From contig OZ219753.1 in the NCBI GenBank assembly GCA_964291315.2, forward strand, positions 1,600,001 through 1,664,000: DNA of 64,000 nt, read 5' to 3'. The position numbers were made by a program, and so were the translations under genes. The number at the start of each line of letters is the position of its first letter. Position 1 is the stretch's first letter. Below the pieces are notes generated by a model. It was not told where the DNA came from. It did not search any database and was given only the letters and a program-made list of their open reading frames with translations. The stretch comes from Candidatus Poribacteria bacterium. GTDB taxonomy: Bacteria; Poribacteria; WGA-4E; WGA-3G. This document shows, piece after piece, positions 1-64,000 of this stretch.

Positions 1-632
1 CCGTGCTGTTCCTGCAGATAGCCGGAGAGCCCGCTGGCGCGCGTCGTTCCATAACTTTCACCAATCAGTAACTTAGGCGAACCCCACCGTTTATAACGTC
101 CGAGATAAAGAAGGATAAAATCGCCTACGGACTCTATATCCTTCTTGAACCCATGGAACTGCTTCGCCTCCTCCCCAGGGACGGCTCTACTGAAACCGGT
201 ACTCACAGGATCAATGAAAACCAGATCCGTTTTGTCTAAGATAGAGCATTCGTTATCCTTGAGTTCGTACGGCGGATGCGGCAATTCACCCTCTTTGTCC
301 GGTTTAACACACCGCGGTCCCAATAGACCTAAGTGCAACCACACCGAGGAAGAGCCAGGCCCTCCATTAAACGAAAAGGTTATCGGACGTTTGCATATAT
401 CGTCAACATCATCACGGGTATAGGCAATAAAAAACACGGACGCTTTCGCTTTTTCGCCTTCTTTATCGATCTCTTCCTTCAGCACGAGTGTCCCCGTTGT
501 CGCCGTATAGCGTATTTCTTCACCGTTGATTGTGACGCTGTGGTGTGTAACCGAAAGGTTATCTTCAGGTGTAGATAGACCTTTCTCTTCAGTCGAGTCT
601 TCTTTAGATGCCTGCTTTCCTTTTTCGCTCAT
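1..632 (-). CDS. Peptidase S10 family serine carboxypeptidase (5' part; runs off the window edge)
   Basis: Manual translation from ATG at 632 (GGAGG upstream): MSEKGKQASKED...FSFNGGPGSSSVWLHLG...DLVFIDPVSTGFS...IGESYGTTRA, with the NGGPG and GESYG motifs. Not in the ORF track because it is truncated. Confidence 0.9.
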   Translation of the reverse strand, partial: MSEKGKQASKEDSTEEKGLSTPEDNLSVTHHSVTINGEEIRYTATTGTLVLKEEIDKEGEKAKASVFFIAYTRDDVDDICKRPITFSFNGGPGSSSVWLHLGLLGPRCVKPDKEGELPHPPYELKDNECSILDKTDLVFIDPVSTGFSRAVPGEEAKQFHGFKKDIESVGDFILLYLGRYKRWGSPKLLIGESYGTTRASGLSGYLQEQH

Positions 633-971
633 GTGCAGATTCCTCCATGTTTTTTATGCCAATGACCTAAACAGATTGCTTTGCAAACGTATTATAGCAT
701 ATTTTTCAGAAATAGGTATGACAAAAATCACAGGAGATATTTGCGTATGCTGCTTCTGGTACCTTTAACGTCCTCTTGTAGGATCGAGTGACCACTGCTC
801 AAGACGTTTGCTGAAAATCCTGATTCTGACAACACAGGGTGTCAAAAAACAGCGTCATCCGTGTAATTTACTATTCAGACTTCACTTTCACAAATATTCA
901 CGCGTCCTATCAATATAAAGAATTTGACATAATTCCAAAATATGCTAAACTCTACACAAAGGAGAAACACG

Positions 972-2027
972 ATGAAGAAACCGATTCGCTTAGGTTTGGT
1001 TGGTTGTGGCGGGATCGTCCAAAAGACGCATGCTTGCGCCTACCACGCACTCACAGATACCGTTGAAGTAACCGCCCTTGCAGATGTTGTCCCGGGAAAC
1101 CTCCAAAAGACCGCGGAGTTGTTCGGTGTGCCCACAGAAAACCGTTATCTCGATTACCGGGAGATGCTAGAACATGCCGCTATTGATGTCGTGATCATTG
1201 CCACACCGCACGCATTTCATGCTGCACAAGCTATTGAGTGCGCCAATGCAGGCGTGGCAGTTATTTCTGAAAAACCGATGGCAACCACTCTCGAAGAAGC
1301 AGACGATATTCTGGCAGCCGTGGAGCACAACGGGGTGCCTTACACGGTCATACATAACTATCTCTTCACCGCAGGTATGACGGCAGCGATGGCAGAACTT
1401 GACGCGCTCGGCGAATCCCATTTTGGTAGAAGCGTCGGAATGGGATTGAAACCAACAGATTTTTCAGCGAATCACCCGACCTCCGCGTTTGCATGGCGCG
1501 CCAGCAAGTCAAAAGGCGGGGGATGTGTCAGTGATACTAGCTATCACGAAATCTATGCCGTTTGCGCTTTGATGCAATCGCCCGTCCGATACGTTGAGGC
1601 ACGCGTCCAAACACTCCGCTTCAATATTGATGTGGATGATATCGCTATGTTGCTCTGTGAACATGAAAATGGAGGTATCACGACTATATCAGGTGCATGG
1701 TGTGTACCTGCCACAGATTTCGGATGGTGTGAGATGCACGCTGAAAACGGATCCCTACGAGTCCGACACCGTGTTAATGTAGAGGACGCGCTTCACCGTT
1801 TTACGAGAGTAGACGGATGGAGGCAGTTAGAACTCTCTGAATTTAAGGAAACCGCACATCAAGACGCAAGCGGGCACATCCGCTATTTTACAGACACATT
1901 CAATGCACTTGCGACTGGTACGCCGCTCCCAGTAGATCCAAACAAGGCGTATCACAACCTCGCCATTATCCAAGCTGCGCGTAAAGCGACGACAGAACGC
2001 CGCGCAATCGAGATTGTATCGTCGTGA
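972..2027 (+). CDS. Gfo/Idh/MocA family oxidoreductase
   Basis: GLVGCGGI Rossmann motif, ATPHAFH, EKPMA; AGGAG upstream of ATG 972. Confidence 0.9.
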   Translation: MKKPIRLGLVGCGGIVQKTHACAYHALTDTVEVTALADVVPGNLQKTAELFGVPTENRYLDYREMLEHAAIDVVIIATPHAFHAAQAIECANAGVAVISEKPMATTLEEADDILAAVEHNGVPYTVIHNYLFTAGMTAAMAELDALGESHFGRSVGMGLKPTDFSANHPTSAFAWRASKSKGGGCVSDTSYHEIYAVCALMQSPVRYVEARVQTLRFNIDVDDIAMLLCEHENGGITTISGAWCVPATDFGWCEMHAENGSLRVRHRVNVEDALHRFTRVDGWRQLELSEFKETAHQDASGHIRYFTDTFNALATGTPLPVDPNKAYHNLAIIQAARKATTERRAIEIVSS

Positions 2028-2053
2028 AAACATATGTCTGGAAAGGAACTGAT

Positions 2054-2491
2054 ATGAGAAAGGAACTGCTATTTCATATTTTAATCGTTTTGATGTTGAT
2101 GTCGATATTGGGTTCCAATTTTGCTTTGCAGGCTACTGCCCAACAGAACGCGACGTTCGTTGACGCAAAGACTGCCGCTGAGTACGATGCTGAGGATGAT
2201 GTTAACACAGCTGTATGGATCGCCGCCGGTGGCGTTTTGGGAGTGATCGGTGCTCTTCCGCTGGGTGCTGCTGCGATCGGAGGCGCGTATGTCTACCAAC
2301 CTGTACCACGCGTCGAGAGGCTTCTCGGTAAGTCTGCGGAATATGTCACTGTTTACACAGAAGCATATAAAACCAAGTCGCGCAACTTGCGGTTGGTTGC
2401 CGCTGTAAAAGGATCGCTCGGTGGATCGGCTGTGTTTTGCCTGTTAGGCATGGTTAAGATAAAGCCGTGGGCGGATTTTGTTTTCTGGTAG
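2054..2491 (+). CDS. Hypothetical membrane protein with signal peptide-like N-terminus
   Basis: ORF with AAGGA RBS, hydrophobic N-terminus and Gly-rich hydrophobic segments. Confidence 0.65.
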   Translation: MRKELLFHILIVLMLMSILGSNFALQATAQQNATFVDAKTAAEYDAEDDVNTAVWIAAGGVLGVIGALPLGAAAIGGAYVYQPVPRVERLLGKSAEYVTVYTEAYKTKSRNLRLVAAVKGSLGGSAVFCLLGMVKIKPWADFVFW

Positions 2492-2539
2492 ATGTTGGCA
2501 GTTAGCAATCGGCAGCCGACGTTTGACTGCTGGCTTCTG

Positions 2540-3490
2540 TTAGAGGATCGTTAATTCATCTTCCGCGCCGCTTTCTTCGAGAACCGTTACGAGTTCGGCA
2601 GCGACCCCGCCAAATGCTTCTGATTGCGGTGACTCTGGATTTCCTGCGACGATCGGAACGCCGATATCTCCGGCAGTACAAACTTCGGCGTCAAGTGGAA
2701 TCTGCCCTAAGAATGCTGTCCCAAATCGTTCGCTTGTGTTTTTCCCACCATCTGCACTAAAGATCTCGGTTTTTTCGTGGCAGTGTGGGCAGAGAAAGTA
2801 GCTCATGTTTTCTATAATTCCCAGAATCGGCACGCTGAGACGTTCAAACATAGCAACTCCTCGCCGGACGTCCGCAAGTGCCACGTCTTGAGGGGTTGTA
2901 ACGATAACTGCCCCGGTCAATGGAATTGCTTGTGTTAATGTGAGTGCGACGTCGCCTGTTCCGGGCGGGAGGTCAATAATTAGATAATCTAGTTCGCCCC
3001 ATGCCACGTCGCTCAGGAATTGGCGGATCGCACTGTGTAGCATCGGCCCCCGCCAAATCATCGCTTGTTCTTCCGGGACCATAAACCCGATCGACATCAA
3101 TTTAATATTGTGCCGAACCAGCGGAATCAGTTTTCGCTCCGGGCTGGTTCGCGGGCGTTCCTGAATGCCCATCATCGTCGGAATACTTGGACCGTAAGCA
3201 TCTGCATCCATTAAGCCGACTGCGGCACCACCGTTTGCAAGCGAAATTGCTAGATTCGTGGCGACAGTCGATTTTCCGACCCCGCCCTTTCCGCTTGCAA
3301 TTGCAATCTTATGTTTTATATTCGGTAATGTAATATTCTGTTGTTGTGTCTGCTGTTGCGGACTCGGTTTTTGTTTTTGCTGTCCAGAAATTTCTGAACC
3401 ACTGATTACCTTTAAGTCTGGATGCTGCTTTGCTGTTGGGGCTGATGGCGGTTTCGGTTTCTTCGTATCCCCTTTTTTTAAAAATCTCAT
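2540..3490 (-). CDS. mrp: Mrp/NBP35 (ApbC) Fe-S cluster carrier ATPase
   Basis: SGKGGVGKST, DADAYGPSIP, WRGPM, DLPPGTGD, ENMSYFLCPHC motifs. Confidence 0.93.
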   Translation of the reverse strand: MRFLKKGDTKKPKPPSAPTAKQHPDLKVISGSEISGQQKQKPSPQQQTQQQNITLPNIKHKIAIASGKGGVGKSTVATNLAISLANGGAAVGLMDADAYGPSIPTMMGIQERPRTSPERKLIPLVRHNIKLMSIGFMVPEEQAMIWRGPMLHSAIRQFLSDVAWGELDYLIIDLPPGTGDVALTLTQAIPLTGAVIVTTPQDVALADVRRGVAMFERLSVPILGIIENMSYFLCPHCHEKTEIFSADGGKNTSERFGTAFLGQIPLDAEVCTAGDIGVPIVAGNPESPQSEAFGGVAAELVTVLEESGAEDELTIL

Positions 3491-3615
3491 GTTCGGTCTC
3501 CTGACTGATGGAATTTTATTGTTAACGTATTAGATGTTGCCGGCGCGATTAGCGCGGGCGTGTCGCATGTGTAATATTTCCGGTATACCGCAAAATAGTT
3601 TAACATTTTTTCTTT

Positions 3616-3965
3616 TCACATACCCTCCAGCTAAATCGAGGGGATCCCGTTGCCAAGTGAATCCCATGCTTCTTAGTGCGGATCACGGCGTTCCGACATC
3701 GGCAACCGAAGTCTACAAGGGTTGATCGCCGCTAGTCCGACGTCCTCTAAGCCAAAGGTTGCGGTTTCCGCAATCTTATTCCATTCATAGAATTCGGGGG
3801 ACTCATGTAGTGTTCCTTCCGAACAAGTGAACATCGTTCGGATACCGAAGTCAAAACGGAACAGAACAGACGGGAAGCAGCTTGACCCGTCTTACGGCAG
3901 CCCTTCAGAAACGGTATGGTCTGTCACAATGGAGATATAAAAATCGCCGAGGTTTTCTTACTTCA
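3616..3965 (-). ncRNA. Candidate noncoding transcript ending in an IS200/IS605 right-end-like hairpin (omega-RNA-like or decayed tnpB remnant)
   Basis: No credible ORF; near-consensus promoter just upstream; 3' end reads AAGAAGCATGGGA...GGGATCCCCTCGATTTAGCTGGAGGGTATGTGAA on the minus strand. Confidence 0.4.
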
Positions 3966-3972
3966 GATATTT

Positions 3973-4000
3973 ATTATACCACATTTCCCGCAATTGTCAA
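3973..4000 (-). promoter_or_regulatory. Sigma70-type promoter (extended -10)
   Basis: Minus strand TTGACA (4000-3995), 16 nt spacer ending in TGG, TATAAT (3978-3973). Confidence 0.7.
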
Positions 4001-4192
4001 ATATATTTTGACACGACTCATTAACCGCTACGACATCCCCAGCACAGAGAAACACAGTTTTGTAGCAGAATTTTTGATAATTTTGTATAATAACAGGAAT
4101 AGATAACTAAAGGTTAGCAGTCAGTCACTGACGGTTACGGGTAACCGGCCCCGAGTATCCTAATTGCTGACAGTCATTAAAAGGAGCTTTTT

Positions 4193-4858
4193 ATGAACAT
4201 TCTCATGTTGCGCCATTCCGCTGGTTTTGAACACACTTATCTACCCAATGCGGAAGTAGCACTGAAGCAGATTGGCGCAGAAAACGGTTGGAACGTTGTT
4301 ACAACGCACCGGTGTGAGCTGATTAATGCTGAAAATCTCGAAAAACAGGACCTCGTCGCGTTCGCAACCACGGGCAACTTGCCGTTTGATGATATGCAAA
4401 AAGAGGCACTTCTAAGTTTTGTACGCAACGGAAAAGGATTTTTGGGCATCCATAACGCTACAGATACCTGCTACGATTGGCCCGAATACGGCGAGATGCT
4501 AGGCGGCTATTTTGCTGGACACCCCTGGCACCAAGAAGTAAACGTTATCGTTGAGGATGCTGACCACCCTGCAACCCGTATGCTCGGCGGCAGTTTCAAA
4601 GTGGTTGACGAAATTTATACCTTCAAAAACTGGGACCGTAACAAAACCCGGGTCTTAATGCGCCTAGACAATGATTCTATTGACATCTCGCGTGGAAACC
4701 GTGAAGACCACGATTATGCCCTCGGATGGTGTCATACTTACGGGGAGGGGCGCGTGATGTATACGGCGCTCGGACACCCCGATCCACTCTGGGACGAGAA
4801 ATGGTTTCATGAGCACATCATGGGATGTATCAAATGGACTGCCGGACTTGAGGACTAG
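4193..4858 (+). CDS. ThuA-like domain protein (class I glutamine amidotransferase-like)
   Basis: GFEH, GKGFLGIHNATD, DEIY, GRVMYTALGH motifs; AAGGAG RBS. Confidence 0.88.
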   Translation: MNILMLRHSAGFEHTYLPNAEVALKQIGAENGWNVVTTHRCELINAENLEKQDLVAFATTGNLPFDDMQKEALLSFVRNGKGFLGIHNATDTCYDWPEYGEMLGGYFAGHPWHQEVNVIVEDADHPATRMLGGSFKVVDEIYTFKNWDRNKTRVLMRLDNDSIDISRGNREDHDYALGWCHTYGEGRVMYTALGHPDPLWDEKWFHEHIMGCIKWTAGLED

Positions 4859-4907
4859 CACTTGCCTACAGTTTCATCTAAAAAACGCGATCTTGATAAT
4901 TATTGCG

Positions 4908-5002
4908 TTCAGCTTTGGATAAAGAGAGCACTTGCACAGGAAACCAACAGCCTATGCTACAGGAACGGGAGAGGCACAGACTGACAGTCTATGCTACAAG
5001 TC
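4908..5002. repeat. REP-like composite repeat, copy 1
   Basis: CTTTGGATAAAGAGAG...GAGGCACAGACTGACAGTCTATGCTACAAGTC, shared with 6348-6470; core reads GTAGCATAGACTGTCAGTCTGTGC on the minus strand. Confidence 0.75.
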
Positions 5003-5076
5003 TCTTGCATTCGTCTAAATTCCTAGGTGCGCTCTATTCGCGCGCCGTTCCGCATTCACTCCCGATGCAGCTCAAC

Positions 5077-6078
5077 TTAATCAGCGATAACCCGTGTTGC
5101 CCGCAGAAGTGTCTCCTGTACCAGCAATTCATGCGATACCGGACGATCCGGTGCTTGTGTTCCTGCGATGGTTGCCAAAAAAGCGTCCAGCTCCAACTCA
5201 TAAAGCCGTTGGCGACTTTCCCCAGCTATGTTCACAATCTGTTCCCCCTGTGTGTAACCATCTTTCGCTTCTTCCAGACAGAGGCGAATCTTTAACCCCG
5301 GTTCAAACGGTTCAAGAATTATGGCACTTCCCGCACTACCGTAAACCTCAAATCGGCGTGCAACGGGGCGTGGTTCCAAAGCTGATATAGTTATAAACGC
5401 CATCGCTTTTTCGAATTCGTATACTGTCAATGTATTATCTTTGAAGGGTTCCACCGAGTCGCCATCGTTTCGGAGGAAAGAGGTCACCTTTTCCGGGCGT
5501 CCGAGAATCCATAGCACCTGGTCGAGTACGTGTCCGCCTAAGTCGAAGAAGATGCCTCCGATGTGTTGGCTAATACGTTTCCGTGATTCGTGCGGAATGT
5601 TGGTTGACATGTGGGCGCGAACAGAAAAAATGTCGCCTAAAAAACCTGATTTTGCCCATTCTGCAACCTGTTTAAAGGCAGAGTGATACCGCAACATATA
5701 GCCCATCTGCACAAGCAGGGCATGTTCCTGTGCGGTATTAATGACCCGCTGCCACTGTGCCCAGTTTTCACCCGCTGGTTTGTCGTACCAGACGTGTTTG
5801 CCAGCCCTCACAATCTCCTCGGTCTGATCTAGGCTCTCTGCGTTGTTCCCTTCCGAAGCAATCGCGACGATGCTTTTATCGTTCAGCATTTCTGCTGCGT
5901 CCATATACCAATGAACCTCAGCAAATTGTCCGCCGTTATTTTGCAGTTTTGCGCGCTGCACTGCATCAGGTTCAAACACTCCTGCGACTTCAACGCCCGG
6001 GTTCACAAGCATCGCCTGCAGCTTCCCACGGGCATGCCCATGCTTAGTTCCATATTGCGCCATCCGTATTTTTGCCAT
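5077..6078 (-). CDS. Gfo/Idh/MocA family oxidoreductase
   Basis: GKHVWYDKPAG, QMGYMLRY, GGIFFDLGGHVLD motifs. Confidence 0.88.
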   Translation of the reverse strand: MAKIRMAQYGTKHGHARGKLQAMLVNPGVEVAGVFEPDAVQRAKLQNNGGQFAEVHWYMDAAEMLNDKSIVAIASEGNNAESLDQTEEIVRAGKHVWYDKPAGENWAQWQRVINTAQEHALLVQMGYMLRYHSAFKQVAEWAKSGFLGDIFSVRAHMSTNIPHESRKRISQHIGGIFFDLGGHVLDQVLWILGRPEKVTSFLRNDGDSVEPFKDNTLTVYEFEKAMAFITISALEPRPVARRFEVYGSAGSAIILEPFEPGLKIRLCLEEAKDGYTQGEQIVNIAGESRQRLYELELDAFLATIAGTQAPDRPVSHELLVQETLLRATRVIAD

Positions 6079-6347
6079 AGTTTACCTGTTCCTTCAAAAC
6101 TTGATATGTCTGCGCAAAGGCGGACATATCTGGTGTTGGTGTTTCTGCTTCGAGGTCCACTGCATTTCTAGTACCTATAGATAGGTGCACGTTTCACTTC
6201 TGAAAATCTTATAGATCATATCCTATTTTCTTGATTCTGTCAAATTTTTGTCTTTTATTCGCCGGGTTTCTATCCATAAACGTTGATGAAAATCCTTGAA
6301 ATTTTCTTAGCGTTATGCTAATATGATGCGAACTTGATGATTATTGA

Positions 6348-6470
6348 GTTCATCTTTGGATAAAGAGAGTCTTGAAAAACCGAACCGTTTTTGCTGCAAG
6401 CGTTGAAGAGGCACAGACTGACAGTCTATGCTACAAGTCCCTCACAGAGGAACCGAATACGTTCTGCTAC
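6348..6470. repeat. REP-like composite repeat, copy 2
   Basis: Same two blocks as 4908-5002; core palindrome at 6411-6435. Confidence 0.75.
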
Positions 6471-6598
6471 AAAAGAGCCTGATCACTCTTTTTTCGAACT
6501 CACGCTAATATACTTAATTGTTAAAACCTGTAGATTTTTGAGTCAACTGTAGGGAGAAAAGTAGGCGATCCGGTGACCTTCCAAAATTCAGAGCAATA

Positions 6599-7498
6599 AT
6601 GCTTACACCACAATTTCTGAGACAGCTTGATCCGTTCTACATCCACCCGAGGCGCTCGTTTCGAGGTAAGTTCAGGGGTGAACGCCGGAGTCTCAGGCGC
6701 GGCACCGGGATGGAGTTCGCAGACTACCGGAGCTATGAGCTCGGTGACGACCTGCGATACGTCGATTGGAATATCTATGCTCGTCTGGGCAAACTCTTTA
6801 TCAAACTCCACCATACCGATGCGGATTTGCCGCTCACTCTTCTCCTTGACAGTAGTCGATCCATGGAATTCGGTGCACCGACGAAGTTGGCATGCGCGAA
6901 ACAGGTAGCTGCTGCACTCGGCTACATGGCGCTAGCACACACTGACAGCGTGGCGGTTTACACCTGTGCAGAACGTCTGTCAGTAGCACTGCCGCCCACA
7001 TCGGGCAAGTCGCAATTCTCACGACTCACAAAAGCGATCACAGCTATTTCAATAGGTGGACAAACACGATTAACAGAATGCCTCAAGCGACTTTCGATGT
7101 ATCAGCAGCACCCAGGCGCGGTGATCATTCTTTCAGATTTTTTGGCCCCGGGCGGCTACGCAGCAGGTCTCAAATTCCTCAGAGGACACGGATTTTCTCT
7201 CACTGCAATTCAGATGATAACGCCCGAAGAAATAAATCCACAGGCAGACTTGGAAAACGCGGCTGCAGGAAACAATTGGCTGATAGAAGACGCAGAAACC
7301 GGTGAAACGAAAGCTATCACAATGAATGCCGAGATTCTAGCGCACTATCAAGCACAACAGCAAGTCTTTTGCGACAGTTTGCAACGTTTCTGTATTGATC
7401 ACGGTATCCTGTACGCTCAACTAGGAGTCAATACTCTGATAGAAGATTTTGTTTTACAAGATTTGTATAGGGCAGGTTTGATCCAGAGAAAGCGATGA
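6599..7498 (+). CDS. DUF58 / vWA-like protein (MoxR-associated family)
   Basis: GTGMEFADYRSYELGDDLRYVDWN, LLDSSRSM, ILSDF motifs. Confidence 0.9.
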   Translation: MLTPQFLRQLDPFYIHPRRSFRGKFRGERRSLRRGTGMEFADYRSYELGDDLRYVDWNIYARLGKLFIKLHHTDADLPLTLLLDSSRSMEFGAPTKLACAKQVAAALGYMALAHTDSVAVYTCAERLSVALPPTSGKSQFSRLTKAITAISIGGQTRLTECLKRLSMYQQHPGAVIILSDFLAPGGYAAGLKFLRGHGFSLTAIQMITPEEINPQADLENAAAGNNWLIEDAETGETKAITMNAEILAHYQAQQQVFCDSLQRFCIDHGILYAQLGVNTLIEDFVLQDLYRAGLIQRKR

Positions 7499-7529
7499 TC
7501 AACTTCAAAAAAAGGAATGAGGTGACGTA

Positions 7530-8093
7530 ATGGCAAGGCAAATACAAGGAATAGATGTACTCCTCACCCAAGGGGATATAACGCAAACACGGGTTGATGC
7601 GCTTGTGAACGCAGCGAACAGCAGGCTTATTGGTGGCGGTGGTGTGGACGATGCAATACGCAGAGCTGGCGGCGCTGAAGTCGTTCAAGCTTGTACAGAA
7701 ATCCGTAGACGTGCCGGCGGCTGTCCCACGGGTCAGGCAGTTATCACCCCCGCCGGTAACCTTCAAGCGAAATATGTCATCCATACAGTCGGCCCAGTCT
7801 GGAAAGGGGGCAATTCAGGTGAACCTGCACTGTTGGCGAGCTGTTATCAGGAGAGCCTCCGACTCGCTATAGAAAATGATATTCAGAGCATCGCTTTCCC
7901 CTCTATTAGCACTGGTATCTATGGATATCCGACCGATCGGGCAGCAAGCGTTGCTCTAACAGCGGTAAGAGATTTTGCACAAGCGCGGAACGGCGCACTA
8001 ACGGAAATTCAGTTTGTCTTGTTTGATGCAGCGACATACAAACATTATAAAGACGCTATGTCTACGATTTTTCCGAAATCGGAAACAGCTTAG
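7530..8093 (+). CDS. Macro domain protein (YmdB-like O-acetyl-ADP-ribose deacetylase)
   Basis: GDIT, VNAANSRLIGGGGVD, VIHTVGPVW, FPSISTGIYGYP motifs. Confidence 0.93.
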   Translation: MARQIQGIDVLLTQGDITQTRVDALVNAANSRLIGGGGVDDAIRRAGGAEVVQACTEIRRRAGGCPTGQAVITPAGNLQAKYVIHTVGPVWKGGNSGEPALLASCYQESLRLAIENDIQSIAFPSISTGIYGYPTDRAASVALTAVRDFAQARNGALTEIQFVLFDAATYKHYKDAMSTIFPKSETA

Positions 8094-8123
8094 GAACCCG
8101 CCGCTGTTGAAAGTCCTCTAAAA

Positions 8124-9314
8124 TTGAACACCCCTAAATTTAGCCGAGTTTCGCTGATTCTTCCCATTTACATTCCAGCATTTTTCTTAGCAACGGGCGG
8201 CGGTATCGTTTCACCGACACTCTCAATTTATGTTAAATCGTTCGAGTTATCTTACACACTCACCACCATTGTCTTCGCGGTTGGCGTGCTCGGCAACATT
8301 CCAGCAGGCGTTTTGGTGGAGCGACTCGGGCGCAAAATGTCGATGTTGTTAGGTTTGGTGATGATAGGACTATCGACTGTCGGTATGGGCGCAGCGACCC
8401 ATTTTTTTCAACTCGTTGCCGCACAATTAGTCGGAGGTATTGGACATGCATTGTGGATGCTTGCCCGGCATGCGTATATGACAGATGTCATTCCGCTAGC
8501 GAATCGTGGAAGGGCAATTGCGCTCTTCGGCGGTGTCAACCGAATCGGGACCTTCATGGGGCAGTTTTGTTCCGTCTTCCTTGGGGTGAACCTCCGCTTC
8601 CCGTTTTTTATATTCGCGGGGCTTGTAGTTTTGAATTTTGTGCTATGTCTCTTCTTTATCCCGGAGACACATCGAACGATAAGCCGACCTACCGGCAAAA
8701 AAGTATCTTATCTGGGACATCTGGTTCAGATATCGCGTCAACATGCACGTCTCCTAGCCACCGCTGGTGTGGGCCAGATATGTGTGCAGACCCTTCGGCG
8801 TGGGTGTAATATTATTATTCCCCTCTATGCGGACGAGGTGGTTGGGTTAAAAACACAGCAAGTACGACAAGTAGTGATGCTCTCTTCAGCGGTAGATATG
8901 TCCATGTTCCCGATTGCGGGTTACATGATGGATCGATACGGTCGAAGGTTTGCGACGGTCCCTGGGATTTGCATTTTTGCAACTGGAATGGTATTGATGC
9001 CGTTTACGGGAACTTTCACAGGCCTACTGTTCGCGGCAATTTTCATGAGACTCGGGAACGGGGTGGCGTCCGGGACAATGATGACGCTCGGGGCAGACCT
9101 CGCACCGCGTGAAGGAACCGGAGAATTCTTAAGTTTGTGGCGACTGACGGGAGACTTCGGAGGCTCGGCAGGCCCGGTTATCGTAGGTAACCTTGCAGAT
9201 GTGTTCGGATTAGGTTATTCGGGCTTCACGTTAGGGGGTATCGGTTATCTCGCGGTAGCTATTTTTCTCTATCTGGTCCCGGAGACCTTGCAGAAAGAAA
9301 AAACAGGTAGGTAG
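8124..9314 (+). CDS. MFS transporter
   Basis: About 12 hydrophobic segments; motif A-like GVLVERLGRK and GYMMDRYGRR. Confidence 0.9.
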   Translation: MNTPKFSRVSLILPIYIPAFFLATGGGIVSPTLSIYVKSFELSYTLTTIVFAVGVLGNIPAGVLVERLGRKMSMLLGLVMIGLSTVGMGAATHFFQLVAAQLVGGIGHALWMLARHAYMTDVIPLANRGRAIALFGGVNRIGTFMGQFCSVFLGVNLRFPFFIFAGLVVLNFVLCLFFIPETHRTISRPTGKKVSYLGHLVQISRQHARLLATAGVGQICVQTLRRGCNIIIPLYADEVVGLKTQQVRQVVMLSSAVDMSMFPIAGYMMDRYGRRFATVPGICIFATGMVLMPFTGTFTGLLFAAIFMRLGNGVASGTMMTLGADLAPREGTGEFLSLWRLTGDFGGSAGPVIVGNLADVFGLGYSGFTLGGIGYLAVAIFLYLVPETLQKEKTGR

Positions 9315-9362
9315 ACCCGCTTAGAAAGCATGCCATGCTGTTTAGAGCGTCTCTGTTATAGA

Positions 9363-9448
9363 TGCCGGGAAAGGGACTCGAACCCTTACGCGCGAAATGC
9401 ACACTAGAACCTGAATCTAGCCTGTCTACCAAATTCCAGCATCCCGGC
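9363..9448 (-). tRNA. tRNA-Leu (anticodon CAG); CCA not encoded
   Basis: Minus strand GCCGGGATGCTGGAATTTGGTAGACAGGCTAGATTCAGGTTCTAGTGTGCATTTCGCGCGTAAGGGTTCGAGTCCCTTTCCCGGCA: cloverleaf with long variable arm and GGTTCGAGTCC T-arm. Confidence 0.95.
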
Positions 9449-9465
9449 AAATAATTGACAGCTAC

Positions 9466-9494
9466 AGTATACCTTAATTTCCGCTTCTTGTCAA
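9466..9494 (-). promoter_or_regulatory. Sigma70 promoter of tRNA-Leu
   Basis: TTGACA-17 nt-TATACT on the minus strand, just upstream of the tRNA. Confidence 0.75.
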
Positions 9495-9734
9495 ATTAAA
9501 ACGGATGAGGAGACTTCGCCCGGATGTTATTTTCATTTCAGTGTCCCCGGGGATGTAGCATCAACAACTTTACAGACCCGATTAAGTCACGGAGAATAGA
9601 TTAGGAAGAATTCGGATTAAACTTGTAATGTTTCTGACACATCTAATATAATTAACAAACAGACTGACCCCCTCCCTGCAAGTGGGCAACCTGTGGTTAC
9701 ATCACTATACACAACATAAAAGGAGCTTAAACCC

Positions 9735-10481
9735 ATGAAAATAAGAATATTTGGCTGCGTAATACTCGCGTTAGGTCTCATCGCCAGTTATAGTCAAGCC
9801 AAGATTGACCCGGACAAAATCGTTGGTATCTGGTTACTAGACGAAGGTAAGGGCGATGTTGCTGAAGATGCATCTGAAAACGGGCGCGAGGGTACAATTA
9901 CAGAAGGTAGATGGGAAAAAGGCAAGTTCGATGGTGCACTTGAAATCAAAAAAGGTGGAACCGTTACCATTCCGCTCGGTCAAGGCATTATTGAAAGTAA
10001 AGTGACTTTCGTCCTCTGGTTACAATTTACTGACATCGGTGGTCAGCAAAATTATTTTTCTATATGGGATCAGAGCAACAACCGCTATGTTCCTTACAAA
10101 AACGATGGTAATCTTCTTCGTAGCTGGACGAATAATTGGGATATCGCCAGCGGTGTGACTGTTAAAGCGGGGACCTGGTATCACGTTGCCAACGTCTACG
10201 ACGGGGAAAACTGTCGTATCTATATTGATGGCGAGGAGAAGGTTTCACAAAAGGTCCCGAAGTTCCAACTCCAAGATCAGGATCAGACAGCGTGGCTTGC
10301 GACCGATAGGGGCACCGGTTTCCTATCCGCCTGTATTATGGATGATGTTGGACTTTTTAACGATGCACTCACCGAAGCTGAAGTTCAGGGGATCATGAAT
10401 AACGGCATTTATCAAACCGCTTTTGCTGTGGCCCCGTTGGATAAGCTTCCTGTCCTTTGGAGTGAATTAAAGACACATTAA
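9735..10481 (+). CDS. Secreted LamG-like jellyroll (concanavalin A-like) protein
   Basis: Signal peptide; GIWLLDEGKG, GKFDGAL, WYHVANVYDG, IYIDG, DDVGLFNDALT; C-terminal AVAPLDKLPVLWSELK. Confidence 0.88.
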   Translation: MKIRIFGCVILALGLIASYSQAKIDPDKIVGIWLLDEGKGDVAEDASENGREGTITEGRWEKGKFDGALEIKKGGTVTIPLGQGIIESKVTFVLWLQFTDIGGQQNYFSIWDQSNNRYVPYKNDGNLLRSWTNNWDIASGVTVKAGTWYHVANVYDGENCRIYIDGEEKVSQKVPKFQLQDQDQTAWLATDRGTGFLSACIMDDVGLFNDALTEAEVQGIMNNGIYQTAFAVAPLDKLPVLWSELKTH

Positions 10482-10551
10482 CAATGACGGTTTCGAGATC
10501 GCTGTGGTTTGCTTTGCATCGCGGGTCTCGTTTTGCAAAAGAGACAGACTT

Positions 10552-11043
10552 ATGAGATATTTCGCCTATGGGTCCAATATGGATCACAGTCAAATGCGCC
10601 AACGTTGCCCGGGTGCTGTTTCTGTCGGTAGCTTGAAGCTTGAGCGTTTCCGCCTCGTTTTTAACTATTATGCTGACATTATCCCATCGGAGGCGTGTTC
10701 AGTTTACGGCGGACTCTGGCAAATCACAGAGTCTCACGAAAAATCCCTTGACCACTATGAAGGCTATCCGGACCACTACGGCAAGCATTACCGAGACGAT
10801 GTCATGTTTTACCGGATGGAGCAAGGGTACAGATATCAAGAGCCTCCGGCAAGATGGTATCTGGAAACGGTTATTCAGGGGTATTGTGAGTTTGGGTTAG
10901 TACAAGCAGACTTTGAGGCGAGCCTTGGTGTCAAGGAGCTGGGACTCACGGGGAGAGACCTCGAAGAAATCCTCGGTATGCCCCGCGACGAATTAGAGGA
11001 TCTATTTTCGGCGGCAGCAGCTACTTGTACCGATCTGTTGTGA
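10552..11043 (+). CDS. Gamma-glutamylcyclotransferase family protein
   Basis: YFAYGSNM and LDHYEGYP motifs. Confidence 0.85.
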   Translation: MRYFAYGSNMDHSQMRQRCPGAVSVGSLKLERFRLVFNYYADIIPSEACSVYGGLWQITESHEKSLDHYEGYPDHYGKHYRDDVMFYRMEQGYRYQEPPARWYLETVIQGYCEFGLVQADFEASLGVKELGLTGRDLEEILGMPRDELEDLFSAAAATCTDLL

Positions 11044-11051
11044 CCCTGGCT

Positions 11052-12782
<1,731 letters not shown>

Positions 12783-12854
12783 GATTCTATATTTCCTCAC
12801 TTTGATTGTTGGGTTTTGAGACACAAACCGAAAAAACAGAGTGCTAAAAGAGGC

Positions 12855-14234
12855 CTAGCGTAAAACGCCTTGTGCTTTTAGGCGTGAAATCAACTCGGCT
12901 TGTGTGCCCTGTCCTTTTGTAGAGTTGCATGCGGCACAGAGAAGTTGTAAGTTGTCTTCGTGGTCGGTGCCGCCTTGCGATCTTGGCACGATGTGATCAA
13001 TCGTCATGTTCCGAAACGGGAATTGCGTGGAACATCCATTACATAAGCCCTCCTGTTTACCGAACAAGGTATGCTTATGGGTGCGATAATTAGGTACCTT
13101 CTCGCTCCGTGTAGGGATGTCCGTGCGGTGGATAACTCTTCCGAAAAGTCTAACTTCATTCTCTAAACGCGAGCGCACAAGGTCGACTGCTTTGGGTGAT
13201 ATGTCAATCCCTATCCATTGACGTTGGTGTCGTTCTGCTGCGACACAGGTTGTGGCGCACCCACAGAAGGGGTCGAGTACGATATCTCCTTGATTGCTGG
13301 AGGCTTCGATAATGCGTTCTAAAAGGGCGACCGGTTTTTGTGTCGGGTAACCGGTCCGTTCTTCTCCGGCAGGTGGGGAGATGTCATCCCAAATATTACC
13401 GAATGACGTGCCTTTGTAATCCTTCATATATATTCGCCGCTGTAACTTTCCGTCAGGCCGAATAACTATATTTCCTTTCTGGTACTCTTCCTCTAAGCGT
13501 TCCTTGCTTAATCTCCATCCGGATGGGTGGGGATTAACGAATCCGCGCCATTCATAACAGAGGTTGGGTCGCTCCCCCATACCAGGATTCCGCCAAATCG
13601 GCATTGAGTCGTTATAGCGTTCTCCATTTTCGTCAACGTGTTTGAATTTCTTGAGCATTTCGGCTTCTGTGAGTTTTCGCTCTGGCCGCACTGATGTTGA
13701 TGTAGAGGCGGCGTAGTATAAGAGTATATCGGCGTTGTTGCCCCATCGCAAGCTGCGATGCTGGGATCCTTTTTGGGTGGACGTTGTACGTCTCCATGTG
13801 ATTTCGGACCTATAGTTATTTTTTCCGAAAATGCTGTCCATGGTAACTTTCAAATAGTGGCTGGCGGTTGGGTCACAGTGAAGATATATGCTACCGGTCT
13901 TTTTGAGGAGACGCTTCATTTCTAACAAGCGCACTGCCATCATAATGAGGTAAGACTTCATGCCTTTGCCGTGTGTGAGTTCGGCTGTGTGTATTACCTG
14001 ATACAGGGCCGGCTCTCGGTCGGCTATTTCGCCGTGCCATGCGTTGTCTACATCGGAGAGTGTCCAGGTGTCTTTGAAGGCTGTGCCTGCTGCGCTGCTG
14101 CCGATAGGTGCTGCATAGTTGCGATTGGAATTGAATGGCGGGTCAAGATAGATCAGATCGATGGACGCTGTATCTATTCCTCGCAGAACGGGCAAGTTGT
14201 CGTTTGAGAAGAGGGTTCGGTTTTGGGTGTTCAT
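12855..14234 (-). CDS. Beta-class N6/N4 DNA methyltransferase fused to C-terminal HNH endonuclease
   Basis: LIYLDPPF (motif IV) precedes YPTQKP...VLDPFCGCATT (motif I); C-terminal CNGC...IDHIVPRSQGGTD...NLQLLCAACNSTKG. Confidence 0.9.
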   Translation of the reverse strand: MNTQNRTLFSNDNLPVLRGIDTASIDLIYLDPPFNSNRNYAAPIGSSAAGTAFKDTWTLSDVDNAWHGEIADREPALYQVIHTAELTHGKGMKSYLIMMAVRLLEMKRLLKKTGSIYLHCDPTASHYLKVTMDSIFGKNNYRSEITWRRTTSTQKGSQHRSLRWGNNADILLYYAASTSTSVRPERKLTEAEMLKKFKHVDENGERYNDSMPIWRNPGMGERPNLCYEWRGFVNPHPSGWRLSKERLEEEYQKGNIVIRPDGKLQRRIYMKDYKGTSFGNIWDDISPPAGEERTGYPTQKPVALLERIIEASSNQGDIVLDPFCGCATTCVAAERHQRQWIGIDISPKAVDLVRSRLENEVRLFGRVIHRTDIPTRSEKVPNYRTHKHTLFGKQEGLCNGCSTQFPFRNMTIDHIVPRSQGGTDHEDNLQLLCAACNSTKGQGTQAELISRLKAQGVLR

Positions 14235-14408
14235 TTATACGGCATAGTATGTAACGCGGCGCAACCTAAGCGTTTGTGCTGCGTCAGAGAAATCTATCAT
14301 CGGCATACAGTATCACGGAACAAAGCTATCATGAGAATCATTTATTGTCAAGCATCTTGAATGTTTTGGTTTATTGGGAAAAAACTTCTCCATTAGGTAT
14401 AGAAAGTG

Positions 14409-15137
14409 TTAAGGTTTTTCTCCTTCTAATGCTTTCATATCTGGGGGCTTGGTTTCTACGATCCCTTGATCTGGATTGACGGCATTGTGGGCAACCATGG
14501 TTTTGAGGATCTGGTGTGCTAAGTCGATGTATTTCATTGCGGTTTTAGGATTCACTTCATTAAAGATGAGCTGTTTCTGGTAGCCGTAGAGGGTTTCTAA
14601 TTCTCGTGAAAGGTTCATGGAGATATCTAGATTCGGGCTTCGATGATTCGCGTAAAATTCACTTCGAGTTTGGGTAAATAGGGTCCGGTATTTATTCGGG
14701 AATTGAGCGTGATCGATATTAAGGCGGCGGAATCGATTGAACAGATTTTGTCGGAACGTCTTGAGGCGTTCTTGGTGATCGGTGATGGCTTCCTGTTGCA
14801 ATTTGATCTGGAGCTTGGTGAGCTTGGATTCGCGAGTCTCTTGATATTCTTCATGGGCTATTTCATTGAGTTTTTGATCGGCTTTGTCCCCGTATTCTTC
14901 TTCGAACTCTTCTGTGTATTCCTCAATGGCACTGTCGATGTATTCACGTTTTTCTTCTGCTTCTTCTTCGGTTAGCGGTTGGGCCAATAGTTCGTCGAGC
15001 TCGGGCATTTTTTCGAGCTGTGGGATTGGAATTTCATTCTCAAATTTTTCGAGGAATGCCTCGACGATGTCGGTTAATTTCATAAACCGAGCGAAACAGT
15101 TAACGACGAATTCTTTATGTTGTTCTGTGAGTTTCAT
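14409..15137 (-). CDS. DUF2280-like protein with acidic coiled-coil insertion
   Basis: N-terminal LTEQHKEFVVNCFARFMKLTDIVEAFLEKF and KYRTLFTQTRSEF...LAHQILK resemble DUF2280 by eye; AAGGAG RBS. Confidence 0.55.
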   Translation of the reverse strand: MKLTEQHKEFVVNCFARFMKLTDIVEAFLEKFENEIPIPQLEKMPELDELLAQPLTEEEAEEKREYIDSAIEEYTEEFEEEYGDKADQKLNEIAHEEYQETRESKLTKLQIKLQQEAITDHQERLKTFRQNLFNRFRRLNIDHAQFPNKYRTLFTQTRSEFYANHRSPNLDISMNLSRELETLYGYQKQLIFNEVNPKTAMKYIDLAHQILKTMVAHNAVNPDQGIVETKPPDMKALEGEKP

Positions 15138-15519
15138 TTTAATACTCCTTAAAAATGTTACACTGGTGTAACGTTTGATATCGTCATGTTATGGGCAAAG
15201 AACCCAGTGAATACAAGGGTTAACAAGCGTTATATTACCTTTGTGAAAAAAAAGCAATTTGGCAGAAAGTGTAACATTTTCTACAAACCTTGCACCTTTC
15301 TGGGAGCGGTAATGGGTTGTAGTTTCGTAAAACATTTTCTGCGTAGATAGCTGGATAACATGCTTTTTCCTCGATTATTCTGCTTCTCTAAACATCACAT
15401 AATATATGATAACACATATCACTTAATAAGTCAAATTTATTTTCTCCCCTATTTAAGTGTAGTTTTTAGGCGATGATTTCTGCTGTGTTTTAGATGCGTT
15501 AAAGACTTCTAGGAAGGTA

Positions 15520-15544
15520 TGGGTGCGGTTTGTAACCGCACCCA
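15520..15544. repeat. Palindrome (REP-like or terminator) downstream of the aminotransferase
   Basis: TGGGTGCGGTT-TGT-AACCGCACCCA, 11-bp stem. Confidence 0.55.
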
Positions 15545-15669
15545 CAAATTTAGGCGGTTGTCCGATGTGACAGTTTTGGACACGGACGCAAGCGGATTGG
15601 AAAATCTGACTCCTGCGCGGTTGCCTCAGTAAGCCGACTCACAAAGTGTGCGCAGAAGAGGAACTGACA

Positions 15670-16857
15670 TTACTGCAGCGCCTTTTTTATTCGGTCTAAT
15701 CCGCGGTTAATCTCTGTCAACGAGGTCGCGAAGGAGAGTCGGAGGTGTTTGTCAGCGCCGAACCCGTCGCCCGGTACAACGCCCACGCCTGCGGAGTTGA
15801 GAAGGTAATCGGTCATATCCATTGCGTTTTCTATTTTGTTTCCGCCGAGCGTTCTGCCGTAGTGTGCGGAAAAATCGGGGAAGATATAGAAAGCGCCTTG
15901 GGGTTTGGCATAACTGATTCCTTCGATGTCATCAAAACGTTGACAGATCACGTTTCGGCGTTCCTCGAACGCTTTTCGCATCTCTTCAACAGCGTCTTGT
16001 GGTTCATTAAGTGCGGCTAGAGCGGCTTTCTGAGCAATGGAGGTGGGGTTTGAGGTGCTGTGGGATTGGATACGCGACATCGCCGAGACGGCTTCTTCGG
16101 GACCCGCCGTATACCCGATCCGCCATCCTGTCATAGAGTAGGCTTTAGAGACACCGTTGACAACAAAGGTGATGGCTTTGGTCTGCTCATTGAAGGAGGC
16201 GGGACTCTGATGTGTCGCTGCATCGTAGAGCAGGGCTTCGTAAATTTCGTCGGAGATAAGGTAGACCTGATGCTTGACCGCAATATCGGCAACGGCTTTG
16301 AGGGTATCCAAATCGTACGTAGTGCCGGTAGGGTTGCTCGGACTGTTAAGGAGGATTGCCTTTGTCTTTGGCGAGAGAGCAGCCTCGACCTGCTGGGGGT
16401 CCATGCAGAAGTTGTCTGCCGGTGTGGTCTCAATGACGCGTGGTATTGCCCCGGCGAGTTTGATTTGCTCAGGGTAGCTGACCCAATAGGGAGCAGCGAA
16501 GATGACCTCGTCGCCTGGGTCACAGATGGCTTGAAAGATGTTATAGATGGTGTGTTTTGCGCCGCATGAGACGATGACTTCGGACGGTTTGTAGCTCAGT
16601 CCGTTGTCCCTTTTAAATTTGTCGGCAATCGCTTGGCGAAGTTCGGGGGTGCCGGGCACAGGCGTGTATTTCGTAAATCCTGCGTTGAGTGCGTCTATTG
16701 CTGCGTTTTTGATATAATCCGGTGTGTCAAAATCGGGTTCGCCTGCGCCGAATTTGACCACATCTACGCCCTCCGCGATCAAGGCGTTAATTTTGGCGGT
16801 GATCGCTAACGTGGAGGATGGTGTTACGCTTTGGCTTCGTTGTGATAAAGAGATCAT
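15670..16857 (-). CDS. aspC: Aspartate aminotransferase (PLP, class I/II)
   Basis: GAGEPDFDTP, NSPSNPTG, SDEIYE, SKAYSMTGWRIGY motifs. Confidence 0.88.
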   Translation of the reverse strand: MISLSQRSQSVTPSSTLAITAKINALIAEGVDVVKFGAGEPDFDTPDYIKNAAIDALNAGFTKYTPVPGTPELRQAIADKFKRDNGLSYKPSEVIVSCGAKHTIYNIFQAICDPGDEVIFAAPYWVSYPEQIKLAGAIPRVIETTPADNFCMDPQQVEAALSPKTKAILLNSPSNPTGTTYDLDTLKAVADIAVKHQVYLISDEIYEALLYDAATHQSPASFNEQTKAITFVVNGVSKAYSMTGWRIGYTAGPEEAVSAMSRIQSHSTSNPTSIAQKAALAALNEPQDAVEEMRKAFEERRNVICQRFDDIEGISYAKPQGAFYIFPDFSAHYGRTLGGNKIENAMDMTDYLLNSAGVGVVPGDGFGADKHLRLSFATSLTEINRGLDRIKKALQ

Positions 16858-16860
16858 TTA

Positions 16861-17420
16861 TTCTCCTTTGAAAATAAGTTTAGGTTTTGGTTTGTAGTAA
16901 AAGTTTCAGGCCGATGGGCCATTTCTTGAGCTGCGTAAGAGGTGTTTCAACCTGTTAATCCCTTTCTATTCAGTCAGTCACTCTCCGTTAAACGGCGGAT
17001 TTGCGATTCTAATCGCTCATACCTAGATTCTAATTCTCTGATTCTATCTTGAAGTTGGCGGTGAGTGCCCGGACGTTGAACAACCCTCGTCTCAAATTCA
17101 GAACGCTCAATCTGTTGAAATCGATTGTGGCGAAGATTTTCATAAAAAATCCAGGTGTCTCGATTTGTGCTATTCGCAAATACCCCGAACCTTGTATCCG
17201 TTGCACAGAGATAGGACTTTAATTGGTCAGGACCATACCCTACAACATTTTCTGGCTTACACTCGGCGATTGCAGCAAAACTCCCTTCTGGGTCAATTAG
17301 CACGATGTCAGCCCTGCGGCGGCTAACTCCCATCTGAATTTCGCATTCCCTTGCTGTGGAAAATTCTTGCCTGAGCTCAGAAAAATAAGACTTAACTTCC
17401 CTTACTACTTGAGCTTCACC
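16861..17420 (-). repeat. Duplicated cassette tail, copy A (nuclease + coiled coil + 3' region)
   Basis: Homologous to 18101-18470; e.g. 16865-16908 matches 18105-18148 at 36 of 44 nt. Confidence 0.8.
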
Positions 17421-18083
17421 GTCCTGAAAACCATCGGGCAGAACACGTATATTTCTAGTCCTAATTTGATACCGGGATGTGGGTGGAAAGATGTTAAAGT
17501 GCCCCTCTATACTAACATTAGCCCCTTCCCTTGAAGGAAAGTCACCTGCAATATCGGGAGAAAGTGTGCATTCAATCATTTCTGTGGCACCACTCTCATT
17601 AGCGTCAACATTTATGAGAGCCATACGGATATATCCTTGGTTAGTGCGGGTCCACTCGAAGATTTCCCCTTGAACCGTGATTGAATGGGGTTTTATACTG
17701 TTTTTTAAGGCGGTGGTTAGAGAACTAACGGAAACGGTTTGATCTGGCTGGCCAGCTCCAGGCGTTTCTATACCGGTAACAGCGAACTTATATGCTCCCC
17801 TGTCTCGAAGGAGGATAACCCTACCTGTGATAAACACTTCATTGCCTACTGACGGCACATTTTGAAAAAGGGAAGGATACGCCCTATGAATAAGACATTC
17901 AATCCTGCTTTTGGGGGACTCCATGTCTTGGAGTGTGAAAGCGTAAGGTAGATATTCTGGGTTCGCTGAGATTTTTCCACGTACCCAGACGTTTTGAAGT
18001 GCAGACTGCTCACTTATGACATCCGAGAACATATCCGTTACTTCACGAACGCTGTAGGTATCTATATTAATGTCGTTTGGCAT
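16974..18083 (-). CDS. Tandem exonuclease VII large-subunit-type OB folds fused to HsdR_N-like PD-(D/E)XK nuclease and coiled coil
   Basis: Two copies of (Y/V)SV..(V/L)T...V(R/Q)G(K/E)I...IEC...G..V.I.G....Y; then RRADIVL...IAECK...QLKSY...FGVFAN; GAGGAGG RBS before ATG 18083. Confidence 0.75.
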   Translation of the reverse strand: MPNDINIDTYSVREVTDMFSDVISEQSALQNVWVRGKISANPEYLPYAFTLQDMESPKSRIECLIHRAYPSLFQNVPSVGNEVFITGRVILLRDRGAYKFAVTGIETPGAGQPDQTVSVSSLTTALKNSIKPHSITVQGEIFEWTRTNQGYIRMALINVDANESGATEMIECTLSPDIAGDFPSREGANVSIEGHFNIFPPTSRYQIRTRNIRVLPDGFQDGEAQVVREVKSYFSELRQEFSTARECEIQMGVSRRRADIVLIDPEGSFAAIAECKPENVVGYGPDQLKSYLCATDTRFGVFANSTNRDTWIFYENLRHNRFQQIERSEFETRVVQRPGTHRQLQDRIRELESRYERLESQIRRLTESD

Positions 18084-18100
18084 GTGCACCTCCTCCTATA

Positions 18101-18470
18101 TTCGCCTTTGAAAATAAATTTTGTCTTCGGTTTGTAGTAAGGTTTTCAATCCGACGGATCGTTTTTTAGGCTGTTAAGCAGCCTCTCAAACTGTTGAATC
18201 CCTTCGTTCCATGCCGTCTCTTTCCGTTTAAGACGGCAAATTTCAGACTTTAAGTGCTCACATTCGGCCTCTAACGATTTGATTTTATCTTGAAATACAT
18301 GTGCATTCGGCGATCGCGGCAAAATTCCCTTCGGAATCAATTAGTACGACATCGGCCCTGCGGTGAGCAACTCCCATCTGAATTTGGTATTCCTTTACTG
18401 TGGAAAATCCTTCTTGTTTGAGCTCAGAAAAGTAAGACTCAACGACCTCTACTACTTGAGGTTCGCCTGC
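18101..18470 (-). repeat. Duplicated cassette tail, copy B (internally deleted)
   Basis: Homologous to 16861-17420 but missing about 65 codons after AIAEC. Confidence 0.8.
18146..18302 (-). pseudogene. Out-of-frame coiled-coil tail of the giant protein
   Basis: HVFQDKIKSLEAECEHLKSEICRL aligns with HRQLQDRIRELESRYERLESQIRRL of the neighbouring paralogue. Confidence 0.7.
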
Positions 18471-21400
18471 AGCACCCACTGCCGTCTCCACACCCGCTAC
18501 CTGCTCAGCGAAACGCGTCGCGATCCTACCTCTTATATCGTCGAACATCACATCCTGTAAAGCAGGCTCTATCGCCCGATAAAAAGCAGGAGCATTTTCA
18601 CGATTCGCTAATTTCTGAAGAATAACCTTCTGGAGAGCATCATATGCGGAAGACGCGAGGACAAAGTTTGTATTGTAATCAATCCCTTGAGGCACTGTAC
18701 CGGGTTCCGCACGGAAGAGGTCTATATTCTCAATCATATCATAATCTGCGGGGTCTAATTCTTCCGTCATCGCCTCTATCTGCTCAGCGGCATCCGTATC
18801 TCGCTGTTCTAATAACGGCATTTCAACCTGCCATTGTCCGTTGCCGACCTGTCGGACAGACACTCGCAGGTCATCCGTAATCTGATATATTGTTTCCCCA
18901 CTACTGAGTTCTTTAACACGGATATGTCCCCGGTGGACAGGGTTCAACCATGCGGAAAGCGTTGCGTAGTTCGCCTGTGCGAAGCTTTCAACGATACGCG
19001 GGAGCCGCTCTATCCGTGTCCCCTCTCCGTCCGTGCTATTTTCTACCTCTAAACTAAAGATAACCCTGTTTTGTCTACTTATACGCATCCGTGGCTCTAC
19101 GACCAACAAAATCTCTTCCCGAGGCCCCACAGCCTCCTGCGTCTCTGTCGCGGGAGAGCCCTCTATCGCCTGAGAGACCGCATTAATACGAATAAAGGGA
19201 TTGTTTGTAACCCGATAGGACGCACGGACTGCCCGGTGTTCTGTACCATCTACATCTACTGTGACCCCTTCTGCTTGGGTCTGTTCAGCAATAGGAGACG
19301 CGCCAGCAATCTCTTCCCTACGCGCACGAAGTTCCTGAGCGAGAGCTGTATCTGAAATTGTAACAGAATGTGTAAGCGAAGCGGTATCAAATGTCTCAGG
19401 ATCGAGCGTAAGACTATCTGCTACATGCTCCCTGCCCCCTTCACGCGTCTTGAGCACTGTGTTCAAAACATTCTGCGATTTTCGTCTCTGTCCACGAATT
19501 ACAGCAGGACGATAAGGAGCGTCCTTGAAATACTCCCCTTGCAACCGCCAGATAGCGTCCTTGACATCCCGTATCGCGATAGGATAGCTGCGCGTAATCC
19601 GTCGCATCTGTGATTCTAGAGAATCCACGACCTCTCGCAACGACTTTCGTAACACATCATTAGAGACATGCGTATCAATCGCATTTAAGAGAGCCTCCCG
19701 ACCTACAGGGCTCCCCTCCCCTACTTTAGGGAAGACCAAACGACGGATGCCCCAGCGATTGTAGACCTTCTGTACTTCCTCCGAACCCGATCTTGCGATT
19801 TCTACCTCTAAAGATTTTAGTAACCGTCTATAATTAGAAACCGAAGTTTCTAGCCCATTCTGCAGTGCCCGTTGCTGATCCACAAGTTCTTGAAGATTCT
19901 CAAGCACAGTCGCCCGTGTCTCTGCATCCAACTCATCTTTCAATTCATTGCGGTACCCCTCCATCCTGCGATCCGAGAGCGGAGGCTCTACATCAAACGC
20001 ATTTTCTACAAAATATTCAACCGTTACATTCTTTTCGAAGAAGCGGTCTTTATTAGAGTGATCAGCGAAGCGGTGGAATGTCTCTATAGCAGAAAGTGCA
20101 GCTGAATCAAAAGCGTTCGCAAGTATCTCTGCCTCGCCACTCTCACCCATATATCCTTCATCTTCATAAAAGGCTAATACGAGAGGGTCCATGTAAGAGC
20201 GAGCCGTACTCCGCTTCTTAAATCCTGAAGCGTTAATATCTCGGATCGTTAAACTCGCACCTGAGGCAGCGTGTGTCACCGAAGCGATAAAGGTATCAGG
20301 AGCAGATTGAGCAATCGCAATACGGAGCCCCGTCCCTGATTCATAAACACGCACACCATTAACAAAGCCTGTGGATTGCATAGCATCATTGCGATTCGGG
20401 ACACGCAATGCGACACCATCGGGCGTAAGCCCTGTAGATGACTGAGCGAGGGTGGATTGCCCCGATTGCACCATCTGCTCGTTGAAAGCCTTCACACCTT
20501 GAAGGAAACGCGTGTGACGCGCCTCTAGTTCCTGTGCGATAGCACTCTCAGACTCAGCGGTCTCTATGAAATTCGAACGAGAGATCTCTATATCGACACG
20601 GAAATGATGCTGGATACCCTCGGGGACAGGGGAGTAGTAAGCCCCCGCGAGGAACCTTATTGGTTCCATATCCCGATAAAGTTGTTCTAGCGTAGAGAGG
20701 ATATAAGACTCAGAAACCCCGTCAACTAAAATCCAAGGCGTTGTTCTACGGAGATATGCCCGTTGTGCTTGTATCGCAGCCTTGCGTTCATTATCTATCT
20801 CTGTCGCTTCCCGCGAAGATTCCCCTGGTGTCTCTGACTGTATGTCTACAGGGAGTTCACTTGTCTGCCGTCTGTGCTCAAAGCCACGTAGTGGTTCCGC
20901 TTCAAAAGTTGTCGGGTCCGGTACCCAAGCATCCGCCTCTCTTCTGACATAAATTCCGCGTTCGGTATCGAAAAAGGCGACACGCCTAAACTTCTCAGCG
21001 TTCACTGGGCTCCGTGCGGGAGATGGGAAATTCGCCTGAGACGGGTCATCCGCACGGTCTGTTAGCAACAGATGCATCTCTATGGGTTCGCCTTCTATCG
21101 CATATCTCTGAATATGGTCTACAGGAGGCGTATCCTTACCCGCATAATACTGCGTATCTTCAATATCTCTAGGTAGCCGGCGGACGGGGCCTGTATAGCG
21201 AGCATATGTTCGTGTCGGTCTCCGATCCAAAGCAGCGCGGACTTCTAGAGGTTCTAAATCATCATCAGTATCCGTCTCCGCGGCATCACGCTCCTCAAAT
21301 TCCTTCACAAAGGCAAGTTGTCGCTCTAACGCAATATCCGTTATCACCACCCGCGTCTCTCTGCGTCGCTCCGGCTCCCAGTTGCCATTTCTATAAACTT

Positions 21401-24400
21401 CTAAAACCGCAGCACGTTCTATTGCGGGGAAGCGAACACGCCTTTCATCACTAATTTCCCATACAACATCATCATTGACTTCCCTGCGTATATTGTAATT
21501 CCCAAAACTACCCGCTTCAATCATACGTCGCATGTGCCCGCGTACCGTATTTACGAACTTCCTGCCCACATATTCCCATAAAGACCGAGCATCTGCGTAA
21601 TCTATCTCTTCAAGCACGACACCATTATAGAAAACCTTTGCGACACCACTCCCCTCAAGGAACTCAACCACATACCCCTGGTATTCCTGATGCACATACC
21701 TACGGACAACAGGATTGTCATAATGCTGTTCCACCCAGTTTTTATCTGTTGGTGTCCATGTATTTTGAGCCTCTAATCGTCTCCTGAGTAGGCTCGGGAC
21801 TGCCCATCTGAGTTGAGCTACCGTGCGTTGAGCATCAAGAGAGTCCATCACTTCCCTATTGACCACATCAACTAAAGCCTCATATACATCGAGCCGAGTG
21901 TAGAGCGGAGTTTCTGAAGCGAACACAGCCGTCTCTATCGCTTGCGTCAACTCTGCACCAAACACGAACGCAATATCCCTTGACCAATCCTTCCAATCTT
22001 CTATAAGAATGTTATTAGGGTCAGTATCTGCTTCCCGCCAGCCAGTAATAGTAGGCGGTTTCCCTTCTTGAACCTCAACACGTTGTCCGAAGGGACGTAC
22101 TTTCGGGAGATTCCATCCCTTTTCAGCCGCAACTTCACGTTGAGACCAAAGGATGTATGAGATCGCTTCATGCGGAGAACGTGGTTGTCCGTCTGGTGTC
22201 TCTATAGCGACAGCCACTGCGGGGACAGGTGTCCCATTTGCGTCGCGGAAGACAGGAACCGATTCATCCCCACGGAAGGCATCTATCCTATATCTGAAGC
22301 CCGATTCTGTGGGTACCACCTGAACAGTAAAAGTATAGTCAGGCGACTCAACAACACCATCTGCCCCTAAATCAAAAGCGACAGTATCCCCTAGTTCAAA
22401 TCGCCAGGCACCCTGACCCCCCATATCTATCGCGGCAAGCTGGAGCGGGATATTCCCTGATAAAGAGAAACCATCTCGCATCACCATTGCGATAGGAGCA
22501 ATCGCCCTTCGCAACGCATCTGTTGTATTCAGCGGGCCTGTTTGCCAGTTCGTGACAAACACTTTATCACTTATCGTCCCATCTTTCCGGTTCTCAATTG
22601 TCACCTCACCCTTCTCACCCTTCTTGAATCGGATAGTTAAGTCAGAGCCGAGCATCGCGACCTGTACTTCTGTATCAGAGTCCTGGATCACCTCAAACTG
22701 TGTCCCCTTTGTCCTATCTATGTAAAAACGTGTAGACTCCCGTTTTGTGCCATCCGCATCCGTCTCCTCCATAGAAGCAACCGCCATCCGCAACTGCGTT
22801 GAGGGACGACGAAATACCTGCTTTTTATCAGGAATAACGACATATTCGTGCATCGCAGACGCAGGTACCAGTTTCCCCGTATTCGTCAACACTATATCTG
22901 AACGGGGACGCTCACCCGCTAACGTCTCTAGATTCTTTTGAAACGCAGAGAGCGGTAAATTGGTAAGAACGACACCTTTCAACTTAAATGCGTCTAGACC
23001 TCGGAGTTCTACAAAAGCCGATTGTAATGTATTGAGGAGCTGCTTTAAGGCGACACCCTCAGGCTCCCAAAGCGACATCATAGAGAAATTTTCATTTTTA
23101 GACGTAAACGTTTCAAGGTCTGCTGCGAGCTGCATCAACCGGTTCTGCTTAACCGTGTCTTCCGTATTCCCCGCGAGACGCTTGAGCATATGAGCCGTAT
23201 CCCCCGCCATATCTGAAAGCCCCGCACCCCGTCGCTCACCCGTTGCTCGCCATTTCCCATCAGGCCCCTTCTTCTTCACCTCTGCTGTAGCGGGTATAGA
23301 CCCATCATTCCAGAGGGCATCAAACCCATTTTCAGGAGCATTTATGACCATTTCATATGTATCAAACCATTGCGGAGCATAAATCTCATCTATCTGCGAC
23401 TCCCGTGGCACACCTGTTGCAGCGACCCGTCCTGCGAGAGACCGTATCTGAGCCTTAGGCGAACGCGGGTCTTCTACTACACCCTCACCGTCATCCTCCG
23501 TATCCTCATCTGCGTCAGGCGGGCGTTCCCCCGCTTCTATGATCTCTTCATCCGTCGCTGTATCCGGTTCCTCTGCTTCCGCTTGATCTTGTGCGAAGTC
23601 AGGATTATCTAAATCTATATCATCCATAGAGCCGACACCCTGGTTCGTAATCTCAGACAACAGCACAGTCTGTATCGTTTCTGGCGAATACTCCACCGTC
23701 TGCGGTACCGGGACAGATGTAATATGAGGCGTGAGACGCTGCATCTCTCTACGGATTGACTTGAGATAATTTTCCACCTGCGTCAAGATGTTTGGAGGGT
23801 CAGGGAGCCGCAACACGAACTGACGCACCGCTGCGATCTCCGCTTCTGTCGGACGAGCATCCGTACGGGACGTTTGATACCGAGTAATAAAAGACTTAAC
23901 TAAATCCCATTGCTGTTGCTTTTCTTTTATAGTGTAGCCTTTAAAGACAAGATCCGCGACAGAGAGGTCTTCAAGCTCTACAGGCGTTCCGAACGAGACA
24001 CGTTCTGTATCTCCTCTAACATCTGTTCTCCACAGATGCGGAGTTACCCACAGATATTCATAAAGTGCTTCATTCTCAGAGTCCCAGCCTTGCGAGAAAT
24101 CTGACCATGGCATTTGGAGCCGAATATTCAACGGGAAAGACAACGGCAAACGCAGGCCTTTATTCTGTGGCGTGACGACAGAGAGATATTTACCACTTAC
24201 AGAGAGACGTACCTCTATATCCCTGAAATTCCCTAAATAATAATGATATACCTGCTTTTCTGTCAGAACAGGGATTGAGGCGTAAGGAACATTCTCTTCC
24301 TGCCAGCTGAACGTCTGGTCTTCATCACGCGTATGGTGTTGCTCCCCTACCTTCGCGTACTCACCCCGTGTTACAATATCCTGTGGCGGTGCGAGACCAC

Positions 24401-27400
24401 CTTGTTCTGTATCTCGGGATGCGAGATTTACGACACGATACTTTAGATTACCACGACGCTTCACCGGTATCAGAGGATCGTTCGGGTGTGATTCTACGGA
24501 ATCAACAGAGCTATCCCCATAGATACCTGGATTTACAACACCGGGAGCGAGCGAACGGAAGAGATGCTCTACAGCGACAGGGAAGTCCTCACTACCAAAA
24601 ACGAGCCCCGCATATGCTTCCCGAGTTCCTAATTCGGAAGGGAACGCTGTCCGCATCCCAAGTTCTGCGGCACCTTCTGTCATTTCTGTCTCTAGTTGCA
24701 ACAGGTCTGCTTCTTGCGTCCGAGGCGTAGTGAGTTTCCACTCCACACTATCCTCAGGCCCCCTTCGCAAAATAAGTTCAAAGCCGGGATAATGCGCGTG
24801 TCTATAGATAACCTGTTGTACCGTCCCTTCCGTATCTGCTTTTAAATCTACAAGTGCGAGAGCACCCGCTGCCTTAGGAGCATACATAGACATCGCTTTT
24901 GTCACACGAACCTCACTCCGTCCGGCAATAGGGTCAGGCGGTGGAGCGGGAACTTCTCTCGCAATCCCTACAGGGTCAAACACCTCTGTGAGACCACCGG
25001 GCTGGATGTCTACCACACGCATCCCTAGCACATCGTGCATAATCTCGCCAAGAATAGAGCGGTGCGAGGCACGAGATTCACGTTCTAACGCCCCGAACGC
25101 AATCGCACTCTCTCCCAAAGCCTCCCCGGCGATATGAAGACGGATCGTGTCTTTAAGAAACATCCCGAGGTCTTTCTGTGTTTTCCGTAGATAGTTATGA
25201 TACGCAGCAGTAAAAGCAGGGTCAAGCCCACCCCTTCGGAGACGGTCATTTGTGCGCGTAATCCCTGAAAGTCTATCTATAATCAACTGATAGGCGTGGT
25301 CATTTTGAGAAGGCGTGAATTCGTGAGCTGCGACATACTTTATATCTGTATCCCTAAAAGATTCCCGCAGACGTTCTGCGTGAGACCAAGAATCTTCAAG
25401 AGCGTTTGTCTGTGGATTGCGTTGCCTGTCCCACATCGTCATCCGCACATCCACGAACACTTTAACACCAGAGGCTTTCAAATCCCTGTAGAATGTTTCA
25501 AAGTTTTCATAGTTACGGAGACCTATCAATCCCCCTGTAACAGTCCGTTCCGCTTCATCTAACGGAGTGACATATTCAAACTCAGAAGATGTTGTAGGTG
25601 CGGGGTGTCGTGCTGCGAGCAGGCGGTTGAGTATACGAAGTTCCGCAGAAGCACGGAGGGCCGCACTTTGTGTCGGTATCGCTCCCTCTTTTGTCAACTG
25701 GCTCTGAATCTCTCCGATACGATCCTGTAGTTGTCCTTCTGTCCAGTCCGCTGTTTTTGTTTCAAATTCCTGGTACGCTTTTTCTGCGAAAGCAGAAGTG
25801 GGATGTGTAAGTGTCGCGACCTCTTTGAGTGCTTTTAGGAGATTCTTTCCATCCCAAAGATATGTTGTTTCAATCTTCCCCGTCCGTTTATTTTGATACT
25901 CCCCTTTTTTGACCAGCGGGCTAGACTTTGTATTCTTGAGAACAATCACGCCAGGGAGTGTCGCGAGGTACTCGCTCCCTTCAAGTGGAGAACCGAAAAG
26001 AGCAGGGTCAAGGATAACAACAGGGCGGCCCGCTTGCAAGGATTTTAGAGCCGTATCTACTGCCTGGTCATTCTCTTTATGGCTCGCGTGTGTAATGAAA
26101 GTCACGTGGCTAAGAGACGCGATAAGAGCATTCTTCTGAAAGTTGTTCCTCTGATATGGCGATCTCCCTGTTGCCGTTGTCACCTCGTTGGCATCATAGC
26201 CTGTCGGATGCATAGAGATAGCACCCGCATTTACTCCATCAATTTCAGGCACATTCGGCTGATACTGAGCCGTTCGGCTAAAAGGCGTAGCACGCCTCTC
26301 TATCCCGCCGGGCATTGCGACCAGCACATTCGCCCGCTTCTGTTTTGTAACAGCTTTCACCACTTCACGCCCTGTGCCAAAGGTGCCATCTGTGACAGCA
26401 ATCTCCTCATTCAGTGCGGTAGCAAGTGCAGCCGCTGCATTAGCACCTTCTCCCTGTGCTTTATTATAGGCATCTATTCGCTCTTCAACCGCTTGATCCC
26501 ATTCTGAAGCATCCGTGATCCATCCGAGGCGAGTCGCAACATCTATCTTCTTCTGCCGCGTCTGCTCTTCTGTCTCTCCCATAGAAGAAAACGAGCTGTT
26601 ATTACGCTGAGAGCCTGCTATTCCGAAGGTCAGATTACCTTGAGCCGCTTTATTAAGAATCATCTCCGCAGTATTGTGGAGATAGAGCGACCTTATATCT
26701 ATCCCGAGAGCGTCAGCCGCGGACTGCATCCGTGGCGGTAAATCCGCAAAAGGCATTTGTCCCGCAGGTTCAGCGTCTGCGGGTGTCGGCACAGGTATTT
26801 TTCCATCTTTGAGCTGCTGCCGTATTTGCATCAAATGTCGGCCAAGTAGGTTCTCTCCCTTGACACCTTGCGGAGTTATATTCACACCCCAAACGGGTTT
26901 CGCGTTACTGATCGTCTCCCGGTCGGTGCTAATCGGTTCTACAAAAAGCAAACGACGGTCACCTGTTGCGAGGAGCCAGTCTGCGAGTGTCCTCGCCTCA
27001 CGAGCATCAAACTTGTAAAGCTGGGGAGACGCATATTTCGCAAGCAACGCTTCACGCATCAACGAACTCCTGCGTTGCACCCAGGCTGCGGTCTGTTCAG
27101 GCGTAAGTTCAGACTCATATTTATTCGCAATCTTCCACGCCTCTTCTGCGGTGTTTGCTCTACGGATACCTTCTGAGACAGGTATCTGTTGCCGTTTACC
27201 ATCACGAGCCCGTACCCACCACATCTTTAAGCCGCTGTTCGCAAACTTCATAGAGAGCATATAATGCTCAACAGAGGTATAACGTTGTCCGCCTATCTTT
27301 GGATAATCCGCAAAAAAAGTAGATAACGCGCGGAACGGGCCACGGAGCGATTCATAATTAAAATAGAGCGTATTGTTAACACTCCCCGCAGCTTCTTCCT

Positions 27401-28367
27401 CCGCGTCCACATCTAATCCCGCTTCATATTCCTGAAACTGCTCTAACCCCTCTTGGAACAGAGCCACTGTTTGCTGTAATTCTCGGAGCGTTTCTGCCTC
27501 TGTCTCTGTCCGCACATCCTTCGCTTCAAGTTCCGCAATATCCTCTTTTAAGTCTGCGATAGCTTTTTCAACATTCGAAACACTTAACTCCCCATCCTGC
27601 AATGCTTCAAACACTTCATTCTCTTGTCCGAAGGGAGAACCGAGGGTTTCCCAGCCATCGTCATCCGTATCCGCTTGTGCCTGTGCTTCACGTCGTTGCC
27701 GTATCCTGTCAAGGATTTTATTCGCTGCAGCATCACTTGTCCTTATCTTCGCAGTCTCTGGTATCTCTCGTTCTTCTTCTTCTGCTTCAGGCTCTCCGGG
27801 TTCTTTTATCGGCAGTTCTTCTTCCTGTTGCTGGGTTTCCTGCTCCTGTTCTTCTTCCTGCTCAGGCTCAGGCTCCGGTTCTGGTTCAGTTCTACGAGCA
27901 TATCGGGTCTGTCCCCCCTCTCTGCTACTATCTATTTCGTCAAAGAGGTTATCAACCGCCGTGATCAACGCTCGGAGTTCCAGCCATTGCGACAATCCCT
28001 CTGAGAAATAAGCCAGCTTTTCATGAGCCTTTCGAAGGTCTTTCACCTCTGCTTCGGTTAGCCCCGATTTCGCTTCGAGTTCCACAATCGTAGCTTCAAT
28101 CTGCGCTTTTCCTTCTTCAACCACAGCAACCGGCAGACCATCGCGGAGCGCACCAAACACTATATTTCCATCAGCAGCCTCTTCTCCAAACGATGACGTG
28201 AGTACGGTTGCTTCCTCTTCCACCTGATAGAGCGGGTGCGGTGGGCTTTCTTCTATTGCTGTATCGCCAACGAGTTCTGTTGTCTCATTGGTTTCTGATA
28301 CTCTTGAATAGCAGACATCTCGTCCGTCTCTCTCGCTGCTAATAAATCCTTTTTTCCGAGTTGACAC
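18285..28367 (-). CDS. Giant (3360 aa) polyvalent-type protein: repeated helical domain, NADAR, DprA/SLOG-like, DUF488-like, long unassigned region, truncated HsdR_N-like nuclease
   Basis: 10-kb uninterrupted ORF with GAGGAGG RBS before GTG. NADAR: LSTFF...SVEHY..SMKF...ALLAKY...LLATGDRRL...WG...GENLLGRHLMQIR. SLOG-like: GIAGS...KNALIASLS...AGRPVV. DUF488-like: VKVFVDVR...SHRSIL. C-terminus RRADVVL...IAEC. Confidence 0.8.
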   Translation of the reverse strand: MSTRKKGFISSERDGRDVCYSRVSETNETTELVGDTAIEESPPHPLYQVEEEATVLTSSFGEEAADGNIVFGALRDGLPVAVVEEGKAQIEATIVELEAKSGLTEAEVKDLRKAHEKLAYFSEGLSQWLELRALITAVDNLFDEIDSSREGGQTRYARRTEPEPEPEPEQEEEQEQETQQQEEELPIKEPGEPEAEEEEREIPETAKIRTSDAAANKILDRIRQRREAQAQADTDDDGWETLGSPFGQENEVFEALQDGELSVSNVEKAIADLKEDIAELEAKDVRTETEAETLRELQQTVALFQEGLEQFQEYEAGLDVDAEEEAAGSVNNTLYFNYESLRGPFRALSTFFADYPKIGGQRYTSVEHYMLSMKFANSGLKMWWVRARDGKRQQIPVSEGIRRANTAEEAWKIANKYESELTPEQTAAWVQRRSSLMREALLAKYASPQLYKFDAREARTLADWLLATGDRRLLFVEPISTDRETISNAKPVWGVNITPQGVKGENLLGRHLMQIRQQLKDGKIPVPTPADAEPAGQMPFADLPPRMQSAADALGIDIRSLYLHNTAEMILNKAAQGNLTFGIAGSQRNNSSFSSMGETEEQTRQKKIDVATRLGWITDASEWDQAVEERIDAYNKAQGEGANAAAALATALNEEIAVTDGTFGTGREVVKAVTKQKRANVLVAMPGGIERRATPFSRTAQYQPNVPEIDGVNAGAISMHPTGYDANEVTTATGRSPYQRNNFQKNALIASLSHVTFITHASHKENDQAVDTALKSLQAGRPVVILDPALFGSPLEGSEYLATLPGVIVLKNTKSSPLVKKGEYQNKRTGKIETTYLWDGKNLLKALKEVATLTHPTSAFAEKAYQEFETKTADWTEGQLQDRIGEIQSQLTKEGAIPTQSAALRASAELRILNRLLAARHPAPTTSSEFEYVTPLDEAERTVTGGLIGLRNYENFETFYRDLKASGVKVFVDVRMTMWDRQRNPQTNALEDSWSHAERLRESFRDTDIKYVAAHEFTPSQNDHAYQLIIDRLSGITRTNDRLRRGGLDPAFTAAYHNYLRKTQKDLGMFLKDTIRLHIAGEALGESAIAFGALERESRASHRSILGEIMHDVLGMRVVDIQPGGLTEVFDPVGIAREVPAPPPDPIAGRSEVRVTKAMSMYAPKAAGALALVDLKADTEGTVQQVIYRHAHYPGFELILRRGPEDSVEWKLTTPRTQEADLLQLETEMTEGAAELGMRTAFPSELGTREAYAGLVFGSEDFPVAVEHLFRSLAPGVVNPGIYGDSSVDSVESHPNDPLIPVKRRGNLKYRVVNLASRDTEQGGLAPPQDIVTRGEYAKVGEQHHTRDEDQTFSWQEENVPYASIPVLTEKQVYHYYLGNFRDIEVRLSVSGKYLSVVTPQNKGLRLPLSFPLNIRLQMPWSDFSQGWDSENEALYEYLWVTPHLWRTDVRGDTERVSFGTPVELEDLSVADLVFKGYTIKEKQQQWDLVKSFITRYQTSRTDARPTEAEIAAVRQFVLRLPDPPNILTQVENYLKSIRREMQRLTPHITSVPVPQTVEYSPETIQTVLLSEITNQGVGSMDDIDLDNPDFAQDQAEAEEPDTATDEEIIEAGERPPDADEDTEDDGEGVVEDPRSPKAQIRSLAGRVAATGVPRESQIDEIYAPQWFDTYEMVINAPENGFDALWNDGSIPATAEVKKKGPDGKWRATGERRGAGLSDMAGDTAHMLKRLAGNTEDTVKQNRLMQLAADLETFTSKNENFSMMSLWEPEGVALKQLLNTLQSAFVELRGLDAFKLKGVVLTNLPLSAFQKNLETLAGERPRSDIVLTNTGKLVPASAMHEYVVIPDKKQVFRRPSTQLRMAVASMEETDADGTKRESTRFYIDRTKGTQFEVIQDSDTEVQVAMLGSDLTIRFKKGEKGEVTIENRKDGTISDKVFVTNWQTGPLNTTDALRRAIAPIAMVMRDGFSLSGNIPLQLAAIDMGGQGAWRFELGDTVAFDLGADGVVESPDYTFTVQVVPTESGFRYRIDAFRGDESVPVFRDANGTPVPAVAVAIETPDGQPRSPHEAISYILWSQREVAAEKGWNLPKVRPFGQRVEVQEGKPPTITGWREADTDPNNILIEDWKDWSRDIAFVFGAELTQAIETAVFASETPLYTRLDVYEALVDVVNREVMDSLDAQRTVAQLRWAVPSLLRRRLEAQNTWTPTDKNWVEQHYDNPVVRRYVHQEYQGYVVEFLEGSGVAKVFYNGVVLEEIDYADARSLWEYVGRKFVNTVRGHMRRMIEAGSFGNYNIRREVNDDVVWEISDERRVRFPAIERAAVLEVYRNGNWEPERRRETRVVITDIALERQLAFVKEFEERDAAETDTDDDLEPLEVRAALDRRPTRTYARYTGPVRRLPRDIEDTQYYAGKDTPPVDHIQRYAIEGEPIEMHLLLTDRADDPSQANFPSPARSPVNAEKFRRVAFFDTERGIYVRREADAWVPDPTTFEAEPLRGFEHRRQTSELPVDIQSETPGESSREATEIDNERKAAIQAQRAYLRRTTPWILVDGVSESYILSTLEQLYRDMEPIRFLAGAYYSPVPEGIQHHFRVDIEISRSNFIETAESESAIAQELEARHTRFLQGVKAFNEQMVQSGQSTLAQSSTGLTPDGVALRVPNRNDAMQSTGFVNGVRVYESGTGLRIAIAQSAPDTFIASVTHAASGASLTIRDINASGFKKRSTARSYMDPLVLAFYEDEGYMGESGEAEILANAFDSAALSAIETFHRFADHSNKDRFFEKNVTVEYFVENAFDVEPPLSDRRMEGYRNELKDELDAETRATVLENLQELVDQQRALQNGLETSVSNYRRLLKSLEVEIARSGSEEVQKVYNRWGIRRLVFPKVGEGSPVGREALLNAIDTHVSNDVLRKSLREVVDSLESQMRRITRSYPIAIRDVKDAIWRLQGEYFKDAPYRPAVIRGQRRKSQNVLNTVLKTREGGREHVADSLTLDPETFDTASLTHSVTISDTALAQELRARREEIAGASPIAEQTQAEGVTVDVDGTEHRAVRASYRVTNNPFIRINAVSQAIEGSPATETQEAVGPREEILLVVEPRMRISRQNRVIFSLEVENSTDGEGTRIERLPRIVESFAQANYATLSAWLNPVHRGHIRVKELSSGETIYQITDDLRVSVRQVGNGQWQVEMPLLEQRDTDAAEQIEAMTEELDPADYDMIENIDLFRAEPGTVPQGIDYNTNFVLASSAYDALQKVILQKLANRENAPAFYRAIEPALQDVMFDDIRGRIATRFAEQVAGVETAVGAAGEPQVVEVVESYFSELKQEGFSTVKEYQIQMGVAHRRADVVLIDSEGNFAAIAECTCISR

Positions 28368-28516
28368 GTGTACCTCCTCACTCTATATTATTTTATACAA
28401 AAAACGTTCAAAAGAGAGAAAATAACCTCAGAAGAGATATTACTCCTCTTGGTGAAAATAGGAGCCCATTGAAGACATTTTCAGTGGCGACTTTCAAGTA
28501 GCTACGGTTCTCCGAA

Positions 28517-29383
28517 TCACAACGTTTTTTCGAATTCCTTCAGCAGGTTTCGCTGCTTGCGAGACAGCGATTTCGGTATTTCTACGACCAGCCTGACCTT
28601 TAAATCTCCTTTTCGTCCGGAGGCATCCACGGCGCCGCGCCCGCGTAAGCGGAGCTGCTGTCCGGGTTGCGCACCCGCGGGGATCTTTAGCTCGACATTG
28701 TCGGTGAGCGTTTTGATCCGAACAGAACCCCCTAACGCTGCGTCTGTCATAGAGATTTTGGCATCTGTTAGCAGGTCCAAACCGTCGCGTGTCAGGGTGG
28801 GATGAGGCTGCACAGAGACTGTTACCAATAGGTCCCCTGAGGTGCCTATTCCGCGAGATTCGCCTTGTCCTCGGATGCGGAGGGTTTTTCCATCTTCGAT
28901 AGTGGGCGGAATTGTAAGCGTGATCCGTTTTCCTCGGACGTTTACGTCTTTCTTACTGCCTAATACTGCGTCTGAGAAAGGGATAGTGATATTCATACGA
29001 ATATCTCGTCCACGGGCTGGCGTAGTAGTTCGGCGCTGTCCGAATGCGTCGCCGAATGCGTCGCTAAATCCGCCGAGCCCGCCGAACCCGCGTCCAAAAA
29101 TGTCATCTAAATTGAGGTGGGCGAAAATATCATCCGTGGTCCTATAGCCTTCGAAACCCATGTTGTTGACTCCGGCGTGCCCCTGTGTATCATAGACGCG
29201 TCGCTTTTCTGGATCAGAGAGCACAGAATAGGCATTAGAGGCCTCTTTGAACTTCTCTTCTGCTGCTTTATCGCCAGGGTTTTTGTCTGGATGATACCGG
29301 ACTGCAAGTTTGCGATACGCTTTCTTGATTTCGTCTGGCGTGGCTCCTCGGGCTATACCGAGGATTTCATAGTAATCTCTCAT
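28517..29383 (-). CDS. DnaJ-class chaperone without zinc finger (CbpA-like)
   Basis: J domain with HPD, G/F-rich region, DnaJ C-terminal domain, no CxxCxGxG repeats. Confidence 0.92.
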
Positions 29384-29427
29384 AGTATTTTCTGTGATAA
29401 AGGTTGTGCGGTGTATATCCGATCGAT

Positions 29428-30564
29428 TTAGAGCATCGCAAGAACTGCTGCAATATCATTTAAAGATCGATGCTGTTTTACAAGTGTGGTTCCGAATTGA
29501 AGTGCTGCTCTCTCTACCCGCAGTTTATGGGATATATCAACAATACTTTCTATATCTTTGACGTGGGCCGCCCCGATGAGACGGCGTAGGATCTCCAACC
29601 CTGCAAACCCGATTGCATCGTGAAAGATGCCCTGCAATACTTGTGCTTTCAATTTAGTATCAACTGTTTTAAATTCATCCGTGTAGATATGCCACGTTTG
29701 CATGAGGGCGGTTTTAAGCATCGATTGTACGCTTGCGGTGCCTCGGTGTGAAAAGTAGGATAAGAGGTAATTTGCCCAATAGCATCCGAGGTCAAATCCG
29801 ACGGGGCCGTAGAAGGCAAATTCGGCATCGATAACTTTGGCTGTGTCGTTTTGGACCAAAACGCTCCCTGTATGCAGGTCTCCGTGGGTAACGCCCTGTT
29901 GCGTTGTTAGGAAAATCTGTTTGAGGGACGCTGCCTGCCCCAAAAATTCCGGATCCGTTTTTAATTGTTGAACATCCTGTTCTAAGCCGGGTGTCCAGAA
30001 GTTCGTCTCATGGTCGGTATACGGGAAGGTGAATACATAGTCGGCAGTTATTGCCTGCATAGTTGTATTCGCGAATTGTTGGGCGTAGTGCTGTGCAGTT
30101 GCGGGGTCAAGATTCGCTACATAGGTCTGGCTATGTACAACCCCCATGAATCGTCCGATCTGCTCGGCGATTGCAAGGTCCACCCTGCCTGTGATCAGGT
30201 CGTCCCGTAGGACACGGGCATCTCGGAGGTCTTCCATAGCTATGACGGCTGTTTCCGCATCAAAGCTGTATTGCACAGGCACGGCGCTGCTTGCTAAGCG
30301 GTTGTAGACCTCTAGTGCGCGAGATTCGTAAGTCAACCGTTGGGTGGACAGCGGATACTCGGGCCCCAATATTTTAATATAGGGCGGTGCATATTTAAGG
30401 ACGAGCGAATGCTGTGGGCGCGCCGTGTCCGAGACGCGATAGATTGTGTTGAGGTTTCCATCGCCAATCTCTTCTACGCGCAATTCGGTATCAGCCCGAA
30501 ACATGTGGATATCTGCATGTCGCTGACGCAGGTAACTTGGTAGCGTGGCAAGGTTGATTTCCAT
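29428..30564 (-). CDS. mtnK: S-methyl-5-thioribose kinase
   Basis: [45 protein letters not shown]. Confidence 0.9.
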
Positions 30565-30577
30565 ATCTTCCGTAAGT

Positions 30578-31579
30578 TTACAACAGCAGCCCCTCAGCTA
30601 TCTGAATAGCATTTAAGGCGGCACCTTTGCGAAGATTATCTGCGACTACCCATAGGTTCAATCCGTTTTCTATAGAGGTGTCCTCCCGGATGCGCCCGAC
30701 GTAAACGTCATCTTTACCTGCGACATCTACTGCGAGTGGGTACTGCTGGTTGCTCGGATCGTCTATAAGTTTCACACCGGGGGCGGCGGCGAGGCGTTCT
30801 CTGGTTTCAGCGGCTGTGAGTTTTTCGTGCGTTTCAACATTTATCGATTCGGAGTGTGCAAAGAAAACGGGGACTCGGACGGTTGTCGCAGAAACGCCGA
30901 TCGTATCATCTTCAAGTATCTTCCGAGTTTCGTTAACCATTTTAACTTCTTCCTCGTTATCGCCGCTGTCTAAGAAGGGCCAATCAAATGCGACATTGAA
31001 TGCCATTTGGTGCGGGAATTTGTCCAAAGTAACGGGGATACCTGCCAGAGCGTCCTTCGTCTGTTGCACCAATTCTGTGACAGCCTTTCCACTTTTCCCG
31101 GAAACGCTCTGATACGTTGAAATGACAATCCGTTTGATACCGACTGCATCATGAATCGGTTTAAGCGCTAGCATCATTTGGATAGTGGAGCAGTTCGGGT
31201 TGGCGATAAGCCCGTTGTGAGTGTGAGCAGTATCCATGTTGACTTCTGGCACTACCAAAGGGGTCGCCGGATCCATGCGGAAGGCACTTGTGTTGTCAAT
31301 GACAAGCGCACCTTTTTGCACGGCTGTTGGAATAAACTCTCGACTAATCGATGCACCCGCTGACGAAAAGACCACGTCTACATCTTCAAACGACTCGTGC
31401 GTTAATTCTTCAACAACAATCGGATCATTTTTAAACGAGAGAATCTCACCGGCGGAGCGATACGATGCCAAAAGTTTCAGGGAGGCGATAGGAAACCCGC
31501 GTTCTTCTAAAATCTGCAACATAGTGTTGCCAACAGCCCCGGTCGCACCTACGATTGCTACACGATAACTTTCATGCAT
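30578..31579 (-). CDS. asd: Aspartate-semialdehyde dehydrogenase
   Basis: GATGAVG, ANPNCSTIQM, TYQSVSG, VRVPVFFAHSE, DNLRKGAALNA. Confidence 0.96.
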   Translation of the reverse strand: MHESYRVAIVGATGAVGNTMLQILEERGFPIASLKLLASYRSAGEILSFKNDPIVVEELTHESFEDVDVVFSSAGASISREFIPTAVQKGALVIDNTSAFRMDPATPLVVPEVNMDTAHTHNGLIANPNCSTIQMMLALKPIHDAVGIKRIVISTYQSVSGKSGKAVTELVQQTKDALAGIPVTLDKFPHQMAFNVAFDWPFLDSGDNEEEVKMVNETRKILEDDTIGVSATTVRVPVFFAHSESINVETHEKLTAAETRERLAAAPGVKLIDDPSNQQYPLAVDVAGKDDVYVGRIREDTSIENGLNLWVVADNLRKGAALNAIQIAEGLLL

Positions 31580-31777
31580 TTTTGATATTGTCCTTTATCT
31601 ATCTGTCTTCCTCAAACAGATCTTTCAGCAAACTTTATTTTTTTATAATATTACCACAAACGTAGCCTTTAAAGCAAATATTTTGGCAAGACGATCGGAA
31701 GAGGTGTGCATCGGAAACTCCGAACAGTAGGGAATTGAGGTAAAAATTCGCTTTAATACAGGTATTTAAAAAAAAAT

Positions 31778-31808
31778 TTGACAAAATTATGGAATGTGTG
31801 GTATTAAT
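31778..31808 (+). promoter_or_regulatory. Putative sigma70 promoter facing a noncoding region
   Basis: A-tract (UP-like), TTGACA at 31778-31783, imperfect TGG-TATTAAT -10. Confidence 0.5.
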
Positions 31809-31811
31809 TTT

Positions 31812-32005
31812 AATGCTCTTCCGTCAAAGTCCATGTGCTTTAGTTTGCGGGCTGTAGACGGAGACCAAGGGTGTTATTGAAAAAAGGCAGACTTAGCTGC
31901 CGTAAGTGGACTAGTTGTCAGACCTCCCGTCAAAGGAAGGAAACCGACTGCAAGGCCACACAAGCCCCTACCTTCAGGTAGTGGGTACTATGATGATATG
32001 TCAAC
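31812..32005 (+). ncRNA. Candidate structured RNA ending in an IS200/IS605 right-end-like hairpin (omega-RNA-like)
   Basis: GACGGAG/CTCCCGTC stem, GGCAG-ACTTAG-CTGCC hairpin, GTAAG, AAGGAAGGAAACC, then CAAGCCCCTACCTTCAGGTAGTGGGTAC...GTCAAC; no ORF. Confidence 0.45.
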
Positions 32006-32174
32006 TTGTTAAATAGCAGATCAGATAGGCGCATTCAGAGCGGCAAAAAATCGCTTGTATAGACTAATTGAATGGCTTCAGTTAGCTAGTTCTGTTTTTT
32101 AAGACAGCATCGGGCTAGTGTTTGATATTTTTGCCCTATAACCCTAGCTAATTTGATACTGATTGCATTTTGTC

Positions 32175-32204
32175 TTGACATAATCTATTTTTGTATAGTA
32201 TAAT
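32175..32204 (+). promoter_or_regulatory. Sigma70 promoter of hup
   Basis: TTGACA-18 nt-TATAAT. Confidence 0.65.
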
Positions 32205-32299
32205 ATAATTACTAATAGTTTTGTTAAATCCAATGTACACTTAAGCTGGGGAGACGTTCGGTCTTCTCACTTGGGTTGAAAATTAGAGGAATATCTAAC

Positions 32300-32584
32300 A
32301 TGGCAAAATTAATGAAGAACGATGTCGTTAGCAGTATTGTTGAGCAGACGGGTCTTACTAAGAAAGACGCGAATGCTGCTGTTGACGCTTTTACTGTGGT
32401 TATTTGTGAAGCGTTGAGCAACGGTGATTCGGTTGGGCTGATCGGTTTTGGCACATTTGAGCCCAAAGAACGCCCCGCCCGCACAGGGCGTAATCCACAG
32501 ACAGGTGAACCGCTCAGCATTCCTGCTAAGACAGTCCCTGTCTTTAAAGCTGGCAAGAAGCTTCGCGACGCTACTGGTTCCTAA
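32300..32584 (+). CDS. hup: DNA-binding protein HU
   Basis: GFGTFE...RTGRNPQTGE...PVFKAGKKL. Confidence 0.95.
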   Translation: MAKLMKNDVVSSIVEQTGLTKKDANAAVDAFTVVICEALSNGDSVGLIGFGTFEPKERPARTGRNPQTGEPLSIPAKTVPVFKAGKKLRDATGS

Positions 32585-32865
32585 TATTAGCGGTTGTTTC
32601 GCTCAATTTTGCGGGAAAGCCGCGCGGTTATGTCCCTCCTCTGACTTGGGATATCCGCGGCTTTTCCCCGTTACATCTGTCAACTATCTCAACGGCTTCT
32701 TATATAGCGGTCGCCCTCATAACATGCCTTAATATCGCCTCGCGGCTATTGCCCCAACTTTTTGTTTGCGTCATTCGTCATTTTTTACGAGGGCATGTGT
32801 CCATTTTCCGTTTGCCAATTCTGTTGTAGACATGCTCGTTACAAACCAATGCAAGGAGACTCGTC

Positions 32866-33915
32866 ATGCTGATTCGATCGAGAGCTCCAGTCCGAATTGA
32901 CTTTGCTGGAGGGTGGAGCGATGTAGCTCTTTTCACCGAGCATTCAAAAGGATTGGTGGTTAACGGAGCAATCAATCGATATGCCTACGCGACTCTCCGT
33001 TGTGAACCTCAAACAACACAGGATGATTTGGTTAAACTGCAGCGGGTTATAGATAAAAGTATTCGTATCTATTCTGCAGATTTTGATACTTTCATTGAGG
33101 CCGATGATGTCCGCCAACTCGAATATGATGGGAACATCGATTTGGTAAAAGCGGCGGTTCGGAGAATGTCTGTCCAGATCGGCGGGTTTGACCTGATCAC
33201 GCAATCGAACGCTCCTCCGGGTAGTGGATTAGGAACTTCGGCGGCAATGGGCGTTGCACTTGTCAGTGTCCTCGGCGCGCTGAAAGAATCAACGGCTCTG
33301 CCTTATGAATACGCCGAGCTTGCTAGCGCAATCGAGCGCCATGAGCTCGGCATACTCGGCGGAAAGCAGGACCATTACGCGAGCGCCTTGGGCGGTATCC
33401 AATTCATGGAATTTCAAGGTGAAGAGGTCAAAGCCTCCGCGCTGAAACTCCCCACCCACGTTCTGCATGAGCTCGAAAAAAACCTTGTACTCTGTTATAC
33501 CGGGAAATCGAGGCTCTCTGGTGACATCCATCAGAATGTGATAGATGCTTATAACAGCGCGGATCCAAGCGTCCGAGATGCATTAGAAACCCTCAAAGCC
33601 ACGGCTGATGCCACAAAGCGAGCGCTTATGCGTGGCAGACTCACCGACTTCGGCGAACTCCTCACTCAAAACTGGTTCAATCAGAAAAAACTGCATCCGT
33701 CTGTTACAAATGAACGGATTGAGAATCTGTTTAGAATCGCGACGACGCACGGGGCGATTGGCGGGAAAGCTTGTGGTGCCGGTGGCGGCGGATGTCTCCT
33801 GTTTTATTGCCAACCCACCCGCGAACACAGTGTGCATCAGAAACTTGAAGACGCCGGCGCACATGTTATAGATGTTAATTTTGATGCTGATGGACTTCAA
33901 ATGTGGAGGATTTAG
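32866..33915 (+). CDS. GHMP kinase, D-glycero-alpha-D-manno-heptose-7-phosphate kinase (HddA-like)
   Basis: APVRIDFAGGWSD, PPGSGLGTS, GGKQDHY, GGKACGAGGGG. Confidence 0.85.
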   Translation: MLIRSRAPVRIDFAGGWSDVALFTEHSKGLVVNGAINRYAYATLRCEPQTTQDDLVKLQRVIDKSIRIYSADFDTFIEADDVRQLEYDGNIDLVKAAVRRMSVQIGGFDLITQSNAPPGSGLGTSAAMGVALVSVLGALKESTALPYEYAELASAIERHELGILGGKQDHYASALGGIQFMEFQGEEVKASALKLPTHVLHELEKNLVLCYTGKSRLSGDIHQNVIDAYNSADPSVRDALETLKATADATKRALMRGRLTDFGELLTQNWFNQKKLHPSVTNERIENLFRIATTHGAIGGKACGAGGGGCLLFYCQPTREHSVHQKLEDAGAHVIDVNFDADGLQMWRI

Positions 33916-33935
33916 AGCTATTAAACCCAAAAAAT

Positions 33936-34952
33936 ATGAAAAATAGTATGCTAGCCCCGGAAGCCGCAACCGATATAGAGGTCGCTGAAACGTTAAAAAC
34001 GGCAAGAGAAAATATCCTAACCGAGCTCAAGAAACGCATTATTGGACAAAACGAAGTCATCGAGCAGCTCCTTATCGCCCTCTTTTCTCAGGGACACTGT
34101 TTACTCGTGGGGGTGCCGGGGCTCGCCAAAACACTTCTAATTAGCACCTTCGCACAGATTCTGAAGCTTCCTTTCAACCGTATCCAATTTACACCAGATC
34201 TGATGCCCTCTGACATCATCGGCACCGATATTATTGAGGAAGATGGAACGGGGAAACGATCCTTCCGCTTTATCCAGGGGCCTGTGTTTGCTAATATTGT
34301 TCTCGCCGATGAGATCAACCGCACGCCCCCCAAAACACAAGCCGCACTTTTACAAGCGATGCAAGAATATCAGGTCACCGCAGGCGGTAGAACGTATGCC
34401 CTGGAACGTCCTTTTTTTGTTTTAGCCACGCAAAACCCGATCGAACAAGAAGGGACCTACCCGCTCCCTGAGGCACAACTTGATCGGTTCATGTTTCATA
34501 TCACCCTCGATTATCCCGACAAAGATGCAGAAAAAGAAATTGTGCTAACGACAACAGCTGCTTATGAACCGGACATAGACGCGGTTATCACTGGCGAAGA
34601 GGTTTTACAAATACAGCAGGTCATCCGAAAAGTGCCTATTGCTGAGGCGGTTGTAGAGTACGCTGTGGAATTGAATCGACACACACGTCCTATTCCAGGA
34701 GCCCTTGATTTCGTTCAGGATTGGGTTCAATGGGGCGCAGGCCCGCGAGCATCACAATATCTTGTTCTCGGGGCAAAAGCACGCGCCCTGCTCAACGGAC
34801 GCTACCATGTCGCTTATGAGGATATTAAGGCTGTCGCGATTCCTGTGCTACGCCACCGAATTTTGACGAATTTCAATGCCGAGGCCGATGGTATCACGAG
34901 TTTGGACATTATCAATAGGTTATTGGAAAACGTCGAACCACCGGTGCAATGA
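33936..34952 (+). CDS. MoxR family AAA+ ATPase (start codon uncertain)
   Basis: GVPGLAKT, RIQFTPDLMPSD, LADEINR, ATQNPIEQEGTYPLPEAQLDRF. Confidence 0.93.
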   Translation: MKNSMLAPEAATDIEVAETLKTARENILTELKKRIIGQNEVIEQLLIALFSQGHCLLVGVPGLAKTLLISTFAQILKLPFNRIQFTPDLMPSDIIGTDIIEEDGTGKRSFRFIQGPVFANIVLADEINRTPPKTQAALLQAMQEYQVTAGGRTYALERPFFVLATQNPIEQEGTYPLPEAQLDRFMFHITLDYPDKDAEKEIVLTTTAAYEPDIDAVITGEEVLQIQQVIRKVPIAEAVVEYAVELNRHTRPIPGALDFVQDWVQWGAGPRASQYLVLGAKARALLNGRYHVAYEDIKAVAIPVLRHRILTNFNAEADGITSLDIINRLLENVEPPVQ

Positions 34953-35120
34953 ACCGGGGTTTTAGACAAAGTGATGCGTTCCAGGGAGAGTCTGAACCTG
35001 GACAATGGGCAAGCAAACCGTTTCAGTCAAACAGGGAGCCGATTCTCAAGCCCCGTATTGCGTCTAGGATGGGCCATTTCCTATTGCCGGTGGAGGCCGG
35101 TTTCATGGCATAGAAAAGAT

Positions 35121-36500
35121 ATGAAAATTGCAATTATAGGAACAGGATACGTCGGTTTGACTACGGCTGTCGTACTCGCCTACCTGAATCACGATGTAGC
35201 CGCAGTAGATAAGGACGAAAACAGACTCAACCGCTTGCTAGAAGGGAAAAGCCCCATTCATGAACCGGGCATTCAGAGACTTCTTGAAGATGTCCGACAC
35301 ACCCTTCGTTTTACGTCAAACGTCGCTGATGTGGTTCCCGATGCAGAACTAATCCTAATTGCTGTCGGGACACCCCAGAGAAAAAATGGTGAAGCCGACA
35401 CGCAGCATGTTGAACAGGCTGCAAGAGAGGTCGCCCACGTCTGTTTGCCCGATAGACACTATACGCTTGTCGTTAAGTCCACGGTTCCCATCGGCACAAA
35501 TCGGCGCGTTGCTAAGGTCGTCGATTCAGTTTTTTCGGCGCGCGGTATTCACGGGGATATCTCTGTGGCTTCAAACCCCGAGTTCTTACAAGAAGGATTA
35601 GCCTTACAAGGCGCATTGTACCCAGATCGGATTGTAGTCGGGGCAGATAGCGAGGAAGCCGTTGACACATTACGCCGTCTTTATAAACCGATTCTCGAAC
35701 AAACGTTCGATGCCCCGAGCGAATTTCCACGCCCGGCGGCTTACCATCTGCCACCGATGATGACAACGGATCCAAACAGCGCAGAGATGATTAAATACGC
35801 TGCGAACACGTTCCTCGCCCTTAAAATTAGTTTTATCAACGAAATTGCAGGGCTCTGTGAGGACGTAGGCGCCGATGTAACGGAGGTGGCACGCGGTATT
35901 GGGCTTGACGCTCGGATCGGCAACCGATTCCTTCAAGCCGGACTCGGCTGGGGCGGCAGCTGCTACCCAAAAGATACCGCGGCACTGTTAGGGGTCGCAT
36001 CTCAAGCAGGATACGCGATGCCGATCACGGAGGCTGTACGCACTGTTAATTTCCGACAGCGCGAACGTATCATTGAAAAATTGCGCACAGCGCTGCAGAC
36101 GCTCAACGGTAAGACTGTCGGTATCCTTGGACTCGCCTTCAAACCTAACACCGATGACGTTAGAGAAGCCCCCTCGCTCGACATTATTCGAGCACTCGTT
36201 TCTGAAGGCGCAACCGTCCGCGCACATGACCCCATCGCTATTGAAAATGCGCGCCGCGCTTTGAGGGGAAGAGGGTCACCGGTTAATTCCGCTCTACATT
36301 TCATCGAAGATATAGATAAACTCGCTTACGATGCAGATGCGTTAGTGCTTATCACCGAATGGGAACACTACCACAGGCTTCAACTCCGCAAACTTGCGAA
36401 ACAGATGCGGACCGCAATTCTCATCGACGGGCGCAACGTTTATTCTCCCAAGGAAGCGAGAGCTGCCGGTTTTTATTACATCGGAGTCGGTAGAATTTAA
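35121..36500 (+). CDS. ugd: UDP-glucose 6-dehydrogenase
   Basis: IGTGYVG, KSTVP, SNPEFL, GWGGSCYPKD, AFKPNTDDVRE. Confidence 0.92.
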   Translation: MKIAIIGTGYVGLTTAVVLAYLNHDVAAVDKDENRLNRLLEGKSPIHEPGIQRLLEDVRHTLRFTSNVADVVPDAELILIAVGTPQRKNGEADTQHVEQAAREVAHVCLPDRHYTLVVKSTVPIGTNRRVAKVVDSVFSARGIHGDISVASNPEFLQEGLALQGALYPDRIVVGADSEEAVDTLRRLYKPILEQTFDAPSEFPRPAAYHLPPMMTTDPNSAEMIKYAANTFLALKISFINEIAGLCEDVGADVTEVARGIGLDARIGNRFLQAGLGWGGSCYPKDTAALLGVASQAGYAMPITEAVRTVNFRQRERIIEKLRTALQTLNGKTVGILGLAFKPNTDDVREAPSLDIIRALVSEGATVRAHDPIAIENARRALRGRGSPVNSALHFIEDIDKLAYDADALVLITEWEHYHRLQLRKLAKQMRTAILIDGRNVYSPKEARAAGFYYIGVGRI

Positions 36501-36521
36501 CACCCTACTGACGATATAGAC

Positions 36522-37085
36522 ATGTTTGAACAGCCCCAACCTCTCGATGCCAACTGGCCTCGATACTGTCCACAAAAGCCTTTTCCTCCGTATCGGCACA
36601 TACCCGGTACCACGCCGCATCCGATACGTGATCCGCGCGGTCACAGCTATGGGATCCAAGAATCCGATGACGCTGAGCTTCTCCCGCCAGAACTCTGGCA
36701 GCAAAATCCGGACTATCTCTACGGGGTAGACCTGTACAACTTTTCATATTGGTGGGAAGCCCATGAGGCGTGGGAAGGGTTGTGGCATCAAGCGGAAGAT
36801 GCTTACCGTCTCTTTCTCCAAGGGTTAATACAGGTTTCAGCGGCGTTAATTAAGCATCATATGCGCATGCTGCGCCCCCTGCGTACCCTTTCTACTGCCG
36901 GACGAGACAAGATCAGACAGGTTGTGGTTGAATCTGACAATGCGTTGGAAAGTTACATGGGGATCGACCTCCCGGCGTTCCTAGAAACCGCTGACGCGTT
37001 TTTCAGGCCCTTCTTCGCTGAGAGGGTCACAGAAGCCACGTATCAGCTGAACACCGTTAAGCCGCTGATACTGCTGACGAATTGA
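36522..37085 (+). CDS. DUF309 domain protein
   Basis: YWWEAHEAWEGLW...LQGLIQVSAALIKH. Confidence 0.85.
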   Translation: MFEQPQPLDANWPRYCPQKPFPPYRHIPGTTPHPIRDPRGHSYGIQESDDAELLPPELWQQNPDYLYGVDLYNFSYWWEAHEAWEGLWHQAEDAYRLFLQGLIQVSAALIKHHMRMLRPLRTLSTAGRDKIRQVVVESDNALESYMGIDLPAFLETADAFFRPFFAERVTEATYQLNTVKPLILLTN

Positions 37086-37128
37086 TGTGCCTTAGCCGCC
37101 TCGCTATTTTTCTTCTGAGGAAAGCAAC

Positions 37129-37419
37129 ATGCCGACGTTTGGCCCTTTTCTCATCTTCAGTCTTTTCTGCTTTTTTCTAGTTTTGTTGCTGTTTGTGCTC
37201 TTGAAGATAGGGGCGTATTTTGGTAAGAGCGATGTTGATGAATTGCGTGCTGTGCGGTGTCCGCAATGTGAAACCCGAAGGAAACCTGAGAAGACGGGTG
37301 CTGTCAGAAATCTCGTTGAGCTTGAGATGCGCTGTCCGCGGTGTGGATACATCTCCTGGGATGTACCGCCGAAGACGAACCTTTCGGCACGCCCAACTGA
37401 GCGCACCAACATGCAGTGA
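37129..37419 (+). CDS. Small membrane-anchored protein with CxxC...CxxC zinc ribbon
   Basis: N-terminal TM helix; CPQC and CPRCG; GAGGA upstream. Confidence 0.55.
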   Translation: MPTFGPFLIFSLFCFFLVLLLFVLLKIGAYFGKSDVDELRAVRCPQCETRRKPEKTGAVRNLVELEMRCPRCGYISWDVPPKTNLSARPTERTNMQ

Positions 37420-37553
37420 AGCCAGGTTACGCTACACTGCAAAGACGCAGTCAGTCTCATTGCACAACCGATCAGGTTATACTAAAAAACAGTGTTGAAA
37501 GCCATTCCCTTATCGTGTATAATGTGTGAAAACGAATGAATAGGAGAACGTCC

Positions 37554-40500
37554 ATGCTTCATCGAGAACAGATCCTTGAATATCTCAGAGCGGCTAACTT
37601 TAGCACCCTCTTCACCCAAGCACTCGGTTGGGATCACTACACACAGACACTGAATGTCAACGTAGACACCACCGAGTGGCACCTCTCCGCAGTCGCAGAG
37701 AAACGCGGCATGATCGTCTTTGAATGCCACGCAACAGACGCAGATGAACAACTCCCAAATTATGCGCTGCGCCGGAAGATCCAGCAGCAAGTCGCACGCT
37801 CTGCGCATGAGCATATTATCATCTACACGGATGCCGAGAGGACAACGCAGCTCTGGCAGTGGGTCAGACGAGAGCCGGGCAAGCCGGATGCGTGCCGAGA
37901 ACACCGGTATCACACGGCACAATCGGGGGAGTCGCTGATACAAAAGTTAGAGCCGATCGCCTTCAGTCTTGACGAAGAAGCCGAACTGACGCTCTCTGAT
38001 GTGACAGGGCGCGTCGGAAGTGCGTTCTATGCGGAGCGGGTGACCAAGAAGTTTTACGATCGCTTCAAGCGAGAGCAGACGGCGTTCTTATCCTTCCTCA
38101 CGGGCATCCCGGATGCCGAGGTGCAGCGCGCGTATGTCTCTATCCTGCTGAATCGGCTGATGTTCATCTATTTCATTCAGAAGAAGGGGTTCCTCAACAA
38201 TGACCCAGACTATCTGCGGCACACGTTGACGGAGACGCAAAAGAGTGGCAGCGACCGGTACTATAGAGCGTTTCTCTGTCCGCTGTTCTTTGAAGGGTTC
38301 GCAAAGCCGGAGGCGGAACGGAGCAGAGCTGTGGTCGGGCTCCTCGGGGATGTGCCGTATCTCAACGGCGGTATCTTTGAGCAGCACGCCATAGAGACAC
38401 ATCACGGGGAGCATATTCAGATCCCGGATGCGGCGTTTGAGCAGCTCTTCGGTTTCTTTGATGAGTATCAGTGGCATTTGGACGATCGCCCGTTGAAAAA
38501 CGACACGGAGATCAACCCGGATGTGCTGGGATATATCTTTGAGAAATACATCAATCAGAAGCAGATGGGTGCTTATTATACTAAGGAAGACATCACCGAG
38601 TATATCAGCAAAAACACGATTATTCCGTTCCTCTTTGATGCGGCGCGTCGGTCGTGTGAGATAGCGTTTGTGGCGGATGGTGCGGTGTGGCAGCTGCTGC
38701 GAGATGCCCCGGAGCGCTATATTTACCCGGCTGTGAGCAAAGGTGCTGTGTTAGAGCTGCCGTCTAACATCGCTGCAGGGGTTGCGGATGTCTCTAAGCG
38801 CACGGATTGGAACACCGTTGCACCTTCCGAGTATGCCTTGCCGACAGAGATATGGCGGGAAGTCGTTAGTAGGCGGCAACGCTACGAGACGCTGCGTGCG
38901 AAGCTGGTGAACGGAGACATCGAGAGCATCAACGATCTGATTACTTACAACCTGAATATCCGCCAGTTCGCACAAGATGTAATCGCAGGCTGTGAGGGTC
39001 CTGAGCTGCTGCGTGCGTTTTGGCAGGCGATCAGACACATCAGCATCCTGGATCCGACGTGTGGCTCGGGAGCGTTCTTGTTTGCTGCCGTGAATATCCT
39101 CGTGCCGCTCTATGAGGCGTGCCTCGACCGAATGCAAGCCTTCCTTGACGACGCAGGGGCCGGCCGGAGATACACCGACTTCCGAGAGACGCTTGATCGT
39201 ATAGAGCAGCATCCGAACAGAGCCTATTTTATCCTCAAGTCTATTGTGATAAATAACCTCTACGGTGTGGACATCATGGCGGAGGCGGTTGAAATCTGTA
39301 AGCTCCGGCTCTTTCTGAAGATGGTCTCACAGATTGAAGATGTGCGACAGATAGAACCGTTGCCGGACATCGACTTCAACATTCAGTCGGGAAATAGTCT
39401 CGTCGGGTTCTCAACGTATGATACGGTAGAGCGAGCGGTGACGGGCAAGCTGGACTTTGACGGCACGATGCGGCGGCTTCGGGAGAAGGCGGAGGATGTG
39501 GATGCGTTGTTCCAAGCGTTTCGCAGGCAACAGACGGCGTTAGGCGGGGTCGTGACGCGTGCGGATAAGCAGGCATTACAGAGCAGACTGGATACTTTAG
39601 AAGCCGAGTTGAACATCTATCTTGCGGGTGAGTATGGCGTGAACACTTCACATAATATAAGCGGGGGGGGTAATCACAGATTACCACAAATGGCTTGACA
39701 CGCATAAGCCCTTCCACTGGTTCATCGCTTTCTACGGCATACTCAAAGACGGGGGCTTTGATGTTATCATTGGAAACCCGCCTTATGTAGAATATAGCAA
39801 AGTCAAAAAGAATTACACAGTAAAGGGATACGAAACCGATAAGTGCGGCAACCTATATGCTTATGTGTTAGAACGCGCAGCATGCCTTAGCTCGGGAAGA
39901 GTAGGGTGGATCGTTCCGATTTCTTGGATTTCCACCAACAGAATGGATCCTGCTCGCCGTGTCGTTACTGAGGCACATCCGATGCTACACATAAACAATC
40001 ATGCGGATCGTCCAGCATCGTTGTTCAGTGGCGTGCACCAAAAACTTACTATTGTATTGGGTGCCAAAGATCGGCGCGCCATTCACACCACTGAATTTTG
40101 TCGTTGCTACTCTCAAAAAGGGGAAAACGAACATCTATTTAGCACCCTTACGTATCACCTATTGGACTGGGACGGCGGTGTCATACGGAAATTCTCACAT
40201 GATATAGAAGCGGATATATTCCGAAAAATCGCCCAACAATCCAGCCCCATAACTGCGTTCATATCTACTCAACGGACGAACAACGCTCGCCCATTTTACC
40301 TCAATCATAGACTGATGATGTGGGTAAAGTGTTTTCTGGCCCCCAAGAAATCAAGTGAATACAAAACCTACCATCCTACTGCGGAATTCTTGGCTGAAGA
40401 GTTGTCTGCCGTTTTCAATTCTACTCTGTTCTTCTGGTTTTGGGAGACAAAGGGAGATTGTTGGCATTTGACTAAAGGGGATATGGACAATTTTCATATT

Positions 40501-40752
40501 GACCTTGATCAATTCTCTGATACCAACCGGAAATCTCTCATCCAATTAGGCAAAACCCTAGAGCTACATTTGGAGGAGAACAAGGAATATGTCGGCACGA
40601 AACAGACAGATTACGCGTACTATCATAGAAAATCCAAGCACATTATAGACGAAATAGACCGTGTGCTTGCCAAACACTACGGTTTTACAGCGGAAGAGTT
40701 AGACTTCATCATCAACTATGCGATCAAATATCGGATTGGTTTGAGGGATTGA
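37554..40752 (+). pseudogene. Gamma-class (Eco57I-like) adenine methyltransferase, frameshifted at G8 tract 39663-39670
   Basis: First frame: GAYYT, ILDPTCGSGAFL, LYGVDI, GNSL, stop at 39698. The +1 frame continues DYHKWLDTHKPFHWF...GFDVIIGNPPYVEY through the specificity region to 40752. Confidence 0.85.
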
Positions 40753-40925
40753 CGTAGCGGAGCTACGTTCTCCGGTTTATTCGTGCCAAGCCACATCAAT
40801 AAGCGCTTTGCCGATGCACAGGGGTGGTATCGCTGTTGTTTGGCTGTTTTGCATGTGCGTATACGCTTATTTTGGCTTGACACTAGGGTGCTGATATGGT
40901 TAACTATGCTAAAAGGAGACCGCCG

Positions 40926-41351
40926 ATGAAACCTATTCTTGCATTGATACTCTTGTGTGCATTCGGATTGCCAGCGTTTGCGGAGTTAACAGATATCGAT
41001 GTTGACAAAATCCGCCTGCTTATCAATGAAGAACTCAAAGAAGAACTCAAACCGATAAAAGCGGACATCGGGATGCTAAAGACCGAGGCGGCGGTAATCC
41101 GAACAGAAATCCAGCATCTGAAAGCGGTTATCGCAAACAGCTTGGAAGCGAATCAAAAGAACTTTGATCGGCAAAACAAGATTATTATTGCGTGCATCGG
41201 TATTCCGTTGGCGATTCTCGCTATCGGTGGGACGGTGTGGGGCATCTTAGCAAACAGAAGGATCCGCAAGGATCAGACCCTCGAGAGGCAGGTTCAGACG
41301 CTTACAGAAGAACTCGAAGCCATGAAACGGCAACAGATCGTCCGCCCCTAA
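40926..41351 (+). CDS. Signal peptide - coiled coil - TM - coiled coil protein, paralogue 1
   Basis: AAGGAG RBS; MKPILALILLC...; TM IIIACIGIPLAILAIGGTVWGIL. Confidence 0.8.
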   Translation: MKPILALILLCAFGLPAFAELTDIDVDKIRLLINEELKEELKPIKADIGMLKTEAAVIRTEIQHLKAVIANSLEANQKNFDRQNKIIIACIGIPLAILAIGGTVWGILANRRIRKDQTLERQVQTLTEELEAMKRQQIVRP

Positions 41352-41493
41352 CGGTTGCATTCTACGGGCTTCGGCAACGGCCAGCGTTGGTATCGCTGCT
41401 GTTTGGCTGCTTTGTGTGTTGGTTGGTATACGTTTATTTCGGCTTGACACTAGGGTGCTGATATGGTTAACTATTTGTAAAAGGAGACCGCCG

Positions 41494-41994
41494 ATGAAAC
41501 CTATTCTTGCATTGATACTCTTGTGTGCCTTCGCCTTGCCAGCGTTTACGGAGTTAACAGATACCGATGTTGACAAAATCCGCCTGCTTATCAATGAAGA
41601 ACTCAAACCGATAAAAGCGGACATCGAGGAGCTAAAGGCGGATGTCGAGACGCTAAAGACCGAGGCGGCGGTAGTCCGAACAGAAATCCAACATCTGAAA
41701 GGGACTCTCAAGATCGGTTTGGAAACGAATCAAAAGAACTTTGACAGCAAGTTTGAGAGTCTCGAGAAGAACTTTGACAGTAGATTTGAGAGTCTTGAGG
41801 ATAACTTTGATCGGCAAAATAACATTATTATTGCGTGCATCGGTATCCCGTTGGCGATACTCGCTATCGGTGGGACGGTGTGGGGCATCTTAGCAAACAG
41901 AAGGATCCGCAAAGACCAAACTCTCGAGAGGCAGGTTCAGACGCTCACAGAAGAACTCGAAGCCATGAAACGGCAACAGATCGTCCGCCCCTGA
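41494..41994 (+). CDS. Signal peptide - coiled coil - TM - coiled coil protein, paralogue 2 (extended stalk)
   Basis: Near-identical to paralogue 1, plus 33-nt repeats encoding KNFDSKFESLE/KNFDSRFESLE. Confidence 0.8.
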   Translation: MKPILALILLCAFALPAFTELTDTDVDKIRLLINEELKPIKADIEELKADVETLKTEAAVVRTEIQHLKGTLKIGLETNQKNFDSKFESLEKNFDSRFESLEDNFDRQNNIIIACIGIPLAILAIGGTVWGILANRRIRKDQTLERQVQTLTEELEAMKRQQIVRP

Positions 41995-42068
41995 GAGCCT
42001 TTGTTTCCGCGCTTTCCCCGCTACCTCAAATCAACTGCGACACCGTGTGATAAGTGGTTTGGTGTCTT

Positions 42069-42428
42069 TCATCTGCGTTTGAATCTAGTTTTTGCTCCCG
42101 CCCTGGGTTTAGGATAAAACTTGCGTTGTCTGTTTTCTTGAGACTTACGTTTTTCCGTAGCGGTGCCTCTCTTTCGACTTTTTGGGGGCCGCGTATGGAC
42201 TGCCTGATGACATGTGCGACACAGTGCAGTCAAATCTGACCTCCGTTCATTGTAGATGCGCTTGTAGGTTTCGTGATGTACTTCTGTGGCGCGCGCGTTA
42301 CACCGGCGGCACCGGAACCCAGCGGTTTGTAAAACAGATTTTCGCTTTGCTTTCCATGTATCTGATTTTAGATACCGACGGTAGCGCTCCTGCGCTTTCT
42401 TCCCCCAATACTTTTGTGCCCATTCCAT
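42069..42428 (-). CDS. Small HNH endonuclease-like protein with basic tail
   Basis: YLKSDTWKAKR...CRRC...EVHHETY...DLTALCRTCHQAVH. Confidence 0.75.
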   Translation of the reverse strand: MEWAQKYWGKKAQERYRRYLKSDTWKAKRKSVLQTAGFRCRRCNARATEVHHETYKRIYNERRSDLTALCRTCHQAVHTRPPKSRKRGTATEKRKSQENRQRKFYPKPRAGAKTRFKRR

Positions 42429-42530
42429 TTGATACTACTTCATAAAAACTTCCCCTTGAGAATCGCCGCCAATTTCTAGCTGCTTTTCAATACTTTGCCG
42501 AATAGCCGTCGGCGTGCGGAGAGTGCTAGA

Positions 42531-43592
42531 CTAAACCTCACCGTCCCAGTAGCTAAGACTTGGGTCTTTCCGGTAAATTTTCCCGAGTGCATAGGGCAAG
42601 ACCTTGTTTGAATCCGGATATTCGCTAATATCGTGCGGTGTAGTGGTTCCGAGCATAAATAACACGGCTGGTGTGTCGCTGTTATTTACAAATTTATGTG
42701 CACCGGTTGTGCCGGGCGGGAATGCGATGAAATCCCCGGCTCTTACTTCCGCGTCGCCACGGGGGGTTTTGAGGGTGCAAGTACCTTCCATGACATAGCA
42801 CATCTCTTCCCCGAAGTTGTGAAAATGCATCGGGAAGCTCATCTTACCCGGTAGGAGCCGGATGACGCGATATCCCAAGTTCTTGCCGCCAATGAGCGGG
42901 TCAATGTCTTTATCTTCAAAATCATACGGGGGCGGTGCATTTTTATCCTGCCACTCTATTTCATCGATATGGATACGGTTGATATAGATGTCTCGGCGCG
43001 CCTGCAGGCAGTCAACGAGGGGTTGGCGTGCATCTTTAAAGAGGGAGTGTCCGTCGCCAACAAGGATACTGTTAAACCGGAGCGCCAAAATCTTACGGAG
43101 TTGGAGTGCAGCTTTAGACGGGGCGCTCAATTTTTCATCGGAGAGTAATGTCAAGGCCCCCATCGGTTCGCCTACGACTAGATCCCCGAACAGAACTGCA
43201 CCTTTCTTGGGGAAGTAGAGTGCAATCTCGCCAGGGCTTTTTCCATACTTGAGATGGATCGCGTGGAGGCCTGGGACAATAGTCTCTTGGTGCTGTATTG
43301 TCCTGGTTGGTTTCATACTCAGTGCCATGGCCTCAGCCTCATGCACAATCACGTCTGCGCCTGTCTGCTCTTGAAAAAATGCGGTTTCGCGTTCGTGATC
43401 TGCATTCGTCAGCAGGATCGACTTCGCGCCGCCGAGTGCTGTGAGGTGTTCTTGGTCAGCAGCGGACATGGCCACCGGGTCTATGAGGATATTCCCGTCG
43501 GGGCGTACCCACAAGTGCCCGTTAAAATCTACCTGTCGCTCCGGACTAAAGACACTCCAGCTGTATATATCTTCAAAAATTAAACGTTTCAT
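42531..43592 (-). CDS. Degenerate metallo-beta-lactamase-fold domain fused to cupin domain
   Basis: LIDP, LTNADHER, LFGD, VGDG; cupin PMHFHNFGEEMCYVMEG...FPPGTTGAH...EYPDS. Confidence 0.78.
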   Translation of the reverse strand: MKRLIFEDIYSWSVFSPERQVDFNGHLWVRPDGNILIDPVAMSAADQEHLTALGGAKSILLTNADHERETAFFQEQTGADVIVHEAEAMALSMKPTRTIQHQETIVPGLHAIHLKYGKSPGEIALYFPKKGAVLFGDLVVGEPMGALTLLSDEKLSAPSKAALQLRKILALRFNSILVGDGHSLFKDARQPLVDCLQARRDIYINRIHIDEIEWQDKNAPPPYDFEDKDIDPLIGGKNLGYRVIRLLPGKMSFPMHFHNFGEEMCYVMEGTCTLKTPRGDAEVRAGDFIAFPPGTTGAHKFVNNSDTPAVLFMLGTTTPHDISEYPDSNKVLPYALGKIYRKDPSLSYWDGEV

Positions 43593-43612
43593 TGTCGCAT
43601 GCCCGCATAGCG

Positions 43613-44155
43613 TTAGTTGCTAGGCGGTCCCTCCTTTGAGACAAACCCGTAAACTTCAAGTTCGTGGACAAACGCTCTCCCCAATGCTATCTGCGGTACG
43701 ATTGCCCCACGCTTCGGATCATATCTGTTAGCCTTCTTTTTATCGTCGGTAGTGCCACTGATGTAGACACGGATTGCGTTTGTCACAACGCCGCTGACAC
43801 GCATCTCAATGATTTGACTCTCGTTGTTCTGAATTTGCTGAATTGCCCGCCAACGTCCCTCGCCCTCCAATTTTTCGTATACCATGGCATTTATGATGTT
43901 AGTTCCGCGGATAGTGATTCTATGAATCGCCTTTTGCGTTGGCAGGTTTAGATGTATCCATCTTCCAGAAGCGTACCCCCTCGTCTTTACGTCACCATCT
44001 ATCATTTCTGGCGAAGTACAAGTGACTCCTTCTGTGATGGCGTAGTTGTAAAATTCCTGGGGTTCAAACAAGACCTGCAGCGCCTTGGATTGGCACCCTG
44101 AAAAGATAACGATCGTGCAAATTGCTGATAAGATATAGATGTAGTAGCGCGGCAT
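43613..44155 (-). CDS. Putative lipoprotein
   Basis: Lipobox-like IFSGC; beta-rich body ending VHELEVYG; GGAGG RBS. Confidence 0.65.
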   Translation of the reverse strand: MPRYYIYILSAICTIVIFSGCQSKALQVLFEPQEFYNYAITEGVTCTSPEMIDGDVKTRGYASGRWIHLNLPTQKAIHRITIRGTNIINAMVYEKLEGEGRWRAIQQIQNNESQIIEMRVSGVVTNAIRVYISGTTDDKKKANRYDPKRGAIVPQIALGRAFVHELEVYGFVSKEGPPSN

Positions 44156-44339
44156 CTGTTCCCTCCGTTATCCATTTCTGCTCTTCGAAGATAGTATACC
44201 ACAGCTCTCTTTTTCTGTGAAGCAGCATTTTGTAGCGATGTTTCGGTTGTGGTTGTCCACCTATTAGGGCTTGGAATATGAGAACGTTGTTTTAAAATAG
44301 AAGATGTGGTATAATAATTACTGTAAACATGGATTTCTA

Positions 44340-44370
44340 CGAGGGGCGCGGTTTTCTAAAGCGCCCCTCG
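44340..44370. repeat. GC-rich palindrome in a gene leader (REP-like)
   Basis: CGAGGGGCGC-11 nt-GCGCCCCTCG. Confidence 0.5.
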
Positions 44371-44396
44371 GATTGGGCCCTAACATAGGAGGAATT

Positions 44397-45434
44397 ATGT
44401 ATAAAAGCGCGATTTTGGGTTGTCGGGGACGAGCACGCGGGCACGCTCGCGCCTATCAACACGTTAAGGGCGGCACGCTCGCCGCTATCTGCGATATGAA
44501 CGAAGAACTGCTCAACAACTTCGGAGACGAATTCGGGATTGATGCCCGTTATACCGACCTTGATGAGATGCTTTCGAAGGAAAAACCCGACCTGCTACAC
44601 ATCGTTACTGCACCGGTCTTACGCGGCAGCAACGCGCGGATCCGTTACCCGCTTATGAATCAAGCGTCCGAGCACGGCGTGCCTGCAGCAATTGTGGAAA
44701 AGCCGATCGCTGTAGAGAGCGAGGACTGGCGACAAATTTCCGAACTCGCTGAACGCACGCAAACAAAGTTCGTCGTCAACACACAGCTCAATTTTCACCC
44801 CCAAAACCTCGCTCTCAAACGGGATGTGGCGGAAGGTAAAATTGGGGCCATTAAATTTATTGAAGCAAGTGCACGCAATCCGCCCGTCGATCAAGCCCCA
44901 CATGTGCTGCAACTTGTGTCCTCTTATATTGATAACTCCCGTCCGGTGAAGGTGCAAGGACAAATCTCCGGCAGCGGGCAATTGGACTCGGCGCAACCTT
45001 CGCCCGCGAACGCTACAGCACTCGTCACCTACGCAAACGGCGTGCAAACCTCACTTGCATTCGGTCCAGAGATGGCACCCCGTGTGCTGCCGGACACTTC
45101 AAACAATAGACATAAACGCGTCTGTGTATTCGGGGAAACCGGGTTCGTTCACTGGCGATTTGAGAGCTGGGAGCGCCACCTCCCCGCAACCGGATACGAA
45201 GGTGGAGACCTGAATTACGGCGCACAGGACATCATCGCACAAGGCGGACTTACAGAAGCGGTCTTCGAATGGCTTGACGATGAAAACAAGGTACATCCGA
45301 CGCATCTCAAACAGTCCCTGGCTGAGTTTAACTTGCTGCTGGGTATTTACTATAGCGGTTTGACGAACACCGTCGTGGAATTGCCCTTTGATCCGCCTGA
45401 TGGGATGATCGGTATGTTCAGAGAGCGGCTTTAA
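44397..45434 (+). CDS. Gfo/Idh/MocA family oxidoreductase
   Basis: AILGCRGRA, AICD, KPDLLHIVT, VEKPIA; AGGAGG RBS. Confidence 0.85.
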   Translation: MYKSAILGCRGRARGHARAYQHVKGGTLAAICDMNEELLNNFGDEFGIDARYTDLDEMLSKEKPDLLHIVTAPVLRGSNARIRYPLMNQASEHGVPAAIVEKPIAVESEDWRQISELAERTQTKFVVNTQLNFHPQNLALKRDVAEGKIGAIKFIEASARNPPVDQAPHVLQLVSSYIDNSRPVKVQGQISGSGQLDSAQPSPANATALVTYANGVQTSLAFGPEMAPRVLPDTSNNRHKRVCVFGETGFVHWRFESWERHLPATGYEGGDLNYGAQDIIAQGGLTEAVFEWLDDENKVHPTHLKQSLAEFNLLLGIYYSGLTNTVVELPFDPPDGMIGMFRERL

Positions 45435-45505
45435 AATTCGCAATTTCGATAAGCCACGCCTACTCAAAATGAACCCGAATTCACGGGTATAGAGGTATTC
45501 CTCTG

Positions 45506-46657
45506 GTGAACAACATTATCTACATGGACAACCATGCGACAACCCCGATCGCCCCGGAGGTATTGGAAGCGATGATGCCTTACCTCACAACGCATTTCGG
45601 CAACGCTTCCAGCACACACCGGTTCGGCACGACAGCGAAGGACGCGGTAGAGAAAGCACGCCATCAAATCGCCAGATTGCTCGGATGCTCGGCAGGTGAG
45701 GTCTTCTTTACCAGCGGTGCAACTGAATCGGACAACCTCGCCATCAAAGGAGTCGCCTACGCTTGTAGAGAAAAGGGGAACCACATCATCACAAGCACAG
45801 CAGAACACCATGCCGTCCTCGATGCATGCCACGCATTGGCAGCAGACGGGTTTGAGACTACATATCTCCCCGTAGACAGATACGGACAAGTCAACCCTGA
45901 TGATGTGGAGGCGGCGATAACACCCCAGACAACTCTGATGAGTTTCATGTACGCAAACAACGAAGTCGGCACAATAAACCCGATACCTGATATTGCGGCT
46001 GTGGCTGCCAAACACGGGGTGCTTTTCCATTCAGATGCCGTGCAAGGGATTGGGCAGCTGCTATCAGATATGAAGAGACTCGGTGCAGATCTTGCCTCCC
46101 TGACCGCACACAAAATTTACGGTCCAAAGGGCATCGGTGCACTTTACATCCGTCAAGATCTCCCTCGACTGCATTCGCTTTTTCACGGCGGCGGACAGGA
46201 ATCACGGGTTCGCCCCGGCACCTTGAACGTCGCCGGGATTGTCGGTTTGGGCGCAGCGTGTGAACTTGCTAAAGATTATATAGCATCACCGAAAAGTTGT
46301 ATATCAACGTTACGCGATACGCTTCATCAAAAGTTAGAGACGCACTTAGAACGGGTTCATCTCAACGGACACCCCGAACAACGGTTACCAGGAAATCTGA
46401 ACCTCTGTTTTGCCGGTGTGCAAAGTCATGCTTTACTGGCAGGATTAAAAAACGTTGCAGTGTCAACAGGTTCAGCATGTGATTCGGAGTCGGTGAAAGC
46501 GTCACACGTTCTGAGCGCAATGCGGGTCCCGAACGAATTGGCATTGACTGCCGTCCGTTTCGGCTTGGGGCGCTATAACACGCCTCAGGAGGTGGATGTG
46601 GTTGTAGATGAAGTCGTACGGGTCGTTAATCGAGTGCGTGCATTGGCACCCGAATGA
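45506..46657 (+). CDS. iscS: Cysteine desulfurase (IscS/NifS group I)
   Basis: YMDNHATTP, FTSGATESDN, HSDAVQ, HKIYGPKG, STGSAC. Confidence 0.9.
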   Translation: MNNIIYMDNHATTPIAPEVLEAMMPYLTTHFGNASSTHRFGTTAKDAVEKARHQIARLLGCSAGEVFFTSGATESDNLAIKGVAYACREKGNHIITSTAEHHAVLDACHALAADGFETTYLPVDRYGQVNPDDVEAAITPQTTLMSFMYANNEVGTINPIPDIAAVAAKHGVLFHSDAVQGIGQLLSDMKRLGADLASLTAHKIYGPKGIGALYIRQDLPRLHSLFHGGGQESRVRPGTLNVAGIVGLGAACELAKDYIASPKSCISTLRDTLHQKLETHLERVHLNGHPEQRLPGNLNLCFAGVQSHALLAGLKNVAVSTGSACDSESVKASHVLSAMRVPNELALTAVRFGLGRYNTPQEVDVVVDEVVRVVNRVRALAPE

Positions 46658-46680
46658 TAAAGTCGCCAAGTCAAACTCTT

Positions 46681-46830
46681 AAAATCTTTTCAGAATGGCC
46701 TGCCGCTAGCTCCTAGCGACGGATCCTAATTTGGATATCAGTCTCGGCAATAATTGGCATCTTTTTCGGGCTGTATCCGGCTTTAAAAGCCTCCTCACTT
46801 TCACCGATAGAGGCACTTCGCGCCGATTAA
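46681..46830 (+). pseudogene. Remnant 3' end of a MacB/FtsX-type ABC permease
   Basis: KIFSEWPAASS*RRILIWISVSAIIGIFFGLYPALKASSLSPIEALRAD* aligns with the C-terminus of 47105-48409; internal stop, no upstream body. Confidence 0.8.
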
Positions 46831-47104
46831 TTCCGATGCAAACCCACTAAACCTATTCTGTTTAATTACGTCTAAAAATCAATTGAAAGTTGGCCATCTG
46901 GTAAGACGTAAGAAATAAATGAGTACTTCACTCTCCGGTGCGGAGTGTCTAATTAATCCTAAACCTTACCATAAATTGTGGGCATAGGGACGTGCAAAGC
47001 GCATCAACAGATAAGAAATTTCACGAAGAGAGTGAACTTTATTATCGCGTTATTTGTCTAACCTATCAAACGTAGTATTATACTATTTAATTAGGAGGCA
47101 GGAG

Positions 47105-48409
47105 ATGCGTATATTTGAAGGTTTCTCTGTAGGTGTTTCTGCTATTCGTAGCAACAAAATGCGGTCGTTACTGACGATGCTCGGTATCATTATCGGCGTT
47201 GCCTCGGTACTTGCGATGATTGCTATTGGCGATGGTGCGAAGGCGATTGTCCTACAAGATGCTCAGAAATTAGGTGGTGTGAACCAATTTACGATGTACC
47301 GGAGCAGTCACAAACGGGTGAAGAATCGCTGGGTGCCGAATCGTAGCAATGAGTACTTTGAGTACGACGATGTATTGGCAATTGAGGCGGAGTGTCCGTC
47401 TGTCGAGTTGGTTGTTCCGCGCATCCCTGAGTGGCGCGGTATTCTTGTGCAAGCTGCCGGTGGAGCTGAACACCGGACCGGCTATAACGGCGTAAACGCT
47501 TCGTTTGCAGAAGCAATGGATTGGGGCATTCAACAAGGCCGTTTTATTTCGGATGAGGATATAAGCAACGAATCGAAGGTTTGCGTGATTGGTTCTGAGG
47601 TGGCGGCTGCTCTATTTAGCAAGACCTCGCCGCTAGGACAAGAAATTAAAATCGGCAAAGGGTCTGGTGGACGCTTCGATCGTTACGGTAGGCGGGATCA
47701 AAGACGGATAACCGAGCGTTTCACTGTTGTCGGTACCATGGAAAGCCGGGGCCGAAGCCTCCGATTCGGCTGGAATTTAGACGATATGATCTTTATACCG
47801 CTTACAACAGTCCAGGACCGTTTCACCGGAAACGATAGAATCGTTATGCTTTCCGTTCACGCGCATACTGTAGAGGAAGTGCCGCAAGCGATAGAAGAGG
47901 TAAAATCAGTTCTTCGGAAACGACATAAAGGTCAAGATGATTTTTTTTCTATCTGGGATATGCGGGAAGGCATGGCGCAGTTGGATAAAATCAGTCAAGT
48001 GATAAAAATTGCTTTAGGGAGCATCGCCGGATTCTCGCTACTTGTTGGCGGCATCGGTATCATGAACATGATGTTGGTTGCCGTAACGGAACGCACACGC
48101 GAGATCGGTTTAAGGAAAGCAGTAGGCGCGAAACGCCACGACATTCTGTTGCAGTTTTTAATAGAAGCTGTCGCGATGTGTAGCGTCGGCGGAGCATTGG
48201 GGGTTCTCGTCGGTATCTTTGCCGGCGAAGCGATGGCAATGCTCGCTGTCAACATTGTCAAAATTGTGCCTGAATGGCCCTCCGTTATCTCAACAGAGTG
48301 GATACTCATTTCTGTATCCTTCTCAGCGGTAATCGGTATCTCCTTCGGGCTGTATCCGGCGATAAAGGCTTCTGCTCTCGCTCCGATTGAGGCACTCCGT
48401 ATCGATTAG
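47105..48409 (+). CDS. MacB-like ABC transporter permease (MacB_PCD + FtsX)
   Basis: RSLLTMLGIIIGVASV, GGIGIMNMMLVAVTERTREIGLRKAVGA, GLYPA..A..L.PIEALR. Confidence 0.93.
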   Translation: MRIFEGFSVGVSAIRSNKMRSLLTMLGIIIGVASVLAMIAIGDGAKAIVLQDAQKLGGVNQFTMYRSSHKRVKNRWVPNRSNEYFEYDDVLAIEAECPSVELVVPRIPEWRGILVQAAGGAEHRTGYNGVNASFAEAMDWGIQQGRFISDEDISNESKVCVIGSEVAAALFSKTSPLGQEIKIGKGSGGRFDRYGRRDQRRITERFTVVGTMESRGRSLRFGWNLDDMIFIPLTTVQDRFTGNDRIVMLSVHAHTVEEVPQAIEEVKSVLRKRHKGQDDFFSIWDMREGMAQLDKISQVIKIALGSIAGFSLLVGGIGIMNMMLVAVTERTREIGLRKAVGAKRHDILLQFLIEAVAMCSVGGALGVLVGIFAGEAMAMLAVNIVKIVPEWPSVISTEWILISVSFSAVIGISFGLYPAIKASALAPIEALRID

Positions 48410-48421
48410 GAGGAAATCTAA

Positions 48422-49738
48422 ATGAATCTGTTTGAATGTGCCATCTTAGGCATTTCCAGTTTGCGGCGGAACCCACTTCGTTCTTCCCTAACGATCTTAG
48501 GAATCATCGTCGGTGTCGCCTCCGTTGTCAGTATGGTATCCGTCGGCGACGGGTCAAGTGCGATGGTGTTGCGAGAGATCGAGCGGACAGGCGGCACCAA
48601 AATGATTGAGGTCTATAAGGACGAATGGGATAAGCAGTCAGGCACTTTGAGCCGAGCAGCTGGATCCACTGTGCATAGCAAGGGACGATGGCGAAGAAAC
48701 CGCGCTGAGGACCTGGAAACCGAGGACGCTTTTGAGATCCTGAATCACGCACGCGGGGTTGTCAACGTGGTTGCGGAAGACGATATGGGCGGATGGACGG
48801 TAAATTACAAGGGACGCACGAAGGAATCTCGCATCGTCGCATCAACTGCTGGATATGACCAATCGCACAATTGGTATCCTTCCAATGGTAGATTTTTCAG
48901 CGCTGAAGAGGTGGAAACGGCAAGTAGCGTCGCTGTGATCGGCGCTAAAGTTGCGGAAGAGGTTTTTCTGGGTGAAGATCCGGTTGGAAAAGAGATCAAA
49001 GCTGCCCGTCCGTCTTATTGGCGTGGCAGAAGAGGACTCTATGAGGTGCGGCTGAAGGTTATCGGCGTGATGGAAGAAAAAGGCGATGCCATGGACACCT
49101 CCGGTTGGGACGACCGGTTTATCATTCCGATAACCACACTTCAGCAGCGTTTCAAAGGCCGCGAAGACGTGGAACGTATCCGCATAGAAGCAGCAGATGT
49201 GAGTACAATTCCGATTGCAATCGCAGATGCCAAACGGATCTTAGGAAGACAACACAATAACACGGGTGAAGAATACAACTATTGGACTGCCAGCGAGGAG
49301 CTCGCAACCGCTAATAGAGTCGGCTTAGTGATGAAGGCCTTGATGGGCGGAATCGCTGGGATCGCCCTGATGGTTGCTGGCATCGGGGTGATGAACATCA
49401 TGCTAGTTTCCGTTACCGACCGGACGAAGGAAATAGGATTGCGGAAGGCACTGGGAGCAACCCGCGGCGATATTCTGACACAATTTCTGATCGAATCTGC
49501 GGTATTGACCCTCTCCGGTGGCATTCTCGGGGCAATCTTAGGCATTTTTATGGGCCGTGGTACCGCGGCACTCATTTCTAAGTTTGTCTGGGAGGGCAGC
49601 AACTGGCCCTCAATCGTCTCATTTGGCACAATGCTGATTGCGTTAGTGGTTTCAGTCGCTATTGGCATTTTTTTCGGGTTGTATCCAGCTAACAAAGCGG
49701 CGAAACTCACGCCTGTTGAAGCACTCCGGTCCGATTAA
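48422..49738 (+). CDS. MacB-like ABC transporter permease
   Basis: RSSLTILGIIVGV, GIGVMNIMLVSVTDRTKEIGLRKALGA, GLYPANKAAKLTPVEALR. Confidence 0.93.
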   Translation: MNLFECAILGISSLRRNPLRSSLTILGIIVGVASVVSMVSVGDGSSAMVLREIERTGGTKMIEVYKDEWDKQSGTLSRAAGSTVHSKGRWRRNRAEDLETEDAFEILNHARGVVNVVAEDDMGGWTVNYKGRTKESRIVASTAGYDQSHNWYPSNGRFFSAEEVETASSVAVIGAKVAEEVFLGEDPVGKEIKAARPSYWRGRRGLYEVRLKVIGVMEEKGDAMDTSGWDDRFIIPITTLQQRFKGREDVERIRIEAADVSTIPIAIADAKRILGRQHNNTGEEYNYWTASEELATANRVGLVMKALMGGIAGIALMVAGIGVMNIMLVSVTDRTKEIGLRKALGATRGDILTQFLIESAVLTLSGGILGAILGIFMGRGTAALISKFVWEGSNWPSIVSFGTMLIALVVSVAIGIFFGLYPANKAAKLTPVEALRSD

Positions 49739-49887
49739 TATAACCGAGCGTGCTATTCGAAATAGCCTTGAACACAACATCCGGGGCGGCGTTCCACAGA
49801 GTGCCGACCCCGATGAGACGGTGCCCGTCTCTGCTAAGCTCTTGAGAGATCGGGCATCAACGAACATTCTCATAGGAGGGATTAGCC

Positions 49888-51774
49888 TTGAGAAATCTAA
49901 TTGTTACTGTTGCCGTTGTTTTGGTGCTTGTCGTTGCAATCGGCTGGGTTGTGCTCGGGCGCGGCAAAAATGGGACCGATCCGACGCCCGACCAGAAAGT
50001 CGAAGTTATTAAACGCGACAGCTTCCAAATGCGCATCAGTGCAACCGGCAACTTAGAACCACTTCTCGACGTGGAAATTAAATCCAACGTTGAAGGTGAA
50101 ATCATTAAACTTCACGTTAAAAATAGCGATTATGTTGAAAAAGACCAGATATTGATAGAACTCGACCCGGAGCTCTACCAAGAAGGCAAAAAACAAGCGG
50201 AAGCGGATGTCCGAGCTGCTACTGCACAAGTCAAACAGGCAGACTTAAACATTCAACTTAAAAACGAACGGCTTGAAAGTCAACTAACACAAGCTGATGC
50301 CGATTTGAAGATCGCGCAAGCCAACCTGGAGACGGCTAAAGCCACAACTATAACACAAATCAGCCAAGCAGAGACAAACATCCAGACCACACAGAACTCG
50401 CTCGACCAAGACCACATAGCGTTAGAGCAAGCCAAAATCGCGCTCGAACAAGCAAAGATTACACTGGCGGAGCAGGAAACGTCCATGAAATCCGCCAAGA
50501 TTTCATTAGACAACGCGAAGTCAGAACTCGATCGAAACACTGAACTCTTTGAAAAGGGACTGGTTTCCAAAAAATCTCTGGAAGACGCACAAGCACAGTA
50601 CGCAAACGCAGAGGCTCAGTATGAAACCTCCCAGAAACGTGTTGAGTCGCAGAAGCAGACGATCGTTTCCCAGGAACGGACCATTAAAGTCCGTGAAAGT
50701 TCCATAGCCAACAGGGAGGCAACGTTGGAAAACCAGAAGTTGAACCTCGAAAACCTCAAGAAGATGCGTAAGAAAACTGAGGAAGAGGCCCAACTCCGGG
50801 TTGACAATGCTGAGACGCAACTCAATGAATTGATGCTCACCTTCGATAATGAAAAATCGTTGACGGAGCAATCCAAAGTCAGTGCTGAAGCGAATAAACT
50901 TCGCAGGGAAAGTAGCCTGAAAAATGAAGTAGAACGACTTGAGTGGACTACGATTAAGGCACCGATGGCGGGCATCGTTACGCTCTTGGAGCTTGAAGAG
51001 GGCGAAATTGTGACCTCCGGGCGCTCAGCGTTTTCGCAAAGCCCGCCCCTTATGACAATCGTTGATCCGTCCAAAATGGTTGTCAAAACGTTTATCAACG
51101 AGGTCGATATGGAGCGGCTGCGTCTCGATCAAAAAGTAGAAATTGTTGTGGATGCCTTTCAAAATAAAAAATACGAGGGGCGGGTCTATGAAATTTCACC
51201 CAGCGGGCAGGAACAAGATAATATCATTTCCTTTGAAGTGATGGTAGAGGTTCTCGGATCTCCTGAAGAGCTTCGCCCCGGCATGAGTGCGGACGTTGAC
51301 ATCATCACCTATGAAGAGAAGAACGTGCTGATGGCACCCATTGATGCAGTCATCAGCGAAAAAGGGGCAATCGTCAACGCTCAAGTTGGTAATACATCTC
51401 CGTTCAAGCCGAACCAGCCGATCACGATGGAGACGGTCAGCGAGAAGACTTTCAACGGCACGGTCGAGAGCGTCGGAAACGGTAGTGTGACTATCCGTTT
51501 GGATGGCACGCAGCGCGGGATCCGGCCGGGGCCAGCGACGGTATCATTTCTTATCAAAGGGCGGAAAAAAGCCGACGGTGTCAGCGCACAGGTGAACCTC
51601 CTAAAAGGAAAATCCGTCATGTTAGACGACGGGAGTTCTAATGGCAAGAGAACGCCTGTTGAAACCGGAATGCAAAACGAGACACAGGTTATCATCAAAA
51701 GCGGTGTAACCGAGGGTGATCGAGTGTTTCTGCAGCAGCGGAAACCGCCACAAAGTCGTGGATGGGGGCGATAG
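49888..51774 (+). CDS. MacA-like periplasmic adaptor (membrane fusion protein) with very long coiled coil
   Basis: N-terminal TM, SATGNLEP, lipoyl-like halves flanking about 250 aa of coiled coil, TIKAPMAGIV, LRPGMSADV. Confidence 0.88.
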   Translation: MRNLIVTVAVVLVLVVAIGWVVLGRGKNGTDPTPDQKVEVIKRDSFQMRISATGNLEPLLDVEIKSNVEGEIIKLHVKNSDYVEKDQILIELDPELYQEGKKQAEADVRAATAQVKQADLNIQLKNERLESQLTQADADLKIAQANLETAKATTITQISQAETNIQTTQNSLDQDHIALEQAKIALEQAKITLAEQETSMKSAKISLDNAKSELDRNTELFEKGLVSKKSLEDAQAQYANAEAQYETSQKRVESQKQTIVSQERTIKVRESSIANREATLENQKLNLENLKKMRKKTEEEAQLRVDNAETQLNELMLTFDNEKSLTEQSKVSAEANKLRRESSLKNEVERLEWTTIKAPMAGIVTLLELEEGEIVTSGRSAFSQSPPLMTIVDPSKMVVKTFINEVDMERLRLDQKVEIVVDAFQNKKYEGRVYEISPSGQEQDNIISFEVMVEVLGSPEELRPGMSADVDIITYEEKNVLMAPIDAVISEKGAIVNAQVGNTSPFKPNQPITMETVSEKTFNGTVESVGNGSVTIRLDGTQRGIRPGPATVSFLIKGRKKADGVSAQVNLLKGKSVMLDDGSSNGKRTPVETGMQNETQVIIKSGVTEGDRVFLQQRKPPQSRGWGR

Positions 51775-51788
51775 ACAGAAGTATTCGC

Positions 51789-51812
51789 TGCCTCGATCTT
51801 CAGATCGAGGCA
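51789..51812. terminator. Hairpin between convergent genes
   Basis: TGCCTCGATCT-TC-AGATCGAGGCA; no U-tract. Confidence 0.45.
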
Positions 51813-51816
51813 CGCA

Positions 51817-52617
51817 CTACAGCTGAATCACCTGTCCATCATAGGCAAGATAGGCATTGTCGGAGAGCTCAATCTCCATCTCTTCACACTGCTCCGGGAA
51901 ATACCGATGGTCCAACCGGTGCATGATATGTGTAAAGCGGGTGATTTTCGGTTTCAGGGCCCTGCTAATTTCTAACGCTTCACCAACCGAGAGATGCGTC
52001 GGGTGTCGCGGGTTGAAACTCAACGCGTCAATTACCAATACCTCAATTCCGTTCAATAAGTCTTGCGACGCGGCCGGCAGTCGTTTGACATCTGGGAGAT
52101 ACCCGAAATCGTCGACGCGGTAGCCGTAGGTGTCAACATTTCCATGTTCAACTGGAATCGGTATAATATCAAAGCCGAGCAGTTCAAATCTCTGATCCGG
52201 CTCAACCACATTTGGCAGCAGATGCCCGACCCCGCCCCCCTGAAAGGTCTCCTTTGTGAACATATAATCGAAGTTGCGTTGTAAGATGTTCATCGTCTGC
52301 TTGGGACCGTAGATAGGCATATCCATCTGCTGCTTCCGGCACGGCATCACAATATCGTTTGTTCCGCTGACGTGGTCAGCGTGAGAATGTGTGAAAATAA
52401 CAGCATCTATCCAATCAATCTGATTCTGCACGATCTGATCCATGAAATTGGGACCGAGATCAAATTGAAGATGTTTTCCCTCTTTTTCTATATGGATCGA
52501 TGAACGGGTTCGATAGTTCTTCGAGTTAACGTCCCTTGCCTCTTCGCAAGTTTCACAATCACATTTATATTCAGGAACGCCTGTGGAGGTCCCTGTACCT
52601 AAAATCGTAATCTTCAT
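51817..52617 (-). CDS. PhnP-like MBL-fold metallohydrolase
   Basis: LGTGTSTGVP..C.CETC, THSHADH, THIMH. Confidence 0.88.
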   Translation of the reverse strand: MKITILGTGTSTGVPEYKCDCETCEEARDVNSKNYRTRSSIHIEKEGKHLQFDLGPNFMDQIVQNQIDWIDAVIFTHSHADHVSGTNDIVMPCRKQQMDMPIYGPKQTMNILQRNFDYMFTKETFQGGGVGHLLPNVVEPDQRFELLGFDIIPIPVEHGNVDTYGYRVDDFGYLPDVKRLPAASQDLLNGIEVLVIDALSFNPRHPTHLSVGEALEISRALKPKITRFTHIMHRLDHRYFPEQCEEMEIELSDNAYLAYDGQVIQL

Positions 52618-52847
52618 TTTTCGGTATTAAATCTGCACACCTTGCTGTGTATTCGCCCCTAAGTGATCCGTTTCACGATGGTTGTCGACTAAGTCTAATC
52701 GTCTTCGGATTACAAAAGAGCTCTTAATAATTTTCAGCGTTTAACGTCCGGACCGGAGGATAAAAGAGAGAAAGGATGGAAGAACTCCGCGTCCAGCTAC
52801 GCTGCTTCTAATCGCCACTGGTTACTATTCTTTCTTACAACTATTAA

Positions 52848-53609
52848 ATGAGTAAACTTACGCCCCAAGAATGTCTTGCCCTCGCTGACGTGCTAAGAGA
52901 TACACCGATAACGGTTATTCCTGTGTGCCGCTTGAAACAAGGCACATGCGATGCCTACATTGCTGGTACGTTATCGGACATCACCGCTTCACTCATTTTT
53001 GATGCATTCTGCCCGGAGGAACCGTCTGGCTTTGGTATAGACGCCGAAGCACTGTGGCAACTGCTGAGATCCACTCACGGGTGGAGCTGCATTAACGTAA
53101 ATACCGCATGCGCCAAACCGCTCGGGTCACTTATTGAAGCGGACACCGGACTGCCAGTCCGCTATTATGGCGATGTTTATCACGCCCTCTTAGAACCCGT
53201 TCGTCGACATCTGAGCGAGCCGGTTCGACTTTTAACATTGGAAGATGTCGATCGTTTGGCAAAAGCTCCTGCGGAAGTCCAAGGCAACGGGTATAAAACA
53301 TGTGAGGCAATGATAACAGACGGTATCGCCGCTGGAGCCGTTGTGGACGGTAAAATCGTTGCCATCGCCCATACGTACGCGGCGACGCCCTTGCATGCCG
53401 ACATCGGTGTCTCTACATTGGAAACGTGGCGCCAAAAAGGATTCGCCACTGCTGCGGCAGCCCTTGTCGCTCAAGAACTCCAAGCAAGAGGCAAAGTGCC
53501 TGCTTGGAGTTGTGGAGAAGACAACACGGCTTCGCTTCGTGTGGCGCGAAAACTCGGTTTCACTGAAGTCGCTAGACGCACCTATGTGATCCCGATTTCA
53601 CCAGGATAG
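52848..53609 (+). CDS. GNAT family acetyltransferase
   Basis: DIGVST..WRQKGFAT, NTASLRVARKLGF. Confidence 0.85.
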   Translation: MSKLTPQECLALADVLRDTPITVIPVCRLKQGTCDAYIAGTLSDITASLIFDAFCPEEPSGFGIDAEALWQLLRSTHGWSCINVNTACAKPLGSLIEADTGLPVRYYGDVYHALLEPVRRHLSEPVRLLTLEDVDRLAKAPAEVQGNGYKTCEAMITDGIAAGAVVDGKIVAIAHTYAATPLHADIGVSTLETWRQKGFATAAAALVAQELQARGKVPAWSCGEDNTASLRVARKLGFTEVARRTYVIPISPG

Positions 53610-53616
53610 GGCACCA

Positions 53617-54876
53617 TTATCCGAGAGCTTCGTCTACCTTGTTGATAGCAGCTGCCATTCGCTGGGCATGCTTTTCTTGCATATTGACGTTGAATCCGAA
53701 CCGGAGCGCGCGTCCGAGAACGGATAGCGTTTTCGGACACATATCTCGCGAATACGCGACCTTTCCTTTATAGCGTGGATCTTTCCATGGGTACCCTGAT
53801 GCGTCCGGTGAGTGTTTAAATAAAATGGAGTCCCAATAAGTGTAGATGTGGCGATCGGGGAAACCTTCATTGTATGCCGTACCCGCATTAAGTCCCTCTG
53901 CTTTGAGCGCATGGGCGTACTTTTTGGCAAGCTCTGCATCTTTCACGATAATTGCAGCACTGATACCGCAGTCTCCGGTCGGATCATCTACATGTTGCCG
54001 GATATAGCCTTTCGGTGTCTCAGCGAGCTCGGCCATGAACATTTTTTTGAGTCGGCGTGTGTGGTTCAAGATGCCCTCCAATTTTGAAAGCTGCACGCGT
54101 GCGATCGCGCCTAAAATTTCGCTGGTTCGATAGCATTGCCGCGAGAAAGGTTTATTCTGCCACTCAGCATCGCTCATCCACATTGGTAGCCCCGGTTCTG
54201 CAGCGAATGCTGCCCGCTCATACACATCGTAGTTGTCGGTGAAGACAAGGCCCCCTTCGCCGCAAGAGATTACTTTGTAGTAGTTAAGACTCCATGCCCC
54301 TGCCTCGCCCCATGTGCCTGTGTATTTCCCTTTATACTGCCCGCCGACAGACTGACAACAATCTTCAACAACCAAGAGATTGTGCTTCTTCGCAAGTTCG
54401 ACAATCGCCTCAAGCCGACATGGCACTCCTTGCATGTGCACCGGCAAGATGGCTCTGGTATGCGGTGTAATTTTCTGCTCTACATCCGCCACATCTAAAC
54501 CGAGCGAATCATCAATTTCGGCTATGACAGGAATCGCACCTACACCGACGATAGCGGCGGCAGTCGCGATAAACGTATAGCCCGGTACGATCACTTCATC
54601 CCCCGGACCGATGCCGACCCCGGTCAACGCACAGATGATCGCTGAGGTGCCTGAGTTCACCATCAAAGCATATTTGGTGCCGAGATGTGCTGCTGCTTCC
54701 TTCTCAAAATTGGCTACATTTGAATCTTCAACAAACCGAAAGAGTTTCTTACTGCGCAAGACCTCTGTCACCGCGTTGATCTCACGGTCATCTATTAAAC
54801 TGGGGCCGTGCATTCCGCCCGGTATCGGTTCTGTGATAACCGGTGTGCCGCCATCTATTGCTAAGCGTTCTGCCAT
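53617..54876 (-). CDS. DegT/DnrJ/EryC1/StrS family PLP aminotransferase
   Basis: NSGTSA, GDEVIVP, EDCCQ, SLNYYKVISCGEGG. Confidence 0.9.
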   Translation of the reverse strand: MAERLAIDGGTPVITEPIPGGMHGPSLIDDREINAVTEVLRSKKLFRFVEDSNVANFEKEAAAHLGTKYALMVNSGTSAIICALTGVGIGPGDEVIVPGYTFIATAAAIVGVGAIPVIAEIDDSLGLDVADVEQKITPHTRAILPVHMQGVPCRLEAIVELAKKHNLLVVEDCCQSVGGQYKGKYTGTWGEAGAWSLNYYKVISCGEGGLVFTDNYDVYERAAFAAEPGLPMWMSDAEWQNKPFSRQCYRTSEILGAIARVQLSKLEGILNHTRRLKKMFMAELAETPKGYIRQHVDDPTGDCGISAAIIVKDAELAKKYAHALKAEGLNAGTAYNEGFPDRHIYTYWDSILFKHSPDASGYPWKDPRYKGKVAYSRDMCPKTLSVLGRALRFGFNVNMQEKHAQRMAAAINKVDEALG

Positions 54877-55064
54877 TACTCCTCCTTCACAATCAATGTA
54901 ATACACGAAATGGACTTATCCTCTTCTCAGACCAAATTTGAAAAAGTGCGAGTATAGGGACACTCTACCAGATATATCTCTATTTGTCAATCGTGTTTTC
55001 TAACTGCTGTTTGCAGATAGCTATCTTGTAAGCCGGCTCCAAACCCTGATTCCTCATGGCCCAA

Positions 55065-56012
55065 CTACCTATGCCACCACGGTTTTTTGCCTTGATACGA
55101 TGCTAGGAGTTTTGAAATCGCGCGCGCCTTTTTGTTTAGACGCAGTACGTTCTCACACGCTTCAACCACCTTCTGTTTGATGTCCTCGTCTTGAGTGGTC
55201 TGATAGGCGTGATGATAGCTCCGCGCGACAGCGGTATAGTACGTTTCAGGAGCTACAACGTCAGGCACTTCAGCAGGCAATCTTGCAAGCATCTCCACCG
55301 CCGCTTCCCATGCCTCTGCTTCGGTATAACAGACCAGCTGCTGGCAGCGCAGCTGCTCCTGCAAAGGATCAAGCCAGAGCGCCTGCTCATAACACAGTAA
55401 CGCCTCTGTGTAAGCTCCATTGTCAACGTGCAACTGGGCGAGTTCGGAATAGAACACGTACAACCCGCGCTCCGTTATCGTATAGAGCGACACCCCGGTA
55501 CTGACAAGCCAATCTTTTTCCAGAAGAAACTCTATTGCTGAGTTCCGTTCTTCCTCTGTGATCTGGATGTCAGTAAGGAGATGTTTGGCAACAGCGGCGT
55601 TTGGAAAGATTTTGGTGCGACTTTTGAGCAGCGGATAGGCTTGGACAGATTTATCCATAGATATGAGTTTAATCCCCGTAGCGATACGGAAAAGAGATAC
55701 GATCTGATCGCTATTTTGGCGGGACATCTGATCAGCAACCGACTCTCGATTCTCTGAAAAATAGAGATTCAACTCAGCCATGGCGTTTCGGATAACCGGG
55801 TCGCTTGGCGAGAGTTGATGAGCTTTCGCTAAAAACCGTTGTGCTACGAAAAGCTCCCCCCACGTCCGGTAGATCATGCCAAGCTTAAAGTTCGCTAGTG
55901 CAAGAATAGCTGTTTCATCCGGCATCTTAAGGATGTTCTCGTAAGCTTGAACGGCTTCGTTCAACCTGTTTTCTGTTTCTAACCGCTGTGCATCCGTGAT
56001 TGAATTTGGCAT
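55065..56012 (-). CDS. Tetratricopeptide-repeat-like protein
   Basis: TPR-like helices (ANFKLGMIY, LAQLHVDNGAYTEALLCYEQALWLDP). Confidence 0.7.
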   Translation of the reverse strand: MPNSITDAQRLETENRLNEAVQAYENILKMPDETAILALANFKLGMIYRTWGELFVAQRFLAKAHQLSPSDPVIRNAMAELNLYFSENRESVADQMSRQNSDQIVSLFRIATGIKLISMDKSVQAYPLLKSRTKIFPNAAVAKHLLTDIQITEEERNSAIEFLLEKDWLVSTGVSLYTITERGLYVFYSELAQLHVDNGAYTEALLCYEQALWLDPLQEQLRCQQLVCYTEAEAWEAAVEMLARLPAEVPDVVAPETYYTAVARSYHHAYQTTQDEDIKQKVVEACENVLRLNKKARAISKLLASYQGKKPWWHR

Positions 56013-56101
56013 GATATATATTTCCTTGAAGACGGTCTGAGCCAGGGAGTATCCTTCAGTATTCTGTTATAGCGAAGCAGGTTAAACGCAGTGCCACTGG
56101 C

Positions 56102-56320
56102 CTACCCAGCCGGTTCTGACATCCACTTCTCTGTTGCCACTGCAAATTCTTTGGACAGTTCTTCAGAAACAGTCTGTTCCAAGAGTTGAATGACATCCTC
56201 ACGGAATTTAATCCAGTCATCCCCGCGGCGAGTAAACCGGTGCCTGTCTTCAATTTCAATAAACATCGTGTCGTTTGGGTTGGTCATAGATTCAAAATAA
56301 CGTCTAACATTCATAGTCAT
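56102..56320 (-). CDS. Small hypothetical protein (72 aa)
   Basis: Co-directional ORF with protein-like composition and purine-rich leader. Confidence 0.55.
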   Translation of the reverse strand: MTMNVRRYFESMTNPNDTMFIEIEDRHRFTRRGDDWIKFREDVIQLLEQTVSEELSKEFAVATEKWMSEPAG

Positions 56321-56453
56321 CTCTCTTTTTCATTCGCTGTCGGTTTCTAGTTTTCGGAAACCGCTAGTAATTTGTTTGTAATATCCGCAGTCCGTTACTG
56401 TCTGCTATGGGCTGACAAATGTTGAGAGGGTTGCCTGGGGCCCAACTGCTTGT

Positions 56454-57134
56454 CTATAGCCACTCGTGCATCTCCCAACCAGATGCAACTGCTTTCTGGC
56501 GGAGTCTTTTCCCTGGGTTGACGGCAACCGGGTTTCCAACGCATTCTAGCATCGGCAAATCCGATCGACTATCGCTGTAAGCGTAACTTTCTTTCAGCGA
56601 AATTTCATGTTGTTCAGCAAAAATTTGCATCATTTCTGCTTTCCGCTCTCCAATGAGCGGGGCGGTTGTGAGTTCACCAGTAAACCGACCCCCCTCCTCG
56701 CGGAGTTGCGGAGCTAGTACCGCATCAACGGAGAGATAATCCGCAATGGGCTGGACAATAAAATCGAGAGAACCGGTCACGAGAACTATTGCTGTGCCTT
56801 GTTGTTGGTGCTCCTGAATCTGCGATACCGCTTCGGAGAATATTTTTAGACGGAGGTAGGTCTCAAACATCTCCACTGATAACGCTTTAACCTCGGCAGC
56901 GTCCATGCCACGATAGTTCCGATAGAATACTTCGTTGAAACGGGTTCGGCTTATCCTATCTAAAATTAGATAGTAAGCGATTTTGGGGAGAAACGCGAGG
57001 AGCCATATTGGTTTCAGGAGGCGCGGCACCTTAACAGAACGCAGCCAAACATAGTAATGCACAATTGTGGACCTCAACAAAGTGCCATCTACATCGAAAA
57101 ATGCAACTGTTTTTTGTGCGTTTAGATTCAGCAT
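56454..57134 (-). CDS. HAD-IB (SerB-like) hydrolase
   Basis: FFDVDGTL, VTGS, K, YSDSRSDLPML...PVAVNP. Confidence 0.9.
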   Translation of the reverse strand: MLNLNAQKTVAFFDVDGTLLRSTIVHYYVWLRSVKVPRLLKPIWLLAFLPKIAYYLILDRISRTRFNEVFYRNYRGMDAAEVKALSVEMFETYLRLKIFSEAVSQIQEHQQQGTAIVLVTGSLDFIVQPIADYLSVDAVLAPQLREEGGRFTGELTTAPLIGERKAEMMQIFAEQHEISLKESYAYSDSRSDLPMLECVGNPVAVNPGKRLRQKAVASGWEMHEWL

Positions 57135-57185
57135 ATTTTTAACTGCGGTACGCTGTTGCTATGGGGCCCAATTCAGAGTCAAGTG

Positions 57186-60100
57186 TTAAAGCCCTTGTTT
57201 CAACACCGCTCCAAGTTCAGCAACGCGGTGTTGTGCCAGCTCCAAGAATTCCTGATATTTTTCTGGATCAAGCGGGCTTTCACAGCGCGCACCTCCAGCT
57301 GTTGATGGAAATATGAGCGGTTCTCCAAAAATGATGTGAACAGGGTGTCTCCTCGGAAAATTCTGCCCCTTCGGCAAGGCGCGATAGGTGCCATAAATAT
57401 AGGCCGGTATAATAGGAACGTTGGGGTCGTAGATGAGCAGGCTGAGTATTCCCGGTTTGAACGGTTGCAGATTACCGTCAAGGGAACGTGTCCCCTCAGG
57501 GAAGATAAGTAGGCCGTTATGTTGCGCCATCACGTCATTTGCTGTCCTGAGATCCTGTAGAAATTCGGTAAAATTGCCCTCTCGCTCTATCGGCAGCGCG
57601 TTGAGGCATGTCCGAGCGAACCAGCCTTGGAAACGGGTTGCAAACCAATAATCCCGCGCAGCGAGCGTCCAGAGCTGGTATGCCCGTTTTCCGAGGGCGC
57701 TAATGACCGCCAACGTATCCAGATGGCTGGTGTGGTTGGGCATAATGATATACGGTCTCCCTTGCGGGATATGCTCAAGACCGTGGCATTGCAATGAGAA
57801 ATAGTTCCTATAGATGCCAATAATCAGAGCGCGGAAAGCGCGCGCGTACCACGGAGGGATTTGTTTCAACGCCAACGTCTCGGTTTCGCCCTCGGGGTTT
57901 GTCTGTTTCACACTGTTCACTTGAAACGTCTCAACTAGCTTGATAACATCGCCTACCGTTTCCAAGTCTGCAAGTAACGCGTCCGGAATTGTTGCACCCA
58001 GTTTCGCTTCGAGGACCAACAACAGATCAAGCCGCCTCAGAGAATCGAGCCCCAAGTCGATATCCAAGCGACTCTTTAAATGGACTTGATGTACTGGCAT
58101 ACGTGCCAACCGAGCGAAGGTAGAGAGCATTTCTTCCGGAATATCAGTATGTGGTGAGGCAGATTCCGTGGTACTCGTTTCTGCTTCAGTATTTTCATGA
58201 GAGCGTTCTGCGTTTTCAAGATGCTTTTGTAAAAGATGCTTCAGGCGCTGCCGATCTATGTCTCCCGTCTCAGTCTTTGGTAGGGTATCCTCCCAGAAAT
58301 GGAATTTGTGAAATTGCTGATAGCTCGGGAGCTGCTTTGCCTGTATTTGAAGGTGGTGCTGGATCGCCTTTTTTGTTGCCTCTTCGGGCGATGTCGGCAC
58401 AATCACGGCATGGATAGCTGTATCAGAGCCGTCCTCGTAAGGAATACCGACAACGCATATTTCAGAGATAGCCGGACTGTTCCGATAAAGCACTTCTAAT
58501 TCGACAGGATAGACATTTTTTCCGGAAGCAGGAACGATAACGTCTTTACAGTGTCCGGTGAGGTAGAGGTAGCCGTCCGCGTCCATATATCCAAGGTCGC
58601 CTGTATGGAGCCAACCGTTTCGAACTGCTGCTGCTGTAGCGTCCGGGTTTTGATAGTAGGCCTTCATTGTACTTGGTCCCCTTGCGATAATCTCTCCAAC
58701 CCCGTCTTCAGATGGGCTTTCAATTTCGAGTTCCACCCCCGTTACCGCGGGTCCGACGGAACCGCGCTTACTCTTTAGGTATGGATTCACAGTGAGAACA
58801 GGGGCTGTCTCAGTCATACCGTAGCCTTGGTAGATTGTCATCCCAAACTTCTGGAACCCGTCATAAGTTGCATCGGAAAGTGAAGCGCCACCACTCACAA
58901 GCACGCGAATCTCGCCCCCCATAATAGATTTGACCCTTTCCTCCAAAGTTTCGCCCGCCGTGTCTTCGCGCGCCGCTTGTCGTTCAATCGTACCGTGAAG
59001 CAGCTGAAAAAGGCGTGGCACACCGATGAAGGCTGTTGTTTTTGCTTCACGCATCGTCTTCAGAAGTGTGGTTGGACGGAGCGTATTGACATAGACCGCC
59101 GTGGTGCCGCTGTAGAGTGCCATCAACAAGCTGCATGAAAAGCTCAAGGCGTGGTACAGGGGGAGTGCCGACAAGATGCGTTCTGTGTCTGTCGGCGGGA
59201 GTGCTTTTGCGACTGCCTGCACGTTGGAGAGAAAACCACCATGCGTGAGCACCGCGCCTTTAGGATCAACAGTGGTGCCCATTGTGAAGATAATAGAAGC
59301 CACGGTATCAGCGGATATTTCCACATTCGGAAAATCGGCAGCAACCTCAATAGGCAGCTCGCTGTTCCCCGCAGATTCAGATCCGACAGCTTCGCAGCTT
59401 CTATTGATGTTTTGTAACATCGTCTCTGCTGCTAATAAAGCCGCACCGGACTTCTCTAGGACAGCATCGGAAACTAAAATTGATTTTGCACTAGTGAATG
59501 CAGCAATTGCCAAGATTTCGCGGGTAGGTGTCTGGGCATCAAGCGGCACCACAGCCAATCCAATCTGCACAGCTGCAAGGTAGGCGATACACCATTCGGG
59601 CTGGTTCTCAGAGACCAACACCACGCGATCTTCTTTACACAACCCGCTTTTCGATAAGCGCCACGCGACTTGGCGCGACAACGTATAGGTTTCCGCGTAA
59701 GTATACTCTTTCCAGTCGCCCTCGTTCACCATCTGCAGGGCGATTTTATTCGGAATTCGTGAGGCCTGCATTTTAATCAGGTCTACAATCGTTTTGGGGA
59801 ACGTTTGTTTAGGTTTATCCGTTGTTGTATTATGTTTTCGTTGGGCGGGTGTACCGGACTCCTCTGATTCTTCCTCTGTGTCTACTTTACCCGCTTTTGT
59901 CTCCGACTCATCCGCAGCGCTGTCCTCAATCTTCAGCACATGCCTTTTGATACCGGGAATATGAATCTCTTGAAAATATCGCTTCCAATGGATTTTCGAG
60001 ACATCGAAGTTAAAACGCTGCTGCTCTGTAGGTGAGAGTGCTTTGTAGAGTCTTTGCATTTTCTCTGTTTCAAATTCAAAGTTGGTTCGAGTGTAGGGGG

Positions 60101-61511
60101 CGTAGATTCGGATGTAATGCAAGAGTGCCTTGAGTCCGTTCTGCTTCAAGATAAGTTGTCGGCGTTTCCGTTTGGCAGCCCGTATTTGAAGGCGGCCAAG
60201 CATTTGTGTCATAAACTCAAGGAAACGCATACGATTGTCCAATTTCTGTCGGAATTCTTCTAAGCTCGGATATTTCCAAATAGGTACAGCGATTGGTTTT
60301 CCGTTTTCCAGCATCGGGTTTTTAACGAAGTAGTCGTGAGTGGCTTCAAAGATATCGCGAAAGTGGAGCGGGTTCTGTGTTCCAGTTGCGATATGATACA
60401 CCTCAATACCGCCACGTCTTGCGGTCGCCTCCGCAGCTGCTAAGATGGCGTTCACAACAAAGTCAACAGGGATAATGTCCAGAATTATATCCGGATCCGC
60501 GGGGAAATCGGGGAGACGTCCCTTCGCGAAACCGACGATTAACGGTTCCGACATGCGGAATTTCCCAAGCCATCCAGGTTTAGGTTCATCGAAGCTGCTC
60601 TCAATAATCGAGGGGCGCACGATAGCGGTCGGGAGATCACCGCGCAATTCCATGACCATCTGCTCGGCGAGGAATTTCATGTAGGTATATGTATCGTTCC
60701 AACCCCGCATGCGTGCATGCTTTAATCCCGCCTCCACCAAACGATTCTCAAGCCACTCTGTTTTTAATTCCTTAATTCTTGATTCTAGCCCCTTTTGAGT
60801 TCCTGTTTTCGTTTGTTCGGCTTTTCGCTGGAAACGTTCGAGGTTTTCGGGGGCATCGGCTTCAGCGCGGATAGCGTCACTCAACACTAGCAGCTTGTCA
60901 ATCTCTTCGGAGAGCGTCTGTGGAACAGTCGTGCTGGTTTTTTCCTGATATTCCGCTGTACACTCTACATAGGGCGGAGGTAATTCCTCGGGAACCCGTC
61001 CGGGTTTGTCCCCGCAAACATAAGCGGTTGAGACGTGCAAAAATATTGCGTCACGACACCCCTTTGCAAAGTTGACAACGTGCTTAGCTGCGAGGGCATT
61101 TCCCCAGAGCGAATCATCGAATGGGGGATCAAACTGCACAAGCCCCGCAATGTTGATAAAAACCTGTACTTCATTTTGGAGACGTTGATATTCCGTGTCG
61201 CTGAATCCGAGACGTTCATCGGTAAGTTCCCCTTCAACTGCAGTCAGTTTTTCTTGTGCCCAAGTGTCAAAGTGTTTGCCGTGCAAGCGGCGGAGCGGTG
61301 CGAAAACAGCTGAGGTGAGAAGTTCTTTTTCTAGGCGCTCTTGAGCGGAGATCTGTTTTCCATTTGCATGTGTGCGGTTTCGAATGAGAAGATAGATTTT
61401 TCGGACATCGGGGAGTGCTGTCAAAATCTTTGCTACCATCGGTTGCCCCAAAAATGCAGTACCACCGGTGATGAGTAGAGCTTTTCCTCGAAAAAAATCA
61501 GTTATTGACAT
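57186..61511 (-). CDS. ElbD-like multienzyme: fatty acyl-CoA reductase + acyl-CoA synthetase-like + ACP + acyltransferase
   Basis: TGGTAFLG, HVSTAYV, YTYMK, RPSIIES, DIIPVD (FAR); GTT.DPKG, YGMTE, WLHTGDLG (adenylation); LGLDSL (ACP); NHTSHLD, FPEGTRS (PlsC-type). Confidence 0.88.
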   Translation of the reverse strand: MSITDFFRGKALLITGGTAFLGQPMVAKILTALPDVRKIYLLIRNRTHANGKQISAQERLEKELLTSAVFAPLRRLHGKHFDTWAQEKLTAVEGELTDERLGFSDTEYQRLQNEVQVFINIAGLVQFDPPFDDSLWGNALAAKHVVNFAKGCRDAIFLHVSTAYVCGDKPGRVPEELPPPYVECTAEYQEKTSTTVPQTLSEEIDKLLVLSDAIRAEADAPENLERFQRKAEQTKTGTQKGLESRIKELKTEWLENRLVEAGLKHARMRGWNDTYTYMKFLAEQMVMELRGDLPTAIVRPSIIESSFDEPKPGWLGKFRMSEPLIVGFAKGRLPDFPADPDIILDIIPVDFVVNAILAAAEATARRGGIEVYHIATGTQNPLHFRDIFEATHDYFVKNPMLENGKPIAVPIWKYPSLEEFRQKLDNRMRFLEFMTQMLGRLQIRAAKRKRRQLILKQNGLKALLHYIRIYAPYTRTNFEFETEKMQRLYKALSPTEQQRFNFDVSKIHWKRYFQEIHIPGIKRHVLKIEDSAADESETKAGKVDTEEESEESGTPAQRKHNTTTDKPKQTFPKTIVDLIKMQASRIPNKIALQMVNEGDWKEYTYAETYTLSRQVAWRLSKSGLCKEDRVVLVSENQPEWCIAYLAAVQIGLAVVPLDAQTPTREILAIAAFTSAKSILVSDAVLEKSGAALLAAETMLQNINRSCEAVGSESAGNSELPIEVAADFPNVEISADTVASIIFTMGTTVDPKGAVLTHGGFLSNVQAVAKALPPTDTERILSALPLYHALSFSCSLLMALYSGTTAVYVNTLRPTTLLKTMREAKTTAFIGVPRLFQLLHGTIERQAAREDTAGETLEERVKSIMGGEIRVLVSGGASLSDATYDGFQKFGMTIYQGYGMTETAPVLTVNPYLKSKRGSVGPAVTGVELEIESPSEDGVGEIIARGPSTMKAYYQNPDATAAAVRNGWLHTGDLGYMDADGYLYLTGHCKDVIVPASGKNVYPVELEVLYRNSPAISEICVVGIPYEDGSDTAIHAVIVPTSPEEATKKAIQHHLQIQAKQLPSYQQFHKFHFWEDTLPKTETGDIDRQRLKHLLQKHLENAERSHENTEAETSTTESASPHTDIPEEMLSTFARLARMPVHQVHLKSRLDIDLGLDSLRRLDLLLVLEAKLGATIPDALLADLETVGDVIKLVETFQVNSVKQTNPEGETETLALKQIPPWYARAFRALIIGIYRNYFSLQCHGLEHIPQGRPYIIMPNHTSHLDTLAVISALGKRAYQLWTLAARDYWFATRFQGWFARTCLNALPIEREGNFTEFLQDLRTANDVMAQHNGLLIFPEGTRSLDGNLQPFKPGILSLLIYDPNVPIIPAYIYGTYRALPKGQNFPRRHPVHIIFGEPLIFPSTAGGARCESPLDPEKYQEFLELAQHRVAELGAVLKQGL

Positions 61512-61686
61512 AATTTCCTTTACAGTGGCATGAGAAATACTTAAAATATATAGCACAAAGTCTCGGGCGCTTGCATTGTTTTCAACTTATATTCTTAAAT
61601 TTCGTCTAATTGATTTTACTATACAGCAATTTTGCCCATGATTTTAACATATCTTCTATAAAAAGTCAAAGGTTCAACACACGACG

Positions 61687-62886
61687 ATGTTAGCAGAAGA
61701 AAACAAGTTGCAATTTTTGCAAAAAACAGAACTTTTTTCGGAACTTCCAGCCATAGAATTAAAAGCGATCTCTCAAATTGCGAGCGAGGTCGATTATCCT
61801 GGTGGGTCAACCCTATTTGAGGAGGGCGACGAAGGCGATTCGCTCTACCTTATTGTTGATGGCAAAGTCTGTATCATCAAGGCAGGAACCGAGGTCCTGT
61901 TCTTCGATGAGAAAGGTTACTGTATCGGTGAAATCGCCCTGATTGACAACAAACCGCGGAGCGCTACTGTTAAAACGGTGACACCGACACAGTTCCTGCG
62001 CATTACGCGAAACGACTTTTACAACGCAATGGCGCGCGAACCCCGAATCGGCAGCGGCATGTTTCGCGTTCTAAATGATAAAATTCGACGGGACCTTGAA
62101 ATTCAGATGAGCGCTATCCGCAAAGAGATCGCTCAAGAAGAATCAATGCGTTTCGCTGCTGAAGTCCAGCAGTCTCTGCTTCCAAACCAAGAAATTTCGC
62201 ACCCGTGCGTCAGTACAGCCGGGTATTGCCGGCCCGCAAACAGTGTCGGCGGCGATTATTACGATTATTTCAACCTTTCTGAAAACCGGGTTGCACTTTT
62301 TATCGGCGACGTTATGGGACACGGGTATCACTCAGCAATGTTGGCGGCAATGATGAAGAGCTGCCTGCAAACGCAGATTAGGTTTGACGCTTCCGTGCCA
62401 GAAGTCATGAAGGCTATCACACGGGTCGCAGAAGAGGATTCACAAGCCTTTATCTATATTACTTCTTGCTACCTGATTATTCACCCCGACCATCGATTGG
62501 AATATGCTAACGCTGGACATCCACAGATGCTGCTCTACCGCGCAGAATCGAACTGCACCCCTAGTGAAGCCCAAGAACCGTTTGAGTTGGAATCCTCGTT
62601 CCTCCCCGTTGGTATCTCGCTGTCCTTCGCACCCCAACAATATTACAGCACCGAGGTGGCATGGTATCCCGGCGATTTACTTGTCCTTTATTCAGACGGT
62701 ATCACTGAAGCATTCAATCCTAACGCTGAACTCTATGGATTAGAACGTCTGAAAGCACTGGTTTCCAAAAAGCGGCATCTGGCTCCTGAGGAGATCAAGA
62801 ACGAGATTCTGTCAGACCTTCAGGCACATCAACAAGACGAAAGCGCCAACGATGATATCACATTGATCGTAGCAAAGTTTATGTAG
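61687..62886 (+). CDS. cNMP-binding domain + SpoIIE/PP2C phosphatase
   Basis: GEIALIDNKPRSATV; VGGDYYD, GDVMGHG, NAGH, YSDGITE, DDIT. Confidence 0.9.
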   Translation: MLAEENKLQFLQKTELFSELPAIELKAISQIASEVDYPGGSTLFEEGDEGDSLYLIVDGKVCIIKAGTEVLFFDEKGYCIGEIALIDNKPRSATVKTVTPTQFLRITRNDFYNAMAREPRIGSGMFRVLNDKIRRDLEIQMSAIRKEIAQEESMRFAAEVQQSLLPNQEISHPCVSTAGYCRPANSVGGDYYDYFNLSENRVALFIGDVMGHGYHSAMLAAMMKSCLQTQIRFDASVPEVMKAITRVAEEDSQAFIYITSCYLIIHPDHRLEYANAGHPQMLLYRAESNCTPSEAQEPFELESSFLPVGISLSFAPQQYYSTEVAWYPGDLLVLYSDGITEAFNPNAELYGLERLKALVSKKRHLAPEEIKNEILSDLQAHQQDESANDDITLIVAKFM

Positions 62887-62934
62887 GCAGGCCCGCATCT
62901 AAAACTAGAAATCAGATACATCAAAAAACCGCAG

Positions 62935-64000
62935 TTATTTCAGCTGGCTGACGACGTAGTGCATAATATTCTCCATCAATTTTTTGTTCATAGCAGTTGT
63001 ATATTGGCTGTCGTTGCGCAGACTGGTAATAACATATAGCCCGTTGCCATGTCGTCTTGCACCGATAACTAATTCCTTTTTATTTTCGGTGGTCGCGAAA
63101 ATTTGATCGCTCCGGCTCCAGTCGGTCCAGGTATCATCTATAAAGATTTTGTCTGCCCCGATCTCGTTCGGCGTAGAGAAAAGAGAGGTACCTTTTGGGG
63201 TAACGATGAACTTCTGGGTTGGCGGGCTTTCAACGCCTTTTAATTTACCTTGTAGCCATCCCGTTCTACACGGCTTTTCATCGCTGCTGTCCTGACCCGC
63301 GACGACAACGATGCCGCCGTCTTTTACAAAGGTTTTTATCTTTTTTTCCGTTTCACTCGAAAGGAGGTAGAATCCGGAACTTGAGATCTCCTCATATCCG
63401 ATCCACAAAACATCCGCGTTTTCTAATTGAGGCAGCGTATGCGATCTAGTGAGTTCATACGCTGCACTCCGTTTTCCGATCTCTTTTATGGATCGTAATG
63501 CTTGATACTCATATGTTGCGGTGTTCGTAGGAACACGTGTCTGGCTGCGAGTTGGATGTGTGCTGTTTGCCGTTAAAACTAAAACCTTCACTGCATCTTT
63601 CGGCGCGTCAACCCACATTTTACCATCTAGTATGTCGAGAACAATCTTTTGGAACGCCTCTGTTTTACCGTTAAACGTCCTAGACATCATCGGGTCAATG
63701 TGTGTAAAGGCCCACCAAGAACCACCGTATCCGCCTCTTCTATAGGAACGCATCTGAAACCAGGTGTTGTCGATAAAACACATGCTATCAATACCGTAAT
63801 GTTCGCGGTAAAAGACGATCATCGGCATCCCCGGTTCAAGTAGATTTATCATCTTTTGTGGCGAGGTGCCTTGTCTGTAATGTCCAGTGGCGAAGTTCAT
63901 TTTGATTTCTTCAAGATCGCTTTGCCCTTTGACCTCTTTCTTAATAGTAACAACGCCCCGCAATCGTCTTTTATCAACGCTTTTCACTTCTCCGAAGACG
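62935..64000 (-). CDS. Hypothetical protein, 5' end outside the window
   Basis: Frame stays open to the window edge (VFGEV before the track start at 63987); no confident family. Confidence 0.65.
   Translation of the reverse strand, partial: VFGEVKSVDKRRLRGVVTIKKEVKGQSDLEEIKMNFATGHYRQGTSPQKMINLLEPGMPMIVFYREHYGIDSMCFIDNTWFQMRSYRRGGYGGSWWAFTHIDPMMSRTFNGKTEAFQKIVLDILDGKMWVDAPKDAVKVLVLTANSTHPTRSQTRVPTNTATYEYQALRSIKEIGKRSAAYELTRSHTLPQLENADVLWIGYEEISSSGFYLLSSETEKKIKTFVKDGGIVVVAGQDSSDEKPCRTGWLQGKLKGVESPPTQKFIVTPKGTSLFSTPNEIGADKIFIDDTWTDWSRSDQIFATTENKKELVIGARRHGNGLYVITSLRNDSQYTTAMNKKLMENIMHYVVSQLK

Follow-up and report, generated by a model that had tools for sequence, protein, structure and literature searches.

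A giant open reading frame that is probably a one-off chimera, beside an intact nuclease-type gene in a variable core-genome hotspot of a Poribacteria bacterium

We analysed a 64,000-nt stretch of the genome of a Candidatus Poribacteria bacterium (GCA_964291315.2, contig OZ219753.1, positions 1,600,001 to 1,664,000), referred to here as the window. Two adjacent minus-strand ORFs, a giant ORF (18285-28367) and a small gene (16974-18089), lie between a gene for a DnaJ/CbpA-like protein and a gene for a class I/II aminotransferase (Table 1). The giant is the longest ORF of the genome. The small gene encodes 371 aa counted from a GTG (18089) or 369 aa from the ATG at 18083, which is likely its true start. 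A first-pass annotation had proposed that the two genes form a locus that swaps or captures foreign domains in front of a constant nuclease effector.

Table 1. Features of the DnaJ-aminotransferase interval and its flanks (window coordinates).
Feature	Positions	Strand	Basis or remark
DnaJ/CbpA-like gene	28517..29383	-	Pfam DnaJ and DnaJ_C; conserved upstream flank of the hotspot
Predicted native promoter/leader region of the OB-nuclease gene family	28368..28440	-	Now ahead of the giant ORF
Chimeric giant ORF, 3360 aa	18285..28367	-	Native start, foreign fragment, truncated nuclease remnant
Putatively foreign 9.9-kb segment, 5' ~45% of a super-giant gene family	18483..28359	-	Colinearity with P0124 and P0125
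NADAR domain, residues 357-520	26808..27299	-	Pfam PF08719, E 4.2e-12
DprA/SLOG-like stretch, ~residues 735-800	25968..26165	-	PF02481, sub-threshold in the giant
DUF488-like stretch, ~residues 956-1023	25299..25502	-	PF04343, just sub-threshold in the giant
Nuclease N-half remnant of the upstream paralog	18302..18467	-	D and E kept, K of ExK lost
Breakpoint of ~200-nt deletion	18301..18302	-	Alignment; frameshift into the stop at 18285
Out-of-frame coiled-coil remnant and duplicated aminotransferase leader copy ("tail")	18094..18301	-	DNA alignment
Putative tandem-duplication junction, tail end joined to leader start at AATA	18097..18100	-	Read from the sequences
Intact OB-OB/PD-(D/E)xK (HSDR_N_2)/coiled-coil gene, 369 aa from ATG	16974..18083	-	Pfam, alignment, AF2
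Native aminotransferase 5' leader (the "tail" of the first-pass annotation)	16858..16933	-	TTTCAAAGGAG near the ATG across loci
Class I/II aminotransferase, conserved downstream flank	15670..16857	-	Pfam

The gap between the DnaJ/CbpA-like and aminotransferase genes is a strain- and species-variable core-genome hotspot in the genus. Both flanks are present in all 44 loci compared, and the gap ranges from 89 to 11,659 nt, six loci being empty; the aminotransferase is 88-92% identical in 61 of the 64 other genomes of the genus. The intervals of these 44 genomes hold toxin-antitoxin, Macro and nuclease genes but no second giant, and 100 of their 108 ORFs are oriented like the flanking genes. An OB-nuclease gene of the small-gene type occurs in 14 of the 44 intervals, among which the giant is the sole non-OB cargo. 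In agreement with the first-pass annotation, which saw no recombinase, we found no integrase, recombinase, reverse transcriptase or repeated cassette boundaries in the interval or the window, and no mobile-element genes around the giant in the window. The locus thus lacks the recombinase and repeated boundaries of an integron-like or gene-cassette array.

Pfam assigns the small gene two tRNA_anti_2 matches and an HSDR_N_2 match (PF13588; 28.7 bits against a cut-off of 25, E 1.5e-6). Residues D261, E276-C277-K278, Q289 and Y293 are invariant among 42 aligned family sequences. With this score and these catalytic motifs, the product (P0001) is predicted to be a PD-(D/E)xK nuclease of the HSDR_N_2 type. 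Its AF2 model (pLDDT 84.6) resembles tandem-OB ssDNA binders, and the order of its elements (H224-238, E244-253, E256-265, E271-277, H286-297, E301-305) fits an alpha-beta-beta-beta-alpha-beta core. In a Foldseek search with this model the OB part dominated the list and no nuclease structure was matched, and the PDB, searched by sequence with P0001, yielded nothing better than weak rows for coiled coils and the ExoVII OB, all at E >= 0.038. PADLOC, run on P0001, the giant and the interval families, gave no meaningful match to a defence system, its output being limited to noise from coiled coils and a stretch of weak similarity to Type I MTase; PHROGs gave one exonuclease OB match and one family of unknown function over the NADAR region.

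At the family level, the nuclease module is found with OB-OB, TPR, HhH or Macro partners or with none, TPR being among the architectures found at other loci. Divergence is faster in the N-terminal part than in the nuclease, median identity to P0001 being 32% for the OB part and 52.5% for the nuclease. In eight loci the OB-nuclease gene has a Macro gene directly upstream, and L034 and P0047 are fusions of the two. Rearranged relatives include L024, in which the nuclease precedes OB-OB, and L028, in which the gene is split. This OB-OB/PD-(D/E)xK/coiled-coil family, repeatedly paired or fused with Macro, is uncharacterised and evolves far faster than its neighbours, and the OB-nuclease/Macro pair remains a candidate for a defence-like role. 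In the present genome, a Macro gene occurs at 7530-8093 of the window, 9 kb away, and none lies inside the DnaJ-aminotransferase interval.

The resemblances between the giant and the small gene on which the first-pass annotation was built hold to different degrees. The near-identical leaders are confirmed: the window has just two occurrences of the pattern GAGGAGGTRCACRTG, one at the start of each gene, where shuffling gives 0.02 expected matches and reached two in 0 of 100 shuffles. So is the similarity of the 3' noncoding sequence or "tail" (16865-16908 against 18105-18148), which amounts to 36 of 44 bases and stretches to 80 nt at 75%. The cargoes between leader and nuclease are indeed unrelated and in frame: the small gene has two OB folds there, the giant about 3300 aa in which NADAR alone is significant in Pfam. 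The common C-terminal module is 82% identical in DNA between 17260-17420 of the small gene and 18304-18467 of the giant (71% in amino acids over 56 residues), but the giant's copy is incomplete and its coil is out of frame. Similarly, the D...ExK...QxxxY motifs ascribed to both genes are present in the small gene and missing from the giant, which stops at E-C-T.

An end-to-end alignment identifies the 3' end of the giant as a copy of the 3' end of the small gene, comprising the N-half of the nuclease, the coil and the tail, with a gap of ~200 nt and a frameshift. The missing sequence is equivalent to ~17070-17259 of the small gene, and with it the ExK lysine (K278), QxxxY and all downstream invariant residues of the family are gone from the giant, whose module ends A-E-C-T-C-I-S-R-stop. 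The "coiled coil" of the giant copy is an out-of-frame DNA remnant alone, downstream of the stop. On the giant C-terminus PF13588 reaches 13.1 bits (E 0.11). The remnant has no complete PD-(D/E)xK motif or domain and is predicted to be catalytically dead, so the idea of a constant nuclease effector has to be given up; because the giant's nuclease is truncated, D...ExK...QxxxY is carried by the small gene alone. Over the 53 codons common to both nuclease copies, dN/dS is 0.31 and dS 0.47, which indicates a long prior history as a working gene.

Comparison across loci suggests a different origin for the leader and tail from that of cassette parts. TTTCAAAGGAG is found within 40 nt of the aminotransferase ATG in 20 of the 44 loci, empty sites among them, and an internal copy of the tail was seen in one of 36 intervals tested, that of this genome alone. 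The tail is the aminotransferase's own 5' leader, and its supposed role as the constant end of a cassette falls away. The region 5' of the giant aligns at 52-71% over ~87 nt with the upstream regions of the OB-nuclease genes of ten relatives, covering 73 nt upstream, then the start codon and GTGTCAAC. The leader ahead of the giant is accordingly that of an OB-OB/PD-(D/E)xK/coiled-coil gene, together with its predicted native promoter. The small gene retains just the last ~20 nt of this native upstream region, preceded by the tail copy: tail lies upstream of an AATA junction and leader downstream of it. A promoter and terminator scan of 16700-18500 gave nothing above chance on the minus strand. 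The end of one unit is joined to the start of the next at AATA and the retained ends are homologous, the arrangement expected of a tandem gene duplication. We conclude that the shared leader, module and tail are duplication scars, not the boundaries of a cassette system.

The body of the giant has other relatives. A full HMMER scan recovered 13 of them, and residues 218-3293 are colinear with residues 880-4040 of P0124 (7439 aa) and 115-3327 of P0125 (6772 aa). Besides NADAR (PF08719; 47 bits against a cut-off of 35.1), the giant has a DprA match under the cut-off (PF02481; E 0.0086, 15.7 bits), which passes in relatives P0127 and P0130, and a DUF488 match at 21.3 bits against a cut-off of 22.2 (PF04343; E 4.3e-4), for which P0130 scores 22.3 bits. 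The giant body is the first ~45% of a rare family of 5,400-7,700-aa metagenome proteins with NADAR, DprA-like and DUF488 domains. The homology stops at 18483-18489, at most ~20 nt from the nuclease junction, and the 5' end of the segment lies at 28360/28361. The missing halves of the super-giant were found nowhere in this genome, and no super-giant relative has a nuclease module of the small-gene type. JAB/RadC-like and methylase-like motifs picked out by eye in the C-terminal half of P0125 were unsupported by Pfam, where RRM_1 was the sole match.

The giant body is present in one of 176 genomes of the phylum and absent from the other 175; among the 64 other genomes of the genus, one has a marginal match (E 5e-4) to the first 361 aa. 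Its codon fit lies at the 5.5th percentile of the long ORFs of this genome. Single-genome occurrence and codon fit mark the body as probably foreign. The first-pass annotation had called it phage-like and polyvalent, and a phage source finds no backing: the copy is chromosomal, tblastn with residues 1-3000 gave no match in 50,697 phage and 72,556 plasmid records, and pattern scans for related loci or a donor gave no confirmed match in viral (IMG/VR), genome and metagenome contig collections. Among 5.8 billion proteins, word-indexed searches at near and shorter lengths returned just the giant itself, a blank that reflects a limit of sensitivity because the HMMER scan later gave the 13 relatives. 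About 2300 aa of the giant have no recognisable domain or fold. ESM Atlas gave no usable match for residues 1130-2290, and the AF2 model of residues 1640-2290 (9-row alignment, pLDDT 70.4) had no Foldseek match in the PDB at E <= 0.001 (TM <= 0.15). No internal repeats showed in a self-BLAST of the giant.

Read evidence came from Logan contigs of one study (runs X1-X4). Contigs of run X1, which may be the genome's own assembly data set and so is not fully independent, cover 17936-22035 and 22063-28428 with 0 differences and bridge both junctions of the giant; the assembly across these junctions is sound. Runs X2-X4 have the flanks and no cover over the giant, a pattern that we interpret only together with bridging joints. 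Such joints exist: one from 18059 to 28361 in X1 and X2 represents a giant-less form, and joints from the tail to the OB start in X1 and X3 represent tandem OB copies. In X3 and X4, joints of 18301 to 17070 show that what lies immediately upstream of 18301 resembles the small gene (17070 onwards); the upstream copy there is thus without the deletion. One X1 joint, whose 33-letter side is near the tool's caution limit, points to copies in tandem, with tails that are nearly identical, in another strain; duplication or gene conversion may therefore recur.

Taken together, we consider that the giant is probably a one-off chimera that arose in a variable hotspot: tandem duplication of a fast-evolving nuclease gene would have been followed by the overwriting of one of its copies with half of a giant gene from a foreign source. 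The two genes would be alike at their ends because of the duplication and different between them because of the later overwriting. A frequent occupant of the hotspot is a fast-evolving gene with a tandem-OB, ssDNA-binding-like part, a PD-(D/E)xK module and a coiled coil, often preceded by or fused to Macro. The whole unit, beginning with its own leader and ending with that of the aminotransferase, may have been duplicated head to tail at the AATA microhomology, after which purifying selection would have acted on both copies for some time. A recent illegitimate recombination may then have put the 9.9-kb fragment, the first half of a NADAR/DprA-SLOG-like/DUF488 super-giant gene, in place of the upstream copy's OB-OB part, joined in frame behind codon 2-3 on one side and immediately ahead of the nuclease module on the other. 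A deletion of ~200 nt took the catalytic half of that copy's nuclease, leaving a 3360-aa chimera under a native promoter, presumably with no working nuclease, with the intact OB-nuclease gene as its neighbour. Because the copies are 18-25% apart in DNA and strains nevertheless differ in the giant, this account needs an old duplication and a recent capture.

The same structural history would also hold if the chimera were a working, selected gene; the difference lies in whether the product matters. Its NADAR/DprA-SLOG-like/DUF488 part, half of a polyvalent-like protein from a mobile element, would be expressed from the strong native promoter and might process ADP-ribose derivatives, replacing or alongside the Macro partner, with the dead nuclease stub irrelevant. 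An uninterrupted 10-kb ORF of 3360 codons that keeps its frame across both junctions could be a sign that the fusion was selected and is no accident, although an intact ORF says little on accident versus selection if the event is very recent. The apparent position behind a native promoter and ribosome-binding site, the significant NADAR match and the conservation of the NADAR and DprA-like pair in the super-giant family point the same way, as does the Macro gene that precedes or is fused to the OB-nuclease in relatives and is absent from this genome's interval; an excerpt of PMC9503650 presents phage combinations of SLOG, Macro and NADAR as predicted ADPr-processing sets. We nevertheless find selection unlikely. 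The giant is confined to this genome or strain and so gives no sign of retention, less than half of the ancestral protein is left, its DprA-like and DUF488 matches are under the Pfam cut-offs, and the genome already has the Macro gene at 7530-8093, 9 kb off.

Repeated swapping or capture of foreign domains, with leader and nuclease kept constant on either side, as a means of sensor or decoy diversification, was the first-pass reading, and there are reasons to entertain it: the module occurs with OB-OB, TPR, HhH, Macro or alone, its N-terminal part diverges faster than the nuclease, and the locus is highly variable, with strain-level structural variants, the rearranged L024 (nuclease before OB-OB) and the split L028. 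The catalogue of intervals across relatives nonetheless speaks mostly against it, with a non-OB cargo in just one of the 14 OB-nuclease loci among the 44 examined. Behind that sole cargo, itself a fragment of a larger gene, the effector is truncated; the tail is a neighbour gene's leader, with an internal copy in 1 of 36 intervals; TPR and the other architectures are found away from this locus; and neither recombinase, reverse transcriptase nor repeat boundaries occur in the interval or window. A foreign capture in frame between native leader and nuclease module does survive of the proposal; a dedicated swapping locus seems to us very unlikely. Slightly less credible still is the idea that the OB-nuclease is a defence gene whose fast-evolving N-terminal sensor region is a preferred landing site for the DNA of invaders, where mobile-element gene fragments, here half of a polyvalent-like giant, are expressed from its promoter as decoys or baits; plant immune receptors with integrated decoys would be the parallel, and the tandem duplicate would be the spare copy that makes capture tolerable. 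An assembly chimera, with the giant not truly between leader and nuclease remnant, is what one might suspect of a genome that is metagenome-derived in appearance (4 contigs, 95% complete, 3.5% contamination) and whose sample holds co-occurring strains of different structure. The independently built X1 contigs bridge both the 3' and 5' junctions, the duplicated parts, 18-25% diverged, are not collapsible repeats, and the frame is open across both joints; we regard such an artefact as extremely improbable.

If the giant is a one-off chimera, an apparent cargo-swapping system becomes a traceable history of tandem duplication, foreign-fragment capture and nuclease deletion, of which intermediate forms persist in sister populations, and a clean natural example of the origin of a chimeric giant gene within a hotspot of conflict genes. 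Three leads follow. Proteins of 5,400-7,700 aa that begin with NADAR, DprA-like and DUF488 domains and are otherwise of unknown fold form a very rare family; the compact hotspot, bounded by two core genes, could be a place to look for conflict genes in genomes of the sponge-symbiont type; and the OB-OB/PD-(D/E)xK/coiled-coil nucleases are a family with recurrent Macro pairing or fusion.

Among known systems, the polyvalent proteins of phages and conjugative elements, reportedly a concept from Iyer et al., offer one comparison. The giant and its relatives are likewise very large and multidomain, and have NADAR beside a DprA-like stretch of the SLOG superfamily, as far as excerpts of PMC9503650 describe such sets. 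The giant differs in being chromosomal and truncated with no mobile-element genes around it, and no relative of it turned up in 50,697 phage records, among 72,556 plasmid records or in IMG/VR. The small gene resembles XseA in its N-terminal OB of the same Pfam family (tRNA_anti_2) and in its order of OB, nuclease and coiled coil, and ExoVII is among the structural matches of its protein. Its catalytic domain is a PD-(D/E)xK module and not that of ExoVII, and TIGR00237 reaches 65.6 bits against a cut-off of 180, over residues 13-114 (the OB part) only. A separate XseA-like ORF of ~419 aa is encoded in the same genome.

Shedu (SduA), in the excerpted account of bioRxiv 10.1101/2023.08.10.552793, combines a PD-(D/E)xK core with diverse N-terminal sensor domains. 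Neither DUF4263 (Pfam) nor Shedu (PADLOC) matched P0001 or its relatives at E <= 0.01; the OB-nuclease belongs to HSDR_N_2 (PF13588), not DUF4263, it frequently has a Macro partner, and its defence role is a candidate one. The likeness to Shedu, within what that account covers, lies in the joining of a conserved PD-(D/E)xK nuclease to variable partners, in an N-terminal part that evolves faster than the nuclease, and in a coiled coil through which the small-gene product may oligomerise. At the level of the locus, the closest comparison is with core-genome defence hotspots, as sketched in excerpts on the core defense hotspots of Pseudomonas aeruginosa (PMC10250203) and the defence island repertoire of E. 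coli (PMC10121019). PADLOC recognised no known defence system in the DnaJ-aminotransferase gap, which instead holds toxin-antitoxin-like pairs and uncharacterised nuclease and Macro genes, and the interval is small (at most 11.7 kb), with 100 of 108 ORFs co-oriented with the flanks. It shares with those hotspots, to the extent that the excerpts describe them, a fixed core position, varied accessory genes of the conflict type, and emptiness in some genomes.

Between a DnaJ/CbpA-like gene and a class I/II aminotransferase gene lie two minus-strand ORFs, a chimeric giant and a small OB-nuclease gene encoding protein P0001. The first-pass annotation had noted near-identical leaders, a shared tail and a shared nuclease module, and had proposed a constant nuclease effector with exchangeable cargo. 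The shared sequences are real: the motif GAGGAGGTRCACRTG is found at the two starts and nowhere else in the window (0.02 matches expected; 0 of 100 shuffles gave two), and the tails are identical at 36 of 44 nt, with the likeness stretching to 80 nt at 75%. In the small protein Pfam finds an HSDR_N_2 domain above its cut-off, together with two tRNA_anti_2 OB folds; in the giant, NADAR is the only domain above it. The module is shared in part. Its N-half is 82% identical in DNA between the two genes, and gapped alignment reveals the giant's entire 3' end to be a copy, since diverged, of the 3' end of the small gene. About 200 nt are absent from that copy, so that the ExK lysine and QxxxY are lost and the frame is shifted into a stop at 18285. 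Across 42 aligned family members D261, E276-C277-K278, Q289 and Y293 never vary; the copy ends at E-C-T, short of K278, Q289 and Y293, so it cannot work as a nuclease, and the constancy of the effector is lost with it. A 64-codon ORF overlapping the giant's end corresponds to the broken paralog's former coiled-coil frame, which has stayed open; it is probably not a gene.

Features of the window and of relatives' loci (L numbers; genomes in brackets)
Feature	Sequence	Position	Strand	Remark
Macro-domain gene	window	7530-8093	+	only one in this genome
Methylase patch	window	12855-14234, 14409-15137	-	between aminotransferase and sulfatase
Class I/II aminotransferase	window	15670-16857	-	flank of the two-ORF region
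Small gene, 371 aa	window	16974-18089	-	likely true start is ATG at 18083
Coiled-coil remnant and tail of giant's copy	window	18301-18094	-	gapped alignment to small gene
64-codon ORF	window	18146-18340	-	
Nuclease N-half of giant's copy	window	18467-18302	-	gapped alignment to small gene
Giant ORF, 3360 aa	window	18285-28367	-	
DnaJ/CbpA-like gene	window	28517-29383	-	flank of the two-ORF region
720-aa ORF	window	37536-39698	+	MmeI-type DNA methyltransferase domain
Several ORFs	window	39865-42428		no Pfam matches
533-aa protein	L024 (G017)	6379-7980	-	nuclease module first, OB-OB second
TPR-plus-HSDR_N_2 genes	L026 (G014)	6562-10647		adjoin HigB-type toxin gene
TPR-plus-HSDR_N_2 genes	L027 (G021)	7835-10578		adjoin HigB-type toxin gene
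~311-343-aa family, example	L032	17446-18432	+	
564-aa protein	L034 (G056)	1249-2943	-	OB, HSDR_N_2 and Macro
DDE_3 (IS630-like) transposase	L063 (G078)	2739-3935	-	inside interval

Both common ends can be traced to native sequence. The tail is the aminotransferase's own leader: the same TTTCAAAGGAG-containing sequence stands before the ATG of that gene in 20 of 44 genus loci, including loci where both core genes are adjacent. The leader is the upstream region native to OB-nuclease genes: the giant's upstream 73 nt, together with its GTG and the five bases after it, align with OB-nuclease upstream regions of 10 relatives at 52-71% identity. The small gene retains the last ~20 nt of this region, directly preceded by a tail copy, so that the unit's end is joined to the unit's start at a shared AATA (~18097-18100), the signature of head-to-tail duplication. 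Over the 53 codons common to both copies dN/dS is 0.31 and dS 0.47, indicating that both were long functional after the duplication.

The remainder of the giant has a different history. Residues 362-3360 match 40 relatives solely via the last ~57 residues, the nuclease remnant; residues 1-361 gave one marginal low-complexity match in the 64 other genus genomes, and residues 1200-2442 are present in one of 176 phylum genomes, this one. Neither word-indexed protein searches nor tblastn against phage and plasmid records found a relative. When residues 2100-3299 were run in a full HMMER scan against 1.84 billion representatives, 13 relatives came up, all unnamed metagenome proteins, including ones of 7439, 6772, 5448, 3513 and 3015 aa. 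In BLASTP, giant residues 218-3293 are colinear with 880-4040 of metagenome protein P0124 and 115-3327 of P0125, each of which runs ~3400 residues further. We found no counterpart of these extra residues anywhere in this genome and no HSDR_N_2-like module in the super-giants. Super-giant homology stops at 18483-18489 and small-gene homology begins within ~20 nt. The colinearity, the missing second half and this end point together indicate that the cargo comes from a foreign super-giant gene, of which it is the first ~45%. The family's head runs NADAR, DprA-like, DUF488 (significant in P0127 and P0130; partly below cut-off in this genome's giant), and beyond it domain and structure searches found no recognisable domain or fold in the giant. 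P0124, P0125, P0137 and P0135 form a very rare metagenome family (5,448-7,712 aa), in which P0125 has an RRM_1 domain deep in its C-terminal half; past the head the family is otherwise unannotated. Among the genome's 1109 long ORFs, codon usage places the giant at the 5.5th percentile and the small gene at the 0.4th.

The best explanation, in which we have good though not full confidence, is duplication, capture and deletion in a small core-genome hotspot. A fast-evolving OB-nuclease gene would have duplicated in tandem, one half of a super-giant gene of foreign origin would recently have taken the place of one copy's OB region, in frame, and a deletion would have killed the nuclease of the giant-bearing copy. 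Four public runs of one study (X1-X4) hold parts of the stretch and were compared over 15600-29400. Contigs of X1, possibly the genome's own source data set, span 17936-22035 and 22063-28428 and bridge both fusion junctions with 0 differences. Contig depth is 424-448 in the giant and 802-950 in the flanks, i.e., about half, such depths not being cell shares; in X2-X4, 18366-28046 is without cover and the flanks are covered. A joint from 18059 to 28361 (14 other letters between; X1 and X2) represents a giant-less form, its native start running directly into an OB domain, and tail-to-OB-start joints (X1, side 33; X3, 80 letters between) point to tandem OB-nuclease copies without the giant. Joints from 18301 to 17070 in X3 and X4 belong to an upstream copy retaining the segment deleted in this genome. 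These strain forms look like the predicted intermediates. Given them and the exact X1 contigs, an assembly chimera behind the giant fusion is unlikely, and the capture and the ~200-nt deletion are probably both recent.

Programmed cargo-swapping, as first proposed, fails its own comparative test: the surveyed intervals hold no other giant, and an internal tail copy occurs in one of 36 intervals tested, this genome's. The accompanying remark that no recombinase is visible was correct for the window, and the sole mobile-element gene among 44 intervals is the transposase in L063.

Duplication and capture would have taken place in a hotspot whose flanks, the aminotransferase (88-92% identical in 61 of 64 other genus genomes) and DnaJ (77-88%), are far more conserved than the OB-nuclease, for which relatives' median identity to P0001 is 32% in the OB part and 52.5% in the nuclease part. 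The upstream side was fetched for 43 genus genomes which, with this genome, gave 44 loci (L068, at a contig end, was left out); DnaJ is the next core gene in all of them. The gap measures 89 to 11,659 nt, largest in this genome, and is empty in six (89-94 nt); 100 of 108 gap ORFs are co-oriented with the flanking genes. Its occupants include DUF433 (19 loci, nine with a PIN partner), a ~311-aa family without assigned function (15), OB-nuclease (14), Macro (nine) and a stand-alone 188-aa HSDR_N_2 protein (five). The ~311-343-aa family is absent from this genome's interval; weakly and below threshold, its C-terminus matches the Rpn recombination-promoting nuclease/putative transposase family (E 7e-5) and a 'putative invertase' of PADLOC (E 1e-4). 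The 533-aa protein of L024 has the look of a fusion spanning two tandem paralogs and suggests recurring rearrangements among copies at this locus.

Two other parts of the window are variable or defence-like. The methylase patch comprises a gene that joins a DNA methylase to an HNH nuclease, and an ORF of 242 aa that weakly matches DUF7607 and DUF2280. In three relatives (G016, G017, G001) the sulfatase directly follows the aminotransferase, and G008 has a similar methylase-HNH in between; this gap seems to be another small variable site. The region 37536-42428, in which several ORFs follow the MmeI-type ORF, is a possible further patch of restriction or defence genes.

At other positions in these genomes, this nuclease module is joined to TPR or HhH domains; by hand count, partners among the 120 matches listed are about 51 OB family, 36 TPR, 4 HhH and 1 Macro. 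Same-family TPR-plus-HSDR_N_2 genes adjoin a HigB-type toxin gene in L026 and L027, which are loci outside the hotspot, and in L027 also kinase-TPR and PP2C genes. Modelled with AF2 from a 42-row alignment (pLDDT 84.6), P0001 has a pair of OB barrels, an alpha-beta-beta-beta-alpha-beta unit and, at the C-terminus, a long helix; Foldseek ranks tandem-OB ssDNA binders highest among its matches (Teb1, Thermus and Deinococcus SSB, RPA70, ExoVII OB). Macro lies directly upstream of OB-nuclease in eight loci and is fused to it in L034 and, in the same OB, HSDR_N_2 and Macro combination, in P0047 (539 aa) of the protein search; the L034 fusion suggests that nuclease and Macro are functionally linked. 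This genome's Macro gene, outside the interval, is 54% identical to relatives' hotspot Macro genes. In five relatives checked, Macro is found in the interval only (G016, G017), at this outside position only (G024) or at both (G056, G061). With modest confidence, we regard the OB-nuclease as a putative oligomeric ssDNA-directed nuclease, its activity tied to ADP-ribose chemistry via the Macro partner.

In phages, PMC9503650 describes NADAR, SLOG and Macro in combination as well as polyvalent effectors of giant size; the giant resembles these, a resemblance rather than demonstrated membership. PADLOC recognised no known defence system. By Pfam and PADLOC the OB-nuclease is not a Shedu member, but its overall logic, a conserved PD-(D/E)xK core with variable sensing domains, would resemble that of Shedu.

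Follow-up and report, generated by a model that had tools for sequence, protein, structure and literature searches.

The open reading frame considered here poses a simple question: how did a gene of 3360 codons, the longest in a 4.4-Mb genome whose runner-up encodes 2452 aa, come to be lodged in the chromosome of a sponge-symbiont bacterium? The gene (18285..28367, minus strand) lies in a window of 64,000 nucleotides, the whole stretch of DNA that was analysed, from contig OZ219753.1 of a Candidatus Poribacteria assembly. A preliminary description regarded it as a captured piece of a phage or plasmid giant gene, expressed from a host cassette and stranded among housekeeping genes. That it is a captured fragment of a giant foreign gene is well supported. 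The best explanation of the whole, an in-frame capture of about 9.9 kb from the giant gene of a mobile replicon, largely inert in its present host, is given roughly two chances in three.

The frame opens with GTG, preceded at a distance of 6 nt by the ribosome site GGAGG. A scan of the 150 nt upstream of the start on the minus strand found no consensus promoter, a result of low weight for this phylum. The acidic character first noted by eye is real: the product has a net charge of -158, with Glu/Asp/Pro-rich linkers at aa ~141-240 and ~1581-1660. No signal peptide was seen, again by eye. The three cysteines are at aa 19, 3355 and 3357, and there are none in the part that is homologous to the family described below.

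Three domains were proposed from the sequence, and each has held up, though not with equal strength. The NADAR domain (PF08719; aa 357-520, 26808..27299, minus strand) passes the Pfam cut-off in its own right (47 bits against 35.1, E 4.2e-12), and the same region matches phrog_1017 (E 8.6e-11). When it was compared by phmmer with solved NADARs in the PDB, the best match was YbiA at E 1.2, too weak to align catalytic residues. The DprA/SLOG-like Rossmannoid domain (about aa 640-805, 25953..26450, minus strand) falls below the cut-off in the giant (PF02481, aa 735-799, 11.9 bits against 29.6); it is assigned because family relatives that align with the giant exceed it, namely the collinear P0007 (33.2 bits) and P0009 (32.3 bits). 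The DUF488-like domain (about aa 956-1100, 25068..25502, minus strand) is likewise sub-threshold in the giant (PF04343, aa 956-1023, 15.9 bits against 22.2), and its confirmation through relatives is marginal at the level of profile scores, as collinear P0009 reaches 22.3 bits, barely over the cut-off. The precomputed annotation of another relative, P0004, includes both DprA and DUF488, and the DUF488 region gives weak tblastn matches to 167-aa frames in two related genomes (G031 and G037).

Ahead of the NADAR domain lie two copies of a helical module of about 75 aa, the first at aa 57-133 (27969..28199, minus strand) and the second at aa 243-316 (27420..27641, minus strand). They are an old internal duplication (phmmer, domain E 1e-10), and family relatives have a single copy at this position. 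BLASTP self-comparison of the giant found no internal repeats, and phmmer returned this N-terminal pair alone. Most of the remainder, about 2160 aa (18484..24980, minus strand), is conserved in the family and has no recognised family or fold; the second acidic linker (23388-23627) falls within it.

Where such a protein belongs became clear from an exhaustive HMMER search among 1.84 billion representatives, which found 13 relatives of aa 1660-2859; further searching added two more (P0022 and P0023). A word-indexed whole-protein search, confined to proteins of near length, had returned the self match only, and the orphan status that it implied is overturned by these relatives. Complete members of the family have 7300-7900 aa, 0-3 cysteines and a net charge of -295 to -372, and the full-length proteins have common N- and C-termini; members of the family are only 25-53% identical to each other. 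The giant is collinear over aa 218-3293 with aa 880-4040 of one 7439-aa member (P0005; BLASTP, 34% identity) and also with aa 115-3327 of another (P0008). Because it corresponds to the middle of the 7439-aa relative, it must be regarded as an internal piece of a much larger gene, as the preliminary description had supposed. The order NADAR, DprA, DUF488 is identical in the relatives, and the N- and C-terminal parts that the giant lacks have no match elsewhere in this genome. Precomputed Pfam lists for four members of more than 6700 aa hold NADAR, DprA and RRM_1 only. The donor family is an undescribed one, seen in metagenome contigs only, nearly cysteine-free and strongly acidic.

Both ends of the foreign piece can be placed with some precision. 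At the 5' end, positions 28450-28360 match the leader and start of OB-fold/HSDR_N_2 genes in three related genomes, and this leader and start region is common to such genes of related genomes and to an empty allele of the locus (see below). The host-derived stretch revealed by blastn (28361..28450, minus strand) comprises the 5' leader, the GGAGG site, the GTG start and the first 7 bases of the frame, and the empty-allele joint ends at the same base, 28361. The foreign segment follows directly, at 28360, and runs for about 9.9 kb (18468..28360, minus strand), from aa 3 to aa ~3295-3300. At the 3' end family homology stops at 18483-18489 and a host repeat begins at 18467, placing the junction between 18468 and 18483. 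From there the frame continues into the N-terminal half of an HSDR_N_2-like (PD-(D/E)xK) module (18302..18467, minus strand), whose identity with its counterpart in the adjacent gene is 73% at the protein level and 82% at the DNA level. The giant owes its last ~60 codons to this resident module. As the preliminary description had proposed, the piece is set in a host gene: it stands behind the ribosome site and start of a resident gene and runs in frame into what remains of that gene's C-terminal module.

What remains is incomplete. The HSDR_N_2 match (PF13588) covers the first ~55 residues and breaks off at a Glu-Cys, short of the Lys expected in a Glu-x-Lys element; the frame closes 5 codons further on, the rest of the module being deleted or out of frame. 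An out-of-frame remnant of the module's coiled-coil tail (18146..18293, minus strand) has been left by a deletion of ~197 nt: positions 18412-18302 (84%) and 18293-18094 (80%) match one and the same gene of a related genome (G017), with ~197 nt absent between them. The nuclease-like module and downstream spacer form direct repeats with those of an intact resident paralogue (16974..18089, minus strand), which has two OB folds (tRNA_anti_2), the HSDR_N_2 module and the coiled-coil tail, so the two genes are tandem paralogues. Upstream of the giant's leader a short piece from inside a Macro-domain gene survives (28463..28513, minus strand; blastn to loci L019, L022 and L026, with a shorter match to L015); in related genomes this gene, of 191 aa, is intact at this position.

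On the best explanation, an internal fragment of ~9.9 kb took the place of the OB-fold portion in one member of a tandem pair of OB-fold/HSDR_N_2 genes. The sequence itself shows what was kept of that host gene: its leader with the ribosome site, the start codon and the two codons that open the frame. The foreign body is joined to them in frame and at its far end runs, still in frame, into the host nuclease-like module, crippled by the ~197-nt frameshifting deletion.

The composition of the gene is also atypical. Of its Ile codons 39% are ATA, where the genome median is 16%; that share is matched by just 1.8% of 1851 ORFs of at least 300 aa and by 2 of the 104 ORFs above 1000 aa, the giant itself counted. 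The early impression that both AGA and ATA were used to excess stands for ATA relative to the genome; for AGA (11.4% of Arg codons) it stands relative to six of the seven neighbours checked (4-14%) and fails relative to the genome median of 13%. Tetranucleotide use is at the 99.5th percentile: among 882 genome segments of the same size, only 4 deviate more from the genome mean, although an unusual amino-acid composition may inflate both this and the codon deviation. A giant gene native to the lineage, evolved in place, would fit the host start signals and a GC content of 0.498 that is near the genome's 0.489. That reading is scarcely credible when set against the atypical tetranucleotides and ATA use, the collinearity with the central part of proteins of 7300-7900 aa from other sources, the empty allele at ~99% flank identity, and the distribution of the gene, which has no counterpart in the 175 further genomes of the phylum that were searched (relatives labelled Candidatus Poribacteria). 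Across 40 related genomes, matches were limited to the last ~57-85 aa of the giant and the two weak DUF488 matches already mentioned. The full-length syntenic orthologues of host-like composition that would have spoken for a native gene were not found among the 175 genomes.

The empty allele is carried by contigs from two sequencing runs, here called X1 (depth 456) and X2 (depth 3152), which join position 18059 directly to 28361. Its flanks are ~99% identical to those of the giant, which is thus strain-specific. X1 holds two strains, and in it the giant is covered at a depth of 424-448 against ~800-1000 on the flanks. The presence of two strains might be thought to favour a misjoining of the giant to the chromosome within a metagenome bin, as might the nature of the assembly (metagenome-type, 4 contigs, completeness 95.2%, contamination 3.49%). 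Such an error is very improbable: the depths of the giant and the empty allele add up to that of the flanks, each junction is a precise, in-frame boundary to host-homologous sequence, and separate contigs of the Logan assembly of X1 (17936-22035 and 22063-28428) span both junctions with 0 differences. X1 is possibly the source sample of the genome itself and is not counted as independent support. A search of sequencing runs found the piece in one DNA run, possibly that same source sample, and listed no RNA run.

The two alleles differ over the whole of the region, beyond the insert, so that either order of events, gain or loss, would fit. The variability of this region extends across the genus, and here the preliminary description needs revision, as the setting is a hypervariable spot between two conserved genes rather than a run of housekeeping genes. 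The flanks, a DnaJ-like gene (28517..29383, minus strand) and a class I/II aminotransferase gene (15670..16857, minus strand), are present in 31 of 31 genomes and share a contig in 26 of the 30 others, where between about 95 nt and 7.2 kb separates them; in the present genome the distance is 11.66 kb. Related genomes carry between them a Macro gene, OB/nuclease-like genes, DUF433-PIN pairs or nothing, and 10 of the 16 loci fetched have OB/HSDR_N_2-type genes. In this the spot resembles variable hot spots and defence islands, with two conserved flanks and contents ranging from nothing to 7 kb. It differs from defence islands in that its cargo is an in-frame fused gene fragment and not a gene cassette, and in that no defence system was matched by PADLOC, which returned 0 families for the giant and, for six hot-spot proteins of related genomes, nothing at E <=0.001 (one weak JetC row, E 0.005).

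The nature of the donor is less certain than the fact of capture. Eight relatives lie on contigs of 113,005, 119,403, 120,432, 125,902, 126,574, 127,716, 128,652 and 129,618 bp, seven more lie on contigs of 9-67 kb, and none exceeds 130 kb. This clustering, with nothing longer, suggests that the contigs of ~113-130 kb are complete mobile replicons. The case for mobility is built on these sizes and on the absence of relatives from the cellular genomes searched, the relatives having been compared as proteins. For a phage or plasmid in particular, the one pointer is the clustering at 113-130 kb. The database comparison once proposed as a check yielded no matches: tblastn with aa 1-3000 found nothing in 50,697 phage records or 72,556 plasmid records, pattern scans with two family alignments (A2 and A3) turned up no relative in IMG/VR viral contigs or JGI metagenomes, and searches of BFVD gave no meaningful fold match. 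Beyond the NADAR-like PHROG, no phage or conjugation families were detected in the giant or its relatives, and integrase, phage structural and conjugation families were absent from the 21 neighbouring ORFs scanned, in keeping with what had been described. The lack of phage or plasmid matches of any kind, together with the occurrence of giant acidic proteins in cellular genomes, leaves room for a donor family of chromosomal giant genes in an unsampled bacterial lineage, passed on by ordinary gene transfer. This is rather unlikely, as eight contigs of members only 25-53% identical would have to end at 113-130 kb with none longer, every relative comes from metagenome assemblies, and two pattern scans, whose sensitivity is limited, found none among 185,579 species represented by one genome each.

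The donor would on the preferred reading be a phage or plasmid, a mobile replicon some 113-130 kb in size, and its full-length protein may have served as a multi-enzyme counter-defence factor. NADAR would strip ADP-ribose from nucleic-acid bases or act on ADP-ribose-derived signals, and the SLOG/DprA-like domain may bind nucleotides or ssDNA; acidity and lack of cysteine would fit packaging or translocation of an unfolded protein. For DUF488 and more than 5000 further residues of the donor protein no role is proposed. Parallels exist for such functions. NADAR enzymes reverse guanine ADP-ribosylation (PMC11543638) and occur as antitoxins of DarT-NADAR systems and as orphan counter-defence enzymes in T4-like phages (PMC11543638; PMC11825919). 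Like these, the giant has a NADAR that passes the Pfam cut-off, while unlike DarT-NADAR it has no adjoining DarT. Phage fusions of SLOG with NADAR or Macro domains are regarded as counter-defence proteins and are proposed to degrade host ADP-ribose-derived signals or adducts (Iyer et al. 2022, PMC9503650; Iyer et al. 2021, PMC7824862). The giant shares with them a NADAR beside a SLOG-superfamily domain in one polypeptide; those described there are mostly small or stand-alone, whereas here the pair makes up ~15% of 3360 aa and ~7% of the parent proteins. A DUF488 after the NADAR-SLOG pair is a combination absent from the literature searched.

The giant was at first likened to the polyvalent proteins of Iyer et al. 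2017 (PMC5512222), and there is a resemblance in its huge chain of unrelated enzymatic and binding domains (NADAR, DprA/SLOG and DUF488) joined by linkers. Membership is not established, because neither the hub domains named for those proteins (ArdC-N, zincin-like peptidase/MPTase, SNF2 ATPase, N6A methylase, ART) nor the LPDs appeared when the giant (E <=1) and 7 relatives (E <=0.01) were scanned against Pfam. NADAR, SLOG and DUF488 receive 0 mentions in the main text of that paper, and in contrast to a shuffled arrangement, the architecture in the giant's family is fixed and collinear for more than 3000 aa.

As for the piece in its present host, a recent and largely inert capture is most likely, and it is predicted to keep at most NADAR, SLOG and DUF488 activities. 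The alternative is domestication, in which the host would keep the NADAR-SLOG-DUF488 piece as an ADP-ribose eraser, decoy or sensor in the role of the Macro gene. Several features are compatible with this: the host ribosome site and start, fusion in frame at both junctions, an intact 10-kb frame with conserved residues kept, and the Macro gene that lies directly upstream of the OB/nuclease gene in related genomes and is a remnant here. Polyvalent proteins found on host chromosomes away from phage or conjugation genes have been suggested, in the account of Iyer et al. (PMC5512222), to be possibly deployed in defence. The host genome also encodes a DarT-family gene, not adjacent to the giant, so that a matching threat exists in the lineage. 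Domestication is nonetheless unlikely. A frameshifting deletion truncates the fused nuclease module ahead of the catalytic Lys, the piece occurs in one strain only, no PADLOC matches were found, and the Macro remnant is present in the empty allele too (X2 record 12 covers 28361-29002), which means that the giant did not replace the Macro gene.

The giant departs from the family at 10 of 116 invariant columns (2.8-19.7% in other members). One departure is H475F in the NADAR domain; in the Gly-rich loop of the DprA/SLOG-like domain one glycine is altered (G660D). An intact 10-kb frame, in frame at both ends, and these 10 departures fit maintained function and recent capture equally.

The locus offers a rarely clean, base-level view of a host capturing a fragment of a giant gene, the middle third of a foreign gene set into a fast-changing chromosomal spot, in which both junctions are defined, the two genes are fused in frame and the empty allele still segregates. 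A second point of interest is the family itself, with a fixed NADAR-SLOG-DUF488 head and more than 5000 residues without a recognised fold. Should the ~120-kb contigs be complete replicons, they would represent a new type of element whose investment in a single protein is extraordinary, and that protein would be a candidate for a large factor with which ADP-ribose-based immunity in sponge symbionts is countered. A bolder reading, and a doubtful one, would join both ideas: an undescribed lineage of mobile ~113-130-kb replicons, each devoting about a fifth of the genome to one 22-kb gene for a cysteine-free, hyper-acidic multi-enzyme of ~7500 aa delivered into the host, whose captured central third is now expressed by the host as a decoy, sensor or ADP-ribose eraser. 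It would mean that a defence had been made from a fragment of counter-defence, the piece having precisely replaced the DNA-binding part of a hot-spot gene.

Structure prediction was brought to bear on the conserved body. AlphaFold2 models built on family alignments of 10-11 rows had a mean pLDDT of 62.2 for aa 1190-2300 and 56.8 for aa 2301-3300; they are multi-domain and partly of low confidence, and no claim of new folds is drawn from them. A PDB sequence search with the whole giant gave 0 matches, Foldseek against the PDB found none at E <=0.001 for the aa 1190-2300 model, BFVD fold searches with both models gave top rows of TM <=0.10, and the ESM Atlas yielded no usable match to aa 1190-2500. 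Wide searches with VIA-align were taken up by helical hairpins and bundles, whose best Z values of 8.2 and 8.6 do not rise above the stated background. Among the sub-threshold results, giant aa ~2221-2287 (model residues 1032-1098) aligned with AcrIF24-type chains over 63 residues at Z 6.4-6.6.

The giant is one uninterrupted reading frame of 3360 codons on the minus strand (18285-28367), opening with a GTG codon that has a GGAGG site 6 nt upstream. It is the longest frame in this 4.4-Mb, 4-contig genome, where the runner-up measures 2452 aa. As the preliminary description had it, this is an acidic protein (net charge -158) with Glu/Asp/Pro-rich linkers (residues ~141-240 and ~1581-1660) and a NADAR domain (residues 357-520), which scores 47 bits against a Pfam curated cut-off of 35.1. 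The DprA/SLOG-like and DUF488-like units proposed at the same time fall below their Pfam cut-offs in the giant itself (DprA, residues 735-799, 11.9 bits against 29.6; DUF488, residues 956-1023, 15.9 bits against 22.2), and it is the collinear relatives that confirm them, with DprA at 33.2 and 32.3 bits, above the cut-off, and DUF488 at 22.3 bits, barely above it. Only the NADAR part is recognised by NCBIfam and PHROGs, a PADLOC scan of the giant gave no match, and the remaining ~2160 residues belong to no recognised family. Upstream of NADAR, residues 57-133 match residues 243-316 (domain E 1e-10), a pair stemming from an old internal duplication, with one copy in relatives. Two family-alignment models reached modest confidence (pLDDT 62 and 57), and fold searches with both returned nothing above background. 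In AcrIF24-type anti-CRISPR chains the N-terminal domain looks like a small sheet-plus-helix unit modelled at residues ~2221-2287 (~21507-21707) of the giant (Z 6.4-6.6, 63 residues aligned, rmsd 2.4-2.6), a likeness within background that serves as no more than a lead.

The giant does have relatives. A word-indexed search of 5.8 billion proteins with the giant as query returned only a self-match. A query of residues 330-1130 found one 695-aa protein, bearing DprA and DUF488 and 42% identical over residues 512-1189, while an exhaustive HMMER search with residues 1660-2859 against 1.84 billion representatives found 13 relatives and a later search two more, all of them ENA metagenome proteins. 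By BLASTP, residues 218-3293 are collinear with residues 880-4040 of P0005, a 7439-aa family member (34% identity), and the giant is likewise collinear with residues 115-3327 of P0008; P0007, P0009 and P0010 also align to it (33-38%, P0008 included), as do P0013, P0015 and P0016 more distantly. NADAR, DprA and DUF488 follow the same order in the relatives, so that homology crosses every domain junction of the giant.

Complete members of the family run to 7307-7912 aa, share common N- and C-termini, and have 0-3 cysteines and a net charge of -295 to -372. The family-homologous part of the giant has no cysteine at all (genome median 1%), its three cysteines lying at residues 19, 3355 and 3357. 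Collinearity with the interior of P0005 upholds the earlier view of a piece of a giant gene: the window protein is without ~700-900 N-terminal and ~3400 C-terminal residues of the family, and tblastn found neither missing part in the rest of the genome. An RRM_1 RNA-recognition motif stands in the precomputed Pfam lists for P0005 and two other family members, P0022 and P0023; to judge from scans of shorter relatives, it probably belongs to the C-terminal region that the giant is without.

Eight contigs bearing relatives measure 113,005 to 129,618 bp and seven others 9-67 kb. Because the larger ones cluster at 113-130 kb, with none longer, despite pairwise identities of only 25-53% among family members, we infer that they are probably complete replicons of one size class. 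Gene calls on the 129,618-bp and 126,574-bp contigs break the gene into three or more collinear pieces ~10-20 residues apart (P0004/P0006/P0011 and P0010/P0014/P0017, respectively), a pattern that recoded stops, frameshifts or errors in sequencing could all produce. No relative turned up when IMG/VR, JGI metagenomes and a set of one genome per species were scanned, and tblastn of the giant against phage and plasmid records found no match.

The recipient locus is a hot spot, a variable interval between a DnaJ-like gene and an aminotransferase gene, both present in 31 of the 31 genomes of the genus sampled and on one contig in 26 of the 30 other genomes. Three genomes have these flanks ~95 nt apart and the others up to 7.2 kb apart, against 11.66 kb here. 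Ten of the 16 fetched loci contain genes with OB folds (tRNA_anti_2) or HhH motifs plus an HSDR_N_2 nuclease-like module, or the module alone. In genus relatives (L015-L021) a 191-214-aa Macro-domain gene stands directly upstream of the OB/HSDR_N_2 gene, and the interval also has DUF433-PIN (PIN_10) pairs and a ~310-aa gene that falls in no family. These genes may form an unrecognised ADP-ribose-linked conflict system; a Macro paralogue, 57% identical, lies 20 kb away at 7530-8093. On the question, raised in the preliminary description, of conserved and syntenic full-length orthologues, residues 330-2300 of the giant match in 0 of 175 other genomes of the phylum. In 40 relatives the match is limited to its last ~57-85 residues, plus two weak DUF488 hits.

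Both ends of the giant can be traced to resident genes. Its last ~55 residues are 73% identical to the HSDR_N_2 module of the neighbouring OB/HSDR_N_2 gene (16974-18089); the remnant ends at Glu-Cys directly before the expected Lys, and the coiled-coil tail of the module continues after the giant, out of frame. By blastn, 18412-18302 (84%) and 18293-18094 (80%) match a single gene of the relative G017, with ~197 nt missing between them, and module and downstream spacer form direct repeats with their counterparts at the neighbour (82% and 75%). On the opposite side, three relatives have OB/HSDR_N_2 genes whose leader and start match 28450-28360, and 28513-28463, ahead of this stretch, matches the interior of the Macro gene. 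Since family homology stops at 18483-18489 and host homology starts at 18467, the foreign segment extends from 28360 down to 18468-18483. Both ends of the giant are host DNA, and they enclose a foreign segment of ~9.9 kb that is wholly coding and in frame with host sequence on both sides. The capture event is in this respect unusually well resolved.

Public sequencing runs provide a view of the locus in other strains. One public run, X1, contains the stretch bearing the giant and is possibly the source sample of the genome; two further runs of the same study, X2 and X3, have almost none of it. Across 14000-31600, X1 has a depth of 424-448 over the giant against ~800-1000 on the flanks. Over 18696-28087, X2 and X3 have essentially zero depth (0 in most bins; 2-9 in two X2 bins), with flanks at 3200-8200. 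In X1 (depth 456) and again in X2 (depth 3152), a contig bridges 18059 and 28361 through 14 other letters; it represents an allele that has a single OB/nuclease gene and lacks the giant, and its flanks are ~99% identical to ours (23 differences in 2547, and 9 plus 1 gap in 642). Both junctions are spanned by X1 contigs that show 0 differences (17936-22035 and 22063-28428), which speaks against an assembly chimera and argues that presence and absence of the giant segregate as a polymorphism. Between the alleles the OB/nuclease gene is strongly different, so the whole spot is exchanged as a haplotype; the Macro remnant is in both alleles, and either gain or loss of the giant may have been the last event. 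In X2 and X3 the OB/HSDR_N_2 gene at 16974-18089 is highly diverged despite ~99% flanks, with indels clustering at 17706-17736 and 112 nt that cannot be aligned, which suggests diversifying exchange at this gene. Just past the aminotransferase flank, a DNA methylase-HNH nuclease fusion and the adjacent DUF7607 protein (12855-14234 and 14409-15137, minus strand) are present and ~99% identical in the other strains compared.

Codon usage points partly in the same direction as the preliminary description, which had noted an excess of AGA and ATA. ATA is indeed high, supplying 39% of Ile codons where the genome median is 16% (a share reached by 1.8% of 1851 long ORFs), whereas AGA, at 11.4%, exceeds only most immediate neighbours and falls below the genome's 13%. 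The tetranucleotide comparison proposed alongside also marks the 9.9-kb segment as atypical, only 4 of 882 equal-sized windows lying further from the genome mean; GC is ordinary (0.498 against 0.489). The other eight aligned members share 116 invariant columns, and the giant differs from them at 10 (8.6%, within the 2.8-19.7% of the others); H475F (NADAR) and G660D (SLOG loop) are among these changes. Excess decay is thus not in evidence, which fits either recency or constraint. Given that the giant is truncated at both ends, that its nuclease module is broken and that it occurs in a single strain, an inert recent capture is its likeliest state; a domesticated role in the host is a real alternative, and a rather improbable one.

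The functional reading draws on the three recognised domains and on literature. Phages are described as carrying orphan antitoxin-like enzymes against DarTG1 (PMC11825919), and SLOG, Macro and NADAR domains as often fused in DNA viruses, with a proposed role in destroying immune signals derived from ADP-ribose (PMC9503650, PMC7824862). The host genome has its own DarT-family gene (PF14487 match, 80.3 bits; C3:264827-265372, minus strand, inside a 464-aa open frame), so that the lineage possesses a DNA ADP-ribosyltransferase of the kind countered by NADAR/Macro enzymes. On these grounds we infer that the parent protein is probably a counter-defence factor of very large size belonging to a mobile element; its acidity and lack of cysteine would agree with packaging or translocation. 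Among known concepts the polyvalent protein comes closest, including the class of host-acquired copies described in the text of Iyer et al. 2017 (PMC5512222). The main text of that paper makes no mention of NADAR, SLOG or DUF488, Pfam finds none of its hub or LPD domains in the giant or the relatives scanned, and the architecture of our family is fixed where that of polyvalent proteins is shuffled; membership is not established. Literature searches returned nothing that treats NADAR together with DUF488 and, for NADAR/DprA/SLOG giant proteins, a jumbo-phage survey only. The parent family looks undescribed, and both the donor and the function proposed here are putative.

Two other loci in the window deserve mention. 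Two plus-strand frames, 37536-39698 and 39865-40752, make up a type IIG restriction-methyltransferase (PADLOC PDLC03628); they match profile positions 3-719 and 789-1095 and are separated by 166 nt, so the gene is possibly disrupted. On the minus strand, a 1456-aa frame (57186-61556) combines a fatty acyl reductase, an AMP-binding enzyme, a carrier domain and an acyltransferase, and looks like a lipid-building megasynthase.
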